Positions 1 to 64,000 of a stretch of DNA of 64,000 nt are shown in pieces. The translations under genes were made by a program, and so were the position numbers. Positions within the stretch are counted from its first letter, which is position 1, and every line of letters starts with the position of its first letter. The notes under the pieces are model-generated. The model did no database searches. It was given only the letters and a program-made list of their open reading frames with translations, and was not told the origin of the DNA. Origin of the DNA: Candidatus Hydrogenedentota bacterium (GTDB lineage: Bacteria; Hydrogenedentota; Hydrogenedentia; Hydrogenedentales; G963678445); the NCBI GenBank assembly GCA_963678445.1, contig OY782877.1:566528-630527 (forward strand), given 5' to 3'.

Positions 1-12
1 CGGAAAAGAAAA

Positions 13-384
13 TCATATATCTAATCCATGTGTTTCTATGGCTTTCATCATTAATTCTGTAAATGTATATGTTGTTGGATCAAGGGACAGATATGGAGCA
101 AGCGTACTCAATAGATAATGACGAAACTCTTCTTCATTGGGTTTTGTACCCGGAGCCCTTGCCAAAACAACAACCCCACGTCTACCTCTTGAAAACCACC
201 CCTTCTTCTTTTCGTTATCTCTAACCAGAAGCTCAATCGGGCATGCTTTACTATCAAAACATCTATTGATATCTGCATCGCTTTCAATGCTTTCAGGCTC
301 GAGATAAGCTTCTGCTATTTTTACGGTCCGAAATATACTTAGACAACATGGACCTTCGAAAAAGAATATGGGGGGAGTAATCAT
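13..384 (-). CDS. hypothetical protein, 123 aa, no recognisable family
   Basis: Intact ORF in a visibly AT-rich stretch at the window edge. I can assign no motif. Confidence 0.35.
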   Translation of the reverse strand: MITPPIFFFEGPCCLSIFRTVKIAEAYLEPESIESDADINRCFDSKACPIELLVRDNEKKKGWFSRGRRGVVVLARAPGTKPNEEEFRHYLLSTLAPYLSLDPTTYTFTELMMKAIETHGLDI

Positions 385-754
385 CAGAATCTATCCCAAA
401 AACTTTTGTCACACCTTTTTCCCAAGGCGCTAACGCTTGAATCCTTGTCCCTCAGGGAAAGGAGACATTGATGGCCGCAATACCAATGCATGTATTTGAC
501 TTGTGGATAATTTATCGAATTCCCAAATGGTGCAACTCGAAAATCGTCAGCAGACTTGAACTCCTTGCCATCACGTACTGACGAACTATAATAGAAAGCA
601 AAGAATCAAAGTAACATCAACGCAGCTACCTATGGAGAACTAGAAATTCGCTATATCCATTTTCGCTGAATATACAACAACGGACGTACGAATAGTTCTG
701 CTAATATAATCCCATAAAACATCGCAAGCAAGACACGGAAAAAATCTACTGCAA

Positions 755-860
755 TCCATGAAGCGGTCCAGCGACCGCAAGCAATAGGTATGATCCTTGA
801 CATGCGTAGGCGCAGCAAAAATTCTGCTTTTTATGGAAGTCTTTCAGATTTTATCCATTA
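755..860 (+). repeat. Family-A structured repeat, solitary copy
   Basis: gcggtccagcgaccgc hairpin at 763-778, then aagcaataggtatg... and a ...tttcagatttt tail. It aligns with the 99-bp units at 18433-18835. Confidence 0.7.
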
Positions 861-1119
861 ACGTATTAAGGCGCGGTCAATCGCTTCGATTAAGGCAACA
901 AGCCCCCCACTCAAATATGCAACGCGAAGCATTTCCTTGCCAATAAAAACATTAACAGTACAGACAACTAATATATATGATTATAGCTCAACCAGCCAAA
1001 AATAAACCATACATAGCACTCTTTCCCTTGTGGGTAGATATAGACACACCAAAACGCCGGGAAAGGAACGATACCTTTCCCGGCGCAACATTCTACTCAA
1101 AGTAGTAGCGGGCGGAAAA

Positions 1120-1479
1120 TTAGCCGTTGCGACGTTTGGCTTTTACGCGGGCCGCTTTACCACTGCGTTCGCGCAAGTAGTAAAGTTTAGCGCGACGTAC
1201 CCGCGCTTCACGGACCACATCGACTTTCGCCACGCGTGGCGAATGTAAGGGGAAAACGCGTTCGACGCCTTCATTGTTGGCAACGCGACGTACCGTAAAG
1301 GTAGCATTCGGACCGTCACCACCGTTGCGGCCGATAACAACGCCTTCATAGACCTGGATACGTTCTTTTTCGCCTTCAACGATCCGGAAATGCACACGCA
1401 CCGTGTCGCCGATGCCGAACGTGGGAACATTTTCCGGCGCTTTCATATATTTTCTGCTGACTTCATCTACCAAGTTCAC
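1120..1479 (-). CDS. rplS: 50S ribosomal protein L19
   Basis: 119-aa translation (..[29 protein letters not shown]..) is a typical L19. Conserved rimM-trmD-rplS synteny. Confidence 0.95.
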
Positions 1480-1581
1480 GGTACCGTCTCCCTAAGTGGC
1501 CCGGGCCACGCCCAATATACATCCCACTTGGTTGTGCAGGAATTGTCCTGCCTACGCCAATATTTTATTCATTCGATTATG

Positions 1582-2319
1582 CTAATCCGAGGCCGACCGT
1601 TCCTGCTCAAGCTCTGCAAGCAAGGCGCGATCTTCGTCGGTCAATTCGGTCAATAAATCCGGACGGCGCATTTGGGTAACCCGCAGTGCCTCTTTGCGAC
1701 GCCAGCGTGCGATTGCCGCATGATTGCCGCTAAGGAGTACCTGCGGCACTTCCATGCCGCAAAACGCCGGTGGCCGGGTGTATTGCGGTGCGCCCAGTAT
1801 TCCTGTATAGAACGAGTCCGTTGCAACGGATTCCCACTTACCAATCACGCCGGGCAACATACGACTAAGCGCCTCAATCATGACCAATGCAGGTAGTTCT
1901 CCGCCACTAAGGACGTAGTCACCGATGGAAACCTCGTCGGTTATCAGCGACTGGGATACTCGTTCGTCCACGCCCTCATAGCGCGCACAGACCAAAACCA
2001 GGTCTTTTTCTTGTGCCAGCTCACGCACATAGCGCTGCGTGAGCGGACGCCCGCGGGGGGACATGAGTATCACCCGTTCTAACGAATTCTTTCCTTTTAA
2101 ACTGTCTGCAGCGGCAAACAACGGGCCGCATTGCATCACCATCCCCGCGCCTCCGCCGTAGGGTTCGTCATCGACTGTACGATGCCGGTCCGTTGCAAAG
2201 TCACGGATATTGGTCAAACCGACTTCCAGCAAGCCTTTTTCGAGGGCCTTGCCCAGCAAGCTGGCCGAAAGTACTCCGTCGAGGATTTCCGGAAAGAGTG
2301 TCAGTACATCAATACGCAT
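1582..2319 (-). CDS. trmD: tRNA (guanine37-N1)-methyltransferase
   Basis: MRIDVLTLFPE.. N-terminus and ..DDEPYGGGAGMVM.. / ..SIGDYVLSGGELPA.. motifs are typical of TrmD. Synteny supports the call. Confidence 0.95.
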   Translation of the reverse strand: MRIDVLTLFPEILDGVLSASLLGKALEKGLLEVGLTNIRDFATDRHRTVDDEPYGGGAGMVMQCGPLFAAADSLKGKNSLERVILMSPRGRPLTQRYVRELAQEKDLVLVCARYEGVDERVSQSLITDEVSIGDYVLSGGELPALVMIEALSRMLPGVIGKWESVATDSFYTGILGAPQYTRPPAFCGMEVPQVLLSGNHAAIARWRRKEALRVTQMRRPDLLTELTDEDRALLAELEQERSASD

Positions 2320-2331
2320 CTCCGGATCATC

Positions 2332-2904
2332 CTACTCTTCTTCATCCACCACGTAGGCTGCGATATCACCTACTTGTATCTGCGCAGTATCTACGTCGAT
2401 GGACAGCACTATTTCTTTTATCAATGGCAGCAGCAGCTCGCCTCCTTGAGGCTTCTCCACGAGAATGGCGTGGTTTTCCGCTGTCGTATATACCGTGGTG
2501 ACAACACCCAGCACCGATGCATTCGCATCTACAACCGTCATCCCTTCCAGGGCAGGCAAAGGCCATTCCGACTCTGGCGGCTCATGGCATTCTTCTGCGA
2601 GCAAGACGATATGCGCACCGCGCATATCGGTAATGCGGTCCCGTGGGGTTCCTGGCGTCAACGTTATCAACACATCCCGATCCGTTATCTTCACATGCGC
2701 CACTTTACAGCGCAGCATGCTTTGATTAGCGAAACGCACGCGCATCCACGTCAATGCCGTAAACTCATGTTCGTGTTCATTCCTGGCCTGAACACGAACC
2801 GTCCGGCGTACGGGGTGTATCGAACGGATACTGCCGATTTCTATCCAGGACGACGCATCGTCCGGGTGTCCATCGCCGTTATTCGACGATCTCCAGGGTT
2901 GCAT
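2332..2904 (-). CDS. rimM: 16S rRNA processing protein RimM
   Basis: Position between the KH protein gene and trmD, with a RimM-like N-terminal beta-barrel plus PRC-barrel-like C-terminus. The start is uncertain because the ORF overlaps the KH gene by 26 nt. Confidence 0.8.
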   Translation of the reverse strand: MQPWRSSNNGDGHPDDASSWIEIGSIRSIHPVRRTVRVQARNEHEHEFTALTWMRVRFANQSMLRCKVAHVKITDRDVLITLTPGTPRDRITDMRGAHIVLLAEECHEPPESEWPLPALEGMTVVDANASVLGVVTTVYTTAENHAILVEKPQGGELLLPLIKEIVLSIDVDTAQIQVGDIAAYVVDEEE

Positions 2905-3109
2905 GAAGACTCGCTTTCGCCGCAGCGGAGTTCAGCAATGTACGCATCGCCTTAGCCGTACGTCCACTTTTACCAATCACACGTCCCATATCGGTTTCGT
3001 GTACGCGCAATTTGAAATCATGTCCATCTTCGGACTCGATCAGTTGCACTTGAACATCTTCGGGATGCTCGACCAATTTTTTCGCAATGAATTCGATGAG
3101 TTCTTTCAC
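2879..3109 (-). CDS. KH-domain RNA-binding protein (YlqC/UPF0109 family)
   Basis: 76 aa with ..GRVIGKSGRTAKAMRTLL.. (KH GXXG loop). Canonical position between rpsP and rimM. Confidence 0.85.
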   Translation of the reverse strand: MKELIEFIAKKLVEHPEDVQVQLIESEDGHDFKLRVHETDMGRVIGKSGRTAKAMRTLLNSAAAKASLHATLEIVE

Positions 3110-3126
3110 AACTATACTTCCGATCT

Positions 3127-3540
3127 TTATTCGCCTTCTTCAGGCGTTTCTTCTGTGGCTTCTTCTGTTTCCGCGGAGGCTTCTTCGGGTGCTTTTTCAC
3201 TAGGCGGCGGCGCAGAATTGAAGCCCTTGTCTTCCACGGCCTCATCTTTTACGACTGCGACACTTTCTTCCGGCACGGTGCCCTCATGAAAATGCTTCAG
3301 TACGCCCAATTTGCTCAATACGCTACGGGCTGTATCCGACATCGTCGCCCCTTTGTTCAGCCACGACAGCGCTTTGGCCACATCAACTTCGGATACCGGC
3401 TCAGGCCGTGCACACGGATGGTAAATGCCTAGTGTATCGATTTCTGGGCCGCGATCCCGAGAACGGGAATCTTGTACGACAATGCGATAGTACGGCTTGT
3501 GTGTGCGACCGCCACGCCTCATTCTGATTACTGTTGCCAT
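3127..3540 (-). CDS. rpsP: 30S ribosomal protein S16 with an acidic C-terminal extension
   Basis: N-terminus MATVIRMRRGGRTHKPYYRIVV.. is typical S16. The last ~55 aa are E/A/P-rich. Confidence 0.95.
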   Translation of the reverse strand: MATVIRMRRGGRTHKPYYRIVVQDSRSRDRGPEIDTLGIYHPCARPEPVSEVDVAKALSWLNKGATMSDTARSVLSKLGVLKHFHEGTVPEESVAVVKDEAVEDKGFNSAPPPSEKAPEEASAETEEATEETPEEGE

Positions 3541-3558
3541 TGTTTTCCTCTTTCGTTT

Positions 3559-4911
3559 CTAGAAGGGCAAAGATCCCATCCCGCGGGACCCTTTGCCGCG
3601 TAGTCCTCGACCTTTCGCACCCTTCATCATCTGCTTCATCATCTTGCGCATCTTTTCAAAATCTTTAAGAAGCGCATTAACATCTTGAATAGTCGTGCCG
3701 CTACCTGCGGCGATACGGCGACGGCGACTGCCGTTAATCAACTTAGGATTGCGACGTTCCTTCAGCGTCATCGAATATATGATCGCCTCGGTATATTTCA
3801 ACTCATCCTCGGCGCCGTCCAGCATATTTTGGGGCATCATTTTGCCCATACCGGGAATCTTTTTCAACATGTCGCCCATGTTGCCCATTTTCTTGACCTG
3901 CTGCATCTGCTGCAGAAAGTCTTCCAGATCCCAGTTCCCTTTGCGCGCCTTCTTCTGGAAGCGAACCGCCTTGTCCTGGTCCACCACCTCCTGCGCTTTT
4001 TCAACCAGCGAAACTACATCGCCCATACCCAAAATTTGGTCGGCCATGCGCTGGGGATAAAACGCCTCTAAGGCTTCCAGCTTTTCGCCTGTACCTACAA
4101 ACTTAATGGGACAGCCGGTCACTTCAATCAAACTGATGGCAGCACCACCACGGGCATCACCATCCATCTGAGTCAGAATTACGCCTGTCAGCGGCAACGT
4201 TTCGTGAAACTGCTGCGCAGACTTGACCGCGTCCTGACCCGTCATTGAATTCGCTACGAACAAAATCTCGTGCGGCGTCACCTGATTGGCGATTTGTCGC
4301 ACTTCACCCATCATCGCCGAATCCACATGCAAACGACCGGCAGTATCCAGAATAATCGTATCGCAGCCGCGCATTTGCGCTTCGCCGCGCGCCATCAGAC
4401 AGGTGTCTACCGGATTGGCGTTTTCACCCAAGCTGAAACACTCAACCCCGGCCTGTTTGGCCACAATTTCCAACTGCTTAATCGCCGCAGGACGGTACAC
4501 ATCCGCCCCTACCAACAGCGGCTTTTGCCCTTTTTTCTTGAGCATAAGGGCCAATTTGCCCGCTGTAGTCGTTTTACCTTGTCCCTGCAACCCCACCATC
4601 ATAATAATCGTCGGCGGCGTACCAGCGCGCTTCAAGCCCTCATGTTTGACACCCATGAGGCGGACCAGCTCGTCATGTACAATCTTGACGATCTGCTGAC
4701 CCGGCTTGACGCTTTGTAAAACCTTTTGCCCTTCCGCCTCCGCCTGCACATCGTTAATGAATTTTTTGACAACTTTGTAATTGACGTCCGCTTCCAGCAG
4801 GGCCATGCGGATCTGCTGCAAGCCATCCTTCATATTCTTTTCGGTCAGATGGCCCTGACCACGAATATTCTTAAAGGCGGAATCCAGCTTTTGTGTCAGT
4901 GTTTCAAACAT
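3559..4911 (-). CDS. ffh: signal recognition particle protein Ffh
   Basis: 450 aa with GLQGQGKTTTAGKLA P-loop, DTAGRL and TQMDGDARGGAA motifs, and a methionine-rich M domain. Confidence 0.97.
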   Translation of the reverse strand: MFETLTQKLDSAFKNIRGQGHLTEKNMKDGLQQIRMALLEADVNYKVVKKFINDVQAEAEGQKVLQSVKPGQQIVKIVHDELVRLMGVKHEGLKRAGTPPTIIMMVGLQGQGKTTTAGKLALMLKKKGQKPLLVGADVYRPAAIKQLEIVAKQAGVECFSLGENANPVDTCLMARGEAQMRGCDTIILDTAGRLHVDSAMMGEVRQIANQVTPHEILFVANSMTGQDAVKSAQQFHETLPLTGVILTQMDGDARGGAAISLIEVTGCPIKFVGTGEKLEALEAFYPQRMADQILGMGDVVSLVEKAQEVVDQDKAVRFQKKARKGNWDLEDFLQQMQQVKKMGNMGDMLKKIPGMGKMMPQNMLDGAEDELKYTEAIIYSMTLKERRNPKLINGSRRRRIAAGSGTTIQDVNALLKDFEKMRKMMKQMMKGAKGRGLRGKGSRGMGSLPF

Positions 4912-5081
4912 TATCGGTGTCTTGCTTTATTCTGGTTTTAAATTCTGCACTCGTTCACGATCTCTAAAACCGCTTTAGGCAGATCACACCCCGAACAGGT
5001 CGGTGAGTCTACCACAGAAAGAGATACAACTTCAATACTTATCCCAAGCTTTTCGGACACAGCCTCCTGAGGCGTAGACAG

Positions 5082-5381
5082 CTACGGCGAGGACTGGCGC
5101 ATCTTTCGGTTGAGGCGGTAGACAAAGGCGAGTATTTCGGCGACTGCCTGGTATAATTCCGGTGGAATTTCAACCCCTACCTCAAGTTGAGCAAGTACAG
5201 CACTTAAATCCGGATCGGGATGAACGGGTATATTGTGCTGCTGTGCCAAAGCAATTATTTTTTCAGCTAATAAACGTTGCCCCTTTGCAACAATACGCGG
5301 CGCGGCTTCGGTTTCAGTGTCATAGCGCAACGCCACAGCGCGCTTAAAGGCACCCGGCTTTTTTTTCTGTTCATCCTGCAT
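5082..5381 (-). CDS. FlhB C-terminal-domain-only protein (YlqH / EscU-YscU-HrcU C-terminal family)
   Basis: 99 aa. ..AVALRYDTETEAAPRIVAKGQRLLAEKII..IPV..DPDL..IPPELYQAVAEILAFVY aligns with the FlhB segment just after the NPTH cleavage site. There is no TM domain and no NPTH. Confidence 0.8.
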   Translation of the reverse strand: MQDEQKKKPGAFKRAVALRYDTETEAAPRIVAKGQRLLAEKIIALAQQHNIPVHPDPDLSAVLAQLEVGVEIPPELYQAVAEILAFVYRLNRKMRQSSP

Positions 5382-5506
5382 AATTTACGTGGTAACTATC
5401 CCAAAATTTCTTATAAAAAGCAAATTCTTGTTGTCGTCATACGTAGTAAGGATACTGGCTGGCTGTTTGTGACAGTGGTCAGCTGTTTTGTGTCGCGCAA
5501 AGTCTG

Positions 5507-6739
5507 TCATGCCTGCAGATTCACATTCTTAAATCGCTGCATCAGGCGCACGCATGCCTGCACCCGGTCGCCATCCCACAGGGACACGCGGATGTGTGGT
5601 GTCACATACCCCACCTCTGCCAGCTCCTTCGAAAGCGCTTGCGCATTGCCCTCAAGCAACGCCACAATATCGGGCCGCGTGGCGCGAAAATGGCACTGGC
5701 ACTGATTCTGGCTGACGTGAAAGGTAATCCAAAGGGGTCCCAGCCGGGTCAACGTGATATCCAGCACAACCGTTGCATTTTTCTTATCAAAACGCTGCTT
5801 GGAGGCGTGCCCGTCGGCGAAAAAATGCAGTTGGGCATCATAAAGTGCTTCTCCAGGCGGCAAAGGCAGTTCGAGAAAAAGGTACGGTTGTTCCTGATTA
5901 CGCAAATTCTGCCACTGCCCCCCATCCAAACGTTCCGTAATACGTTGCACTACCTGATCGAAAGCGTTCTTTTTTTGTGCCTCTAAAAGGTACTGCTGAA
6001 AATCCTTGTCCTGCTGCAAACGAGCCAGCGTAATAAGGAGGCGTAATGCTGGAGGCAGCGTTGCTTCGTCCAGCATGGCCGTATCCGCAACTACTTTGGC
6101 CAGAAAGCCTTCCAGACTCTGCCCTTTTCCAAGCATGGCCAGCGCCTTGCGAAAGCTTTTTTCGTCACCCGTCTGAAACGCACCCAGACAATTCAACAAG
6201 AGGGTATAGGTGCCCGAATCCAACGCGCCTGCCGTATGGGCGTCTGCCAAAGTGAGGGCAAGCGATTGCAAATCCGCGCCGGTCTTCCCCTGCTGGGTAA
6301 ACAGGTTGAAAAGCTGGCGAATCACGGCACTTTCCTGCGGAAGCTGTCGGGGAAGTAACTGTAGGGCGTCCCGTTCCGAAAGGGCTCCTTCCAACATGTC
6401 CAGCACGGAGTTCAACATCGGCATGATTGAGGCCTGTCCAGACGTCGCGGACGAAGCTGGCGGAGCGGAAGATTGTGGTTGGGGTGAAACACGTACCTGG
6501 AATTGCCCTGGCTTTTTGCCCTGAAGAATCTCCACCCAAACCGACTGCCCGGGGACCAAGGCCGCGGCGGATTGCGCATCAAGGGGGATGCGTAGGCCAC
6601 TGAGCATTAAAAAAAGTTGCGGCGACCGTCCTTGTACAAGGGTAGAAACTCGTTGTCCCACATGCAGGTCGGCGGGAAGGAGCGCTCCATTCCCAGGGGA
6701 AAACGTGGTCGTAATAGGGATTGGGGCATTAGTAAACAT
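5507..6739 (-). CDS. FliK-like (flagellar hook-length control-like) protein
   Basis: 410 aa, P/Q/S-rich centre, C-terminal block ..VVLDITLTRLGPLWITFHVSQNQCQCHFRA..ALLEGNAQALSKELAEVGY.. resembling the FliK C-terminal (Flg_hook) domain. Sits directly upstream of the FlhB-CTD gene. Confidence 0.5.
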   Translation of the reverse strand: MFTNAPIPITTTFSPGNGALLPADLHVGQRVSTLVQGRSPQLFLMLSGLRIPLDAQSAAALVPGQSVWVEILQGKKPGQFQVRVSPQPQSSAPPASSATSGQASIMPMLNSVLDMLEGALSERDALQLLPRQLPQESAVIRQLFNLFTQQGKTGADLQSLALTLADAHTAGALDSGTYTLLLNCLGAFQTGDEKSFRKALAMLGKGQSLEGFLAKVVADTAMLDEATLPPALRLLITLARLQQDKDFQQYLLEAQKKNAFDQVVQRITERLDGGQWQNLRNQEQPYLFLELPLPPGEALYDAQLHFFADGHASKQRFDKKNATVVLDITLTRLGPLWITFHVSQNQCQCHFRATRPDIVALLEGNAQALSKELAEVGYVTPHIRVSLWDGDRVQACVRLMQRFKNVNLQA

Positions 6740-6763
6740 AAACGGAATAGCTTTCCGAACACC

Positions 6764-7714
6764 TCATTTTTTCTTCTGTCTGCCCAGACTGAGCATGAGG
6801 CGAACTTCGCCTTTTCCGATGCCCAGCTCCCGGGCAATCTCGGGCACGGCCATGCCCGCTTCATTATAAGCAATCACGCGTTTTTGTAACGGGGCCATCG
6901 GATTGATCTTTTCTTCTTTGCTCGCCGTGTCTTGTGCCGACACACGCGCCCCACTTCCTTTGTCCGCTGTTGTCCCCTGTGCCCCCTGCTCGGTAATCAC
7001 CGAAGCAGTCCCTTGTTCCATTGCTGGCTCCATATCCAACAAAGTACGAAAGGCATCTCTGCTTTTCAGTACCTCCTCCTGTGTCTCTATCGGCGCATCC
7101 CCGTCATCTTCCTTCTCCTCCTCCGCTATCGCCAGCGAAGTTTCCAGCGGCTCTTCAGCGCTGGCAGGGGTGTCTTTGTTCAACTCGGACCAGAATTGTG
7201 TAAGTGGCGACTGGGCAAGTGGCGAGGCTTGCTGCTGCGGTTGCTCTACCGGCATCGCTGCTTCGTCGGAATCGCTACGCAGCGACGGACCGAAGTGCTC
7301 CTCTTGCGGCAGCATCTCCTCCTTCTCCGGCGCATCCTGCAAATAGATTATCTGGCGTTGCAAACTGCGCAACTGTTCCTGGGCTTCATCCAACTGTTCC
7401 CGCAAGACCTGTTGTTGCTCATACAGCTGCTCATTACGCTCTACCCCCTGCGCAAGAACCTGTTGCACCAGGGCCATTTTTTTGTCCAGTTCCGCATTAA
7501 ACTCCCGCGCCAATGATTTTTGCTGCCCGATAATATCCCGCATCGTCTGAAAAAGAATCATCATGTCAGCGATGTCGGTTTTGGTTTGCTTCAGGCGCGT
7601 ACGTTCCTTTTTTTCATTGCGACGGTAGAGAAAAATAAGCAAGACGAAACAGACGCTGGCGCAGATTCCAAGTCCGTATGCGCTGAACTGAAGTAGCGTG
7701 AATAACTGTCCCAT
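6764..7714 (-). CDS. membrane-anchored coiled-coil protein with a C-terminal helix-turn-helix
   Basis: N-terminal TM helix (AYGLGICASVCFVLLIFLY), a long Q/E/L-rich coiled coil, an acidic linker, and C-terminal ..YNEAGMAVPEIARELGIGKGEVRLMLSL.. (sigma70-region-4/LuxR-like HTH). Last gene of the fliM-fliA block. Confidence 0.5.
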   Translation of the reverse strand: MGQLFTLLQFSAYGLGICASVCFVLLIFLYRRNEKKERTRLKQTKTDIADMMILFQTMRDIIGQQKSLAREFNAELDKKMALVQQVLAQGVERNEQLYEQQQVLREQLDEAQEQLRSLQRQIIYLQDAPEKEEMLPQEEHFGPSLRSDSDEAAMPVEQPQQQASPLAQSPLTQFWSELNKDTPASAEEPLETSLAIAEEEKEDDGDAPIETQEEVLKSRDAFRTLLDMEPAMEQGTASVITEQGAQGTTADKGSGARVSAQDTASKEEKINPMAPLQKRVIAYNEAGMAVPEIARELGIGKGEVRLMLSLGRQKKK

Positions 7715-7804
7715 GAAACGTATCTTAACCCTTTACCAACCGAACGATCGAATGGACGCTGTCGTTTTCCCCATAAAATGCGGGCATTTTTCAAACCCGT
7801 CTTG

Positions 7805-8149
7805 CTAAATCGTAATATCCAGTGAATGCTCATCTGGATCATCCGCCACCTCCGTATGTTCATCTGCCGTATAAAACGTGTGCAGATGCTTCTCCTTGTC
7901 TTTGTCTCCCCGTTTTTTGCGACGGCGTAAAAGATAGGGATTTTTGCGCGCCAATTCCTCGTCTACCTCAGCGCTCTTCTGGTTCATCTGCCGCACCTGC
8001 GTTTCAACATCTACCTGCTTATTGGCAGTTTCGGCGCTCTGACGGGCCTGCGCCGCCAGCGAAGCACGATCAGCAATTTGCTGTATGCGCTCCGCCGCTG
8101 TAATACGCATAATCTCCGTATTTGGATCGATGGGCTGCGGCATGCTCAC
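7805..8149 (-). CDS. hypothetical 114-aa protein, start overlaps the fliA stop by 4 nt
   Basis: The ATGA overlap with the fliA stop suggests translational coupling. The protein is charged and helical, with no family I can name. Confidence 0.5.
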   Translation of the reverse strand: MSMPQPIDPNTEIMRITAAERIQQIADRASLAAQARQSAETANKQVDVETQVRQMNQKSAEVDEELARKNPYLLRRRKKRGDKDKEKHLHTFYTADEHTEVADDPDEHSLDITI

Positions 8150-8910
8150 TCATCCTCTTGCATCACCTTCCGCAAACGTTTCATGGCCGCGCTGTGGATT
8201 TGACAGACGCGGGATTCGGAAACATCTAGTACAGCACCTATTTCTTTTAATGTCAATTCTTCATAGTAATATAAGTTTAACACTTTTTGCTGTTGATCGG
8301 GCAAACGCAAGATAGCGTGCACCAACTTTTCCTGACGCTCCACCTGCTGCGCCATCTGGCTGGGATTAGGAGCGGAGGCATTGCTCGTCACATCAATTTT
8401 CCGTCCCTCTGAGCTATCTTCATCATCTGAGGGCAGGTAATCATCCAGGGAAAGTATCTGCGCTGTCTGGACTTGTGCGATAGTTGTGTCGACATGATCT
8501 TCCGTAGTACCCAGCACGTCCGCAATCTCTGACACCGTTGGTTCCGAGCCTTTTTCATTGCGCAACTTTTGTTTTGCCTGGCCTACCTTGCGCGCCATCG
8601 TGCGTAAGGAACGTGGCGCCCAGTCCAACGAACGAATCTGATCGATAATCGCGCCACGGATACGTATCGAGGCATATGTAGAGAATTTGATATCCTGCGT
8701 ATGATCAAATTTCTCCACCGCATCCATCAGCCCCATAATACCCCAGCCTATCAAATCGTCCATTTCCACGCTCGAAGGCACATGGATGGCCATACGGCCA
8801 GCGATATACTTGACCACACGCATGTGATGCACGATTAAGTCATCACGCGCGGCACTGTCGCCGTGCTCTTTATACTCTATCCAAAGTTGTTTTTCGTTAA
8901 ACGTACTCAA
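8146..8910 (-). CDS. fliA: flagellar RNA polymerase sigma factor (sigma-28, FliA/WhiG family)
   Basis: 254 aa with sigma70 regions 2, 3 and 4 (..DLIGWGIMGLMDAVEKFD.., ..YYYEELTLKEIGAVLDVSESRVCQIHSAAMKRLR..). Flagellar gene context. Confidence 0.9.
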   Translation of the reverse strand: MSTFNEKQLWIEYKEHGDSAARDDLIVHHMRVVKYIAGRMAIHVPSSVEMDDLIGWGIMGLMDAVEKFDHTQDIKFSTYASIRIRGAIIDQIRSLDWAPRSLRTMARKVGQAKQKLRNEKGSEPTVSEIADVLGTTEDHVDTTIAQVQTAQILSLDDYLPSDDEDSSEGRKIDVTSNASAPNPSQMAQQVERQEKLVHAILRLPDQQQKVLNLYYYEELTLKEIGAVLDVSESRVCQIHSAAMKRLRKVMQEDE

Positions 8911-9848
8911 CGCAAGCTTTCTATCCGTTCACGGGTATTGATTATCTCAGTAATACGTAAACCAAACTTTTCATCCACCACCACCACATCTCCCCGGGCA
9001 ATAAGTTTCCCGTTTATCAATAACTCAATGGGATCATCTACCAGATGTCCCACCTCGACCACAGAACCTGGTCCCAAGTTGAGAATATCCATGATAGGCA
9101 TCTCCACACGGCCAAGACGCGCGGTCGCTTCCAACTGAATATCGAGCACTAAATCCAGATTCGTCTCATTCACCTCCTGCAACGCCCCTTGAGCACCGCC
9201 CTCCTCCGCCTGTGGTTCAAAACCACTCATGATATCACTCATTTCTTCCGGACTAAGCGCTGGTTCTACATTTACACCATCGTCGGCAGCCCCAAGCAAG
9301 TCCTCTGGCGCCAACGCCGGCAAACTGGCGCTGAACACCACCACCGCCTCGCCGGAAAAGCCATCGCCACTGTCGAAATGAAACTGTGCGCCACCAGCAT
9401 CCCCACCCAGCAAGGCCAAAAGATCCGCAGCGGCAGCCGCCCCCGTATCGATCACCTCCACACGCTCCAGCTGCTCCACCATCCGCCCAAAACGTTCCAT
9501 CAGGTTGGTGACACCGCCGCCCAGGGCCGGTTCCGCCACTTCCTTCAGCATCTCCTTGTCCGCCTCATCCAACGCCGCCTTCTGCGCTGGCTCCTCCTCC
9601 TGGATCAGCGCGGAAATACGCACGGCGTCGTCCAGGGAAAACAACAATGCCGCAGCGCCTAAATCATTTTCGATAACACATTGCAGAAGCACAGGAAACT
9701 GTTCCAACCACGCTTCCAACTGCGCCTCTGCCAATGGTTCTACAGGCTGCGCCGTTTGTTGAAACGTGGCTGAAAGCATCGCATCAAAGACGTCAAAGGC
9801 GCCTTTGAGAAAGCCTTCCACCACAATTTTTGCAGCATCCATATTCAT
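8907..9848 (-). CDS. fliN: flagellar motor switch protein, FliN/FliY family
   Basis: The C-terminal ~80 aa (..LDIQLEATARLGRVEMPIMDILNLGPGSVVEV..INGKLIARGDVVVVDEKFGLRITEI..) form a FliN/SpoA domain. The long N-terminal extension resembles FliY. Confidence 0.85.
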   Translation of the reverse strand: MNMDAAKIVVEGFLKGAFDVFDAMLSATFQQTAQPVEPLAEAQLEAWLEQFPVLLQCVIENDLGAAALLFSLDDAVRISALIQEEEPAQKAALDEADKEMLKEVAEPALGGGVTNLMERFGRMVEQLERVEVIDTGAAAAADLLALLGGDAGGAQFHFDSGDGFSGEAVVVFSASLPALAPEDLLGAADDGVNVEPALSPEEMSDIMSGFEPQAEEGGAQGALQEVNETNLDLVLDIQLEATARLGRVEMPIMDILNLGPGSVVEVGHLVDDPIELLINGKLIARGDVVVVDEKFGLRITEIINTRERIESLR

Positions 9849-9858
9849 TCTGCTTGCG

Positions 9859-10842
9859 TCACTCCTCTATAAAGGCCGTCAATTGAACAGCGCTCTGTTC
9901 GCGACGTCTGCCACGAACCGCTTTAAAACGGGGACAGGTCCCCACCTCCACGCTGATCGGTTCCATGCAGGATTGATCCAGCACGATAACATCGCCTTTC
10001 TGTAAGCCCGCCACATCCTGTAACGAAATATTGGTGCGTCCCAAAATGGAATCAATCGGCACCATCGCACGCAACACCGTGCGCATGATTGTTTGCTTCG
10101 TTTCCTCCGCCATTTCATGCGAAGTGCGCCGCATATAATGCGCCTGCTGTGAGATCTGGTCCAGAATCGGGTTGAGCACCATAAGGGGAATACAGAAGTT
10201 AATCGTACCCACCGTCTCGCCAATATGGATCTCATAGCCCACCAACACCACCATTTCGCTGCCCGCCACGATCTGTACAATAAGCGGATCGCTTTCCTGT
10301 TGAATCACGCTCATGTCGAACTCGATCAACTGTTCCCAGGAACGCTTCAAACTACCCAGAATCATCATCACAATACGCTGAATTATACGATTTTCGATCT
10401 CCGTCAATTCACGCGGCTCTGGCAAGGTATGGCCTTTGCCCCCCAAAACGCGATCGACGATGGGGAAAACCATCGAAGGGCTGAGCTCCAACACCGCCGT
10501 ACCTTCCAAAGGCGACATATCCACCACGGAAAGCGCGGTAGGACGCGCTACAGACAGAATGAATTCGTCATAGGTCAACTGGTCAATCGAAGTCAGATCC
10601 ACCCGCACCACGGTGCGCAAATAAGGCGGAAAAAGAATGCTCACTTCACGCGCAAAGGCTTCAAAAAGGCTTTGCAAGCCCTTGAGTTGTTCCTTGGAAA
10701 CCCGCTCTGGTCGGCGAAAGTCATAGGTAATCAGATGCAGTTCCTGCTCCGCCTGCATATCTTCTTCTGAACCGCCAATATCGCCTTCCGATACCGCATT
10801 CAGCAGCAGATCAACTTCATCTTGACTTAGAATATCCGCCAT
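9859..10842 (-). CDS. fliM: flagellar motor switch protein FliM
   Basis: N-terminal MADILSQDEVDLLL (CheY-P binding motif), 327 aa, FliM middle domain and C-terminal SpoA-like domain. Confidence 0.92.
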   Translation of the reverse strand: MADILSQDEVDLLLNAVSEGDIGGSEEDMQAEQELHLITYDFRRPERVSKEQLKGLQSLFEAFAREVSILFPPYLRTVVRVDLTSIDQLTYDEFILSVARPTALSVVDMSPLEGTAVLELSPSMVFPIVDRVLGGKGHTLPEPRELTEIENRIIQRIVMMILGSLKRSWEQLIEFDMSVIQQESDPLIVQIVAGSEMVVLVGYEIHIGETVGTINFCIPLMVLNPILDQISQQAHYMRRTSHEMAEETKQTIMRTVLRAMVPIDSILGRTNISLQDVAGLQKGDVIVLDQSCMEPISVEVGTCPRFKAVRGRRREQSAVQLTAFIEE

Positions 10843-10917
10843 ATTCGGATTTTTGACCCTTTATTCACGCCATGCAAACACTATACCGCATCGCCAGGTA
10901 ATGCAATACGTTCATTA

Positions 10918-11022
10918 GTAACTAAAATCTGAAAAGCTGTCATAAAAAACGAAATTTTTTTACTTTGGTCAGGAACGGTAAGAACCATACCTGTTGCTTG
11001 TGGTCGCTGGACCACTTTAGAT
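10918..11022 (-). repeat. Family-A structured repeat, solitary copy ~75 nt upstream of fliM
   Basis: The reverse complement reads ctaaagtggtccagcgaccacaagcaacaggtatggttcttaccgttcctgaccaaag...tttcagattttagt, a full-length match to the 99-bp unit. Confidence 0.75.
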
Positions 11023-11428
11023 GCAACTATTCACTATTTACAGCGAGTATAACATAGCCCTTTCCGCTTCGCAAGCATATCGAAAGTGGCTAACCCATTT
11101 TGTTTTAAATAGATACGCACGTCTAAAAGGGCGCATCAAAACTTATTTATACAACATGTCAACCTTGAGTAAGGGTGAAACGTTTTCTAGGTGACCTGGG
11201 TGAAACGAAAACGCTTACTCTCCTTTATGTTTCTCCTCTCGTGCGGGGTGTTTTAGGCTTCCCTCCAGCACCCCGCACTCCTAATTCACTGGCAGAATCC
11301 TGAAAAATCTGTCGCAAAAGCGCCGTTTATTCTGTCCAGGCACGGTGCACCTTCTTATAGCGCTAATAGCGTTTCGACACTCTGAAAGCATAGTCGGCAG
11401 GAGCGAAACATCGGCCCTGATATCCATA

Positions 11429-14400
11429 TCAGTCAAGCGCGGCAAGAATAATATTGACAAGCATCTGCAAATCCAAGGCATCGTTCCGCCCATTCTGATT
11501 GCCATCGCCGCGCGGTTGATACACCCCCACGCCCAGTACCGCATTAATCAGCAATTGGCCATCCGCAGCATCCACATCCCCATCGTCATCCAAATCGCCC
11601 CACAGCATGCCCGGTCGATCGAAAAAGAGGTAAGGGTTCGTTCCCGCAATCAACTCCTCCTGATTCGTAAAACCGTCATTATCCGCATCCAGATCAATAG
11701 CATCTACCACGCCATCCCCATCGCTATCTGCCGGCTCCTCCTCATCAGGCGTCCCATTGCCATTCCGATCGGGATCATCCGCATCCAAAACCCCATCCCC
11801 ATCATCATCGGAATCATAATAGTTCACCACCCCATCCATATCCGGGTCCTGTGCCTGATATTCATCTGGAAAGCCATCCCCAAGCGCATCCAGATCCAGA
11901 TTGTTCAGCAGGCCATCATTATCCTGATCCTCGTCCTCATAATCGTTAAGCAAATCCCCATCGCTATCTGTATCCACATACGCCACATCCGACGTCAGAT
12001 ACGCATCCTTGAAATACATCTGCAGCAGATTCAGCGAACGTTTTTCAGGAGTGGGTAACAGCAGGCTTAAGCCTGGTGAAGCAGCAAAACGCGCCCCCGC
12101 CACAAAGGTTTCCTGGCCCATCGCGTCTACCCGCACTACTGAAAAACAATAGGTCTGAGAGGGCACCTCTAAGGAAAACTGAACGCTTCCGAGTGCGCAT
12201 GTGTCACGATAGGCACGCCCCTGCGCATCCGTCAGCACTACCGTACACCCTTCCAACGATTCTGGCAGTTTTCCGAAGACATAAATTAACGAGGCCTCCT
12301 CCTGCTGTTTTGCCCGCTGTGCAAAGGCATACGGATCTGTCCAGAAACTGTAGACCTTCTCCGAATCCTCAGACGACAACGTTGTCCCCATAAATACCGG
12401 TCCCTGCGGTCCCGAAGTCGTATGCGGCGTCGCATAATCCGACGAATCAGGCAACAACGTTGCCTGTCCCCAATGCCCCGCATAGCGCAACCACATCGGC
12501 GCATCCACCTCGTGCAAACGCGCTAACGGAGACAATCGCAATGACGCCACAGGCACATAATCCGTCTCCACCAGCACGGTATCTTCGAGCGTCGGCAGCA
12601 GCCATTCCCCCAGCCCACTATGCAATTCCAGACCGGTGTCGTAACGTGTTGCACCCGCCTGCAAATACAACGAATGTCCATCTTCGCCCGCATAGACTAT
12701 CGGGTGCGTATCGTCCATACACCGCGCCCCATCCCAGTCCTGCGAGGTCGTCCCCGACAACGGCAAATCCTGTGCAAGTCGCCACTGCTGCGAAGTCGTC
12801 ACCCGATACGGCGTCAAAGTTTCATCCAGCAAGACCTGCACCACCTCCCAATCCCCCTCGTGACGATGTCCGCCATACTGACGCTCCCCCCATTCGTCTG
12901 CATAGAAATGCAGGAAATACTGCAGCGCCACATGATCTTCCGGCACATCCGCTTCCGCGGAAATCTCACCCAACGGCGTCACCGTATAATAGGCGACCGC
13001 CTCCGGTTGCGGATCAAGCTGCGTATACGCAGCCTGCCATGTCGCCACCGTGTCCCCCTCAAAATCCAATTGGGCCTCTTGTTGCGGCGCCTGATATAGA
13101 TTCAGCGTCGTTGGCGCCACCGGTAGATAGGCCGTATTACCTGCATCAAAGCGTGCCGTAGAAAGCATCGTCTCAACCGCCATGGGACGATAGACGTTCC
13201 TCTCCGGCATCCGCAACACCGGCGCATAGCGTGCCGCCAAATCTGCCGGGGAGACATCTTCCGAGCCCGTTCCCGTCGCATGCGGGTCCATCACCAACAC
13301 CGCCGTCAACGTATTCAGTCGCTCTTGCCCTTGCCACAACTGAAACGCGCAGGGGGCATGTGTGGTCGCTGCCGTTAACACGGTGGGCGGCGTCACCTCA
13401 AGCGTAAACGCATGACATCCCGCTGCCAGAGTCCGTGTCGCATCCCCCTCCGTCAACAACGCCATCCAGCCTTGCGGCGCATTCCAATTCCCCCCTTCAC
13501 CCGGATTTAGCATCAACTGATACGTGCCCGCCTCCGCCACATACACCCACACCGTCAACACCCCCATCTCCCCTGCACGCCACGAATCATAGTCAAAACG
13601 GAACAGCCCACTCTTCGGTTTTGAGGTTGCCTCCGTCGGCGACGAACCTAAAAACCACTCCGCACCATCCACAGCACCATCGCCATCCGTATCCGCCTCA
13701 TTCGGACTCGTCTCGCCCGCATCCAACACGCCATCCCGATTTCGATCCTCCTGAATATCCCACAAGCCATCGCCATCCGTATCCACCTGCTTCGGATGCG
13801 TCCCCATCACCAACTCCTCCGTATTCGTCAACCCATCCCCATCCGGATCGCCCTCTCCCCCATTCTCCCCCGACGCATCCAACGGGTCCAGCCCATACAT
13901 AATCTCCCAATCATTCGGCAGCCCGTCCCCATCCTCATCCTGTGCATTCGCTGTAATCCGCATCGCATAGACCTGCGTCGGATATGTCGCCGCCATCCAC
14001 ACCGCAAAAAATTCTTGCTTTTGGCTATTCACCGCCAACTGCGGCATCTGCTGCACCGCCAAGACATCCGGAAACGGTGTTGCCTCCTCCAGAGAATAGC
14101 CACCCTCCGTCATACGCTGCCCCAGAATGGGGGCTTGCCCCACCTGCGACCAGGCCAACATATACTGCGCTCCTGAATCAAGATACGCCAACGCCAAACC
14201 TCGATCATCCGGCACTGTCGTCACAGTACGCACCACCGGCGTTCCCGACAAATCCGTCCCTATCCGTCCCCATTGAAGCGTCTGCCCAGCTTTCGAGTCC
14301 GATTGCGTCAACCATAACAGCACGCACTGTTCTCCATCGCAGGCAATACGCGAAGAAAACGCAGGCGCACTCGTCGAACTCAACACCTGCATTTCCCCCA

Positions 14401-16927
14401 CCGGCTCCCCAGTCGTCGCATCCACACGCTGCGCTACAATCGCCGGCACCTCCGCAGGGTCTTCCCCCTCACTCAGGCCCGACAACACATCGCACATTTC
14501 CGTCCAACTCACCACATAGGTGCTACTGCCCGGCACCACCGCCAAATCCGGCTCCGAAGGTTCCTGCAATTCCGTAGACAACTGTACGATAGACTTCTGC
14601 TCACGCGTCACCGAATCAAAACGCGCCAAATGCACCGCAGAATCTTCCGTCCCAACACGGTGATAAACCAGCGCAATCTCCAACGCTTCCGGGTGATACA
14701 CCGCCTCAAAATCCTCCAGACTGTCCCGCCCTCCCAAAAGTCCGAAAACATTACTGATTTCAAGCGTATGCAGGTCAATACGACGTGCCTGGATGTACCA
14801 CGGCTCCGTATCTTCCACCTGCTGCTGCCAAATCACCCAGGCCGCTCCCGCAGCCTCATCCACCACCACCCGGGGACGACTCGGCGTTCCCTGCGCCGAA
14901 AGCGACAGCTTCCTCGCCTCCAACACCGGCGTCGCCGTTTCATCCAGCACCATCACATACACCCCATCCGGCGAGCCCTCTTCGATCCAGGCCACCGTAT
15001 AACGATGCCGCGCAGCAGACCAGGCCGCATGCGGCATTGTCTGTCCCTTCTCCCCTGAATGCAGCAAAAATGCTTGCCCCGGATCACGTCGTGCAGCCAC
15101 CTCTACCCCCACTGACACCGTCAACGGTTGCACCGCCGTATCCTGAGCCGTCACCGTCACTGTTGCTGCGTACGGACTTTCCGACGCCAACAACCCGCTA
15201 CTATCCACCGCCACCGTCAACGTCGCCTCATTCTTCCCCGACGCCGGCGACACCGTCAACCAATCCACACTCGACTGCGCCGTCCATTCAAAGGGAATAC
15301 TATTGGTGCACGTCAATGCAACACCTTGCGACTCCGGCAAAGAACCGCCCTCCACCGCAAAAAAATCCAAACTATCCGGCGTCACCGCCAACACCGCCAC
15401 CTCCTGATTCACGGTTATCGTCAACGTTATCGGTGACACCGCTTGCATATACGGCGCATCTACCGTTAATTGGCCCACATAGGGACTCCCCGATGCGGTA
15501 AAGCTGCTATTGTCCACCTGCACCGTCAATTCCGCATCCCCCGAACCTGACAACGGCGACACCGTCAACCACGACACATTGCTACTCACCGACCAATCAA
15601 AAAAGGGAAACGATTCATCCCCATCCACCCCCACCGAATCCAAAGTCAACGTCAACGCAGCCGGTGTTTCTCCCCCCTCCGTCAACGTCAACGCCGTCTC
15701 ACTCAACGTAGCCGTAAAAAGATTATCCGCCTCCAACGGATTCGGGTCATCCCCATCCAGCAGCCCATCATCATCCGAATCCGGGTCCGTCGGTGACGTT
15801 CCCAACGCCTCCTCCTCCGCATCCGTCAGCCCATCCCCATCCGAATCCACCTCCGAAGCCGACCCGCCCCCCACACGCAACCAACACTGCAATACCGCAT
15901 CCTCCGTCCCATCGCCTCCAGAAACCACTACCACATCCCCCTGCGCCCCCAACGTACCTGTACAGCCCGTCAACTTCGACTGAAACGAAAATACCCCCGT
16001 CGGATACAACGAAATGCGATCCTTAAACGTTTCCCCATCCAACGTTCCCTCGAATACCCCACTTCCCCCCGCACGCACCTGCCCCACCCGCGTCACAATC
16101 GCGCCATCCGTTCCCCGCCGCAACTCATGCACCCGATACGTCCCCGAGAACATATCCAACGTCACCGGATTAGCCGTCGTACCCCGACGCACATACAACG
16201 CCAGCCCCTTGTACCCACTCAGATACAACGGGTCCAGACGCGCATTCATCGACACCGTCTGCAGCAACACATCCCCCTCCAACACAATCCCTGCACCCGT
16301 CGCCGCCGCAGTCCCCATACGCACCGTACCCGTCTTTGCCACCGTATACGGAAAACCCCACGCCTGCGTCCCCTCACGAAACCACGTATACCGCCCTGCA
16401 CCATCCGCCGCCACCGCGCCAAACATCGTCCACCAATCCGTATCATGATAAACCAAGGCGTGATAACTATAATCCCCCCTGAAATCCTGATTCTTGTAGG
16501 CCGTACCCCGCTGCAGGAAAAAACGCAACGCCCCAAAGCCCTCCTTCACCTGCGGATGTTCATACGCCTCATAATACGGGCAATACACCGCCAACGCCCC
16601 ACTATTCAGCGTCGCCCCCACCGCCCCCGCATCCACACTGTCGTTATACAGACGCAACACCCCGCCCCCCGAAACCGAATACGTCAACGGCGACAACGAA
16701 GCATACGTCACCAACGACGTCAACCGCCCCTCGCCATCAAACGAACGTAGCCCCGTCGCCGTCGCCCCCTCCCCATCCAGACGCATAAACACCCCATGCG
16801 CCCCATACTCCCCCTCCAACGTCGCATTAGAAAACGCCTCCGCCGACACCTTTTCTGTTCCTCCCCAAAAAACACAAAACAACAGAAGGAAACATACAAC
16901 GCAACCGCGCTTTCGAATCAGATTCAT
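11429..16927 (-). CDS. giant secreted multidomain protein, 1832 aa: TSP3-type Ca-binding repeats, two BACON-like domains, a Vps62/DUF946-like domain and a C-terminal dockerin
   Basis: Signal peptide (..FWGGTEKVSA/EA). DxDGDGL/DTDGDG repeats in three blocks. Two ..W(L)TVSP.SG...LTV.VD.. modules. ..YFLHFYADEWGERQYGGHRHEGDWEVV.. (Vps62-like HxGDWE). C-terminal GDLDDDGDVDAADGQLL..GDGNQNGRNDALDLQML (type-I dockerin duplicate). Confidence 0.8.
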   Translation of the reverse strand: MNLIRKRGCVVCFLLLFCVFWGGTEKVSAEAFSNATLEGEYGAHGVFMRLDGEGATATGLRSFDGEGRLTSLVTYASLSPLTYSVSGGGVLRLYNDSVDAGAVGATLNSGALAVYCPYYEAYEHPQVKEGFGALRFFLQRGTAYKNQDFRGDYSYHALVYHDTDWWTMFGAVAADGAGRYTWFREGTQAWGFPYTVAKTGTVRMGTAAATGAGIVLEGDVLLQTVSMNARLDPLYLSGYKGLALYVRRGTTANPVTLDMFSGTYRVHELRRGTDGAIVTRVGQVRAGGSGVFEGTLDGETFKDRISLYPTGVFSFQSKLTGCTGTLGAQGDVVVVSGGDGTEDAVLQCWLRVGGGSASEVDSDGDGLTDAEEEALGTSPTDPDSDDDGLLDGDDPNPLEADNLFTATLSETALTLTEGGETPAALTLTLDSVGVDGDESFPFFDWSVSSNVSWLTVSPLSGSGDAELTVQVDNSSFTASGSPYVGQLTVDAPYMQAVSPITLTITVNQEVAVLAVTPDSLDFFAVEGGSLPESQGVALTCTNSIPFEWTAQSSVDWLTVSPASGKNEATLTVAVDSSGLLASESPYAATVTVTAQDTAVQPLTVSVGVEVAARRDPGQAFLLHSGEKGQTMPHAAWSAARHRYTVAWIEEGSPDGVYVMVLDETATPVLEARKLSLSAQGTPSRPRVVVDEAAGAAWVIWQQQVEDTEPWYIQARRIDLHTLEISNVFGLLGGRDSLEDFEAVYHPEALEIALVYHRVGTEDSAVHLARFDSVTREQKSIVQLSTELQEPSEPDLAVVPGSSTYVVSWTEMCDVLSGLSEGEDPAEVPAIVAQRVDATTGEPVGEMQVLSSTSAPAFSSRIACDGEQCVLLWLTQSDSKAGQTLQWGRIGTDLSGTPVVRTVTTVPDDRGLALAYLDSGAQYMLAWSQVGQAPILGQRMTEGGYSLEEATPFPDVLAVQQMPQLAVNSQKQEFFAVWMAATYPTQVYAMRITANAQDEDGDGLPNDWEIMYGLDPLDASGENGGEGDPDGDGLTNTEELVMGTHPKQVDTDGDGLWDIQEDRNRDGVLDAGETSPNEADTDGDGAVDGAEWFLGSSPTEATSKPKSGLFRFDYDSWRAGEMGVLTVWVYVAEAGTYQLMLNPGEGGNWNAPQGWMALLTEGDATRTLAAGCHAFTLEVTPPTVLTAATTHAPCAFQLWQGQERLNTLTAVLVMDPHATGTGSEDVSPADLAARYAPVLRMPERNVYRPMAVETMLSTARFDAGNTAYLPVAPTTLNLYQAPQQEAQLDFEGDTVATWQAAYTQLDPQPEAVAYYTVTPLGEISAEADVPEDHVALQYFLHFYADEWGERQYGGHRHEGDWEVVQVLLDETLTPYRVTTSQQWRLAQDLPLSGTTSQDWDGARCMDDTHPIVYAGEDGHSLYLQAGATRYDTGLELHSGLGEWLLPTLEDTVLVETDYVPVASLRLSPLARLHEVDAPMWLRYAGHWGQATLLPDSSDYATPHTTSGPQGPVFMGTTLSSEDSEKVYSFWTDPYAFAQRAKQQEEASLIYVFGKLPESLEGCTVVLTDAQGRAYRDTCALGSVQFSLEVPSQTYCFSVVRVDAMGQETFVAGARFAASPGLSLLLPTPEKRSLNLLQMYFKDAYLTSDVAYVDTDSDGDLLNDYEDEDQDNDGLLNNLDLDALGDGFPDEYQAQDPDMDGVVNYYDSDDDGDGVLDADDPDRNGNGTPDEEEPADSDGDGVVDAIDLDADNDGFTNQEELIAGTNPYLFFDRPGMLWGDLDDDGDVDAADGQLLINAVLGVGVYQPRGDGNQNGRNDALDLQMLVNIILAALD

Positions 16928-17158
16928 GCTACATAGCTCCTGGAAAAGAACAACGAGAACCAGACGCCCCGCTCATACTAAAAACAGGGATTAGCTACCT
17001 CTCTCAGCTTTAAAAAACACCGCTTACTATACGCCGCGGCCCAAAAAACGTTTCCTGAACCGCCCAAAACAGCGCCCCATACCACCAACCCCATCCATAC
17101 TAGCGGCTCAAGACAGCATTGTACAGCTATGCACCTACCCAAAAAAAAAAAGCGCTTC

Positions 17159-17593
17159 CTACCCCTCCTGCACCGCCAGCTTTTCATCCCGCAGCCGCGC
17201 CTTCCGCATCAACCATAGATGCCGCGCAATCACAAGGATTGAAAGCAGATACAATCCACTCAGTATCAGTCCAAAAACAAAAGACGACCAATTCGGATCC
17301 CAAACGCCTTCATCATAAAGATCATTATGCGCTATCCCTACCAAAACGTAAGTAAAACAACTTAATGCAAACAACCCTAGCCGCTTCCCATTTCGGATTA
17401 CATACACTGATAAAGACACAAAAAAGAAAACCGCGACAACAACGCCAACAAAAAACAAAGAATCCTGATTAGCGACATCAGACAAAACCATAGGTAAAAC
17501 AGGACCAAGCATTACTATCCACAAACCCGCTACAGTATAGGCGAGAACCTTTCGTGAACGACAAAGGGATTCGATTTTGCTATCCAGTTCCAT
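17159..17593 (-). CDS. small multi-pass membrane protein, 144 aa, copy 1 of a window-internal paralog family
   Basis: Four predicted hydrophobic helices. Clearly homologous over its full length to 28639..29073, with gene fragments at 25088..25206. Confidence 0.65.
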   Translation of the reverse strand: MELDSKIESLCRSRKVLAYTVAGLWIVMLGPVLPMVLSDVANQDSLFFVGVVVAVFFFVSLSVYVIRNGKRLGLFALSCFTYVLVGIAHNDLYDEGVWDPNWSSFVFGLILSGLYLLSILVIARHLWLMRKARLRDEKLAVQEG

Positions 17594-17648
17594 TCTTTTT
17601 CCTCGTCACTTTAAAAACTAAGGCCACGCTCTAACCATAGCAGGAAAC

Positions 17649-17693
17649 CCACCCTCATTCCCACGGAAGACAAGCGGTCTAAAAAGCTTGCAG
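17649..17693. repeat. Family-B palindromic repeat head fused to a remnant of the IS left end
   Basis: ccaccctcattcccacggaaga|caagcggtctaaaaagcttgcag parallels ccaccctcgttcccacgg... and cattcccacggagga|cagagtgtctaaaaagttttttcatgcag at 26891-26935. Confidence 0.4.
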
Positions 17694-18432
17694 ATACGTA
17701 TTTTTGGTCTACTTCGAAGTCCACCTAAGCCGAGTTCCTTTAAGCGGCTATGTGTCTCAACGACTTTCTCTCCTGCGTAAAAGCCTGGATTTACCCCCGT
17801 TCCGTTGGTGAAGATGGCTATAGGTCATCGTGAGATTTTCCTTTCGGTGTTTTTTGTTTCGGGAAAATTCAAAGATACCGAAAAGAAGACCACGTGTCCG
17901 CCTTTTATTTCCTTTCGCTCAAAACCCACCCACAGAAAAGGGTTTCGAAAACGCCCCTTAGCAAAACGTTGCACTTAGAATATGAATCCGGGGGCAGTCG
18001 CCCCGATTATTTTAAATGGCACCACGCCATGTAGTTTTGATATCCTGTTTCGACAGCGTCGGAACCGTTTTTTTTGTGTCTGGTTGCAGCGGCGGGCTGG
18101 GCACGGAAGGAGAAGAGGCGCGGGAAAAGGGTGATAATTGTAATCTCCCAACGGTCTTTGGAGGAAAAATAGATATAGCGTCCCCCGGAATCCCCTCTGG
18201 AATTTTGCTGCGCTGCTCTCGACTCGTGACAGAACCGGGACGGATGGATTTCAACGGGGAAGAACACATGACGCAAGATATAAGGTAACTCAGGCGTGCA
18301 TGGTATCTTCACAACGCCGGATTAATGTTGCTATTTCAAATTTGTGTTGGACTTCTTTGTCTCTTCCATTTTTGCCAACACAATAGACAAACAAAGTGCT
18401 GTCTGCCAGCCCAAACGGCAGGCAACTCAATG

Positions 18433-18835
18433 CACTAAAGGTGGCCAGGGCCACACCCGGGAAATATGGTCCTTACCATCCCTGACCACAGTATAATTTC
18501 GTTTTGTATGGCAACTTTTCAGATTTGAGTCACTAAAGTGGTCCAGGGACCACAACCAAAATATATGGTCCTTGCCGTGCGTGACCACCGCAAAATTTCG
18601 TTTTGTATGGCAACTTTTCAGATTTGAGTCACTAAAGCGGTCCAGCGACCGCAAGCAATAGGTATGGTCCTTACCATCCCTGACCACAGTAAAACTTCGT
18701 TTTGTATGGCAACTTTTCAGATTTGAGTCACTAAAGCGGTCCAGCGACCGCAAGCAATAGGTATGGTCCTTACCATCCCTGACCACAGTAAAACTTCGTT
18801 TTGTATGGCAACTTTTCAGATTTGAGTCACTAAAA
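18433..18835 (+). repeat. tandem array of four ~99-bp Family-A structured repeats
   Basis: Unit starts (cactaaag) at 18433, 18531, 18630 and 18729, with a fifth partial start at 18828. Units 3 and 4 are identical. Units 1 and 2 differ mainly by paired changes in the hairpin arms. Confidence 0.9.
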
Positions 18836-18949
18836 AAACCGGGGTTCTCGCTACGACATTCGCGTTGACCGGTATCAAGGCTCAGCGGAAGAAGGTAGCC
18901 CTGTAGCCCTGTATGCGTAGCGCGAAAGCCAGAAAAGGAGACACGGTTC

Positions 18950-19909
18950 ATGTTGCATAGAAAAGGATTCACGCTCATCGAATTACTGGTGGTGATCGCC
19001 ATTATTGGCATTCTTGCCGCCATCTTGTTGCCTGCGCTGGCGCGGGCGCGCGAGGCTGCTCGCCGGGGCTCGTGCCAGAACAACCTCAAGCAGTTCGGGC
19101 TTGTTTTCAAGATGTACGCCGGCGAACATAGAGGGCAGTTCCCGCCTTGTGCACCGTTTGGGGATGGATTCAAGAATGGGGTAACTATCTTTAGCGCACC
19201 CTCTGCAGTGACAATCTATCCGGAATACTTGACCGACTTGGATGTTGCGCTTTGTCCGTCGGACACGCAGTCCGGTAGCGGCGGAACTCACATCGTCTGG
19301 CGCCTGCCGAAGACCGGCGATTTCGAATCTTGGGTAGCTGACGCCCGGACTGCTGATGATCCTGTGTCGTTGAACTATTTTCTGAGCGCGCAACTCGGTC
19401 GGTCCTATGTATATAAAGGGTACATTTCGACATGCATTGCTGAGCACTGGGGCATCTGGGGAGGAATGGGCGCACTTCCGTACAAGGAAGAGGTGGATAT
19501 CCTTGAGATTGATGCGACGATACGCCTCAAAGATTTCTCGAACAACCTGGAACTCGATGCGGGAGTCTGGCCTGCACCTATAATCGACCGTGCTACAGCA
19601 ACGGGAACAGGCGGTGGCGCCATTGTTTATCGCTTAGCGGAAGGCATTGAGAGATTCCTGATCACCGACATTAACAATCCCGGCGCAAATGCCCGATCAC
19701 AGAGTTCTATCGCTATCATGTACGACACCTTCGGAAGTTTCGCGGACCTGGATGCCACTGCGGGTGGAGCCATCTTCAACCATATTCCTGGAGGCTGCAA
19801 CATCCTGTACATGGATGGTCATGTTGAATTCATGAGATACCCCGGCGAGTACCCCATCGTTGATGATCCGAAAGTCCTGCGGGATAACGGTCACTTCGGG
19901 CTCTACTAA
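18950..19909 (+). CDS. DUF1559-type protein with a prepilin-type N-terminal cleavage/methylation domain (pseudopilin-like, H-X9-DG-like C-terminus)
   Basis: N-terminus [48 protein letters not shown]-terminal ..[18 protein letters not shown]. Confidence 0.85.
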
Positions 19910-19984
19910 TTCTTGGAGAAATGAAACTATAGGCTGCGCACAGGACGCGGCCACTTGCCTAATTGGTTATAGAAAAAGGATAAG

Positions 19985-22900
19985 ATGAGAATACAGACAT
20001 ATATGATTTTCCCACTAGCACTGTGCCTGCTGTCTTTGTCTGTGCCTGCCCAGGCGTCCCCTGAGGAAAAGACAATTTCCTTCGGCATGATCGGTGGTAG
20101 TGAGGGCGTTTTCGAAGAGATGAAGTCCTGTGAGGAAAAACTCAATATCAGAGCCGTCCATTTCACGCCGGATGCGTTCGCCGAAGACCAGCTTCCCGAT
20201 GCAACGGATCTGGATATGGTCTATATAGCATTTGCCGATGAGCAGTATAAGGAAAAGTACGGCGAGATGATTATGAGTGCGTTGGCGCTCAAACCGTCTT
20301 TGAGAATATTCACTATCGGTCCGCCCCCAATGCATGCACTGTTCAGCGATTGGTTCGAACCGGGTATTCTTGAATTTGACGCCACGATGGCTCAGTACTA
20401 CGGCCTTTCAAGAAAGGACACTGAAAACATGCTTCGGTATGCTTTGGTGACCTATTTTGGAAGAAGCGGCGAAGCCTCCCCCCCCGATCTGGAGAACGCG
20501 GTAAAAGTGTTTCATCCCAGATATGGAAGTCTGCAAACAGTAGCCGAATTCCTTCAGGCTGCGAAGGGGGAAGGCATTGACGTTGACACTATGCCGCGTG
20601 TGGCCATCGGAACGTTCCGCCATCATGTTGTCTACCACCAGCCCCAAGTAGTAAAGGCCCTTATCGAGGGATTTGAAAAGGAGGGTATCCTCGCCGTCTG
20701 TCTAGTCGCGGACGAGGGCTTGCAGGAAAAGCTTCTCGAGTTTGGTCCCGGCCTTGTGATAATGACTTCGCACACGCGAGAGCCGGTTCCCTTCTGGGAC
20801 AAACTCAATGTTCCCCGCATCCATGCGATCTGGTTCATGGAGGAGTCCGTCGAACAATGGGGAAAAAGCACCACGCCCGGTATGAGAAAAGGTTCGATCC
20901 AGCACCTTTACATATCGGCGGAGGTCAGAGGCGCCACCGAGTGTCTGACCTCAGGGGGAACCCAAAGCGGCAACCGGAGCGGCGAGGAGATCGAGCCCAT
21001 TCCTGACCGCATCAGCCGGATCGTGGGGCGCGCCAAGGCCTGGATTGACCTGGGTTCAATGCAGAACAAGGAGAAAAAAATAGCCATCATTGGCTACGAT
21101 CATTCCGCGGACAAGTCCGGGTTACTCTGCGGGGCTCAACTGGGGCTAAACGCTCCCCGTAGCATGGTAAGGTTTCTTGAGAAGATGAAGGAGGCGGGGT
21201 ATGCGCTTGCAGACGTTCCTGCGGACGAGGATGAACTTCTGGAGCGTCTGATGGACCATGGACGGCAGATGGGTTCCTGGGAGAAAGGTGCGCTTGACAG
21301 GCTGGCAAGGGGCGGCGCCTCTGTGTTGGTGCCTGAAGAGCGTTACCGGGAATGGTTCGACCGTAAAATACCGCCACGAGAGCAGGCTGAGATGATCAAA
21401 TACTGGGGTGAGCCCCCTGGTTCTCTGATGGTGTGGGAGCAGGAAGGCAAGAAGTACCTGGTGCTCCCCAAGATCGATTTGGGCGCGGCCGTATTGATGA
21501 CTCAGCCCCCCAAAGGTGAAGCCCTGAGCGCTAAGTCGGGCACGATGCCCCAAGACGAGATGCTGCCGCCCTCGCACCACTTCATGGGCACCTACTTCTG
21601 GCTGCAAGAGGAGTTCAAGCCCGATGCGCTCATTCATTTCGGCGCACACGGCAACGAATGGCTCTTTCCCGGCAAGCAGGCAGCGCTCTCAAAGGCCGAC
21701 TGGAGCGATATGCTGCTTGGCAACATGCCCAATATCAATCCCTGGGTCTCTAACAACACTGCGGAACTCGTTCCCTGCAAACGTCGCGCCTACGCAGTCA
21801 CCGTGGACCATCTCCCGCCAATCCTCATGGCCGCTGGATTGAGTGATGAAATGCTCAACCTCGAATCGACAATAGACAAATACATAACCTTGGAGGAGGG
21901 AGCGCTGAAAGCTAAATTCGCGGCGTCCGTCACCGAGCAGACCTTTTCTTCCAGGCTGGACAGGGAGTTGACGATCAATAAGGGAGAAAACGGGCTGCTG
22001 GACGACGAAGAGATCCAGAAGGTTTCCACGTACCTCCACGAACTGCACGAGGAGGCGGTTCCCGCCAATATGCATGTTTTGGGACAGAAGCCTGCCGAAA
22101 ATTTGCTGATACCCTATTACGTCTATTGCATGGGCAAACGTTTCCTCAATGCCGCACAGCCTTTGTATGGGGTTTCAGAGGATACTCTCAAGACCAAAGC
22201 AGAGGAAGCAATCAAGCTTATACTTCACGAAGATCTCACGCCACTCGAGGCTGTCTTGGCCACCGGCGGCACAGTCGAAGCCGAAGGCTTGCCCGAGATT
22301 GTTCAAGAAAGCCTTGAGATGGTCATGAACCTAAACGTGGGCATGGATCAAACATCCTCTGAAATCGACAAGATCCTCCGTGCGCTGAACGGCGAATTCG
22401 TGTCGCCAGGTCCGTCCGGTTCGCCCGAGAGGAATCCCGGGGTGGTTCCAACGGGCCGCAACCTTTATGTGCTCAATCCCGAGGAACTCCCAACGAAAGC
22501 TTCCTGGGAGTTGGGAACGAAAATGATTTCGGACTACCTGGAGACACAACGCAAGGCCAAGGGCCGGTATCCCCGAAAGATTGCATTCGGCCTGGTCCCC
22601 TACGCCACCTATAGCGATTACGGAATCATTGAATCGCAGATTCTGTTCTTAATCGGCGTACGGCCGGTATGGGATTTGAAGAATCGGGTCGAGGATGTCG
22701 AACTGATCCCCGCGGAGGAATTGGGCCGCCCTCGCATCGATGTCTTTCTTTCCGCGAAAAGCATTTACCGTGACGAGCTCCCGGGTATGATGAAGATGCT
22801 GGACAAGGCTATACGGATGGTAGCATCGCTGGACGAGCCGAACAACTACGTTTATGACAACACCCTCCGTACGCTAAAAGGTCTTCAGGCCAAGGGCGTT

Positions 22901-23983
22901 TCTTCTGATGAGGCCCGCATTTTCTCACAGGCCCGCATGTACGGACCAAAGCCGGAGGAGAACGTCGACGGCCACAACTGGTATTTCTATTTGACGGAAC
23001 GCTCGGGCGAATGGGAGACGCGTGAAGAGCTGATGGAGGTTTACCTCAGTCACTGCCGCTTCGTTTACACAGAGGGGATGTGGGGGGTGGATGCGCCCGA
23101 GGCGTTTAATGCGGCGGCGCAGGATACCGAACTTATAGTGAGAAGCTGGTACGACAACCGGGACGCCGTTCTGGCCAATAAGTTCACCTGGTGGAGTGAT
23201 GGTTCCTTATCGTTGGCCATCAAGCATCTCACGGGAAAAGAACCCGACTACGTATTCGCCGACGTGCGCAATCCGGACAAAGCCGTTATGACTAACGCGG
23301 ACCAAGCTGTACAAAGAGATCTTCGAGCCCGGATACTGAATCCCAAATGGATTCAGGCCATGATGAAGGAAGGCTATAACGGAGCGACACAGATAAGCAA
23401 GAACATTAACAATATGATGGGCTGGGAGATAATGCGGGAGCACAGCATTGATGACAGCAACTGGAACGAACTAAGCGACTTTTATGTAAACGACAGCGAA
23501 AATCTGGGGTTACCCGATTGGTTCGATCAACACAATCCTCATGCCTTCCAGAACATTGCCGCTACAATGCTGGAAACGGTTCGCAAGCAATACTGGGATG
23601 CGGATGACCAGAGGCTTATGGAGATTACCGCGGCCTACGCCGAGTCAGTGGCCAACCACGGCCCGGTTGGTGGTTTGCGTAGTGGCGGCAATGCGAAGCT
23701 GGACGATTTCGTCGAGCAGACGCTCTCCTCATCACAAGATCCAAAAATGGGCGCCCTGTTAGCCAAATACCAGGCAGCTATGAAACAGTCAAGTGAAGCC
23801 CGGGAAAGCCCTCAAGAAACGGAAACCGAACAAGTCACAGGCTATGAAATGGAGCAAGTGAGCGACGACACCGACGACATCGACGTTCAGAAACCGTATC
23901 CCATAAAACTCTTTACGGGTCTGGGATTGGTTGCGATCGTGATTTTAGGGTATGTCAGCCGAAGGCGCTCTTTTTCCAAATAG
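19985..23983 (+). CDS. CobN/Mg-chelatase-family protein (HmuS/BtuS-like) with a signal peptide and a C-terminal TM anchor
   Basis: 1332 aa. ..ALIHFGAHGNEWLFPGKQ.. and ..VSPGPSGSPERNPGVVPTGRNLY.. are CobN-family signatures. N-terminal MRIQTYMIFPLALCLLSLSVPAQA. C-terminal ..LFTGLGLVAIVILGYVSRRR. Confidence 0.8.
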   Translation: MRIQTYMIFPLALCLLSLSVPAQASPEEKTISFGMIGGSEGVFEEMKSCEEKLNIRAVHFTPDAFAEDQLPDATDLDMVYIAFADEQYKEKYGEMIMSALALKPSLRIFTIGPPPMHALFSDWFEPGILEFDATMAQYYGLSRKDTENMLRYALVTYFGRSGEASPPDLENAVKVFHPRYGSLQTVAEFLQAAKGEGIDVDTMPRVAIGTFRHHVVYHQPQVVKALIEGFEKEGILAVCLVADEGLQEKLLEFGPGLVIMTSHTREPVPFWDKLNVPRIHAIWFMEESVEQWGKSTTPGMRKGSIQHLYISAEVRGATECLTSGGTQSGNRSGEEIEPIPDRISRIVGRAKAWIDLGSMQNKEKKIAIIGYDHSADKSGLLCGAQLGLNAPRSMVRFLEKMKEAGYALADVPADEDELLERLMDHGRQMGSWEKGALDRLARGGASVLVPEERYREWFDRKIPPREQAEMIKYWGEPPGSLMVWEQEGKKYLVLPKIDLGAAVLMTQPPKGEALSAKSGTMPQDEMLPPSHHFMGTYFWLQEEFKPDALIHFGAHGNEWLFPGKQAALSKADWSDMLLGNMPNINPWVSNNTAELVPCKRRAYAVTVDHLPPILMAAGLSDEMLNLESTIDKYITLEEGALKAKFAASVTEQTFSSRLDRELTINKGENGLLDDEEIQKVSTYLHELHEEAVPANMHVLGQKPAENLLIPYYVYCMGKRFLNAAQPLYGVSEDTLKTKAEEAIKLILHEDLTPLEAVLATGGTVEAEGLPEIVQESLEMVMNLNVGMDQTSSEIDKILRALNGEFVSPGPSGSPERNPGVVPTGRNLYVLNPEELPTKASWELGTKMISDYLETQRKAKGRYPRKIAFGLVPYATYSDYGIIESQILFLIGVRPVWDLKNRVEDVELIPAEELGRPRIDVFLSAKSIYRDELPGMMKMLDKAIRMVASLDEPNNYVYDNTLRTLKGLQAKGVSSDEARIFSQARMYGPKPEENVDGHNWYFYLTERSGEWETREELMEVYLSHCRFVYTEGMWGVDAPEAFNAAAQDTELIVRSWYDNRDAVLANKFTWWSDGSLSLAIKHLTGKEPDYVFADVRNPDKAVMTNADQAVQRDLRARILNPKWIQAMMKEGYNGATQISKNINNMMGWEIMREHSIDDSNWNELSDFYVNDSENLGLPDWFDQHNPHAFQNIAATMLETVRKQYWDADDQRLMEITAAYAESVANHGPVGGLRSGGNAKLDDFVEQTLSSSQDPKMGALLAKYQAAMKQSSEARESPQETETEQVTGYEMEQVSDDTDDIDVQKPYPIKLFTGLGLVAIVILGYVSRRRSFSK

Positions 23984-23992
23984 GTTCTATGT

Positions 23993-24616
23993 ATGCAATT
24001 AATCACCCACGTTCTCTATGACCTAACCACAGTACTTCTGGCTCCAGTCGTTTTCATTCTTCTAGCGTCTTTAGTCTGGTCACTATTCCAGACCGGAGCA
24101 CTGCTTAGAGAATGGGGCGATAGGAATAAAAAGAAACGGAATTGGCAGGCCTTTGTCGAAAACGAAATGCCTGCAAGCAAATCCCTTGAAGAAGCTCGAA
24201 CCAAGTTCTTCGCCCGTTCAGACTATCCGACCCTGATAGAGGCTTTCTCAGAAAAAGGCCAGCTATTCAAAGACAGCATGGACAGGCTGGACAGGCTGGT
24301 GAGCGAGATTGAAATTGAGGCGAACGAGCAATATGCGAGGACATCCTTGTGGACTCGCATTGGCCCCATGCTGGGACTTATGGGCACCCTCATTCCCATG
24401 GGGCCCGCCTTGCTGGGGCTCTCGACCCGAAACATGGATGTGCTTGCCCGCAACCTTACGGTAGCTTTCAGCACCACGGTTGTAGGACTTATTATAGGGG
24501 TTTTATGTTTGATTATTTCGGAAACAAGAAGGCGGTGGTATCTAAGAGATATCCTAAACATCGAATATGTCATTGACGCCACCTTCGGTAAACCGTCGGA
24601 AAAGAACCATGAGTGA
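23993..24616 (+). CDS. MotA/TolQ/ExbB proton-channel family protein
   Basis: 207 aa, three TM helices, ..IGPMLGLMGTLIPMGPAL.. and ..AFSTTVVGLIIGV.. typical of ExbB/TolQ. Confidence 0.75.
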   Translation: MQLITHVLYDLTTVLLAPVVFILLASLVWSLFQTGALLREWGDRNKKKRNWQAFVENEMPASKSLEEARTKFFARSDYPTLIEAFSEKGQLFKDSMDRLDRLVSEIEIEANEQYARTSLWTRIGPMLGLMGTLIPMGPALLGLSTRNMDVLARNLTVAFSTTVVGLIIGVLCLIISETRRRWYLRDILNIEYVIDATFGKPSEKNHE

Positions 24617-25028
24617 AAACTGTAGACATCGCAGGCGAAAGAGGCTTCACCATCGCGACCACTTGCTCTTGCAGACTTCGGGGCCAAACCCGATGAGCGG
24701 AGTGGCCAACCTTTTTGATGTGGCGATGGTGTTTGCCGTGGCGCTATTGCTTGCCATGTTTGCGGCAAGCGATCTTCAGGAACTCCTCTTTTCTCAAGAC
24801 GACCTGACCATAATCAAAAATGCTGACCAAGACGATATGGAAATCATTATGAAGAAGGGAGTCAAACTGGAGAGATACCGCATGACTCCCCAAACGGCCG
24901 GCGGAGAAGGACAACGTCTTGGAATCTGCTATCGTCTTCCAAACGGCGAAGTAGTATATGTGCCGGAGAGCCCCACATCGAACGACCATCCGCTTTCCCC
25001 CGATTCAGGCAAACCCGACGGGGATTAA
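24609..25028 (+). CDS. DUF2149-like single-pass membrane protein (ExbD-position partner)
   Basis: ATG at 24609 overlaps the upstream stop by 8 nt. ..VANLFDVAMVFAVALLLAMF.. TM helix followed by a small soluble domain. Gene order matches CobN-like/ExbB-like/DUF2149 clusters. Confidence 0.55.
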   Translation: MSENCRHRRRKRLHHRDHLLLQTSGPNPMSGVANLFDVAMVFAVALLLAMFAASDLQELLFSQDDLTIIKNADQDDMEIIMKKGVKLERYRMTPQTAGGEGQRLGICYRLPNGEVVYVPESPTSNDHPLSPDSGKPDGD

Positions 25029-25087
25029 CGGAAACGAGCAAATTTTTGCTCTATAGACAAGGACGCCGCAGTGTCGGCCAAATCTAC

Positions 25088-25144
25088 TTATACGAAATAT
25101 TTTTGTAAACGACAAAGAGATTCGATTTTAGTATCCAGTTCCAT
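25088..25144 (-). pseudogene. 5' fragment of the small membrane-protein gene family (MELDTKIESLCR..)
   Basis: Matches the first ~12 codons and the upstream leader of 17159..17593 and 28639..29073, then stops. A 26-bp 3'-end fragment of the same gene family lies at 25181..25206. Confidence 0.7.
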
Positions 25145-25206
25145 TATTTTTCCCTCATCGCTAAACCCAGAATCAGCTCCCTACCCCTCCTGCACCGCCA
25201 GTTTTT

Positions 25207-25294
25207 CCACCCTCGTTCCCACGGTCCTCCGTGGGAACGGAAATGAAAAGATGAAGCGTATGCATTCCCACGGAGGACCGTGGGAACGAGAAAA
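25207..25294. repeat. Family-B palindromic (REP/BIME-like) element, intact copy
   Basis: ccaccctcgttcccacggtcctccgtgggaacgg-(25 nt)-cattcccacggaggaccgtgggaacgagaaaag. There are two hairpins with stem cccacgg/ccgtggg, and their loops (tcct / agga) are reverse complements of each other. Confidence 0.8.
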
Positions 25295-25712
25295 GCGGCG
25301 GCAGCGGGAATTCCTGTACTCGCAATGTCTTCCAATTGATAGTCGGCGACAGGGAACCAACCGATATTTCGATGGCCCGTTCCATGAACATGTCGGATTG
25401 GAGAAAGAAAGGCAGAAACTCCGGCAGAATCATCTTGGGCTTTGCGCGGACGACCATGGCATGGGCCGAGCAGATGCCATCGAACTTCGCTATGGCGAGT
25501 TTGCGCTGATACGCACGGCGGCGACCGAAAATCACATCGCCCTTCTTGAAGGCCAGTTTCTGCCCGGTGACATCGGACGGGTGTCCCCAGTGACGTAGGT
25601 GTAGCGTGCCGGGCTCAAGGTGCTCCAAACCGACATAGTTGTCGGTTTCGGCCTCTGCAGGGTCCACCCGCACGGCTACGTTCTGCGCGATGTCGCCAAA
25701 CTTGACCAGCTT
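25295..25712 (-). pseudogene. hsdS: type I restriction-modification specificity subunit (HsdS) fragment, one target-recognition half
   Basis: ..KLVKFGDIAQNV..YVGLEHLEPG..KKGDVIFGRRRAYQRKLAIAKFDGICSAHAMVVRAK..FLPFFLQSDMF..SPTINWKTLRVQEFPLPPL is a typical HsdS TRD plus conserved region. The reading frame runs into the Family-B repeat at 25294. Confidence 0.7.
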
Positions 25713-25738
25713 TCAGCCGGGCTTCAGGGATTGTGTAC

Positions 25739-26743
25739 TCATTCGGACCTACCCTCGTCAGAAACGACGAATTCAATGATTGATATGCCGCCGTCGTCGT
25801 CACTAGCCTCTGGCCACTCACCGGGATCCTTCGGAGGGCTGTCACATGACAGCGTAAGCTCAGCCAGGGAGGGATTACTCCATATGTCTCGGGTGACTCC
25901 ATAAGAAGAAAGCTGAGTACCGGACGGGAGTGCAAAAAGTATGCCTTGGCCACGCGCGTCTGTATTACTTCCGGACGCCCTTTCGATATAGCTGGATGCG
26001 CGCAGGGCGGTAGCTGTTGTCAGGTCTTTGATGACGCGATCCCAGTTTTTTGTTCTCGATGGGGGCGGCGGGATGACGAACGGCTTCCCTGCGTCACCCA
26101 GAATGAAATCAAGCACTTCCCCAACAAAACATCGGTAGTGACTGAGTCTAGGATGCGAGGGTGAGGCGGTCATGGAACAGCAAGCACCGGGATAGAGTAG
26201 TTGGCACCATCCCGCGTGCCAAGGACGGCAGCAGGCGTGTTTCGTAATCAGAAGATATCGACTAGCATGATACAAGTCTAGCCCCGTGATATGACGTTCC
26301 TGGGCATTTAGAATTTCCCCTGAACGGATATATGTGAATGGCGGCCAATTCGCATATAGGTGGTGCTGATTAGCGTTGTCTGGTGTTGCGGGAAGACTTT
26401 TGAGCATCTTCGCCTGGAGCAACAAGGCCCGTCTTTCAGCGACCTCCTCATTCTTGATTTCAGTTCGCACCAAGAGTAGGTCGCCTATCTCTACGGATGC
26501 CGGACTTGTTTTAGGAAAATTTTGGCACCTCACAAACGGCTGGCCATGCACGAACACACCGCCGGACTTGATGGTGAATCCTCCTGAAAACGTCAGGGCG
26601 TTAATAGCCCGAGGAAGACCACACACCAAATTAGCCACCAGTTGCGGCTCGCTTTGGTTCTGACCGCACAAGGCAGTTCTTGTCGCAGAGTGGAGTGTTC
26701 CGGCCAAGGCGATGCGATCCTCTATGTCAAGTGACCACTTCAT
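25739..26743 (-). CDS. hypothetical 334-aa protein next to the hsdS remnant
   Basis: Long intact ORF with no family I recognise. Cys/Trp-rich centre and an acidic C-terminus. Confidence 0.5.
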   Translation of the reverse strand: MKWSLDIEDRIALAGTLHSATRTALCGQNQSEPQLVANLVCGLPRAINALTFSGGFTIKSGGVFVHGQPFVRCQNFPKTSPASVEIGDLLLVRTEIKNEEVAERRALLLQAKMLKSLPATPDNANQHHLYANWPPFTYIRSGEILNAQERHITGLDLYHASRYLLITKHACCRPWHAGWCQLLYPGACCSMTASPSHPRLSHYRCFVGEVLDFILGDAGKPFVIPPPPSRTKNWDRVIKDLTTATALRASSYIERASGSNTDARGQGILFALPSGTQLSSYGVTRDIWSNPSLAELTLSCDSPPKDPGEWPEASDDDGGISIIEFVVSDEGRSE

Positions 26744-26831
26744 GTCATCTCCGTTCCTTAACCATTCTACGCAATCCGCTCCGGCGATTCCAGCAGTACG
26801 TTCTCAAAATCATCCCCGAAGATCTCCACAA

Positions 26832-26906
26832 TTTTCCACCCTCGTTCCCACGGTCCTCCGTGGAAACGGAAATGAAAAGATGAAGCGTATGCATTCCCAC
26901 GGAGGA
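26832..26906. repeat. Family-B palindromic element, left part, interrupted by the IS (the rest is at 28595..28616)
   Basis: Same sequence as 25207..25276 up to cccacggAGGA. It resumes as AGGAccgtgggaacgagaaaag after the IS. Confidence 0.8.
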
Positions 26907-28594
26907 CAGAGTGTCTAAAAAGTTTTTTCATGCAGCGAGTTTCCTTGGCCTTGGCGCAGTGGGCCGTTGATTCGGCAATAGCGTACGGAAAAAGTCCCAC
27001 GAAGGGGCAAATGTGCCTGGTTGAGACTCTTTTGATTCCGTTAGGGCGATAAACACCCCAGATTCCGACGTGTTGTAGGGGGGAAGTGTGTTAATTTTCT
27101 CGCTTTTCCAGAGTTTGAATATCTTGTGTAGATTGTAGGTGGCGCAAACCATGGCCCATTGAGCTTGTATGTTGTCGAGCCCGCAAACGGTGAATCGCCT
27201 GAATCCAAGGTGCTGTTTGATGAAGGCGAAGACGGGTTCGATGAGGTAGCCTCGCTTTTTCAGGTCAGCTTGAACTATCGGGTCTGTTTGTTTATCGCGT
27301 TGGCGCTTGATGACTGCGTTGTATTGGTTCAAGTCTACCGTGCGGCCTGTCTTCTTTTTGGTGCATTGGGCGCGGTGGGGACAGCTGGTGTTGGTGCAGT
27401 GGTATCGACGTAGGTGATAGCCTCTTTCTTTGCGGTAGCGCGTGCCTTGAAAACGAAGTTCGCTGTCGTGGGGGCAGATGAGGATGTCGCGTTCTGCGTC
27501 GTATATGAAATTGCTGGCGGCATAGGGCTTTTGGGGATTGGGACGCATGCTTTGGGGCAGTGCGACAACGACGTCGCGTTCTTCTTTTTCGGCTTGCTCG
27601 AATTGGCGACCGGTCGCGTAACCAGTGTCCGCCAAGGTGCGTTCGGCACTCTGGCCCGCTTGCTCTTGTACCTTGTCGAGCATGGCGTTGAGTTGCTGTT
27701 CATCGTTGCAATCTGTTGTCGCCTCGCAGGCGACAAGGATGCCGCAAGTCTCATCGGCCACCGCTTGCCCGTTGTAGGCAAAGGCGTTTCGGTTTTGTTC
27801 CTTGCAAGGCATGACGCAAGCATCTTCATCGCTTGGGTGCAGGTGTTCCTTGTCAGTTTCCTGCAGGCGTTGCAATGCGCTACGCACTTTTTTGCGTAGC
27901 GCCTGGCGCTCTCCCAATTCCTTTGGCAATGCATCATCAGGCGTGTCGCACACGCTGGTTTCTTCCAGCTGTTTTTCCAGCTCCGTGATTCTACTGTCCA
28001 GTTTTTCCAGCAACGCCAACAGCTTCTTTTTGTGCCATCCCCCGCGATTGGCCACCCGTGCGGCGATTTTCGTACCATCGACGGCATGCAATACAAAGCC
28101 CACCATATCCGCTTCAACGGCGACCCGCACCGTTTTTTTGAAGAGATTTCGAATTCCCTTTTTATTGCTACGAAAAAAGTTGTTCAAGGTATTATGGTCC
28201 GGCCTGTGCATCCCCGCCAGCCAGACGAATCCGATGTGATCCCGGCACGCCCTTTCCAGCTTACGCGACGAACGTATGCGTTCGAAATACCCATAAAGCC
28301 ACAATTTAAGCAACAGCTGTGCGCTATAAGCGGGCCGCCCCTTTTCCCCGCTGGCCCAAACGATTTCCACTTCCTCAAGATTCAACGCCTCTACGAATTC
28401 CCTTATAAAACGCGCCGGATGGGTAGGTTCAATCCAATCCTCCAACGAAGGAGGAAGCAAAAACGCCTGCGAATAATCCGCGTCAATTAGAAGCGCCATT
28501 TCATACCTCCGTCCAAGTTCTATGCCGGTCAACCGAGAATAATTATACAAAACACCTAAATAATAATCTATTTAAAAACTTTTTAGACACTCTG
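26907..28594 (-). mobile_element. IS1182-family (IS5-superfamily-like) insertion sequence, 1688 bp
   Basis: 21-bp perfect terminal inverted repeats cagagtgtctaaaaagttttt (26907-26927, and the reverse complement of 28574-28594). 4-bp direct duplication AGGA (26903-26906 and 28595-28598). One transposase ORF. Confidence 0.85.
26928..28499 (-). CDS. IS1182-family DDE transposase
   Basis: ..DYSQAFLLPPSLEDWIEPTHPARFIREFVEAL..RPAYSAQLLLKLWLYGYFERIRSSRKLERAC.. N-terminal domain and a C-terminal DDE region. GGAGG lies 7 nt upstream of the ATG at 28499; the ORF track starts it at 28550. Confidence 0.8.
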   Translation of the reverse strand: MALLIDADYSQAFLLPPSLEDWIEPTHPARFIREFVEALNLEEVEIVWASGEKGRPAYSAQLLLKLWLYGYFERIRSSRKLERACRDHIGFVWLAGMHRPDHNTLNNFFRSNKKGIRNLFKKTVRVAVEADMVGFVLHAVDGTKIAARVANRGGWHKKKLLALLEKLDSRITELEKQLEETSVCDTPDDALPKELGERQALRKKVRSALQRLQETDKEHLHPSDEDACVMPCKEQNRNAFAYNGQAVADETCGILVACEATTDCNDEQQLNAMLDKVQEQAGQSAERTLADTGYATGRQFEQAEKEERDVVVALPQSMRPNPQKPYAASNFIYDAERDILICPHDSELRFQGTRYRKERGYHLRRYHCTNTSCPHRAQCTKKKTGRTVDLNQYNAVIKRQRDKQTDPIVQADLKKRGYLIEPVFAFIKQHLGFRRFTVCGLDNIQAQWAMVCATYNLHKIFKLWKSEKINTLPPYNTSESGVFIALTESKESQPGTFAPSWDFFRTLLPNQRPTAPRPRKLAA

Positions 28595-28638
28595 AGGACC
28601 GTGGGAACGAGAAAAGACAGCATTGTACAGGTATTCCT

Positions 28639-29073
28639 CTACCCCTCCTGCATCGCCAATTTTTCATCCCGTATACGCGCCTTTCGCATCAGCCATAGAT
28701 GCCGCGCCATCACAAGGATTGAAAGCAGATACGATCCAATCAGTATCATAGGACCAACTAAAAATGACCCGTTTTGTAGCCAGCCACCGTGATGATAAAG
28801 ACTATTACCAACTAGTGCTAGCAAAAGGCATGTAAAACAACTCAATGCAAATAACGTCCTCAGATTCCCAGCTCGAATCCCGTAGACTGATAAAAATGCA
28901 AAAAAGAAAACCAAAAGAATCTTACCAATAAAAACCAAAGAATCCAGACTAAAGACATCAAGCAAAACCATAGGTAAAGCAGGGCCAAACATTATGATCC
29001 ACAAACCCGCCACAGTATAGGCGAGAACCTTTCGTGAATGACAAAGGGATTCGATTTTACTATCCAGTTCCAT
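28639..29073 (-). CDS. small multi-pass membrane protein, 144 aa, copy 2 of the paralog family
   Basis: MELDSKIESLCHSRKVLAYTVAGLWI.. and ..ARHLWLMRKARIRDEKLAMQEG are near-identical to copy 1. The shared downstream string agacagcattgtacag is at 28615-28630 and 17111-17126. Confidence 0.65.
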   Translation of the reverse strand: MELDSKIESLCHSRKVLAYTVAGLWIIMFGPALPMVLLDVFSLDSLVFIGKILLVFFFAFLSVYGIRAGNLRTLFALSCFTCLLLALVGNSLYHHGGWLQNGSFLVGPMILIGSYLLSILVMARHLWLMRKARIRDEKLAMQEG

Positions 29074-29204
29074 TATTTTTCCCATCACGTTGACATTCAA
29101 GTACGAACGATTAAGAAGCAAAGCTAAGCAGGCAATTTTGTATCCATCTTATCCTGCGTGCTGACAAAACGGTGCAGCGGGCAATTATACGAAAGGATTC
29201 TAGC

Positions 29205-29711
29205 TTATTTATCGTGCCTATTGCTATTGGCATGTCTGGATAGAAAAAGTTTATGAGGAGATGCGGGAAGTAGTCGATGTACGCGCCGTTTGTATTCACG
29301 GTAGGCCTCACCGTATTTTTCTTCAAGCCACTGCTCTTCTTTGTAGAGCAGGCTGCGCAGCACGATATACATGATCACTGGAATCGCCAGCAGTATCGGG
29401 GCACGGAAGAAAAGGAGTATGCCGGGGGCAAGAAACAAGATCCATGCGGCATAAATCGGGTTGCGGCAAAGTGCAAAGACGCCGCTGGTACAAAGCTCTT
29501 CTGCGTTGAAGCCCTTCACCAGGGTAATGGCGGACCATAGCAGAAAGGGAAAACCGATGAGTATAAGTAACGCGGCAAGGGTGTAGAAGCACCAGGGTGG
29601 AACAGAGGTCATCACCAGCGAATCGTGGAATAGAAAAGCAGCCAGCATAATGGGTAGGGACAGCAAGATGCTCCCTAAAGCCCATTTCCCGCCAATTCCC
29701 CAAACAGTCAT
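29205..29711 (-). CDS. isoprenylcysteine carboxyl methyltransferase (ICMT/PEMT) family membrane methyltransferase
   Basis: ..GVFALCRNPIYAAWILFLAPGILLF.. and ..EEQWLEEKYGEAYREYKRRV are typical of the family. Start chosen at the MTVWGIGG.. ATG; the ORF track extends it to 29822. Confidence 0.7.
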   Translation of the reverse strand: MTVWGIGGKWALGSILLSLPIMLAAFLFHDSLVMTSVPPWCFYTLAALLILIGFPFLLWSAITLVKGFNAEELCTSGVFALCRNPIYAAWILFLAPGILLFFRAPILLAIPVIMYIVLRSLLYKEEQWLEEKYGEAYREYKRRVHRLLPASPHKLFLSRHANSNRHDK

Positions 29712-29958
29712 AGTAGGTCTCCCATTTCTGCCAGTGGACACGCGACGCCTTAAATCTTCCCGCCAGCATAGCGCCACAGCCCGCCTCACCTCAAACACGG
29801 TAGCGCGTTTTTTTGAGCACATTAACGCAGTTAACCGTGAAATGGGCTTTTAAGTATCAGTCCCCCCGGCTTCTTTTCCTTTCCGCAGTCTGAGGGCAGG
29901 AGGAAACGCGTTGGCTTCGGATGTATAATAAGGGCTGCGTTATTCGGAGGTTGTCGCT

Positions 29959-32900
29959 GTGCCGTTTTATGCCGATTTACATATCCATTCCAAATATTCA
30001 CGGGCTACAAGTCGCAATTGTGACTTGGAGCACTTACTCTTTGGGGCGCGTAGAAAGGGAATTGCCGTACTGGGTGCAGGCGATTTTACGCATCCGGAAT
30101 GGGTGGCCGAATTACGGGAAAAGCTACAACCCGCCGAACCAGGTCTGTTCCGGCTACAGCCCGATCTGGCCAAGGCTGCGCTGCAGGATTTACCGCCCTC
30201 ATGCGCAGGAGAAACCCGCTTCATACTATCCTCCGAAATTTCTACTATCTATAAAAAGGGCGATAAAACGCGCAAGGTGCACCATCTCATCCTGGCCCCC
30301 GATTTTGACCATGTCGCCCGCCTGACCGCTTCGCTGGCGCGTGTGGGCAATCTGAAGGCGGACGGACGCCCCATTCTCGGACTGGACTCGCGGGATCTGC
30401 TCGAAATGGTCTTGGAATCTGGTGAGGGGGCCTATCTGATCCCTGCACATATCTGGACACCTTGGTTTTCCGCACTCGGCTCCAAGTCGGGCTTCGATGC
30501 CATATCGGAATGCTATGGCGATCTGGCAGAGCACATTTTTGCGGTCGAAACCGGCCTCTCTTCTGACCCGCCCATGAATTGGCGGCTTTCTTCGCTCGAC
30601 CGCTATCGGCTGGTGTCGAATTCGGATGCGCACTCCCCGCCAAATCTCGGACGCAATGCCTGCGTATTCACGTGTGAGATGGATTATTTCGCCATGCGAA
30701 ACGCCCTCGAAACCGGTGAGGGTTACGGCGGCACGGTCGAATTCTATCCGGAAAAAGGGAAATACCATCTCGACGGCCATCGTAAATGTGGCGTCTGCCT
30801 GCCGCCCACAGAAACACGGCGGCTAGAGGGACGCTGTCCGGTGTGTGGAAAACCGTTGGTGGTGGGCGTTATGCACCGTGTTGAGGCGCTGGCGGATCGT
30901 CCCGAGGGCGCGCGTCGACCCGACGCCGACCCATTTCGTAGTCTCATTCCACTACCCGAAATCCTCTCGGAACTTGAGCGGGTGGGCGCGGGCAGCAAAA
31001 AGGTGGCGCGTCTATACGAATCCCTTCTCATGCGTTTGGGACCGGAACTCCCTCTTCTGGAGCATACCGCCCTGGACGAAGTAGCCCGGCATAGTTCCGG
31101 ACTCCTGGTCGAAGCACTCCGGCGCATGCGTACCGGTGAAGTAATCCGCGAACCCGGCTATGATGGCGAATACGGTCGCATCCGCCTCTTTACACCCGAC
31201 GAGGTACACCGAGACGCAGCCACACCACTGCTCTTTCCCGAAGTGGCCGTGACGTCAACGACGACACCAGCGCAATCCGAGAGGCCCAAACCGTCCATCG
31301 TGACGAAGACGCAGACAAAAAGGGCCCATAAAACAAGTCCAAACCCGAAGGAGAAAACTCAGCCCACCTCGTTGCTGGACGGGCTGGATGCGGAACAGCG
31401 TGCCGCTGCCCAAACCCTGGAAGGACCTGTGCTGATTGTAGCCGGACCGGGCACGGGCAAGACCCGCACACTCACCCATCGCCTTGCGTATCTCATAAAA
31501 GAGGGAGGAGCCGTCCCTCAGCACTGCCTTGCAATTACCTTCACCCGCCGTGCTGCCCAGGAGATGCAGGAACGTCTTGCGCTATTGTTGCCCGACTCCG
31601 CTCCCATCCCCGTTCGCACTTTCCATGCGCTGGGGCTTGAACTGCTGCGTGAACAGGCCGCGCATGCAGGGCTCCCAACAAATTTCTCGGTCGCGGATGA
31701 AACGGAACAAATGGAACAGCTTGCCCGGCTCAGTGGTCTCTCTGGTAAACGCCTGCAACAACAATGGAAAGAAATCAGCTGCTGTAAACGGGAAGGAAAG
31801 CGCCCAGCACCCGGCTCTGAATCGGAAGCGTTCTTTACTGCGTATGAAACCAGCCTGCGCAAGGATGGACTGGTGGACTTTGATGATCTGCTGTCTCTTC
31901 CCGTACACCTGCTGGAGTCGGATCAGAATCTGGTTGAAACTTACCGGACTCGTTTTCGATGGATCTGCGTGGATGAGTATCAGGACATTGATGCGATGCA
32001 GTACCGCCTGCTGCGTCTGTTAATGCCGGACAACGGAAACCTCTGTGCTATCGGCGACCCCGATCAGGCAATCTACAGTTTCCGTGGTGCGGATCGCGGC
32101 TTCTTCCAACGCTTTCAACAGGATTATCCTGGGGCAAAGATATACACGCTCAAACGCAGTTACCGTTGCCCTCGCACCATCCTCGACGCCTCTTCCCAAG
32201 TGATGGAAGCTGCTGAACCCGACCGTGTACGACTTGAAGCGCTTCTCGATACTCCCGATCGAATCATGATCCATCAGGCCCCTACCGGTCGTGCGGAAGC
32301 CGAATTCGTGGTACAAACCATGGAAGCCCTCCTTGGGGGACACACGCTATTCTCACTGGACAGCGGACGCAGTGAAGGCCACAGCGGTCTAGACCTTGGT
32401 TTTTCCGACTTCGCTGTGCTCTACCGCACAGCAGCCCAGGCCGATCTGCTTTCTGAAGCCTTGGCGCGATCCGGTATCCCCTTCCAGCGCTGTTCCCATC
32501 AACGCCTGAGCGACGATCCTGTAGTACGCGAACTCATTGCCCTCCTTCGTCTCCAGACCAACGAGGGAACGGTACAAGAACGTCTGGACCGCGCTATTCA
32601 GGCGTTACGCACCACTGGAAGCCAGGAGGAATTTCAGGTGTCACCGCCTGAAAGTGCTACCCAACCCGATCCGATAGAACTCGCCTGCCTTCGCCTGACG
32701 CCTCTGGCGGCAAGCTGCGACAAGGATCTCACCCGTTTCCTCGATACCTTGGCACTGGGCGAAGAAACAGATTGCTGGGATCCCCGGGCGCAACGGGTTT
32801 CCCTACTCACCCTTCACGCGGCTAAAGGCCTTGAATTCCCCGTGGTCTTCATCACCGGCTGCGCCGACCGCATCCTCCCCCTCTATTGGGGAGACCACTT

Positions 32901-33135
32901 ATCCCATGCCGCACTCGAAGAAGAACGCCGCCTGTTCTACGTCGGTATGACCCGCGCCCAATCCCGACTCCTCCTCTCCGCCCCCCAACACATGCCCTGG
33001 CGCGGCAAAAAACGCACCTTCACCCCCTCGCCGTTTTTAGAAGAAATCAAAGAGCAACTACTAGAACGCCGACAACCTACCCTGCCCCATCGTCCAGCCC
33101 CACCCGCCTCGGAACAAATGCAACTCTTCCCGTAG
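29959..33135 (+). CDS. fusion protein: N-terminal EndoQ-like PHP nuclease with a Cys4 zinc finger, plus a C-terminal UvrD/PcrA-type superfamily-1 helicase
   Basis: MPFYADLHIHSKYSRATS.. PHP metal site. ..GHRKCGVC..GRCPVCGKPL.. zinc finger. Helicase motifs VAGPGTGKT, VDEYQD, GDPDQAIYSFRGA, LKRSYRC, LHAAKGLEFPVVF and YVGMTRAQ. Confidence 0.8.
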   Translation: MPFYADLHIHSKYSRATSRNCDLEHLLFGARRKGIAVLGAGDFTHPEWVAELREKLQPAEPGLFRLQPDLAKAALQDLPPSCAGETRFILSSEISTIYKKGDKTRKVHHLILAPDFDHVARLTASLARVGNLKADGRPILGLDSRDLLEMVLESGEGAYLIPAHIWTPWFSALGSKSGFDAISECYGDLAEHIFAVETGLSSDPPMNWRLSSLDRYRLVSNSDAHSPPNLGRNACVFTCEMDYFAMRNALETGEGYGGTVEFYPEKGKYHLDGHRKCGVCLPPTETRRLEGRCPVCGKPLVVGVMHRVEALADRPEGARRPDADPFRSLIPLPEILSELERVGAGSKKVARLYESLLMRLGPELPLLEHTALDEVARHSSGLLVEALRRMRTGEVIREPGYDGEYGRIRLFTPDEVHRDAATPLLFPEVAVTSTTTPAQSERPKPSIVTKTQTKRAHKTSPNPKEKTQPTSLLDGLDAEQRAAAQTLEGPVLIVAGPGTGKTRTLTHRLAYLIKEGGAVPQHCLAITFTRRAAQEMQERLALLLPDSAPIPVRTFHALGLELLREQAAHAGLPTNFSVADETEQMEQLARLSGLSGKRLQQQWKEISCCKREGKRPAPGSESEAFFTAYETSLRKDGLVDFDDLLSLPVHLLESDQNLVETYRTRFRWICVDEYQDIDAMQYRLLRLLMPDNGNLCAIGDPDQAIYSFRGADRGFFQRFQQDYPGAKIYTLKRSYRCPRTILDASSQVMEAAEPDRVRLEALLDTPDRIMIHQAPTGRAEAEFVVQTMEALLGGHTLFSLDSGRSEGHSGLDLGFSDFAVLYRTAAQADLLSEALARSGIPFQRCSHQRLSDDPVVRELIALLRLQTNEGTVQERLDRAIQALRTTGSQEEFQVSPPESATQPDPIELACLRLTPLAASCDKDLTRFLDTLALGEETDCWDPRAQRVSLLTLHAAKGLEFPVVFITGCADRILPLYWGDHLSHAALEEERRLFYVGMTRAQSRLLLSAPQHMPWRGKKRTFTPSPFLEEIKEQLLERRQPTLPHRPAPPASEQMQLFP

Positions 33136-33279
33136 CAACAGGAAGTGCTTGTATAAATAGCCCACACCTGGAGTCCTAAAAAAAAGACGGACAATACTGT
33201 CCGTCTTTTGACCTTGCTTTTACTCCACTAACTCTAAAGGCGAGCTACCGTAAGTCCAACGGCCTGAGTGGATTAAAAA

Positions 33280-33357
33280 TGGTCGGGGTGAGAGGATTTG
33301 AACCTCCGGCCTCTTCGTCCCGAACGAAGCGCGCTAACCGGGCTGCGCTACACCCCG
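33280..33357 (-). tRNA. tRNA-Pro (anticodon CGG), CCA encoded
   Basis: The reverse complement folds as a cloverleaf: acceptor CGGGGTG/CACCCCG, anticodon stem CTTCG/CGAAG with loop TTCGGGA, and T-loop GGTTCAAATCC. Confidence 0.9.
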
Positions 33358-33369
33358 AAATGTGGGCGT

Positions 33370-33399
33370 ATTGTAGCGTATCTTTTGAGGGTATATCAA
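33370..33399 (-). promoter_or_regulatory. sigma70-like promoter TTGATA-N18-TACAAT upstream of tRNA-Pro
   Basis: On the minus strand the -10 TACAAT (33370-33375) ends 12 nt before the tRNA 5' end, and the -35 TTGATA is at 33394-33399. Confidence 0.4.
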
Positions 33400-33612
33400 G
33401 GAAGCTCGCGTTTTTTTTCTGGTATCAGGTTCGTATATTAGTACATAATTTTATAGGTGGCCGTCTGGGGCGGTTGAAATATCCGTGCGCTAACCAGCGG
33501 GGAGCGTAGCTGCGCGGTATATACTGGATTGTTGTCGCTGTTTGCAGCCCGGCCTCTTTGAAACTGTTGACGCCGGATTTGTGTTGGAATCTATTTAACC
33601 TTGGGAGGCTTG

Positions 33613-34284
33613 ATGATGGAATATCTTAGGATGGGATTGCTTATTCTTCTTGGCGTGGGGCTAATGCTCAGTACGCACGCATCGGAAAACCGTTGGGAGA
33701 GTGCGATTGCTGCTTTTGAAGCGCAAGATAAAAAGGAAGCACAGGAGAAGAATGAAATTCTATTTCTAGGGAGTTCCAGCATCCGCATGTGGGATATTAA
33801 AAAGTTTTTCCCGGATTTACCCGCCTTGAATCGTGGTTTTGGCGGCTCAACGATTGCCGATGTAAACCTGTTTTTTGATCGACTTGTTACGGTCTATGCA
33901 CCCCGCACTATTGTGTTTTACTCGGGTGACAATGACATTGCAAATGGGAATTCCGCGGAAGAGGTACTGGAGGACTTCAAGACGTTTTTTACGAGATTAC
34001 GAACGGTCTTGCCTGAAACCCGGTTGGTGTTAATCTCAATTAAACCAAGCATCGCCCGTTGGCACTGTTTTAAAGAGATACATAAAGCCAATGCGTTGCT
34101 GCAAGAGTATGTTTTGAATCAGAAAAACACCTGCTATGTGGATAGTGAAACGACGATGCTGAATCAGGATGGAAAACCTGACAAAAGCCTTTTATTAGAA
34201 GACGGGCTGCATCTGAATGAGGCCGGTTATACAGCGTGGACGAAACTCGTTGTACCTTGTTTGCAGGACGACAAAAAGGAGTAG
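33613..34284 (+). CDS. secreted SGNH/GDSL-family hydrolase (acetylesterase-like)
   Basis: Blocks ..ILFLGSSSIRMW.., ..GFGGSTIAD.., ..FYSGDNDI.. and ..DGLHLNEAGY... Signal peptide present. GGGAGG lies upstream of the ATG at 33613. Confidence 0.8.
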   Translation: MMEYLRMGLLILLGVGLMLSTHASENRWESAIAAFEAQDKKEAQEKNEILFLGSSSIRMWDIKKFFPDLPALNRGFGGSTIADVNLFFDRLVTVYAPRTIVFYSGDNDIANGNSAEEVLEDFKTFFTRLRTVLPETRLVLISIKPSIARWHCFKEIHKANALLQEYVLNQKNTCYVDSETTMLNQDGKPDKSLLLEDGLHLNEAGYTAWTKLVVPCLQDDKKE

Positions 34285-34476
34285 GCGCTTTTGAAAGTGC
34301 GCATACGCCCGTACTATTGTGCGGATGTCCGTTTTTTTTCTAGCACGGACCGCCCAACAACTTATCCCAAAAATGAAACTTTATAGTGGTCAGGGATGGT
34401 GAAAACCACACGCTTGGTTTTATCCCTGGCCACTTTCGATTGTACAGGTCTCCAGGCCTGTTCGTGGAGTGAAATA

Positions 34477-35943
34477 ATGAAGACGTTTACAGGCATATCA
34501 GAACCCCGTTGGACCAGCACACGTGAAGTACTCATGATGTCCGGCCCGATTATTTTAGGCTCGCTGTCATACACCGTGATGGAGTTCTGCGACAAACTCA
34601 TGGTCTCACAGTTGGGCACCAATGAAATCGCGGCGGCGGGTTCCGCATCGATCTGGTCCTGGATGCTGGGTACGGTTTTGTTTGGCATAGTCGGATGCGT
34701 GGCCACATTTGTGGCGCAATGCATTGGACGCGACGAATACGCCCATTGCGCACGCTACACCTGGCAGGGAATCTATCTCTCCCTGGTGGCAGGTCTGGTC
34801 GCACTGCCCCTATGGCCGCTGTCGGGTTCCATATTCCGCCTGATGGGGCACAGCGCATCGGTAACACAATTGGAAGTCTCTTATTTTAATCTACGCCTGT
34901 TGGGCTATCTCCCCATGGCGGGAATCAGCGCGCTGGCCGCATTCTTCATGGCAATCAACCAACCGCGGATTCCCATGTATGTCGCCATGGTCGCCATGGT
35001 GCTCAACGTGGCGCTGAATTTCCTGCTGATCTTTGGCTCTCGCTCGCTGGGAATACCCGTGATAGAACTCTTTGGTTTTTCTCTGGCGACGCCACGCCTG
35101 GAATTGGGCGGGGCGGCCATCGCCACCGTACTGGCGCAGTGGCTCCAGATGGTATTGCTGCTGTGTGTTTTCCTCAACCGGAAATATCACAAAAAGTATG
35201 CCACACGTACAACCTGGGCTATCGATATACCCCGTATGCGCGAACTACTCAGCATTGGTCTTCCCAGTGGTTTCGGGATGTTCCTGGATGTAGCAAACTG
35301 GGGCATATTTACGAGTTTTATCATCGGACGTTTTGGATCGGACCAACTGGCAGCGCACAACATTGCGTTGAGCTTCATGCACATTTCATTTATGCCGGCA
35401 GTCGCCATGAGCCAGGGAATTTCAGCGATTGTAGGACAATGGATTGGCCGTCAGGATATTCCTCGCGCAAAGCTACGCACCTATACAGGCATCCGTATCA
35501 CGGCGCTTTACATGATGATTATGGGCGCAACCTTTGCCATTTTCGGTGGCAGATTGGTTGGCTGGATGTTTAGCGACGACCCCGAAGTGATCTGCCTGGC
35601 GCATCGTCTGCTGATTCTGGCAGCCGTATTCCAGGGGTTCGATGCCGTCAACATCATCTGCATGGGTGCATTGCGAGGGGCTGGAGATACGCATTGGATG
35701 ATGCGTGTCATGTTCGCAGCTGCGTATCTATTCTTCCTGCCCCTGAGTATTATTTGCTCGTTCACACTACATGGCGAAGCATTTGGCGCATGGATTGCGG
35801 CAACCGTGTACGTCACTGGTTTAAGTAGCATTTTGTTCAAACGCTTCCAGGGAGAACGTTGGCGCGACATTAATATCTTCTCACAAACAGCGACTGCTAC
35901 TGCAGCCCCCCCTGCTGCTGAATCTATGACAGACGCCGAGTAA
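34477..35943 (+). CDS. MATE-family multidrug/efflux transporter
   Basis: 12-TM profile. The N-terminus ..REVLMMSGPIILGSLSYTVMEFCDKLMVSQLG..IAAAG.. is typical of NorM/MATE. The start could instead be the upstream ATG at 34396. Confidence 0.8.
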   Translation: MKTFTGISEPRWTSTREVLMMSGPIILGSLSYTVMEFCDKLMVSQLGTNEIAAAGSASIWSWMLGTVLFGIVGCVATFVAQCIGRDEYAHCARYTWQGIYLSLVAGLVALPLWPLSGSIFRLMGHSASVTQLEVSYFNLRLLGYLPMAGISALAAFFMAINQPRIPMYVAMVAMVLNVALNFLLIFGSRSLGIPVIELFGFSLATPRLELGGAAIATVLAQWLQMVLLLCVFLNRKYHKKYATRTTWAIDIPRMRELLSIGLPSGFGMFLDVANWGIFTSFIIGRFGSDQLAAHNIALSFMHISFMPAVAMSQGISAIVGQWIGRQDIPRAKLRTYTGIRITALYMMIMGATFAIFGGRLVGWMFSDDPEVICLAHRLLILAAVFQGFDAVNIICMGALRGAGDTHWMMRVMFAAAYLFFLPLSIICSFTLHGEAFGAWIAATVYVTGLSSILFKRFQGERWRDINIFSQTATATAAPPAAESMTDAE

Positions 35944-36019
35944 CGTTCCGCCCTCCGACAAAAAAGGCGGGAATCTTTGAAACCAAAGATTCCCGCCATG
36001 ACAAACAAATCCAGAAAGG

Positions 36020-37744
36020 TCACATACGCTCTGGCGCCTCGATTCCCAAGAGGTTTAAAGCATTTGTGAGGGTCTGCAAAGTAGCCTGGCACAGTTGGAC
36101 GCGTGCCTGCACCAGTGCCGGGGTGTCAGCAGTCAGCACCGGACAGTCGTGGTAGAACGTGGTGAAGGCATGCGCCAGCTCCAACGCATAGACCGCGATA
36201 GAAGCGCACGTCCGCTGTGCGATTGCGCTGGATATAATCCCGCTAAAATCCGCTATCTTGCTGATAAGCATCCATTCCGCATCACTTGTGGCTGGATATT
36301 CATCGCTGACACTCTGGGAGAGTTCCCCTTCATACTTGCGCAAAATTGAATTGATCCGTGCGCAGCAGTACTGAATGTAGGGACCGGTGTCCCCTTGGAA
36401 AGAAAGCGCCGCATCCATATCGAAAGTGACATTTTTATTGGGATTAACCCGCAATACCGCAAAGCGTATAGCCGCCACAGCAACCTGATTGGCAATCGTC
36501 TGCTGTTCATCAGCGGAAAGATCTTTACATTGTTCCGCCACACGTTCCGCAGCAAGCGTCGCAGCCTGATCGAGAAAGTCCGACAACAAGACCACCTTGC
36601 CCTGCCGCGTCGACATCTTGCCATCTTTCAAAAGGATATAGGCGTAGTACAACGCCTCCGGCGCAGGATGGCCAGCGGCATTGAGAATAAGCGCCTGCTG
36701 CTGGGCATAAAGCTTATGGTCTTCCCCCAACACCATGAGGTTAATATCTGCGCCCAAATCATTTTTATCCAACGCATAGGCCAAATCCCGAAAGCCATAC
36801 ATCGAGCTGCCATTGGCCCGACGCAATACAAAGTAACGTCCCTCTTCCGGCTTGTGCCCAATCTTAGACAAATCAATGACCAGTCGCTTGTCTTCATCAA
36901 TAAAGACCGCGTCCTTTTTGTCCAACGCATCCAGAATTTGTTCAAAACGCGGATCGTTTACATACTTCGATTCATGATCAAACGTATCATAGCTGGCGCC
37001 TATACGCGCCAACACGGCTAATTGTCCCTTCAAACACAAATCCGTCACCGCACGGAACTTTTCCTGCGCCTCCGGATTCCCCTCCTCCATCTGCAGCAAC
37101 AACTCATACCCCGCCTGCGCAAAAGCTTCATCCGCTTTAGCACGTTCATTAGCCTGCACATAGGCATCGAGAATTTGGTCAAAAGTCAGATCTTCCAACT
37201 CATCTGCGATCAGCACCAACAACCCGATTTGACGGCCCATATCGTTGACATAATAGTGCACATCGACATCGTAGCCCTCGAAACGGAAGAGGCGGGTGAT
37301 GCTGTCGCCAATCATGGCGCAACGCGCCCGACCCACATGCGGGCTGGCATTGGGATTAATACTGGTATGCTCAATCACAGCCCGCTTGCCCTGCCCACTC
37401 TGCTGCGAGCCAAAGCCTACCTTTTCCCCAAGCACCGCCGCTACAATTTTGCCACTAATCTGAGCGCGATCCAATTTCAGATTCAGATAAGGCCCCATAG
37501 CATTGGCTTCCAGCACCGCCGGACCAAAATCAATCTTTTCCACCCCCTCCGCAGCCAAACGCGGTGGAGCCGTCTTTAACTTTCGGGCAGGCAAAAACAT
37601 CGGAATGGCGACATCACCCAAACTCGGATTCGGGGGCGTATTAAAAACAATGTCTGCTGCATCCAATTGCGGATACGCAGCCAGTATAGGGGCAATCAGA
37701 GATTCATAGGGATTCACGGTATACTCCTGTCGTTGCCCGTGCAT
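36020..37744 (-). CDS. argS: arginine--tRNA ligase
   Basis: 574 aa with ..SINPNASPHVGRAR.. (HIGH-type), ..KMSTRQGKVV.. (KMSKS-type) and the C-terminal anticodon-binding DALR domain. Confidence 0.93.
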   Translation of the reverse strand: MHGQRQEYTVNPYESLIAPILAAYPQLDAADIVFNTPPNPSLGDVAIPMFLPARKLKTAPPRLAAEGVEKIDFGPAVLEANAMGPYLNLKLDRAQISGKIVAAVLGEKVGFGSQQSGQGKRAVIEHTSINPNASPHVGRARCAMIGDSITRLFRFEGYDVDVHYYVNDMGRQIGLLVLIADELEDLTFDQILDAYVQANERAKADEAFAQAGYELLLQMEEGNPEAQEKFRAVTDLCLKGQLAVLARIGASYDTFDHESKYVNDPRFEQILDALDKKDAVFIDEDKRLVIDLSKIGHKPEEGRYFVLRRANGSSMYGFRDLAYALDKNDLGADINLMVLGEDHKLYAQQQALILNAAGHPAPEALYYAYILLKDGKMSTRQGKVVLLSDFLDQAATLAAERVAEQCKDLSADEQQTIANQVAVAAIRFAVLRVNPNKNVTFDMDAALSFQGDTGPYIQYCCARINSILRKYEGELSQSVSDEYPATSDAEWMLISKIADFSGIISSAIAQRTCASIAVYALELAHAFTTFYHDCPVLTADTPALVQARVQLCQATLQTLTNALNLLGIEAPERM

Positions 37745-38168
37745 CGCTCGTGCGCAGGCAGTAAAACTATTTATTTTTTCTGTTGGACGCTAACATCCAT
37801 CAAAGGTGTAACAAACGGAAGAGAATATTATATAGTAATTGCACCTACACAAGAAAATGTCTCCCAGGCAGGGAGAAGAAAGAAGCACTGTTACAGACAA
37901 AAAGCGTTCCTCCTGCAAGAGGGGACAGGAGAACGGGACATCAATTATTTAATCTCGCCAGAACGCGTGACGTTTACACGAAGAGAGACCAGGAAAGGGA
38001 TGGTATGAGACATGTAAGGACGATTTCATGCGCACCTGCTGCCGCACAAGAAGGGCAGTTGGATACGACGGAAAACATTATCATTATTTTGTTAACGGTG
38101 ATCTTTCAAGGATGGGACAATTTCCAGCCGGTCATCCAGAATCTACAATCCTTCTACAGGAAAACCCC

Positions 38169-38256
38169 CTAAGGTGGTCCAGGGATCACCGCCAGGAGTT
38201 ATTGTGTTCGCCAGGCATAACCACAGCAAGATTGCAGTTTCTTTTACTGGTTTTGG
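38169..38256 (+). repeat. Family-A structured repeat, degenerate copy
   Basis: ctaaggtggtccagggatcacc... retains hairpin 1 with one G-T position. The rest has diverged. Confidence 0.45.
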
Positions 38257-38337
38257 GGATGACAGCCACGGAATAATCTAAACAATGGCCAGCACCCCAT
38301 TGAGATGCTGGCCATTGTAAACAAACGCGATTCTATG

Positions 38338-38937
38338 CTACTCCGAAGCAGCCCCAGCGCCCTGCGTCTTATCCGCTGGAGACGCGTTTTTGTTTTCTAA
38401 CGCTTCCCGCGCCCGTTGCTCCAACGCTGCTTCATATTGATCTGTTTCGGAAATAAAACGTTCCTCCACAATAATCAGATGGAAGCCATGCTCGGTAGAA
38501 ATCACTTCGCTTAGTTCGCCTACAGGGGCTTCCCAGGCATACTCCTCGTAGCCCTTTACAAAGGAATTACGGGGATAAAATCCCAAATCACCGCCCCGCC
38601 GGGCACTGACAGTGTCATCGGAATATTCACGCGCCAACTTGGCAAAATCCTCTCCCTCCAAGATACGGTTACGCAAATCCGTGATAAGCTCAAGGGCACG
38701 GGTACGATCCGCAGGGTCCTGCCTGTCGTAACGAATCAGAATATGCCGTGTATGTACCTGCGAACCATGCGGACGCGGGGGCTTCACCATAAAAAACAGC
38801 AACGCTATCATCACAACAAATCCGATAGCAATCCCCCACCACAGCAACCGTACCGGATCCTTTACAGGCTCTTGCCCTTCCATCTCTGGGGCCATCGTTT
38901 CCATCCTCCTTTTCTGAATATATCCCGACGCGGTCAA
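38338..38937 (-). CDS. membrane-anchored parvulin-type peptidyl-prolyl isomerase (PpiC family)
   Basis: TM helix (LLWWGIAIGFVVMIALLFFMV) followed by ..HTRHILI.., ..FAKLAREYSDD..ARRGGDLGF.. and ..TEHGFHLIIVE, typical of rotamase/PpiC. Confidence 0.8.
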   Translation of the reverse strand: MTASGYIQKRRMETMAPEMEGQEPVKDPVRLLWWGIAIGFVVMIALLFFMVKPPRPHGSQVHTRHILIRYDRQDPADRTRALELITDLRNRILEGEDFAKLAREYSDDTVSARRGGDLGFYPRNSFVKGYEEYAWEAPVGELSEVISTEHGFHLIIVEERFISETDQYEAALEQRAREALENKNASPADKTQGAGAASE

Positions 38938-40040
38938 ACGCCAATACTATCTAGCATACCCCCGTAAAAACGGGACCAGAATGTTATCACGACACCGCCA
39001 ACGACAGCGCCGACAATGATCAAAATCAATATCCCCAGAATGACCAAAGCGGCCTTAACCGCAGCGTTAGCCTCAGCCAGATGGTATTCTGACACTTTTC
39101 GAAGAGCCTCTTCCAGCTTGCCGGATTGTTCGCCCACCATCAACATTTCGCGGGCCATGGGGGTAAAGGTGCGACTGGTGGAGAAGGCTTGCACCAGAGT
39201 ACAGCCGTCTTTGACAAGGGGAACCGACTGTAAAAGGTCGCGCTGGATATAAGGATTGGCGGTTGCCGCAGCAGACTGTTCAATGCACCGAATGATAGGC
39301 ATACCGCTTCCAATAAGCAGAGAAAGACTACGAAAAAAACGGGACAAGGCGAACTTATGGGTAATCTTCTTAAGCGGCCACAGAGTATTGGTCACCCATC
39401 CTACAATCCATTTCAGCACCCCCATACGAGACAGGAATACTGCAAAGCCCATGAATAACAACGCGAGAAATATCGCCTGCACCTGGAAGAACGCATACTT
39501 GCTCAAATACCCCGACAACGAAAAAACAGTCCGTCCACTTAAATCGAGAGAACTAAGCAAACCCAAAGCGAACGTTCCCAGAAACCATGCCGCCAGCAAT
39601 TGCAGCACAGGATAGATCAACGCCAACAGAACAACGCGTTGCATCTGCACACGATCCTCGTAAAAATCGGCCAGATCACGCAGCATCACATCCAGCTTGC
39701 CACCCTGTTCCCCTGAACGAAACAACTCAACCAGAAATTGTGGCAAATGGGGCTGTTGGCTATTTGCAGCTTCACCAAGGGAGGCCCCTTGCATAACAGC
39801 ACTCGACATACCCTCCAAGACCGTACGCGCCTGTTTATCCTGTGCGTGCAAACGCGCCATATCCAGAGAGCGTACAATAGGGATGCCGGCATCGTAGGAG
39901 GTTGCCAATTGACGGCACAGGACTGCCAGATGCTTCGCAGAGATTTCTTTGGAAAAAACGCCCACCGTACCTCTCCTTTCTAGCCGCATTAAGGTCTTCA
40001 CACAGGAAACATTGTAGCAAACCCATTTTATAGAGACCAA
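38934..40040 (-). CDS. type II secretion / type IV pilus platform protein, GspF/PilC family
   Basis: Two T2SS-F-like halves (..LCRQLATSYDAGIPIVRSL.. and ..FFRSLSLLIGSGMPIIRCIE..) with TM helices. Start uncertain. Confidence 0.75.
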   Translation of the reverse strand: MVSIKWVCYNVSCVKTLMRLERRGTVGVFSKEISAKHLAVLCRQLATSYDAGIPIVRSLDMARLHAQDKQARTVLEGMSSAVMQGASLGEAANSQQPHLPQFLVELFRSGEQGGKLDVMLRDLADFYEDRVQMQRVVLLALIYPVLQLLAAWFLGTFALGLLSSLDLSGRTVFSLSGYLSKYAFFQVQAIFLALLFMGFAVFLSRMGVLKWIVGWVTNTLWPLKKITHKFALSRFFRSLSLLIGSGMPIIRCIEQSAAATANPYIQRDLLQSVPLVKDGCTLVQAFSTSRTFTPMAREMLMVGEQSGKLEEALRKVSEYHLAEANAAVKAALVILGILILIIVGAVVGGVVITFWSRFYGGMLDSIGV

Positions 40041-40215
40041 TACCTTAGGCTAACGCTATAACATAAACAATCAAAAAGACAGAAGCGTTATCGCCCCCCC
40101 AAGATAACCACCTCGCGTGGCGCTACACCTATGTGCGGTAATCCCCCTTACAGAACCTCTTCCTATACGCCTGAGAGCTGTCAAAACAGACAAAAGTGGT
40201 GCCATTGGTCAAGAC

Positions 40216-40259
40216 AAAAAACACGAGCCAATGACTAGAATTTGCCAAGTCATTGGCTC
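40216..40259 (-). terminator. rho-independent terminator of the original tRNA-Val locus
   Basis: Minus strand: GAGCCAATGACT-(11 nt)-AGTCATTGGCTC, a perfect 12-bp stem, followed by GTGTTTTTTG. It lies 12 nt downstream of the displaced tRNA 3' end. Confidence 0.6.
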
Positions 40260-40271
40260 GCAAGATATCAC

Positions 40272-40319
40272 TAATGGTGGGCGGTACTGGACTCGAACCA
40301 GTGACCCCCTGCGTGTAAG
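40272..40319 (-). repeat. attL: displaced 3' part of tRNA-Val (anticodon loop to CCA, plus 3 nt)
   Basis: 48 bp, taatggtgggcggtactggactcgaaccagtgaccccctgcgtgtaag, identical to 53429..53476. Confidence 0.85.
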
Positions 40320-40619
40320 TCATGCACAGCCGAGTAACTTTTTATGCAACACCCCGCTTGATACCGTTACCGCTTACCCTTAGAAATCCCCACCTTGCAC
40401 CCGAATGTGCAGCTTTGCAACAAAGTGCAGAAAAACTGTTGTAAAAATTGTTGTAGTTGCCCCACACTTATCCCTAATCTTGCACTCTAATTAAGGATAC
40501 CATTTCATGAGGGTTACAGCAATAAAGCAAATATTGTGGATTCTCTACAGAACCTATACACTTTAATAAGGGTTACCGGTTCGTATTGAGATGCGATTCA
40601 TACATGGGGAACACAATAC

Positions 40620-42926
40620 ATGGATTTTCTCGGAAAAATTCTCGAAAAAATCATTCCTGAGTCTTGGTACTTAACATGCAGAGCACATCCTGCTATTTCT
40701 CTAACAATCCTAGCTCTTTTCGTGCTCCTTATTTGGGGGATAAAAACCTACTTTTCCCGCCTTAAAAACGTTCCTTCAAAACAGAATGTTAAAAACAGCA
40801 TAAACAAAAGCACGGTTCAGAATCACGGAATCCTCCAGCAAGGCGACCATGCTACCGCTACGTATATTAAACACCAGGAAAACCATTTTGAAGGTCCGAA
40901 AGAAGGCCTGGACAGACTCAATGCTGCTATTGAACATTTAAAAAAAGCATTGAAAGAAGAAAAAGATAGCACTCAAAAACTGAGGATTTCCGCTGAAATC
41001 AATCACTTAGAACAAAAAAGGGAGAAATGGAAAAAAGCCCTTGTTCGGCTTACAGAAAGCTTCCGAAGAACCCCTATTGATACAGAACGTCTGGAACAAG
41101 CAAAAGCGCTTTTCAATAAAGAGCAATTGCAAAAAGCAGATACCGTTCTCAAAGAAGAAACCTTAGAGCAGGATTTATTGCAGCTGGAAAAAGAGGAAAA
41201 GTGGGGAGAACAGATAACCGCCAATGCACGAAAGCAAAAAAAACAACTTGCCAACGAGTATCTCATCAAGGCCCAATTACGCATTACATTTTATGATAGA
41301 CCCCATCGGATAGAAGAGGCCTGTGGCTTTTTCGAAAAAGCTCTTCGTGCCAGCAGGACCCCTGAAATCCTTTTCGAATATGCACGATTCCTTCAGGAGC
41401 ATAACCACCACCTAAAAAAGGTAGCAGGTTTATATGAGGAAGCGCTGCGGTATTACCGAGAACTAGCATCGACGAATCCCGAAAAATTCCTGCCCGATGT
41501 GGCGACTACGCTCAACAATCTCGCCATTCTTCAAAAAGATCTACAGGAGTACCCCTCGGCCCGTGCATCCTATGAGGAAGCGCTAAAAATACGCAGAGAA
41601 CTAGCATCGGCGAATCCCGAAAAATTCCTGCCCTATGTGGCGACTACGCTCAACAATCTCGCAAATCTTCAATCAGATTTACAGGATTACCCCTCGGCCC
41701 GTGCATCCTATGAGGAAGCGCTGAGGTATTACCGAGAACTAGCATCGGCGAATCCCGAAAAATTCCTGCCCTATGTGGCGACTACGCTCAACAATCTCGG
41801 TCTTTTGCAAAAAGACCTACAGGATTACCCCTCGGCCCGTGCATCCTATGAGGAAGCGCTGAGGTATTACCGAGAACTAGCATCGGCGAATCCCGAAAAA
41901 TTCCTGCCCGATGTGGCTATGACGCTCAACAATCTCGCAAATCTTCAATCAGATTTACAGGATTACCCCTCAGCCCGTGCATCCTATGAGGAAGCGCTGA
42001 GGTATTACCGAGAACTAGCATCGGCGAATCCCGAAAAATTCCTGCCCGATGTGGCGACTACGCTCAACAATCTCGGTCTTTTGCAAAAAGACCTACAGGA
42101 TTACCCCTCGGCCCGTGCATCCTATGAGGAAGCGCTAAAAATACGCAGAGAACTAGCATCGGCGAATCCCGAAAAATTCCTGCCCTATGTGGCGACTACG
42201 CTCAACAATCTCGGTCTTTTGCAAAAAGACCTACAGGATTACCCCTCGGCCCGTGCATCCTATGAGGAAGCGCTGAAAATACGCAGAGAACTAGCATCGG
42301 CGAATCCAGAAAAATTCCTGCCCGATGTGGCGGGTACGCTCAACAATCTCGGTGCTCTTCAATCAGATTTACAGGATTACCCCTCGGCCCGTGCATCCTA
42401 TGAGGAAGCGCTGAAAATACGCAGAGAACTAGCATCGGCGAATCCCGAAAAATTCCTGCCCGATGTGGCGGGTACGCTCAACAATCTCGGTGCTCTTCAA
42501 TCAGATTTACAGGATTACCCCTCGGCCCGTGCATCCTATGAGGAAGCGCTGAGGTATTACCGAGAACTAGCATCGGCGAATCCCGAAAAATTCCTGCCCT
42601 ATGTGGCGGGTACGCTCAACAATCTCGCAAATCTTCAATCAGATTTACAGGATTACCCCTCGGCCCGTGCATCCTATGAGGAAGCGCTGAAAATACGCAG
42701 AGAACTAGCATCGGCGAATCCCGAAAAATTCCTGCCCTATGTGGCGACTACGCTCATAAATATGGGCATCTTTTACCTAGAGGGCCTGTCGAACCGGGAA
42801 AAGTCTATCGCGGCAGCCCGGGAAGCTATTGAAATTCTCACGCCCATACAGCATATACGCCCCGCATACAAAAAGTGGATAGACATGTCTCGCCTAATAT
42901 TAAAGAAAAATGGAGTTAACGAATAA
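40620..42926 (+). CDS. prophage cargo: membrane-anchored coiled-coil protein with ten 46-aa kinesin-light-chain-type TPR repeats
   Basis: N-terminal TM helix (AISLTILALFVLLIWGI), a K/E/Q-rich coiled coil, then 10 x [ASYEEAL(RYY|KIR)RELASANPEKFLP(Y|D)VA(T|G|M)TLNNL..LQ(S|K)DLQDYPSAR]. Confidence 0.8.
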   Translation: MDFLGKILEKIIPESWYLTCRAHPAISLTILALFVLLIWGIKTYFSRLKNVPSKQNVKNSINKSTVQNHGILQQGDHATATYIKHQENHFEGPKEGLDRLNAAIEHLKKALKEEKDSTQKLRISAEINHLEQKREKWKKALVRLTESFRRTPIDTERLEQAKALFNKEQLQKADTVLKEETLEQDLLQLEKEEKWGEQITANARKQKKQLANEYLIKAQLRITFYDRPHRIEEACGFFEKALRASRTPEILFEYARFLQEHNHHLKKVAGLYEEALRYYRELASTNPEKFLPDVATTLNNLAILQKDLQEYPSARASYEEALKIRRELASANPEKFLPYVATTLNNLANLQSDLQDYPSARASYEEALRYYRELASANPEKFLPYVATTLNNLGLLQKDLQDYPSARASYEEALRYYRELASANPEKFLPDVAMTLNNLANLQSDLQDYPSARASYEEALRYYRELASANPEKFLPDVATTLNNLGLLQKDLQDYPSARASYEEALKIRRELASANPEKFLPYVATTLNNLGLLQKDLQDYPSARASYEEALKIRRELASANPEKFLPDVAGTLNNLGALQSDLQDYPSARASYEEALKIRRELASANPEKFLPDVAGTLNNLGALQSDLQDYPSARASYEEALRYYRELASANPEKFLPYVAGTLNNLANLQSDLQDYPSARASYEEALKIRRELASANPEKFLPYVATTLINMGIFYLEGLSNREKSIAAAREAIEILTPIQHIRPAYKKWIDMSRLILKKNGVNE
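41433..42765 (+). repeat. 10 tandem copies of a 138-bp coding repeat inside the TPR gene
   Basis: tatgaggaagcgct recurs with a 138-bp period (for example 41571 and 41709). Copies are near-identical apart from a few cassette-like positions. Confidence 0.9.
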
Positions 42927-42950
42927 CGGTTCTTCTTTGTAGGGATACGT

Positions 42951-43238
42951 CTAGGTCAATAATCGGCTTTCTACGTATTCGTCGAGGTCGCGTTTTCGGA
43001 AGACGACGCTACTGCGTCCGGCGTCACCGAATTTGGCGCGTTTTATTTTGCCTTCGTAAGATAGGGAATCCAGTTGGCGTAGGCTGATACGCAGGTAGTC
43101 TGCGGCTTCGTCGCGGGTGAAGTATTCTTGTTGTGGGGCGGTGCCGCTTAATGTGTTAAGGCGCATTCCTAAGTCTTCAATCGTGCCGGTCAATCGTTCG
43201 AAGTATTCGGCCAGTTCTGCCGCGGTTACTATCTCCAT
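42951..43238 (-). CDS. excisionase-family / MerR-like helix-turn-helix DNA-binding protein
   Basis: 95 aa. ..YFTRDEAADYLRISLRQLDSLSYEGKIKRAKFG..VVFRKRDLDEYV matches the HTH_17/excisionase pattern. Immediately downstream of Rep. Confidence 0.6.
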   Translation of the reverse strand: MEIVTAAELAEYFERLTGTIEDLGMRLNTLSGTAPQQEYFTRDEAADYLRISLRQLDSLSYEGKIKRAKFGDAGRSSVVFRKRDLDEYVESRLLT

Positions 43239-43242
43239 TGCG

Positions 43243-44643
43243 CTATGCCTCCATTACGCAGAAGTTGCCGTTTGTCCAGTCGAATTCGTATTGCAAATCT
43301 TCGTTGTACCAGTGGAATTGCGGTGCTTTATGGCCTTGGTATTGCATGTTTTGCTTGATACCTTTGTTAATGGCCTTGTCGATGGTCCGGTCCCAGTAGT
43401 CGTCGCCTTCGTATTTTAGGAGTTCCGACATGGCTACAAACATGTCGCTTAGAAAGCCTTGGGTGTCGGTGTTGAGGGAGCCGGTATCTTCGAATTGTGC
43501 AGCGGAGAGGCACCCTATGGCCTGTTTAATCAGGGCCTTTGCTTTGGCCTTGCAGCGCTTCACGCGGGTAACGATTTCGCCGACGGTCCCTGTCCATGAC
43601 TTGAAGGCTTCTCTCACTTTGGTCCACAGGGGGTGTTCTTCGCCTTTGTCTTGGTTGCGGTTCTGGCGGTCGACGTCGTTTTTGTGGAGCCTGACCCAGT
43701 TTGTTAGCACATATTCGGCAATACCTGGCTTTTCGCGTTCGTAGTCGTCGTAGCTGTTGATACCCATTTCTTTAAGAACGGGCCGTCTGAGCTGAATTTC
43801 GACGCGTACGGCCTTGTCTGGATTATCCCGGTAACGGTATTTGCAAAGGTAGTCCCATTTTAAGCCTTTGCGCTTGGTTTCTAGTGCTTTTTCGTAGATA
43901 CGTAAAAGTATGTCACCTTTTCCTATCTGAACGCCTGATTTCTTCCAGTCGCGGAAGTAAACGCTTCCGAAGCGGGCGCGGGTGACGAAGTGCTTCTCCC
44001 AAAAGGCGTCACAGAATTCGGTTATATCCAATCCCGGCAGATCTACACACAAATCCACACGGGACACTTGAAGCTCCTGTAAACGGCCACCGATAGAGGA
44101 TAGTATTGCTTCGATGTGCTTTTTCAAGCCATGAGACTTATAGAACATGCATACAAGACTCCCGGCCAAAATACGAACGTTGAAGCATCCCGGTTCGCCG
44201 CCGGACTTGTCTTGGATGGCAAAGACGATACCGCCCGCCTCGAGTTTGTATTTTGCGTAGCCGTATCCGAACCCGGAGCCGTTGGGATGCACCAGAAAAT
44301 TCTGGTCATAGACTTTCAGCGGGACCAGCTCACCGGTAAGGATGGAATCAAGACGGCCACCCTCAAAAATAGAGCGCAGGTCACGCCAGTGACGCCACGT
44401 AACGGATGCATTGAGTATCATCATATCTTCTCCACCCGTTTCCCCTTTTTCCTCCCCCTTACGAGTAGAGGGGGGCGTGATACTGGATTCGCCCCCCATC
44501 CGCAAATCTAAGTCCCCATTGCTAAACATTTCATTCAACATGTCGAGTCTCCTTTTTTTGGGGTCGGGGTGTGCGCTCTTTTTCCGCACAGCGTTGCGCC
44601 TCGCTCGGCCGCTCGGCACTCCGCTGTATGTAAAAGTCGCCAC
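43243..44643 (-). CDS. rolling-circle replication initiation protein, Rep_trans-like
   Basis: ..LQVSRVDLCVDLPG.., ..GKGDILLRIYEKALE.. and ..AVRVEIQLRR.. resemble the conserved blocks of the replication initiation factor family used by many inoviruses and pT181-type plasmids. Confidence 0.6.
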   Translation of the reverse strand: MATFTYSGVPSGRARRNAVRKKSAHPDPKKRRLDMLNEMFSNGDLDLRMGGESSITPPSTRKGEEKGETGGEDMMILNASVTWRHWRDLRSIFEGGRLDSILTGELVPLKVYDQNFLVHPNGSGFGYGYAKYKLEAGGIVFAIQDKSGGEPGCFNVRILAGSLVCMFYKSHGLKKHIEAILSSIGGRLQELQVSRVDLCVDLPGLDITEFCDAFWEKHFVTRARFGSVYFRDWKKSGVQIGKGDILLRIYEKALETKRKGLKWDYLCKYRYRDNPDKAVRVEIQLRRPVLKEMGINSYDDYEREKPGIAEYVLTNWVRLHKNDVDRQNRNQDKGEEHPLWTKVREAFKSWTGTVGEIVTRVKRCKAKAKALIKQAIGCLSAAQFEDTGSLNTDTQGFLSDMFVAMSELLKYEGDDYWDRTIDKAINKGIKQNMQYQGHKAPQFHWYNEDLQYEFDWTNGNFCVMEA

Positions 44644-44710
44644 GCCTCCGCCTAAAAAACTTTGAAATCTCCACCTTGACTAACTTCGTTTGATGTGTGG
44701 GGATTTTTTT

Positions 44711-44849
44711 GGGGTTGGTTGGAAGAAAAAATTATCGAGTGCACCGTGGTGTGTGTACGAAATTGATTTTATTTGGGTCGGGGCGCTCTCGTTGTTCGCT
44801 CATGAAGTGTGTCAAAAACGGTTTTTCTTTTTTTCTCCGAACCAACCCC
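44711..44849. promoter_or_regulatory. long inverted repeat in the pIV-Rep intergenic region (candidate packaging signal / origin hairpin)
   Basis: ggggttggttggaagaaaaaa (44711-44731) pairs with tttttttctccgaaccaacccc (44828-44849), an ~18-of-21 match, enclosing 96 nt. Confidence 0.4.
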
Positions 44850-44913
44850 GGAAGGAAATTACACATCAACCTACGTTCGTAAAGGTTGTATTTAAAACTT
44901 TTTTCTTAACGGC

Positions 44914-46164
44914 TCAGCTTTGTGCGCCTGCTTGCGTTTGTATGCGTTCGACTTTGGCCCATACGCGCAGAATTCCGTTTCTATGCTGTTTTGTGCGGGT
45001 CAATCCTGCAAAGCCGCTTGTAGTGTTTGTGGCGCTGGAGCGTTGGAGGCTGCCGAGGAGGTACACGCCGCCGGAGGCTATCACGGTTTCGCCGGTGAGC
45101 ACGTCTTTGGTTTCGATGGGTATGCTTTCGTCTACGTAACCGGAGACTTCGCCTAGTTGCAGGTCGTAGACCAGGCTGGCTTGTTCTCGGCCCCAGTCGC
45201 GGAGGGATACGGCGAAATTAAAGCCGACGTCTACATTCTGGTATCCGGAGACTGAGACAGCACCGGTTTCTGAGGTGGTGTATTGTGGGACGGGAATGCT
45301 TTCTACTTTCTGCAAGGAAGCCTTGCCGCCATCGACCAAAAGCAGAAGGGGACGCGCAACTATACGCACGTCAGAGCGTTCTATTTCGCATCGCAGGGCG
45401 GCGTCCAGCTCGGCTTTGTAATTCGTGGCGCTGTCCACATCAGAGAGCAACACGGCCAGCCGTATATCGTCCTGGATGTCCAATCCGGTTGTTTTGATGT
45501 CGGTGTTCGTCTCTTGCAAAAGGTACAGCTGAACAGCCCACACACTGACATCGAGGCTCTGAAGCTTTTGCACTATCTCCGCCGCTTTTCGTATGGCTTC
45601 TATTTCGTCGGCAACAATGACGCTACCATCTTGCAGTACGGTTACAACGCCTTGCTCGGTTTTGACGGCGTTAAGCACGGGTTCTATTTCGTCGACTTTG
45701 GCGCGGAGCACTTTTCCTACGAAGTAAGCCCTATCGGTTTTCTTCGGTTCACCGAGAAAGTAGAGACGTCCGTATTCGGCAAGGCTAACGTTAAGACGTC
45801 GTGCAACCACCATAAGCACGTCTTTTGCGGGGATATCTTCCACGCTCAAGGAAATTAGGCTTTCGTCAAGCGCTTCGGCCCAGACCACAGAAAGCCCGGT
45901 GTCACTGGCGAATTGTCGCAGGAATGCACCCACAGTCATGGATTCGACGCGGTAGCTGCAGGTTTCATTGCTAGCTGTCTCCGTGGGTAACGTCGTCGAC
46001 TGATTGACCTTTGCCTGCTGATATATCTGTTCCCAGTGCGGGGATTGCGCCGAGGACGGACCGGCGTTTACGCTGTGTTGGCAGCCCGCCAACAAAAACC
46101 CGAGTAAGGTCAGTAAATACAATATAACCGCCGTTTCGATTAACTTCCTTGACCGTCTTCCCAT
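44914..46164 (-). CDS. secretin (phage pIV-like), predicted lipoprotein
   Basis: C-terminal secretin domain (..IVARPLLLLVDGGKASLQKVESIPV..YQNVDVGFNFAVSL..TGETVIASGGVYLLGSL..). N-terminus MGRRSRKLIETAVILYLLTLLGFLLAGC carries a lipobox (LAGC). Confidence 0.75.
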   Translation of the reverse strand: MGRRSRKLIETAVILYLLTLLGFLLAGCQHSVNAGPSSAQSPHWEQIYQQAKVNQSTTLPTETASNETCSYRVESMTVGAFLRQFASDTGLSVVWAEALDESLISLSVEDIPAKDVLMVVARRLNVSLAEYGRLYFLGEPKKTDRAYFVGKVLRAKVDEIEPVLNAVKTEQGVVTVLQDGSVIVADEIEAIRKAAEIVQKLQSLDVSVWAVQLYLLQETNTDIKTTGLDIQDDIRLAVLLSDVDSATNYKAELDAALRCEIERSDVRIVARPLLLLVDGGKASLQKVESIPVPQYTTSETGAVSVSGYQNVDVGFNFAVSLRDWGREQASLVYDLQLGEVSGYVDESIPIETKDVLTGETVIASGGVYLLGSLQRSSATNTTSGFAGLTRTKQHRNGILRVWAKVERIQTQAGAQS

Positions 46165-47518
46165 AGTAACCGGTTTCTGTGAGAGTATCTCCCACCATGT
46201 AACTTGCTCCACTTTCAAAGACTGCATAGTTGTTTCCTTCCGGGTTTTCGCCCAACATCACAAGGCGTGAGGCTTCGTTTTTGAGACGGTCTACTTCGTC
46301 ACGCAGGCTGTCGATTTCGGCGTAGAGCACTTCACGTTCAAGAATGACTTGCGGCATGTCCTTTGCCCGGTACTCCCGAACGCCTTCTACGTCGAAATCG
46401 GTTCGTACTAAAACAGGGTTCAGGTCCATGAGCTTTTCTGCGTCGCCCTTTTCGATTTCAACGGTTCCAGATTCGATAGCGCCGTCCAAGTCTGGCTTGC
46501 TTTCCGTTTCCGCGCCTTCAACCATTGCAGCCCCGGCTGTCATGGATTCCATAGAGGAAACAAAGCATTCAATTCCCATGACCAGCCCGCCACCGAAAAA
46601 AAACCAGACGCCCAGAAGCAGCAATACAACACGGGAAGAGAGCGCCCAGGCGTTTCTACTGATAAACCAAGCCAATAACCCCGGCCAGCTCCGCCGTTCC
46701 CATTGCTTTTGCGAGGGCTTAGCTACCTTTTCGTAGGACTCACCTGGGGAAACCGCGCCGGCCGGCGCTTCGCCAGGCGTTTCTTTTCCTACATCTTGGT
46801 AACTTTCGTTTTCTTCACGTTGACGGCGGTGGGGCTTGGCGTAGGAGTTGTACAGCTCGTAGTAACGCGGCGTAGGGTAGATGCGCTTGGAAAGTCCAGT
46901 CTTTACCCACTTCCGGTCTACCTTGCGTTTTTCGATTTGCCAGATACAGGGAGACCAGTAGCCAATAGCCTTGGCCTTCAGTTCGTACCAGTCGCCCATC
47001 TGGATTTTAAAAAGTGGGTCGCGCTCGGTTTCTTGATTGACCAGTTCGACCCGGAGGCCGACCATATTGACCAGACGCTTATCCACTGAATCTAAGTCTT
47101 GCGTCAGGAATTCAATCGTTGCACCATCGTGACGGATTTCCGCTATCCATTCCCGCCATAAGCGCCGCCGTTCCACTTCGCCGGTCTTGGGTGCGTAGTG
47201 ATGGAACTCATCGAACTGCAGATGTGCGCCCGCAAGGTCTGCGGCGTCCATTTCCCAGGGCCCCTGAACGCTACCCTCTTTAGTCCAGGCGTTCACCGTT
47301 TCGCGGTCGATGACTTGTATGCGCCGCCGTACTATATCCTCTGATATTTTGTGACGCTTGGCGGCTTCAATAACAATCTCATCCACGTTGAGAGGAATGG
47401 TGGTGTAGAGGACACCGGAATGCTCCGGTAGCCATTCATCCATGACGAAGGCCGGACCGCGTGAATACGACTTATAGCCACCCATCGGGGCAGTTGTCAG
47501 ATATGCAACAGTATTCAT
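45971..47518 (-). CDS. Zot / pI-like filamentous-phage assembly protein
   Basis: N-terminal NTPase-like domain (..YLTTAPMGGYKSY.., ..HLQFDEFHHY..), a central TM helix (..LLLLGVWFFFGGGLVMGI..) and a periplasmic C-terminus. Positioned between the pVI-like and pIV-like genes. Confidence 0.65.
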   Translation of the reverse strand: MNTVAYLTTAPMGGYKSYSRGPAFVMDEWLPEHSGVLYTTIPLNVDEIVIEAAKRHKISEDIVRRRIQVIDRETVNAWTKEGSVQGPWEMDAADLAGAHLQFDEFHHYAPKTGEVERRRLWREWIAEIRHDGATIEFLTQDLDSVDKRLVNMVGLRVELVNQETERDPLFKIQMGDWYELKAKAIGYWSPCIWQIEKRKVDRKWVKTGLSKRIYPTPRYYELYNSYAKPHRRQREENESYQDVGKETPGEAPAGAVSPGESYEKVAKPSQKQWERRSWPGLLAWFISRNAWALSSRVVLLLLGVWFFFGGGLVMGIECFVSSMESMTAGAAMVEGAETESKPDLDGAIESGTVEIEKGDAEKLMDLNPVLVRTDFDVEGVREYRAKDMPQVILEREVLYAEIDSLRDEVDRLKNEASRLVMLGENPEGNNYAVFESGASYMVGDTLTETGYYGKTVKEVNRNGGYIVFTDLTRVFVGGLPTQRKRRSVLGAIPALGTDISAGKGQSVDDVTHGDS

Positions 47519-47522
47519 AGGC

Positions 47523-47825
47523 TTAACTCAGGGTGGGAATGTGTTTTTTAATCGTGCGGTAGGTGAACACTAGAATCTGAATATTTAGGTAGATGACAAA
47601 AAGCCCCAAAGCAAAATCGAGCGGAAACCAATAGTTAGCAATTTTTAAGTAAGGGGCTAACTCTTCTACATGAACGTTTTCAAAGACAGGGAGTTTTTCC
47701 AAAATAAACGAAAAAAGATTCGTTAAAATAGGCTCAATTTTTGCGATGAGAAAACGAACAAAATCCTCTAAGGTCTTCAGAAGCCATCCACAAAAATCTT
47801 TGTACCAGTCTGTCATGAAATCCAT
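47523..47825 (-). CDS. pVI-like minor virion/membrane protein, 100 aa
   Basis: Small hydrophobic protein sitting between the pIII-like and pI-like genes, as gene VI does in Ff. Assigned by position and size only. Confidence 0.4.
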   Translation of the reverse strand: MDFMTDWYKDFCGWLLKTLEDFVRFLIAKIEPILTNLFSFILEKLPVFENVHVEELAPYLKIANYWFPLDFALGLFVIYLNIQILVFTYRTIKKHIPTLS

Positions 47826-47837
47826 AAAATCTACTTT

Positions 47838-49715
47838 CTATGTTAATTTAAACAACAACCGCATGACGGCACGGTAGAAAAAAACGATGCATACAATTTC
47901 TAAGAGAAGACGCACGAGCCACCTGAAAGTACCCAAAGCAGAAGACCAAGGCTTATCATCGGGCATCAAATTAACGTCAAAGGTGTAATCGTCGGGGTGC
48001 CCAATAGAAACGCCCATTACCTCGGTAGGCAATGTAATTTGAAAGGTTAGGTTTTCCTCACCGTCTGGCATCAGACGATTTATATAGGATTCAGCAGAAA
48101 GCGCCGACAAAACCCCTTCAACATCGTCACCAGCGTCAATAAAAACGGTCCCGCCACCTTCACCTTCGTTGGTTACCGGTCCCTCTCCTCCACTCAAAAT
48201 ACCACCGAGACTTTCCTCAAATTCGTCTTGACTCATACCACCACCTAAACCATCACCGACAACATTTTCTAAAGCTCGCCCGAAAGCGGTTTCCATCGAA
48301 CCAATGTTATTACGAATTCCCTCAGAAACCTCCTTGTCAATATCCTTATTCGCCTCCCAAACCCCAGCGGCAATAGCGTCTGCTAGGCTCCCTTTCGTAT
48401 TTTGCAGGGCAGATTGAACGGAATTAGCTATATCTTGCGGTGTTAAGGTTGTAGGGTCGGGGTCATTCGGCTGCGGGTCGTTATCAACTTCATCTCCGGG
48501 GCTCGGTGTATATTCCGGCGGCGTTTCGTCTTCCGGTTCTGGGTCGTCGTCGTACTGGCCTGCACCGGGGTTATAGCTTGGCGATGGTGCCCAATTAGGA
48601 ACACGCACGTCATTAGATATATGGCTGCCGCTTGGAGGATGTGAGTAGCTATTGTGTGGGTTACTTCCGTATTCTGCTTCCGCCGCATCCGGCCAACTAT
48701 CGCCGTCTGAATCCATTGGCGTACTGCTGGCGTTGTTCGGGTCGGCGCCGTAGTAATCTTCCAAACCATTAGGAACGCCGTCCATATCAGAATCCCCCCA
48801 TGCGGATTCGTAGTCTGGGTACGAATTCTGGCTTATTCCGTTACTACCACACGGATGACTGTCCGGATTTGCAACCCCCGTACCCGCCCACAGTTCAAAC
48901 GGGTCTGAGTAGCCATCCCCGTCAGAGTCAATAAGCGTGTTATCCGGTTTCGTTGGGTCCGAACCGAAAGAGAGTTCATCCTGATTAGGCACCCCATCCC
49001 CATCAGCATCAGAGTCAGAACCGTTAGCAATTCCGTCCCCGTCAATGTCGCCATCAGGGTCCATTCCCATAAAATTACTTAAAGCTTCCGGGTCTACGAA
49101 ATATGCGCCCTGCTCAGGGAATAGGTCATTTTGGTCCGGCGTGCCGTCACCATCCGTGTCCGTAGGCGTATCGTTAGGGTCGTCCGGGTCGGTACCGCAA
49201 CTGCCCTCCTGATAATCAGATATACCGTCCCCGTCGGAATCCGTATTATAATCGTCTTGCTCTGCCTCCGGCTGTATATTTTCATCAAAAGGATCACCAT
49301 CATCCTGATTCATTTCCCATCCATCCGGCACCCCATCACCATCAATATCACCATCCCCCAAATCACGCCAACCCAGTCCCGCCCCTCCCAGCGCATCCCC
49401 CAGACCCTCGCGTGTCGTTATAACCGTTAGCACAACACCCGAATCCGGCACCTCTAGACCTCCTGAACAAACCCCGTCCTCATCGTTGCTATTATGCGAG
49501 CGGCTTACCGGAGTGACCGTGATATACCGCTGTGTAGTCCCATGGTAAAAAGCACGCACCAGAACCTTAACTCCATCGCCATAGCAAGCCGTACATTCCC
49601 CGATAAGCGTCATACTCGTATAACCACGGCTAGAGAGATAGCTGAGAAGCGATGGAACCGCCCACAAGTCACGCGTCAAAAGGCAGAGAGCCAGTACTAA
49701 AAAAAGTCGTTTCAT
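47838..49715 (-). CDS. pIII-like adsorption/minor coat protein with TSP3-type Ca-binding repeats
   Basis: Signal peptide (MKRLFLVLALCLLTRDLWA), many D.DGDG..D/N..E...G.DP repeats, a Gly-rich linker, and a C-terminal membrane anchor (..LLLEIVCIVFFYRAVMRLLFKLT). Follows the coat-protein genes. Confidence 0.55.
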   Translation of the reverse strand: MKRLFLVLALCLLTRDLWAVPSLLSYLSSRGYTSMTLIGECTACYGDGVKVLVRAFYHGTTQRYITVTPVSRSHNSNDEDGVCSGGLEVPDSGVVLTVITTREGLGDALGGAGLGWRDLGDGDIDGDGVPDGWEMNQDDGDPFDENIQPEAEQDDYNTDSDGDGISDYQEGSCGTDPDDPNDTPTDTDGDGTPDQNDLFPEQGAYFVDPEALSNFMGMDPDGDIDGDGIANGSDSDADGDGVPNQDELSFGSDPTKPDNTLIDSDGDGYSDPFELWAGTGVANPDSHPCGSNGISQNSYPDYESAWGDSDMDGVPNGLEDYYGADPNNASSTPMDSDGDSWPDAAEAEYGSNPHNSYSHPPSGSHISNDVRVPNWAPSPSYNPGAGQYDDDPEPEDETPPEYTPSPGDEVDNDPQPNDPDPTTLTPQDIANSVQSALQNTKGSLADAIAAGVWEANKDIDKEVSEGIRNNIGSMETAFGRALENVVGDGLGGGMSQDEFEESLGGILSGGEGPVTNEGEGGGTVFIDAGDDVEGVLSALSAESYINRLMPDGEENLTFQITLPTEVMGVSIGHPDDYTFDVNLMPDDKPWSSALGTFRWLVRLLLEIVCIVFFYRAVMRLLFKLT

Positions 49716-49864
49716 TAAAAATGACGCTCCCTCATTAAATTACGAATCATTCCCCAGAACTGCCCCGCAGCAATAAAACCTAAGCCACACACAACCGCCG
49801 TTTGAAGTTTTATGACCATATCCAGCTTTTCCGATATTGCAGTCAGCAACGCTATCTCCGTCAT
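49715..49864 (-). CDS. 49-aa hydrophobic protein (pVII/pIX-like position), not in the ORF track
   Basis: Hand translation: MTEIALLTAISEKLDMVIKLQTAVVCGLGFIAAGQFWGMIRNLMRERHF*. Its TAA shares an A with the pIII-like ATG (TAATG coupling). Confidence 0.4.
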   Translation of the reverse strand: MTEIALLTAISEKLDMVIKLQTAVVCGLGFIAAGQFWGMIRNLMRERHF

Positions 49865-49875
49865 TCTTGCACCTC

Positions 49876-49912
49876 ACAAAAAAGTAGAGGGGGAACGGTT
49901 TCCCGTCCCCCC
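49876..49912 (-). terminator. GC-rich hairpin plus T-run just after the major-coat gene
   Basis: Minus strand: GGGGGGACGG-GAAA-CCGTTCCCCC, then TCTAC-TTTTTT. The T-run is offset by 5 nt, so this is only moderately canonical. Confidence 0.45.
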
Positions 49913-49920
49913 GGCTGGAA

Positions 49921-50220
49921 TTACACACCGGCTGCTTTTTTCAACCAACGGCATCCAATCCAGACCAAACTGAATGCGGTATACCCGCCAACCGCTACAG
50001 CTACAATGCCGCCCAGACTGGCAATACCGGCCGCGATGTAATCACCCATCGTTACACCTTCGCCCAGCGGCTGAGGAAGCGTAACCGTCGACTGAGCGTA
50101 CACCTGTTGAGCCCCGAACACCGCAGCCGCACAGACCGCCAGAGCAGCAACCTTACAACGACCTACAACGTCGACAGCCTTCTGATTCAGACTTTTCATT
50201 CCATCCCAAATTTTCAACAT
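49921..50220 (-). CDS. major coat protein (pVIII-like) precursor
   Basis: Leader ending ..AAAVFGAQQVYA/QS. The short mature part has a hydrophobic core (IAAGIASLGGIVAVAVGGYTAFSLVWIG) and a basic tail (CRWLKKAAGV). AAGGAGAAG RBS upstream. Confidence 0.65.
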   Translation of the reverse strand: MLKIWDGMKSLNQKAVDVVGRCKVAALAVCAAAVFGAQQVYAQSTVTLPQPLGEGVTMGDYIAAGIASLGGIVAVAVGGYTAFSLVWIGCRWLKKAAGV

Positions 50221-50280
50221 GATTTCTTCTCCTTACATTGTTTGTTTACACTGACCTACACAAAAATTCGTTCTGATGTT

Positions 50281-50466
50281 TTAGCGCTTGAGATCTCCAC
50301 CCCAGAACGAAAAAAGACCATAACCAAAGAAAATCTTTAGTACATAAAACATGCAGATATGGAAGACCAAAGCCAACCAAAAATAGTGAAAGAAAAAACC
50401 CCAGGGACTAACGAATTCCATATCTACAAAAACCTTCCTAATTATTCTTCTCAGGCAAATGAACAT
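50281..50466 (-). CDS. small hydrophobic protein (46-61 aa) in the prophage
   Basis: The ORF overlaps the upstream gene end and is very hydrophobic (..WGFFFHYFWLALVFHICMFYVLKIFFGYGLF..). Existence uncertain. Confidence 0.3.
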   Translation of the reverse strand: MFICLRRIIRKVFVDMEFVSPWGFFFHYFWLALVFHICMFYVLKIFFGYGLFSFWGGDLKR

Positions 50467-50764
50467 GAACAGGAAAGCTCCGACAGCCCAAAAAAGCCGC
50501 TAAAGCCTCCAAATCCCTACTCGTAATCGACATCTGAGAACCGCAGCAGCGAACTTTATCTAATTCGTCAGAATCGAAATTCCGCTTTCCTTCGTAGACC
50601 TCCAAATATTCGGGTTTATACAAACAAAACGAAAGTCCGTTTAAAGCGCGCAGCTCATAAAGTGAAAGGCTTGATTGCTGTTCAAAATCCAACGACCGGA
50701 AACGGTCCAAGATTTCAGCGCCAACGAGATAAGGAACTTCGTATTCGTAAAAAGGCTTATCCAT
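50438..50764 (-). CDS. prophage hypothetical protein, 108 aa
   Basis: Intact ORF in the operon. No recognisable family. Confidence 0.45.
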   Translation of the reverse strand: MDKPFYEYEVPYLVGAEILDRFRSLDFEQQSSLSLYELRALNGLSFCLYKPEYLEVYEGKRNFDSDELDKVRCCGSQMSITSRDLEALAAFLGCRSFPVHVHLPEKNN

Positions 50765-50775
50765 TGGAATCCCCT

Positions 50776-51105
50776 TTACGCGTTAGCTGCTTTTTTGGAG
50801 GTGGGAGGAAGAGAGACGACCTTCCCAAAATCGACCGCCCCAAGGAATTTTGCAGAAGCAAGCCCCAGCTCCATACGGCCACGGTTGTTTTGCATAGGCC
50901 GCATCTCGAATTCATAGAGACCTGGCACCTGCGGAAGAGAGACATCCGCCGGTTTCCCCGTTTTGAAAGTCTTCAAGCCCGTGTACTTGTCGGAATCCTC
51001 CTTGTACTCCAAATCAAGGTACTCCAACACAGCCCCACTACGGACAACCCCTGTTTTTTCGTCCACCATTTCCCATGGTTTCAATCCAAATACTAAAACC
51101 TTCAT
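50776..51105 (-). CDS. candidate ssDNA-binding protein (pV-like), 109 aa
   Basis: Starts at MKVLVFGLKP.. with GGGAGA upstream. Beta-rich small protein, first gene of the structural operon. Assigned by position and size only. Confidence 0.3.
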   Translation of the reverse strand: MKVLVFGLKPWEMVDEKTGVVRSGAVLEYLDLEYKEDSDKYTGLKTFKTGKPADVSLPQVPGLYEFEMRPMQNNRGRMELGLASAKFLGAVDFGKVVSLPPTSKKAANA

Positions 51106-51563
51106 AGTCCATTTCTCCCTGTGGCCTTCCCGGCCGGTTTTTGCCGAGCAGATACAAAAAAAGCCCGGCAGTTTCGTTGTAGGAAACCGCCGAGCTTGGG
51201 CGTTTAAAAAATGGACCTCACCCCCCAATGTAAGTACATCGCGAATTCGAAACTTTCTACTAAAAACGGTTTATTTTTTTCGAAATCTTTTGATATACTT
51301 CGAGCGGGGGGCACCGAGGCAGTCGGTCAGACTTACTTAGCGGTGTTCCTCAGGCCTCGCGAAGCTGCAACTTCGTGGGGCCACTTTTTTTTTCAACTAT
51401 GAAATTAAACGTATCAGAAAAAATTTTCTATGTCAAGTACTTTTTGCTACTTTTTAAAAAATTTGCTGCGTCTTAATGAATTTTGCTTCATAAGTCACAT
51501 AAATGATATCTTTTAGCCCGCATGTATTACAGCAAACGAATGGCAAACAGTAAGGAGGTAGCC

Positions 51564-52256
51564 ATGTGGAAATGCCCCCAATGCGGCGTAGAAAACTGGG
51601 ATAATGCTAACGTATGCACCCGCTGTCGAAAATTCCGCTCTGAGCTTTTCCGGGAAAAGAAAGAGCAAGAAGAAAATGTAAAACAGGTGCAGGAAGAAAA
51701 ACAAAGGCAGGACAACAAAAGCTTGACCTTGGACCCTCCCTTCACAACAAAACTAAAAATAGCTTTCGGATGGTCAATGGCCTTTACCCCATTTGTTATT
51801 CTTTTTTCTTTCATACTTGCTATTATTCTTATTTTCTGTGTTGACCGATATTTCTACTTTTCGTTGAAAGCCATAGTCGACAAATTAGAATCAGAAATCA
51901 CAGGGCTTTCAAAAGGGCTTTCAAAAGTCGACAAGCATCCATTTACAGGATTCATCAACCCCACTAAAAATACCTCTGCTCCTGTCAGGAAAAGGCCTAG
52001 CGCAATTGAAAAAAAACATCAAATAGTTAACAAACAACCCAACCCCGCCGAGGAAGCCCGTGGGATTATCAACGAAGCCTCTGTCCCTGTCAGGGGAAGG
52101 CCTAAAGCAATCGAAAAAAAACATCGAACCGTCAACACGAGACCTAACCCCGCCGAGGAAGCCCGCAAAATTGTCAAGGAAGCCCTTGAGCCTGCCGAGG
52201 AAGCCCGTAGATTTATTCGAGAAACCCAAGAATCTTTTGGAAAGCTTGATTATTGA
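51564..52256 (+). CDS. zinc-ribbon membrane protein with duplicated basic R(K/G)RP..IEKKH motifs (candidate prophage regulator)
   Basis: AAGGAGG 5 nt upstream of the ATG at 51564. MWKCPQCGVENWDNANVCTRCR zinc ribbon, one TM helix, and a tandem ~31-aa repeat (..VRKRPSAIEKKHQIVNKQPNPAEEAR.. / ..VRGRPKAIEKKHRTVNTRPNPAEEAR..). Confidence 0.5.
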   Translation: MWKCPQCGVENWDNANVCTRCRKFRSELFREKKEQEENVKQVQEEKQRQDNKSLTLDPPFTTKLKIAFGWSMAFTPFVILFSFILAIILIFCVDRYFYFSLKAIVDKLESEITGLSKGLSKVDKHPFTGFINPTKNTSAPVRKRPSAIEKKHQIVNKQPNPAEEARGIINEASVPVRGRPKAIEKKHRTVNTRPNPAEEARKIVKEALEPAEEARRFIRETQESFGKLDY

Positions 52257-52284
52257 CATCAAAAACATATTACGTTACGCGCTT

Positions 52285-53373
52285 TCAGAATCGGTCAATG
52301 TCTGCATCATAGTCCTGCAATCCTGCGTAATGCTTAGCCGTCACATTTACGCTGGAATGTCCCATCCATTTTGAAATCTTGTATAGACTCGTTCCGCTAA
52401 TGGCATGCTGACTGCCGAAGGTATGCCGTAGAATCTGAAAATTCACCCCTTCTACCTCGGCTTTTTCTGCTACCGTTTTTAAAGCTTTCTTGGGTTCATA
52501 GCGATAAAGTGCGCGCCCCGTTGACGGGCGATTACTCGTAAAAAGGAAGCCTTGTTTTTTTCGATGGAGATACAGGGTAGTGTGTAGGCGTGTACTCAAA
52601 GGGACGGTACGTTCTTCATTGTCTTTCAGTTCAAAACCTTCGTGCCGCTGAATACGTATAAGCTTCTTTTCAAAATCGAACCATTCCCAACGTGCATTAA
52701 CCATTTCATTTTTTCGCATACCTGCATAGATGCCCAGCATCAGCAACCAGTACAAGGCCTGTGAATAGTCGTTCGCAACAGTTAGTAGGCGTTCTATTTC
52801 CTCCACTTTTAAAAACGTGGGCTGTGTTTTGGGGATTTTGTAGCGTTCGACACCGATAAAAGGGTTTTCACCATCAAAAAGCTTTAGTTTTATAGCATGG
52901 TTGAATATGGCCTGTAGGTGCCGTAGGGCATCGTTGATAGATTCGTCTTTCAGTGGCCGGCCACGCATGCCTTTTCGTTTCAGGCGCTGCTTGAAACGTT
53001 CAACATGCTGACGCTTGATGTCTTTGAGTCGTCGAGCCCCAGTGAAATCACGTAGCTGTTGCCAGAAATTCCGTTCTATCTCCAGGGTCTTAGGTCGTTT
53101 ATGGTCCTCAGCCCATCGAAAATAGGTCTGTTCAAAATCATCAAGGCGTGGGTTTAGGTTTGTCTTAAAAAAACGGTCCGCATTCTCGTGATACTCGGCA
53201 ATCCGTTTCTGACGGAGAAGTAGCGCTTCCCGCTTCGATTCCACCTTGAGCGATTCCCAGCGGGTTTCTCCATCAAGCTGGTACTTCCAATGCCAGTACC
53301 GCCCTTGCTTAATCAATGTTCCGTTTGTGATAGCCATAAACGAAATTGTTGTGTTTTTGTTGGAAAAAATCAA
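52285..53373 (-). CDS. int: tyrosine-type site-specific integrase
   Basis: ..LGIYAGMRKNE.. (Arg), ..ILRHTFGS.. (H-x-x-R), ..WMGHSSVNVTAKHY (His and catalytic Tyr). Adjacent to tRNA-Val. The start may be the internal ATG at 53337. Confidence 0.88.
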   Translation of the reverse strand: MIFSNKNTTISFMAITNGTLIKQGRYWHWKYQLDGETRWESLKVESKREALLLRQKRIAEYHENADRFFKTNLNPRLDDFEQTYFRWAEDHKRPKTLEIERNFWQQLRDFTGARRLKDIKRQHVERFKQRLKRKGMRGRPLKDESINDALRHLQAIFNHAIKLKLFDGENPFIGVERYKIPKTQPTFLKVEEIERLLTVANDYSQALYWLLMLGIYAGMRKNEMVNARWEWFDFEKKLIRIQRHEGFELKDNEERTVPLSTRLHTTLYLHRKKQGFLFTSNRPSTGRALYRYEPKKALKTVAEKAEVEGVNFQILRHTFGSQHAISGTSLYKISKWMGHSSVNVTAKHYAGLQDYDADIDRF

Positions 53374-53376
53374 GTC

Positions 53377-53419
53377 AAAAAAAATAGCCCAATGACCTAT
53401 TTTTGTAAGTCATTGAGCT
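53377..53419 (-). terminator. terminator hairpin downstream of the reconstituted tRNA-Val (phage-borne homolog of 40216..40259)
   Basis: Minus strand: AGCTCAATGACT-(9 nt)-AGGTCATTGGGCT followed by ATTTTTTTT. Confidence 0.55.
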
Positions 53420-53431
53420 TTAAGTACTTAA

Positions 53432-53508
53432 TGGTGGGCGGTACTGGACTCGAACCAGTGACCCCCTGCGTGTAAGGCAGGTGCTCTAACCAACTGAGCT
53501 AACCGCCC
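53432..53508 (-). tRNA. tRNA-Val (anticodon TAC), CCA encoded; contains attR
   Basis: The reverse complement GGGCGGTTAGCTCAGTTGGTTAGAGCACCTGCCTTACACGCAGGGGGTCACTGGTTCGAGTCCAGTACCGCCCACCA folds as a cloverleaf with anticodon loop CTTACAC. Confidence 0.9.
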
Positions 53509-53799
53509 CTGTTATCAGGGGGATGGCTATAGAACGTAAAACCAACGTCGTTGCCATCGGGAGGGGAGTGTAGCAGGTTTTAAGGGAGTGTTGCAACTCT
53601 AAAATTTGATATCTTTTTTCGTAATCTGTCGATGTGCGCCTTATACCGCCACAAAGCACTTTTTCGAAGGCAGTTTCTCCGTTTCAAAACGCGCATTTTC
53701 TCCGTAAAAAAGGCTGCATCGTTTTCACAGGAACGAGACAGAAATACAAGCAGGCACAGAATAACGCCATCCCACTACTCCCGGCATTATTCCAAAAAT

Positions 53800-54666
53800 T
53801 TAGGATTCAAGCATATTTTCAAGATATACCCGGTAATCACAGTCGGGAAGCGCTTGAATGGTACGCAATAATTCTTCGCGTGAAATAAACCCACGGCGGT
53901 AGGCCACTTCCTCGGGACAACAAATCTTCATACCCTGACGCGATTCAATAATCTGCACAAATGCACTGGCATTATGGAGACTGGCTGGCGTACCCGTATC
54001 AAGCCAGGCGATCCCGCGTCCCATCTGCGAGACCTGTAGCCGACCTTGCCGAAGGTATTCCATATTCACATCCGTAATCTCCAGCTCGCCACGTGGCGAA
54101 GGTGTGAGGCGCTCGCTTATCTCGACAACGTCACGATCGTATAAATACAATCCCGGAACGGCAAAATCAGATTTGGGATGCTTCGGTTTTTCTTCGATGT
54201 TCAACGCTTTATTATTTTCGTCGAATTCAACAAGACCGTAACGCTCCGGATCCTGCACACGATACGCAAATACCAATCCCCCACTCTCAAACTCCGCAAA
54301 AATCCTGGGCAATCCGAATTGCCCATAAAAAATATTGTCGCCCAGGATCAATGCGACATTTTGCCCATCGATAAAATCACGCGCAATTAAAAACGCCTGC
54401 GCTATCCCCTTCGGTTCAGGTTGCACACGATACGTCAGTTCGATCCCCCATTGATGCCCATCGCCCAACAAAGCCTGAAACCGGTCCATGTCCTGTGGCG
54501 TTGTAATAACGCATATCTTACGCACCCCCCCCAACATCAGGGTAGAGAGCGGATAATAAATCATCGGTTTATCATAGATCGGTTGCAATTGTTTACTGCT
54601 GGCACAGGTCAACGGATACAATCTCGAGCCTGCCCCCCCAGCCAGAATAATCCCTTTCTCAATCAT
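53800..54666 (-). CDS. rfbA: glucose-1-phosphate thymidylyltransferase
   Basis: MIEKGIILAGGAGSRLYPLT.., ..YDKPMIYYPLS.. and ..LGDNIFYG.. are typical RmlA motifs. The ORF-track N-terminal extension to 54774 reads into a repeat and is rejected. Confidence 0.92.
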   Translation of the reverse strand: MIEKGIILAGGAGSRLYPLTCASSKQLQPIYDKPMIYYPLSTLMLGGVRKICVITTPQDMDRFQALLGDGHQWGIELTYRVQPEPKGIAQAFLIARDFIDGQNVALILGDNIFYGQFGLPRIFAEFESGGLVFAYRVQDPERYGLVEFDENNKALNIEEKPKHPKSDFAVPGLYLYDRDVVEISERLTPSPRGELEITDVNMEYLRQGRLQVSQMGRGIAWLDTGTPASLHNASAFVQIIESRQGMKICCPEEVAYRRGFISREELLRTIQALPDCDYRVYLENMLES

Positions 54667-54691
54667 AACCTTTACCCATCCATGTTTAAGC

Positions 54692-54815
54692 CCCAAAGCG
54701 GTCCAGCGACCGCAAGCGTTAGGTATGGTCCTTACCATCCCTAACCACAGCAAAAATTTCGTTTTTTGTGACATCTTTTCACAGTTAAATCACTAAAGCA
54801 GTTCAGCGACCCAGA
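54692..54815 (+). repeat. Family-A structured repeat, one full copy plus the start of a degenerate second copy
   Basis: ccaaagcggtccagcgaccgcaagcgttaggtatggtccttaccatccctaaccacagcaaaaatttcgtttttt..., then cactaaagcagttcagcgaccc. Confidence 0.75.
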
Positions 54816-55140
54816 CAACAAATTTCAATCCTTAAGGCACACAGTAAACTTCACCTCAGATAACCGCTTTATAAAATCACTGCCCACAGCAAAACGACTA
54901 CTCCGTCCAGCCACCACATCCACCATCTTCCTCAAACATCATAGTACAGAATTTTCCTATAGACTCACTATCCCCATAAATTACAGTAACATCTTCTCCT
55001 ACATGTATCTTCACCATCAAGCTATCACTTTGTCAAGGTAACAGATTGAACGACACAAAACTTCCATGTACCGCATTTACAGACCATACTCCGCATTCCC
55101 TAAAGACGTCACAACAACCTCCTGTATAAGTAATAACTGC

Positions 55141-55169
55141 TTGACAGTTATCGAATAGTAAATTACAAT
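55141..55169 (+). promoter_or_regulatory. near-consensus sigma70 promoter TTGACA-N17-TACAAT
   Basis: TTGACA at 55141-55146, a 17-nt spacer, and TACAAT at 55164-55169. It sits in an AT-rich tract ~315 nt upstream of the 55484 CDS. Confidence 0.45.
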
Positions 55170-55483
55170 GCTGTATAAGCTTAGAAATAATCATGAAAAA
55201 TATCAAAATATAGCTCAATACTTTAAATTTAATTATTAAGCGTTTAGGGTGGGTATGTAGATATCACCGGACCAGGATTCCAGAATCCAGATTTCGGATA
55301 GACATACAAACACCAACGCAAGATAAAATGCTATTCGCTTCAACATCTCCTCGCTAAAATTAAAGGTTGATTTAAAAGAGAATTTGGTTGTATAGTGAGT
55401 ATAAGGAGTGACAGGCTGGATAGATTCCAGTTTGATCTTGAGGTTTAATACATAGTTTTTAGGGAAAGAGAGGATAAATAAGC

Positions 55484-56707
55484 ATGAAAACAAAAAGCGG
55501 AATCATAACAGCGGTTGCCGTAACCATGGCATTACTTTGTAGTGGAATGGCCTACGCATACGATCCAGTTGCTAGCCAAGAAGCCTGTCCTGATGCTGCT
55601 CTTACAAATCCGACCTCTATCATCAACCCGTACCCAGAAGTAGGTTCGGTAAACTTTTGTGGTGCATTGGATTTGGTCTACTGCTCTGTCGCCCCTATTA
55701 TGAACCTTCTGAAAAAGAAAGGGGAAAAAGCGGATGAAGAGCCAAGCGAAATTCAACAGTTTGTAGAATTGGTGCGTTGCGAAACCGTTGATATCAATGG
55801 TCCGGTGGATGTCGATGCAGAAATTCCCGTCAGCCCTAACGGCATCCTGGATGGCCAATTCGAATTGGCACTGTTGGCAATGGTATTGAATGACACAACG
55901 TTCAGTCTCAATGGACTTACCCATGATGCTGCATGGACTGCTTTTGATACAACGCATGGCAACCTTGAAGATTTAGTGTGGGACATTTTAGGAGCTATTG
56001 AAGGTGGACAATACGTAGAAGCCGTCCGAGCCTTGGCCCCCCATCTTCCTTCGCTGATTTCTTACATGCTTTCTGGATATGTCTGCTTAGGCGACCCCGC
56101 CTTCTTTGAAACTATTGAAGAACTGCTTGAATTGATCGATCCCGAGGATTTGGAAGACTTCACGATTCCGGATCTGGACGATATCTTTTCGTATGTTCCT
56201 GGCTATTTTGCGGCCAACGATGACATGGATGGTGACGGTGCTACTAATATGCAGGAATACTTGGCTTTCTCCAATGGAGGAACAAATCCTGATGCCTATC
56301 TCGCGGCCGTTATCAATCCAGAGGTTTATCCCGAGACGACTGTAGTCGAGAACGGTTTCAAACTGACAGCCCCCTACTGGGTAGAAGAAGGCGGTCGCGC
56401 CACACTCAGTTTCCCGGCAGGATTAAGTTACACGGGTTCCCTGAGCCAGGCGCAGTGGTCTAAAGACGGCGCCGAACTCCCTGGTGAAACCGCCCTGACC
56501 CTGACGCTCTCGGCTGTCACCTTGGAAGATGCCGGAAGCTATCAGCTCACCATCACGGATGAGTCCAAAGGCATCTTCACCTCTGCCCCCTTCGTCCTTG
56601 ACGTAATTCCGGAAGGTGGCGTTCCTGTCGCCGGCGGTTTGGGACTGGGTATCCTGGCCAGCATCTGCGCGCTGGGCGGTGCAACCGTTATCCGACGCAA
56701 AAAATAG
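55484..56707 (+). CDS. secreted protein with an Ig-like domain and a PEP-CTERM-like C-terminal sorting tail
   Basis: Signal peptide (..ALLCSGMAYA/YD), ..DDMDGDGATNMQEYLAF.. Ca-binding-type motif, ..LEDAGSYQLTITD.. (Ig I-set-like), and C-terminal ..IPEGGVPVAGGLGLGILASICALGGATVIRRKK. Confidence 0.6.
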   Translation: MKTKSGIITAVAVTMALLCSGMAYAYDPVASQEACPDAALTNPTSIINPYPEVGSVNFCGALDLVYCSVAPIMNLLKKKGEKADEEPSEIQQFVELVRCETVDINGPVDVDAEIPVSPNGILDGQFELALLAMVLNDTTFSLNGLTHDAAWTAFDTTHGNLEDLVWDILGAIEGGQYVEAVRALAPHLPSLISYMLSGYVCLGDPAFFETIEELLELIDPEDLEDFTIPDLDDIFSYVPGYFAANDDMDGDGATNMQEYLAFSNGGTNPDAYLAAVINPEVYPETTVVENGFKLTAPYWVEEGGRATLSFPAGLSYTGSLSQAQWSKDGAELPGETALTLTLSAVTLEDAGSYQLTITDESKGIFTSAPFVLDVIPEGGVPVAGGLGLGILASICALGGATVIRRKK

Positions 56708-56733
56708 TCCCTACACCCTATAAATTGCTTTTG

Positions 56734-56768
56734 ACAGGCTGTCGATACTAATCGACAGCCTGTTTTTA
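56734..56768 (+). terminator. rho-independent terminator
   Basis: Perfect 13-bp stem acaggctgtcgat / atcgacagcctgt with loop acta, followed by ttttt, 27 nt after the stop codon. Confidence 0.85.
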
Positions 56769-56842
56769 TATTAGCGACAAGCACACGAACACACTGCAAG
56801 AAGGAAAGATCTTTTCCAGGGAGCAGCGCCTTAATAAACAAA

Positions 56843-56962
56843 AGCGCTCCAGCGACAGCAAAATGCAGGACCGCACACAAAAGACATGGCCCCTGCCGCT
56901 CCCAGACCGCAGCAAAGCTTTGGCTCGTTTGTTCGCCCCCACTGGAGGACCGTGGGAACAAG
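56843..56962. repeat. degenerate fragments of the Family-A (56843-56880) and Family-B (56944-56962) repeats
   Basis: agcgctccagcgacagc resembles hairpin 1 of family A. ggaggaccgtgggaacaag matches the second hairpin half of family B. Confidence 0.4.
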
Positions 56963-57169
56963 CGTAAAGACAGACACCGCGTGTGCGCCTTGGCGCTCAT
57001 CTGAAAAAAGAGTCCGCTGCTTCAGTTCCACAGCGCCCCGGCCTCTTGCATTTCCAGCATCACCAACAAAGCACTTCGCGCTCAACTCAAGGAACAGCCA
57101 CCTACGCAGGCCGCTTTTCAGTTTTATAATAAATTCTGAAATGCCGTCGCCACTTGAGAAGCGGCCAAA

Positions 57170-58564
57170 TTATTTTCCCTGAAGCCTGATGCGCAGTCTA
57201 TTTTCACCGGCTTGCAAATCGTAACGCAGGTAAAGCAACTCACGGGGTAAAATCTTGCCTTCCAGAAGCCCAGGAGCCTCGGCAATTTGATAGAGCGAAT
57301 AGTCTCCCCACAGGGTAAGGCCATAGGGCATAGCCTTGGGAGCATCCACCAGAATCTCTATTTCGCGCGCCCAATGGTACCGGGTATTGTGTAGCAACTT
57401 GGGGACAGGAATACACGCTTCGGCATAATAATCCTTCGCATCCCACGTTCGCGCATAGTTACGAATACATTTCGGCTGCACCTGCCCCTCAACAAAAACC
57501 ATCTGAGCACCGCAATCGTAGTGCAGAAAGGTTTTGGGCCAGGGACCAATGCACGTATTCCAACTATAGTCAGGATTGAGGGGCCGCGTTTCTGTGTCTT
57601 CCCAAAGCATATAGGAAGACGCCGTTTGTTCATTGTGTTCACGGTAGGCACGGATGGCTTCAGACAACGACATAAACGTGGCCTTGGGCTGGATGTATTC
57701 CGTGTATTTTTCCAGCATAATCATCGATTCAGCAATGTCTTCCGGCGTATAGCAGTGGTTCCGTTCGTTACATTCCATTTCATGGGCTTCCTGGTGCTGC
57801 AACAGAAACACTTGGTCATTGTAACGCGTATTGCGGTGGTAATTATCAATGAAAGCCTTCCAGTACGTTATATCTTCCCAGGAACAGATACTGGCGCGCG
57901 CCACATCATTCGGATCATTGGTAAAAATCGGGGCATTGCCGCAGTGGTGCGTTTTCAAAAGATCATGGGATAGCCAGGGCATCGATACCACCCCCCGCTT
58001 GCGTCCCGGTTTAAGGCGATCCGCTGAATCCATATAGTAAAATCCCCAGGGACAGCCCCGGTCCGTAATCTCGTCGACCACGATCTGCTCCCAGCAGAAG
58101 CCCCAAAGCCCCTCAAAGCCGAGCGTCTCACAAAGACGGACAATATCCACATCCTTGTGATTCATTCCACCCAGCACAGCAACCTTGGCCCACGGCAAGG
58201 TTGTCTCGATTTCTCCGCGCGCCCGTTCAAGCACAGCACGTTTTTCCTCAAACGTCCCCTCGATTTCAGGCGTAAACAACGCCACCTCATCCCCATCCTT
58301 TTCATGCCACGCCGTGAGTTCTTTTTGTGCAATCCTGGCCGATTCAGGACTGACCAACCAGGTAATCTTAACGCCATACGGATGCAAACGTTCCGCTAGA
58401 AGCCGCATACCATCCAGACAGGTTTTCCCATGCTGTACACGCTCCGCTGTCGCTACGAAGGTGTGGATAAGCTCACCCATATTTCTCTCCTCATTCACTA
58501 CACAAAACAGTCCGTTACAATACGGCAGTTCGAATAATCCTTCTATACTTTTTACAGGTTGCAA
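57170..58564 (-). CDS. hypothetical protein, 464 aa; possible carbohydrate-active enzyme, family not recognised
   Basis: Long intact ORF, W/H/C-rich, with no signal peptide visible. The start may be the internal MGELIHTF.. ATG. Confidence 0.45.
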   Translation of the reverse strand: MQPVKSIEGLFELPYCNGLFCVVNEERNMGELIHTFVATAERVQHGKTCLDGMRLLAERLHPYGVKITWLVSPESARIAQKELTAWHEKDGDEVALFTPEIEGTFEEKRAVLERARGEIETTLPWAKVAVLGGMNHKDVDIVRLCETLGFEGLWGFCWEQIVVDEITDRGCPWGFYYMDSADRLKPGRKRGVVSMPWLSHDLLKTHHCGNAPIFTNDPNDVARASICSWEDITYWKAFIDNYHRNTRYNDQVFLLQHQEAHEMECNERNHCYTPEDIAESMIMLEKYTEYIQPKATFMSLSEAIRAYREHNEQTASSYMLWEDTETRPLNPDYSWNTCIGPWPKTFLHYDCGAQMVFVEGQVQPKCIRNYARTWDAKDYYAEACIPVPKLLHNTRYHWAREIEILVDAPKAMPYGLTLWGDYSLYQIAEAPGLLEGKILPRELLYLRYDLQAGENRLRIRLQGK

Positions 58565-58671
58565 GCACTGAAAAACGTCTCCTTGATATCAGGCATTCCT
58601 GAACTGGCCGAACTGAATAGGAGTCGCTAATAATTTGTGCTTTCTATTCACGTTAACATACAATTTACAGC

Positions 58672-60987
58672 ATGAATAATAAACCTTTTCTAATATTGCT
58701 CATGCTGCTTCTGTGTTTTACGCTTTCCAATCTTTGGGCACAAAGCACCGCAAAAAGAAACTATCCGGCTCCGACGGTTGAAATCCATGCGGAACATCCT
58801 GCTTTTCTATTCACCGTGACGCAACAACCTTCTGAGGCGTCTGAAGTATATCTGCAACGTGTAATGGAAGCATGGGCTTCCCTCCCCGAAGATTTACGTC
58901 CCTACAGCATGCTACGCCTGCTTAGTACAGGAACGACTCCGGAAGCCCGCCAGACTTTCTGCCACACCGTTGCTCCCGTCCTACAGGAAACCAACATTCC
59001 GACCGTCGTGCAGATTCAGGTCGGCAATGCACCCGCATTTTTTCCCACGGATAAACTACGAACCTTACTTGATACCTACACCATCATCAAAGGGGTTGAG
59101 GTAACGGGACTGCAATTTGATCGCTACCGCATCCGCGATGGGATTGACCCACTCGCCTCAACCGTTGAATGGCTGATGGAAACCCTCGAGGCTGCTGCGC
59201 AGTATGGCCGCTTCGTTCACCTCGCTCTGGATGGCTTACACTGGTCACGCCTTATGGCCAACGTCAGTTGCGCGCCCCTGCACACCAAAATGAGTCAATG
59301 CAGCGGCTACATCATTCCTTCTGTCGTAAGCCGGGGTGATCACTATCTAACCTCTCTCTCCTCCGTACTTGGTCTCTGGCTGGAAGGCGCTGCAACGCAG
59401 TGGGGCGTTACGGCGGACACCCGCTGGTACACGGACAACCACTACATGGCCCCCGACCAGTTCGGCGACGATACGATCCAGACCAGCATCCCCAGTAGTC
59501 TCTACCGCGCTTTGCTGCTCAACGGTGCTATGACAGGCGCAGCCGTATACACCTTTCCAGCATCCCAGGATCTTTGGTTCGGAAACGCGCGTCACCACTG
59601 GGATCAGACTATTCACCCCACGATAACCGAGTTACTTGCGAAGGGCCTCATCTCGCGGCGTGATTTCGTACATAAAAAGGCCCCCGTCGCCTACCAATTA
59701 ACGCCGTCGGTTAACCCATTGGACTTTCACCTGAACCTACGCGACATTGACGCTGTACTCGATGCGGGCTATCTCGTGCGGGGAGCCTATAACGTAACCC
59801 AACCTGGTCAAACCGCCGAACTCATTCCAAACAACGGCCAATACTTCTGGATCCCGCTACTTTCGGCATATGCACCGGCAACCACGCTGGAGACTTTTCA
59901 AAAAGTTGTACAACCCGGCGTCATGCTTTCTGCCCAGGAATGGACCGAACTACTTACACCGCTCCATCCCGCCTATGGTGCAGGCGACGCCTTCATTACT
60001 GCCGTGGGACGTGGCATCTTCATCATGAACAGCCATGAAAACAGGACTATCCCGCAACAATTCAGCATTCCCGACGCCCCCGCCCCGGTTCGCAGTGTGA
60101 CCGCGCAACGTACCGAGACCGAGGTTGTCCTGGAATGGCCCTTCCGTGAAGGCGATGTTTCGTATAGCGTTTACCGACGCATCCTTCCTGAACTCAATTT
60201 CACCTCCGTAATCACTGGACTGGAAGGACGGCGCTACGCGGACACTACCCTTCAGCCTGATCAAACCGTCGCCTATGCTGTGACCGCCCTGACCAATGAA
60301 AAGGAGCCTTATGAAGGCGTTGTGCAATACGGCCAATATCTGACATTGAGTGCTGTGGAAAGTCGCATTGCCGAAGAAGTTCTGCTTACCCCCATGCTGG
60401 CCCAGGCGGAAAGCACGCCCATTGCGCAGCAAACGGCGATGAATGCGCCCCTCTTCCCAAGCGCCTCCCTGACAATGCTTGAAGGGCTGGAAGGAGAGAA
60501 CCTTTCGATAGCCCGCACCCTGAGTGAACGTATAGAAGCCTGGCGCAACGCCATCGCCACGAAAGATTTGAATCTCTTACTCGATCTCTACGCTACCGAC
60601 TACGAAGATCCCCAAGGCTGGCGTTTCCAATACATGCGCCGCGCCTACCAATGGCTCTTCGAACGCTATCAAAGCCCCCACATGGCCTACCAGGTTCGAC
60701 GGTGGGACTTCAGCACATGGGCAAGCACGCAAACCGTAAACATGCTGCTCTATTGCCGTATTACTGCACACGCCACCACCGATGCATCAGGACACATCGC
60801 CGACCCATCCATCACCTTGCCCCGCACCCAAACCGCCGAAGTCTGGGTTACCTGGGCGCAACACGATGGACTATGGCGCATCACAAGCACCAATCCCGCC
60901 CTGCCCAATTTCCGCGACCTGCTCAGCTACCTCAGCGGTCCCTATGACACCCTCACGCCCGGTCCCGACATCTATCAGGCGCAATAA
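58672..60987 (+). CDS. secreted hypothetical protein, 771 aa, with an FN3-like module and a SnoaL/NTF2-like C-terminus
   Basis: Signal peptide (..LSNLWA/QS). ..PVRSVTAQRTETEVVLEWPFREGDVSYSVYRR.. is FN3-like. ..IEAWRNAIATKDLNLLLDLYATDYED.. is NTF2-like. Confidence 0.5.
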   Translation: MNNKPFLILLMLLLCFTLSNLWAQSTAKRNYPAPTVEIHAEHPAFLFTVTQQPSEASEVYLQRVMEAWASLPEDLRPYSMLRLLSTGTTPEARQTFCHTVAPVLQETNIPTVVQIQVGNAPAFFPTDKLRTLLDTYTIIKGVEVTGLQFDRYRIRDGIDPLASTVEWLMETLEAAAQYGRFVHLALDGLHWSRLMANVSCAPLHTKMSQCSGYIIPSVVSRGDHYLTSLSSVLGLWLEGAATQWGVTADTRWYTDNHYMAPDQFGDDTIQTSIPSSLYRALLLNGAMTGAAVYTFPASQDLWFGNARHHWDQTIHPTITELLAKGLISRRDFVHKKAPVAYQLTPSVNPLDFHLNLRDIDAVLDAGYLVRGAYNVTQPGQTAELIPNNGQYFWIPLLSAYAPATTLETFQKVVQPGVMLSAQEWTELLTPLHPAYGAGDAFITAVGRGIFIMNSHENRTIPQQFSIPDAPAPVRSVTAQRTETEVVLEWPFREGDVSYSVYRRILPELNFTSVITGLEGRRYADTTLQPDQTVAYAVTALTNEKEPYEGVVQYGQYLTLSAVESRIAEEVLLTPMLAQAESTPIAQQTAMNAPLFPSASLTMLEGLEGENLSIARTLSERIEAWRNAIATKDLNLLLDLYATDYEDPQGWRFQYMRRAYQWLFERYQSPHMAYQVRRWDFSTWASTQTVNMLLYCRITAHATTDASGHIADPSITLPRTQTAEVWVTWAQHDGLWRITSTNPALPNFRDLLSYLSGPYDTLTPGPDIYQAQ

Positions 60988-61047
60988 CGGACAAGCTCAC
61001 CAGCGGCATGGAGCACAGCGGAATTGCCGTCCAAGTGCAGCGCCTTG

Positions 61048-61611
61048 TTATAGGTAGTTGACTTCGTATTTAATTTGAATGAAGTCATTTGGATACGTTT
61101 CGGCCCGGGAGTTTTTTAGCTTAATGGAAAACTTAGTTTTACCAAACAAAGGAATGCCATCACCTAGTAGGACTGGTGCACGCGTGATTGTCATTTCATT
61201 AATTAGTTTTAGATTGAGGAAAGAAATAATTGTTTCGCCTCCATCAATATACGCATGCTGAAAACCTTCGCTTTTGAGTCGAGAGAGCAAAGCTGGAATA
61301 TCGCCAGAATAAATCTCAACCTTACCTTTCAGGTTTTCTGGAGCCTTTTTTACCGTATTGCTAAGGACAAAAATTTTCGTATTTCCGTAAGGCCATTGTT
61401 CCGGACTTAGATTAAAACTCGATATTTTCTCCATGCATTTTCGACCCATAATCATACAATCAATAGAAGCTATATAGTTCTTAAACCCCATATCCGATTG
61501 TTCCCCCATATCGGCATCAGGTTTCCCTGCTTTCTCAAGCCAATCAACGTCTCCATTTTTAGTTGCGATATAACCATCAACGCTTGTGGCAATGAATACT
61601 GAGCATTTCAT
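61048..61611 (-). CDS. dihydrofolate reductase-family protein (RibD C-terminal domain type)
   Basis: MKCSVFIATSVDGYIATKNGDVDWL.. and ..AYIDGGETIISFLNLKLINEMTITRAPVLLGDGIPLF.. are typical. Visibly AT-rich compared with neighbours. The ORF-track extension to 61842 is rejected. Confidence 0.75.
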   Translation of the reverse strand: MKCSVFIATSVDGYIATKNGDVDWLEKAGKPDADMGEQSDMGFKNYIASIDCMIMGRKCMEKISSFNLSPEQWPYGNTKIFVLSNTVKKAPENLKGKVEIYSGDIPALLSRLKSEGFQHAYIDGGETIISFLNLKLINEMTITRAPVLLGDGIPLFGKTKFSIKLKNSRAETYPNDFIQIKYEVNYL

Positions 61612-61676
61612 ATAGAACTCTTTTATTATGTATGCATTGGTTGTTTTCCTATCGCACTCGTCTTGCAAAACAGTTA

Positions 61677-62783
61677 TTATTGCGAATTGGCTTCCCCAAA
61701 AACTAAGGTCATTATCCCCTCTACTATCGTATCCGCCGCCTGGGGTTTCGCCAGAGACAAGGCCGCCGCACCCATCTCCTCCAGACGGCCCGGCTCGGAC
61801 AGCAGGGCGCGGATACGCCCGCCCAAGGTTTCTGGCGTGCATTCCCCATCCAGAAGCACCTCAGCAGCGCCAACCTGTTCAAACGCACGCGCATTCTGCT
61901 CCTGATGGTTATCCGTCGCATACGGGTAAGGCACCAGCAACGAGGGTTTTCCCAAAACCGCCAATTCCGCCGTCGTCGAAGCCCCCGAACGACTCACCAT
62001 CAAATCCGCAGCAGCACAGGCGGTCACCATATCTTCTATATAAGGAAAAACCTTCACCTTGGCTGTCGCAGAGGACGCCACCTGTCTCGCTGCATCTGCA
62101 CCGCTCTTACCGGTCATCCAGATAAACTGCGCCTCCTCCGTAGCAAAACCGGGTAATGCCCCTGCAATCGCTTCGTTAATCGAACGCGCCCCTTGACTGC
62201 CTCCACAAATAAGAACTACGGGAATATCCGGCTCCAGCCCCAAGGCTTCCCGTGCTACACGCTTTTCAGGGGGGGCTGCAAAGCCTGTACGCACCGGATT
62301 GCCCACTACGATGGCCTTATCACGCGGGTACGCACCCAAAGTGTCTTCATAACTCAGATACAAACGCGAAGCGCGAGGGGCCAAAATACGATTGGCCATA
62401 CCCAGCCGCTTGTTTTGCTCATGTAAAACCGTGTGTACTCCCATCCGCTGCGCCACCCAGGCCAGCGGCAACGAGACATATCCACCGACGCCCAAAACCA
62501 CCTGCGGACGAAAGCGATACAACCCTACCGAAGCACGAAAAATACTCCAGGCCAATTTCATCGCCACCCACGGACGCCGCCATTTAGCCGTCCGAGGCCA
62601 GCCCTCCACCGGCAGCGCACGAAAGGGCACGCCATACATCTGGCTTACCTGCTCCTCCATCCCCCCACGTCGACCGACCCACTGTACTACCAACTGCGGA
62701 TCACGTCGCCGCAATTCCTCCAACACCGCCACCGCTGGCGAAGTGTGCCCGCCTGTCCCCCCACCCGTAATCATCACCCGCAT
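61677..62783 (-). CDS. murG: UDP-N-acetylglucosamine--lipid I N-acetylglucosamine transferase MurG
   Basis: MRVMITGGGTGGHTSPAVAV.., ..GGSQGARSIN.. and ..VSRSGASTTAELA.. motifs. Directly downstream of ftsW. Confidence 0.92.
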   Translation of the reverse strand: MRVMITGGGTGGHTSPAVAVLEELRRRDPQLVVQWVGRRGGMEEQVSQMYGVPFRALPVEGWPRTAKWRRPWVAMKLAWSIFRASVGLYRFRPQVVLGVGGYVSLPLAWVAQRMGVHTVLHEQNKRLGMANRILAPRASRLYLSYEDTLGAYPRDKAIVVGNPVRTGFAAPPEKRVAREALGLEPDIPVVLICGGSQGARSINEAIAGALPGFATEEAQFIWMTGKSGADAARQVASSATAKVKVFPYIEDMVTACAAADLMVSRSGASTTAELAVLGKPSLLVPYPYATDNHQEQNARAFEQVGAAEVLLDGECTPETLGGRIRALLSEPGRLEEMGAAALSLAKPQAADTIVEGIMTLVFGEANSQ

Positions 62784-62804
62784 GTCATTTCCTTCCTTAT
62801 CCAA

Positions 62805-63005
62805 CAGCGGTCCAGCGACCGCAAGCAAGAAGTATGGTTCTTGCCGTGGGTAACCATAGCAAAGCTAACTTACATCCACGTTTTTCTTTGCTTCTTTTTT
62901 TTCCGGTGGTCCAGGGACCACACCCAGGAAATATGGTCCTTACCGTGGGGGACCAAAGCAAAGCTAACACATCTATTCGTTTTTCTTTGCTTCTTTCTTT
63001 TTCCG
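62805..63005 (+). repeat. two tandem Family-A-related repeats (variant 3' tail) in the ftsW-murG spacer, antisense to the operon
   Basis: gcggtccagcgaccgc..tatggttcttgccgtgggtaaccata.. and gtggtccagggaccac..tatggtccttaccgtgggggaccaaa... Both end in a ...cgtttttctttgcttcttt... tail. Confidence 0.75.
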
Positions 63006-63027
63006 TAAAAAGAAAGAAGTGTTGCCC

Positions 63028-64000
63028 TTAGGCGGCAGGCACAAACTTCCGTTTCGGTTTTGGTTCTACCGCCTGCACCCCCACATTAACCAAAATACCC
63101 GACAGCCCCAGCGTCACCATAAGCGCCGTGCCGCCATAGCTAATAAAAGGCAATGGAAGACCTTTAGTCGGCAACAACCCCGTCGTAACAGCCATAATAA
63201 ACACCGCTTGGCCCGCAATCAGCGCGGCAATTCCAGAGGCCAACAAAGCGCCAAAGAGGTCCTGCGCATGCATTGCAATCCGCATCGCCGCAAACAAAAA
63301 CAGCATAAAAACCGCTACAACCGCCAAAGTACCAAACAGGCCCAACTCTTCTCCAATTACCGCAAAAATGAAATCCGTCTGCGCAAACGGCAGATAACCC
63401 AGCTTCTGTTCACCCGCACCTGCGCCCCGTCCCCATATACCGCCTTGTGCAAAGGCCGAAAGCGATTGGATGAGCTGCCATCCCGCATCCTCGCGATACT
63501 CCCAGGGATTAATAAACGCGGTCAAACGCCGTATCCGGTGCGGCGCGTACAAGACCAACGCGAACACGGCTCCTCCGAGTGGAATAATACTCGCCAGCAG
63601 ATAGCGCCAGCGAACCCCTGCCACACACAGCATTACATACGTGGTCCCCATCATCATCACCGGGATACCCAAGTCACGTTCCAGCAACACCATTGCTGCA
63701 AACGAACCTGCCACCATCATTGCAGGCACATAGCCATGGAAGAACGTATGCACCTCATCACGGTTCGTCGTCAATTTCACTGCCAGCAGCAATACCAAGG
63801 CAAACTTGGCGAACTCGGAGGGCTGAAACTGAAAGCCGCCCAAGCGTATCCAGCGTTGTGCGCCATAGATCTCACGCCCCACGCCAGGGATGAGCACCGC
63901 GATAAGCAGTGCAAACGCCCCCAACACAATGGGACGGTACAGAATCGGTTCCATAAAACGGTGGTAGTCAAAACGCGAGGCAACAAGCATGGCCACCAGT
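63028..64000 (-). CDS. ftsW: SEDS-family cell-division protein FtsW (partial, N-terminus beyond the window)
   Basis: ..RWIRLGGFQFQPSEFAKFALVLLLA.., ..FAQTDFIFAVIGEELG.. and ..TGLLPTKGLPLPFISYGGTA.. motifs. ftsW-murG synteny. The ORF runs to the window end. Confidence 0.88.
   Translation of the reverse strand, partial: LVAMLVASRFDYHRFMEPILYRPIVLGAFALLIAVLIPGVGREIYGAQRWIRLGGFQFQPSEFAKFALVLLLAVKLTTNRDEVHTFFHGYVPAMMVAGSFAAMVLLERDLGIPVMMMGTTYVMLCVAGVRWRYLLASIIPLGGAVFALVLYAPHRIRRLTAFINPWEYREDAGWQLIQSLSAFAQGGIWGRGAGAGEQKLGYLPFAQTDFIFAVIGEELGLFGTLAVVAVFMLFLFAAMRIAMHAQDLFGALLASGIAALIAGQAVFIMAVTTGLLPTKGLPLPFISYGGTALMVTLGLSGILVNVGVQAVEPKPKRKFVPAA

What the first reader, a model, noticed from the sequence alone, without database searches (positions are those of the whole stretch)
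40272..53476. Integrated inovirus-like (filamentous) prophage in tRNA-Val, gene order collinear with Ff phages
Seen in sequence:
- A 48-bp string (40272-40319) is identical to 53429-53476. That segment covers tRNA-Val from anticodon-loop position 33 to the CCA, plus 3 nt.
- The intact tRNA (53432-53508) sits next to a tyrosine integrase. The displaced 3' half still carries its own terminator (40216-40259).
- The phage side carries a diverged homolog of that terminator hairpin (53377-53419). The attP region therefore looks as if it was captured from a related tRNA-Val locus.
- Between the repeats, all on the minus strand, lie: a small beta-rich protein, two small ORFs, a coat-protein precursor with leader, hydrophobic core and basic tail, a 49-aa hydrophobic ORF, a signal-peptide/Gly-linker/C-terminal-anchor protein, a 100-aa membrane protein, a Zot/pI-like protein, a secretin, a non-coding region with a long inverted repeat, and a Rep_trans-like initiator.

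This is the Ff order V-(VII/IX)-VIII-III-VI-I-IV-IG-II. The integration module and cargo sit between II and V.

Inoviruses are poorly described outside a few Proteobacteria and Firmicutes hosts. One in a DUF1559-rich (PVC/Hydrogenedentes-like) genome that encodes its own secretin, integrase and large cargo genes would be worth characterising.
Basis: partly seen in the sequence, partly recalled or inferred. Interest (0 to 1): 0.8.

Follow-up and report, generated by a model that had tools for sequence, protein, structure and literature searches.

The report
Filamentous prophage in Hydrogenedentota tRNA-Val
A 13.2-kb intact-looking filamentous (inovirus-type) phage sits integrated in a tRNA-Val gene of an uncultured Hydrogenedentota bacterium; it is a well-known kind of element, of note for its host phylum and its distance from every deposited phage.

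Summary
An exact 48-bp direct repeat (40272-40319 = 53429-53476) is the 3' part of tRNA-Val(TAC). It brackets 13,157 bp that encode a tyrosine integrase, an excisionase-like HTH protein, a pI/Zot ATPase (Pfam above threshold) and a secretin (above threshold). Also present are coat-, pIII- and pVI-like membrane proteins, a structured intergenic region and a rolling-circle Rep.

- The host is Candidatus Hydrogenedentota, judged from ArgS.
- The same phage, 90-93% identical, sits at tRNA-Val in another metagenome, and core genes show dN/dS of 0.06-0.15.
- A same-species genome carries two sibling inoviruses at tRNA-Pro and tRNA-Leu. They share Rep (94-97% aa) and the intergenic region, but pI is only 30-33% identical, so the replication module has been swapped.
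- The nearest morphogenesis modules lie in PVC-group genomes and on a circular 7.6-kb contig.
- Rep is homologous to gene II of Thermus inovirus OH3. Rep_trans is only a sub-threshold match.
- The secretin is a predicted lipoprotein whose 5' end overlaps pI by 194 nt.

The gene V assignment is unproven. Roux et al. 2019 already list such prophages in many phyla, including PVC. Verdict: interpretation supported, new member of a known kind, moderate interest.

The parts
40222..40259 (-). Host-side terminator hairpin left behind the displaced tRNA-Val 3' half
   Evidence: 13-15 bp stem followed by a U-run; -25.8 kcal/mol, z = -5.7
40272..40319 (.). attR core: displaced copy of tRNA-Val nucleotides 33-77 plus 3 nt
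   Evidence: Exact 48-nt repeat, 2 copies, 0 expected by chance
40620..42926 (+). Cargo: 768-aa protein with an N-terminal TM segment, coiled coil and TPR repeats, encoded by ~9.4 near-identical 138-nt tandem repeats
   Evidence: TPR_12 2e-79; repeats; TM at residues 18-48; present in L021 with 3 fewer repeats; no PADLOC hit
42951..43238 (-). Excisionase-like HTH protein (95 aa), candidate recombination directionality factor
   Evidence: PF12728 HTH_17, 37.1 bits > 27; TIGR01764 excisionase family, 27.4 vs 28.8; dN/dS 0.11
43243..44541 (-). Rolling-circle replication initiator (432 aa; the ORF extends to 44643)
   Evidence: phrog_33635 endonuclease 8e-11; tblastn to gene II of Thermus phages OH3/phiOH16/Zuza27; hhalign vs OH3 gII prob 96.7%, E 3.4e-10; Rep_trans sub-threshold
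44542..44913 (-). Intergenic region with a long imperfect hairpin; candidate origin and/or packaging signal
   Evidence: Nested inverted repeats; fold z = -2.66; arms conserved in 4 phages with one compensatory pair
44914..46164 (-). pIV-like secretin, predicted lipoprotein (416 aa); its 5' 194 nt overlap the 3' end of pI
   Evidence: PF00263 31.1 > 27.5, phrog_1012 2e-6; lipobox LLAGC conserved in relatives; dN/dS 0.06
45971..47518 (-). pI/Zot-like morphogenesis ATPase (515 aa) with one TM segment at residues 290-320
   Evidence: PF05707 23.7 > 20.3, phrog_197 1.6e-7; invariant K16 and D103-E104; TM
47523..47825 (-). pVI-like minor coat/membrane protein (100 aa)
   Evidence: Position; TM at 67-89; conserved in L001, L003, L006, L008, L010, L017; 100% identical in L021
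47838..49715 (-). pIII-like adsorption protein (625 aa): signal peptide, Asp-rich TSP3 repeats, C-terminal anchor
   Evidence: TSP3_bac 5.7e-13; hydrophobic 4-24 and 593-625; N-terminal ~120 aa not alignable with L021
49715..49864 (-). 49-aa hydrophobic protein (minor coat candidate)
   Evidence: TM at 14-34; conserved in L001, L003, L006
49889..49912 (-). Terminator-like hairpin directly after the coat gene
   Evidence: 10-bp GC-rich stem plus T-run; -22.2 kcal/mol
49921..50220 (-). Major coat protein precursor (99 aa; ~56-aa mature part)
   Evidence: Leader, hydrophobic core 59-90, basic tail RWLKK; homologs in 8 related loci; weak phrog_7106
50281..50421 (-). 46-aa hydrophobic protein (pVII/pIX-like candidate)
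   Evidence: TM; conserved in L001, L003, L006
50438..50764 (-). 108-aa protein of unknown function
   Evidence: No family hit; 67% identical in sibling L020
50776..51105 (-). 109-aa all-beta protein in the gene V position; ssDNA-binding candidate, unproven
   Evidence: Position; 6 predicted strands but pLDDT 52; no significant PDB or OH3 gV match; dN/dS 0.07
51522..52256 (+). Cargo: 244-aa Zn-ribbon/TM protein with 105-nt repeats
   Evidence: Weak Zn_Ribbon_1; TM at 80-119; 96% identical in L021
52285..53373 (-). Tyrosine integrase
   Evidence: PF00589 5e-22, phrog_1 5.5e-52; dN/dS 0.07
53386..53419 (-). Phage-borne terminator hairpin that now follows the rebuilt tRNA-Val
   Evidence: 14 pairs plus T-run; -19.1 kcal/mol, z = -5.6; shares its core with the host hairpin
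53429..53476 (.). attL core
   Evidence: Exact repeat
53432..53508 (-). Intact tRNA-Val(TAC)
   Evidence: ARAGORN; Rfam 74.1 bits

Best explanation
This is a temperate filamentous phage (order Tubulavirales) with a 13,157-bp unit, integrated into tRNA-Val(TAC) of a Candidatus Hydrogenedentota chromosome.

Shown:
- The boundaries, the gene set and the homologies.
- The existence of a near-identical copy, of sibling prophages and of a circular relative.

Inferred mechanism:
- The tyrosine integrase recombined a phage attP with the tRNA gene. attP carries the last 45 nt of the tRNA plus a terminator, so integration rebuilt a working tRNA and left the old 3' half at attR.
- For excision, the integrase would act with the HTH_17 protein to give a circle.
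- The gene II-like Rep would nick within the hairpin-rich intergenic region and drive rolling-circle synthesis of ssDNA.
- A small beta-rich protein would coat the ssDNA.
- The inner-membrane pI ATPase and the phage's own lipoprotein secretin would extrude the filament. During extrusion it would pick up the 56-aa major coat protein and the small hydrophobic minor proteins, including the pVI-like one.
- A pIII-like protein with a variable N-terminus would set host recognition.
- The TPR and Zn-ribbon membrane proteins are cargo of unknown role.
For: - Repeat and tRNA.
- Integrase, Zot and secretin all score above Pfam thresholds, with PHROG support.
- Rep is homologous to gene II of Thermus inovirus OH3.
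- Protein topologies fit inovirus structural proteins.
- The intergenic hairpin is conserved across four phages.
- The module p46-coat-p49-pIII-pVI-pI-secretin is syntenic in L001, L003 and L006. L003 is a 7,761-bp contig with a 119-bp terminal overlap, so it is probably a circular genome.
- The same phage sits at tRNA-Val in another sample at 90-93% nt identity. dN/dS is 0.06-0.15 for int, Rep, pI, secretin, the gene V candidate and the HTH protein.
- Sibling prophages lie at tRNA-Pro (77-bp direct repeats 10,692 bp apart) and at tRNA-Leu in a genome 98.97% identical to the window's flank.
- Host assignment comes from ArgS.
Against: - There is no direct evidence of excision, ssDNA or virions.
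- Empty-attB and attP junction patterns were not found in JGI metagenomes or IMG/VR.
- The same-species genome has different DNA next to the T2SS-F gene, so it does not provide a clean empty site.
- No repressor was identified.
- The gene V candidate, the coat protein and the pVI-like protein have no significant family match.
- pI scores only just above the Pfam cutoff and has no tblastn hit in GenBank phages.
Confidence: 0.87

Rival explanations
1. It is a cryptic or defective inovirus prophage. The element integrated as described but can no longer excise or make particles, and its genes are kept for some benefit to the host.
For: No junction evidence was found. No regulator was identified. 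Large cargo genes make it longer than the 7.6-kb circular relative.
Against: All 14 ORFs are intact. Both att cores are perfect. dN/dS is 0.06-0.15 across the integration, replication and morphogenesis genes when compared with an independent copy. The pIII N-terminus diversifies as expected for a host-range determinant under active infection.
Confidence: 0.08
2. It is a composite of a ~8-9 kb inovirus and a separate integrative island (integrase plus cargo) that entered the same tRNA. The 13.2 kb would then not be one mobile unit.
For: The circular relative L003 and the JB024 relative lack the integrase and both cargo genes. Sibling prophages place their integrase at the other end.
Against: There is no third copy of the att core inside the element. 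L021 has the same end-to-end architecture, including both cargo genes, at 90-93% identity.
Confidence: 0.04
3. It is a non-viral integrative element whose ATPase and secretin form a secretion or pilus-like apparatus for the host.
For: Secretins and P-loop ATPases also occur in T2SS and T4P systems. A T2SS-F gene lies just outside attR.
Against: The best family matches are Zot and M13 protein IV. The element has a phage gene II-type Rep and a coat-protein-like gene followed by a terminator. It has a circular 7.6-kb relative. It lacks T2SS/T4P components such as GspE/F/G.
Confidence: 0.01

Closest known systems
Integrated inovirus prophages with canonical att sites (Roux et al. 2019, Nat Microbiol, PMC6813254)
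   Same: A pI-like ATPase marker and a short, mostly co-directional gene set. Direct repeats in a tRNA next to an integrase. Cargo genes. That study already lists integrated examples in Planctomycetes, Verrucomicrobia and Lentisphaerae.
   Different: Hydrogenedentes does not appear in the supplement text held here. pI has no close relative in IMG/VR. I could not run that study's own pI models or family classifier.
Ff phages (M13/fd/f1), Inoviridae
   Same: The order of functions is V-like, small hydrophobic proteins, VIII, III, VI, I, IV, intergenic region, II. The phage encodes its own secretin (phrog_1012), has a terminator right after the coat gene and has a hairpin-rich intergenic region.
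   Different: There is no detectable sequence similarity at BLAST level. This element has an integrase and an excisionase and integrates into a tRNA. Its secretin is a predicted lipoprotein that overlaps pI by 194 nt. One small ORF lies between VIII and III. At 13.2 kb it is about twice the size and carries two cargo genes.
Thermus phage OH3 (Tubulavirales; Paulinoviridae; Thomixvirus)
   Same: The gene II replication endonuclease is homologous to the window's Rep (hhalign prob 96.7%, E 3.4e-10, 263 columns).
   Different: Only Rep matches. pI found no tblastn hit in the phage collection, which holds OH3. OH3 is 5.7 kb, and no secretin or integrase is annotated.
Inovirus relatives in PVC-group genomes (Verrucomicrobiota JB024, Sedimentisphaerales PL23b_bin.68) and a circular marine contig (ENA k119_282117)
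   Same: A syntenic morphogenesis module: pI 42-59% identical, secretin 42-49%, and pIII, pVI and coat also conserved.
   Different: JB024 and the circular contig carry a different Rep family (PF23343 REP_ORF2-G2P) and lack this integrase and cargo. The Sedimentisphaerales locus (L006) does carry an integrase homolog, next to a tmRNA gene; its Rep was not examined. Their hosts belong to other phyla.
CTXphi / RS1 and other mosaic vibrio inoviruses
   Same: Replication and morphogenesis modules are exchanged between filamentous phages that share a host (established knowledge). Here Rep plus the intergenic region is 94-97% aa / 83-88% nt identical to sibling prophages whose pI is only 30-33% identical.
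   Different: CTXphi integrates through host XerCD at dif and uses the host secretin. This phage has its own integrase, a tRNA target and its own secretin.

Membership tests
Inovirus / Tubulavirales (sensu Roux et al. 2019) | pI-like morphogenesis ATPase (Zot domain) with Walker A/B motifs and a TM segment after the ATPase domain | tested here: met
   PF05707, 23.7 bits against a cutoff of 20.3; phrog_197, 1.6e-7. K16 and D103-E104 are invariant in 14 homologs; Walker A reads GGYKS in the close clade and GxGKS in distant members. One TM segment at 290-320.
Inovirus / Tubulavirales | Small major coat protein with a leader, one hydrophobic helix and a basic C-terminus | tested here: met
   Sequence features; conserved in 8 related loci. 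The only HMM hit is a weak phrog_7106 match at 0.046.
Inovirus / Tubulavirales | Rolling-circle replication initiator | tested here: met
   Homolog of gene II of Thermus inovirus OH3; phrog_33635 endonuclease, 8e-11. Y216 is invariant within LRIYEK.
Inovirus / Tubulavirales | Small genome of short, mostly co-directional genes | tested here: met
   13,157 bp, with 12 of 14 genes on one strand. The circular relative has a 7.6-kb core.
Inovirus / Tubulavirales | ssDNA-binding protein (gene V type) | tested here: inconclusive
   The 109-aa protein sits in the right position and is predicted to be all-beta, but pLDDT is 52. There is no significant match by PDB profile, Foldseek or OH3 gV.
Inovirus / Tubulavirales | Circular ssDNA packaged in a filamentous virion released without lysis | not testable with these tools
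   Needs induction, electron microscopy and ssDNA sequencing.
tRNA-integrating temperate phage (tyrosine integrase) | Integrase next to an intact tRNA, with a direct repeat of the tRNA 3' end at the far boundary | tested here: met
   The same arrangement occurs in L021. A 77-bp repeat flanks the sibling prophage at tRNA-Pro.
Rep_trans (PF02486) | Score at or above the Pfam gathering threshold (29.6 bits) | tested here: not met
   17.7 bits for the window protein and 24.0-24.4 for planctomycete homologs. 12 of 59 family members match at E <= 0.01, best 4e-5. No PDB RepD-type hit by profile. This is at most a remote relationship.
Secretin (PF00263) / phage pIV | C-terminal secretin domain above threshold, with an N-terminal export signal | tested here: met
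   31.1 bits against 27.5; phrog_1012, 2e-6. Signal peptide with a lipobox.
Ff group (genus Inovirus) | Detectable sequence similarity of core proteins to Ff or other deposited inoviruses | tested here: not met
   tblastn with pI finds no match in 50,697 GenBank phage records. The element is collinear with Ff but is not a member of that group.

The most novel reading that the evidence does not exclude
The element and its relatives form a family-level Tubulavirales lineage that has not been classified and is restricted to PVC-group bacteria and Hydrogenedentota. Its marks are a self-encoded lipoprotein secretin whose 5' end is nested in the 3' end of pI, and free exchange of the Rep-plus-origin cassette between very different co-resident filamentous phages. 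On this reading the window holds the first host-resolved virus of the uncultured phylum Hydrogenedentota.
Probability: 0.4. Interest if true: 0.5.

Novelty: new member of a known kind. Interest (0 to 1): 0.4.

Why it matters
Hydrogenedentota has no cultured members and, in the literature searched here, no described phage.

A complete, boundary-resolved prophage in a closed 5.1-Mb genome gives a firm virus-host link for this phylum. It also provides a ready att/integrase pair that could serve as a genetic tool. The window prophage and its two siblings in a same-species genome form a natural set for studying how filamentous phages swap replication modules while keeping different export machines.

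The lipoprotein secretin with a conserved overlap on pI may show how such phages build an outer-membrane pore in atypical envelopes. None of this changes what is known about the kind of element. Inovirus prophages in tRNA genes were catalogued at scale in 2019.

Tried and rejected
- Exact look-up of the window's pI found no contig on record.
- Exact look-up of three flank proteins (ArgS, RfbA, T2SS-F) found no cluster members, so the host was identified by ArgS homology instead.
- The empty-attB pattern gave 0 hits in JGI metagenomes, and the attP junction pattern gave 0 hits in IMG/VR.
- I looked for a clean empty site in the same-species genome. Homology to the window stops at 40077 and other genes follow. 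The window's unoccupied tRNA-Pro has a different downstream flank from the attR side of L020. Neither gives a simple presence/absence pair.
- Gene V test: the AF2 model had pLDDT 52, Foldseek gave nothing below E 0.5, a PDB profile search gave nothing, and hhalign against OH3 gV was not significant.
- Rep structure from a single sequence had pLDDT 37 and was not used.
- PDB sequence and profile searches with Rep gave nothing relevant.
- NCBIfam had no model for Rep or pI.
- PADLOC found nothing for the cargo or the small proteins.
- Single-protein scans of IMG/VR with pI and Rep found no close relatives.


Full report
**Observation**

The string TAATGGTGGGCGGTACTGGACTCGAACCAGTGACCCCCTGCGTGTAAG occurs exactly twice in the window, at 40272-40319 and 53429-53476. 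None is expected by chance. The match runs to 51 nt with one mismatch.

ARAGORN and Rfam place tRNA-Val(tac) at 53432-53508 on the minus strand.

The displaced half is followed on the minus strand by a hairpin and a U-run (-25.8 kcal/mol, z = -5.7). The phage side of the intact tRNA has its own hairpin and U-run (-19.1 kcal/mol, z = -5.6). The two hairpins share the core CCAATGAC...AAGTCATTG at almost the same distance from the repeat. This fits an attP that carries a tRNA 3' end plus a terminator, so that integration rebuilds a complete transcription unit. A sibling phage does the same with a 77-bp repeat made of the tRNA-Pro 3' end and a terminator.

**Gene content**

Reading the minus strand from the tRNA:

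| Feature | Coordinates | Evidence |
|---|---|---|
| Tyrosine integrase | 52285-53373 | PF00589 5e-22; phrog_1 5.5e-52 |
| Zn-ribbon/TM protein (plus strand) | 51522-52256 | weak Zn_Ribbon_1 |
| Terminator-like hairpin | 51161-51197 | |
| 109-aa all-beta protein | 50776-51105 | no family hit |
| 108-aa protein | 50438-50764 | no family hit |
| 46-aa hydrophobic protein | 50281-50421 | TM segment |
| 99-aa coat precursor | 49921-50220 | leader, hydrophobic core, RWLKK tail |
| GC-rich terminator | 49889-49912 | |
| 49-aa hydrophobic protein | 49715-49864 | TM segment |
| 625-aa pIII-like protein | 47838-49715 | signal peptide, Asp-rich TSP3 repeats, C-terminal anchor |
| 100-aa pVI-like membrane protein | 47523-47825 | one TM segment |
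| pI/Zot ATPase | 45971-47518 | PF05707 23.7 bits vs cutoff 20.3; phrog_197 1.6e-7; one TM at 290-320 |
| Secretin | 44914-46164 | PF00263 31.1 vs 27.5; phrog_1012 'protein IV of M13' 2e-6 |
| Intergenic region (372 nt) | 44542-44913 | nested inverted repeats |
| Rep | 43243-44541 | see below |
| HTH_17/excisionase-like protein | 42951-43238 | PF12728 37.1 vs 27; TIGR01764 27.4 vs 28.8 |
| TPR protein (plus strand) | 40620-42926 | ~9.4 near-identical 138-nt repeats |

One small ORF lies between VIII and III, and the integration module and cargo lie between II and V.

The intergenic region folds into one long imperfect hairpin. Its arms are almost invariant in four phages while the apex varies, and one pair in the main stem changes on both sides.

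**Rep**

Rep_trans is only a sub-threshold match. The window protein scores 17.7 bits against a cutoff of 29.6, and planctomycete homologs score 24 bits. Of 59 sampled family members, 12 match at E <= 0.01.

The protein belongs to a large uncurated family with 1,712 representative clusters at E <= 1e-3. Its only relatives among GenBank phages are the gene II replication endonucleases of the Thermus filamentous phages OH3, phiOH16 and Zuza27. A profile comparison with OH3 gII gives 96.7% probability and E 3.4e-10 over 263 columns, with SRVDLCVDLP, LRIYEK and VRVEIQLRR aligned. OH3 is a classified member of Tubulavirales (Paulinoviridae). PDB searches and a single-sequence model gave nothing usable.

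**Gene V**

This assignment remains unproven. The protein has only three homologs, all in sister prophages. The model is all-beta but of low confidence (pLDDT 52). No PDB, Foldseek or OH3 gV comparison is significant.

**Host**

The flanks are chromosomal: argS, a MATE transporter, a UvrD-like helicase, rfbA, a T2SS-F gene, flagellar genes, ffh and a DUF1559/N-methyl pilin-like gene. Every named ArgS homolog at 64-70% identity is from Candidatus Hydrogenedentes/Hydrogenedentota. The source contig is 5.11 Mb.

**Relatives**

- pI homologs are few (14 in 5.8 billion proteins). The nearest named one, at 59% identity, is from Verrucomicrobiota bacterium JB024.
- A scan of one genome per species found relatives only in PVC-group genomes: Verrucomicrobiota, Phycisphaerae/Sedimentisphaerales, Planctomycetota including strain ZRK32, and Victivallaceae.
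- IMG/VR holds only distant relatives at 29-34% identity.
- The module p46-coat-p49-pIII-pVI-pI-secretin is syntenic in JB024, in a Sedimentisphaerales MAG and in a 7,761-bp ENA contig. That contig's 119-bp terminal overlap equals the assembler's k-mer, so it is very probably a circular ~7.6-kb phage genome.
- The JB024 and circular-contig relatives use a different Rep (PF23343 REP_ORF2-G2P) and lack the integrase and cargo. The Sedimentisphaerales locus does carry an integrase homolog, next to a tmRNA gene.
- A 22.5-kb ENA contig (L021) carries the same phage next to tRNA-Val at 90-93% nt identity from end to end. It includes both cargo genes and the attR core.
- Between the two copies, dN/dS is 0.06-0.15 for integrase, the gene V candidate, p49, pI, secretin, Rep and the HTH protein. 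It is 0.25-0.31 for pIII and coat. The N-terminal ~120 residues of pIII do not align at all, and the TPR protein differs by three repeat units. The genes are therefore maintained by selection, and the likely receptor-binding end is diversifying.

**Sibling prophages and module exchange**

A 976-kb contig that is 98.97% identical to the window over 33278-40077 represents the same species. It has no tRNA-Val or prophage next to the T2SS-F gene. It does carry two other inovirus prophages, directly after tRNA-Pro(cgg) and tRNA-Leu(cag).

The tRNA-Pro prophage is bounded by 77-bp direct repeats 10,692 bp apart. The same tRNA-Pro in the window (33280-33357) is unoccupied, although its downstream flank differs.

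These siblings share Rep (94-97% aa), the intergenic region (83-88% nt) and the gene V candidate (82%) with the window phage. Their pI is only 30-33% identical and their secretin 25%. A replication cassette has therefore moved between two very different filamentous-phage lineages in one host species.

**Secretin detail**

In the window and in four relatives, the secretin reading frame begins with a basic, hydrophobic signal that ends in a lipobox (LLAGC, LLTGC, CLAGC, STSC). This start lies inside the 3' end of pI, and the overlap is 194 nt in the window. Gene callers missed it. Ff pIV is not a lipoprotein (established knowledge).

**Comparison with what is known, and novelty**

Roux et al. 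2019 (PMC6813254) reported 10,295 inovirus-like sequences in nearly all bacterial phyla. Among the manually curated genomes from microbial genomes, 582 were integrated prophages with att repeats in a tRNA or next to an integrase. Their supplementary table lists integrated examples in Planctomycetes, Verrucomicrobia and Lentisphaerae. Inoviruses have also been reported from cultured Lentisphaerae (PMC11361711).

Hydrogenedentes does not appear in the held supplement text, and no paper in the library links it to inoviruses. The element is thus a new member of a known kind. It is unusually well resolved, it comes from an uncultured phylum, and it is far from any deposited phage.

**Limits**

No excision, ssDNA or particle evidence is available. 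Junction patterns were not found in JGI metagenomes or IMG/VR. No repressor was recognised, and the roles of the cargo genes are unknown.

Noticed in passing
window 33280-33357: tRNA-Pro(cgg) is unoccupied here. In a same-species genome (L020), the same tRNA is followed by a 10.7-kb sibling inovirus prophage flanked by 77-bp direct repeats. The downstream flanks of the two genomes differ, so this is not a clean empty site.
   Followed up: partly
window 45971-46164: The secretin starts inside the 3' end of the pI gene (194-nt overlap, different frame). It begins with a signal peptide ending in a lipobox (LLAGC), which is conserved in relatives from other phyla. Automated gene calls in relatives start the secretin downstream of this point.
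   Followed up: partly
window 41458-42756: About 9.4 tandem copies of a 138-nt unit (91% matches) encode near-identical 46-aa TPR units in a phage cargo protein with an N-terminal TM segment. The copy in L021 has three fewer units. Its function is unknown and it has no PADLOC hit.
   Followed up: partly
window 49242-49699: The 5' part of the pIII-like gene (N-terminal ~120 aa) does not align with the otherwise 90-93% identical phage in L021. It looks like a swapped or hypervariable receptor-binding end.
   Followed up: partly
window 49889-49912: A strong GC-rich terminator hairpin sits directly after the major coat gene, in the same position as the terminator after gene VIII in Ff phages.
   Followed up: partly
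window 51973-52182: Two 105-nt tandem repeats (79-81% identical) lie inside the Zn-ribbon/TM cargo gene and encode a repeated basic segment.
   Followed up: no
window 18464-18834; 62809-63005; 54695-54796; 10915-11020: A ~99-bp host repeat occurs as a 3.7-copy tandem array upstream of a DUF1559 pilin-like gene, with further copies elsewhere in the window and in the same-species contig (L023 3770-3872). Its nature is unknown.
   Followed up: no
window 26928-28550: An IS1182-family transposase gene (NCBIfam 1e-103).
   Followed up: no
L006 13986-15295: In a Sedimentisphaerales MAG, a related inovirus module lies near an integrase homolog next to a tmRNA gene. This suggests tmRNA as another integration target in this phage group.
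   Followed up: no
L001 72-3267 and 12592-16525: The closest morphogenesis relative (Verrucomicrobiota JB024) has no integrase or tRNA nearby. It sits between DndB/methyltransferase genes and toxin-antitoxin/NACHT genes, so it uses a different, unidentified mode of residence.
   Followed up: no
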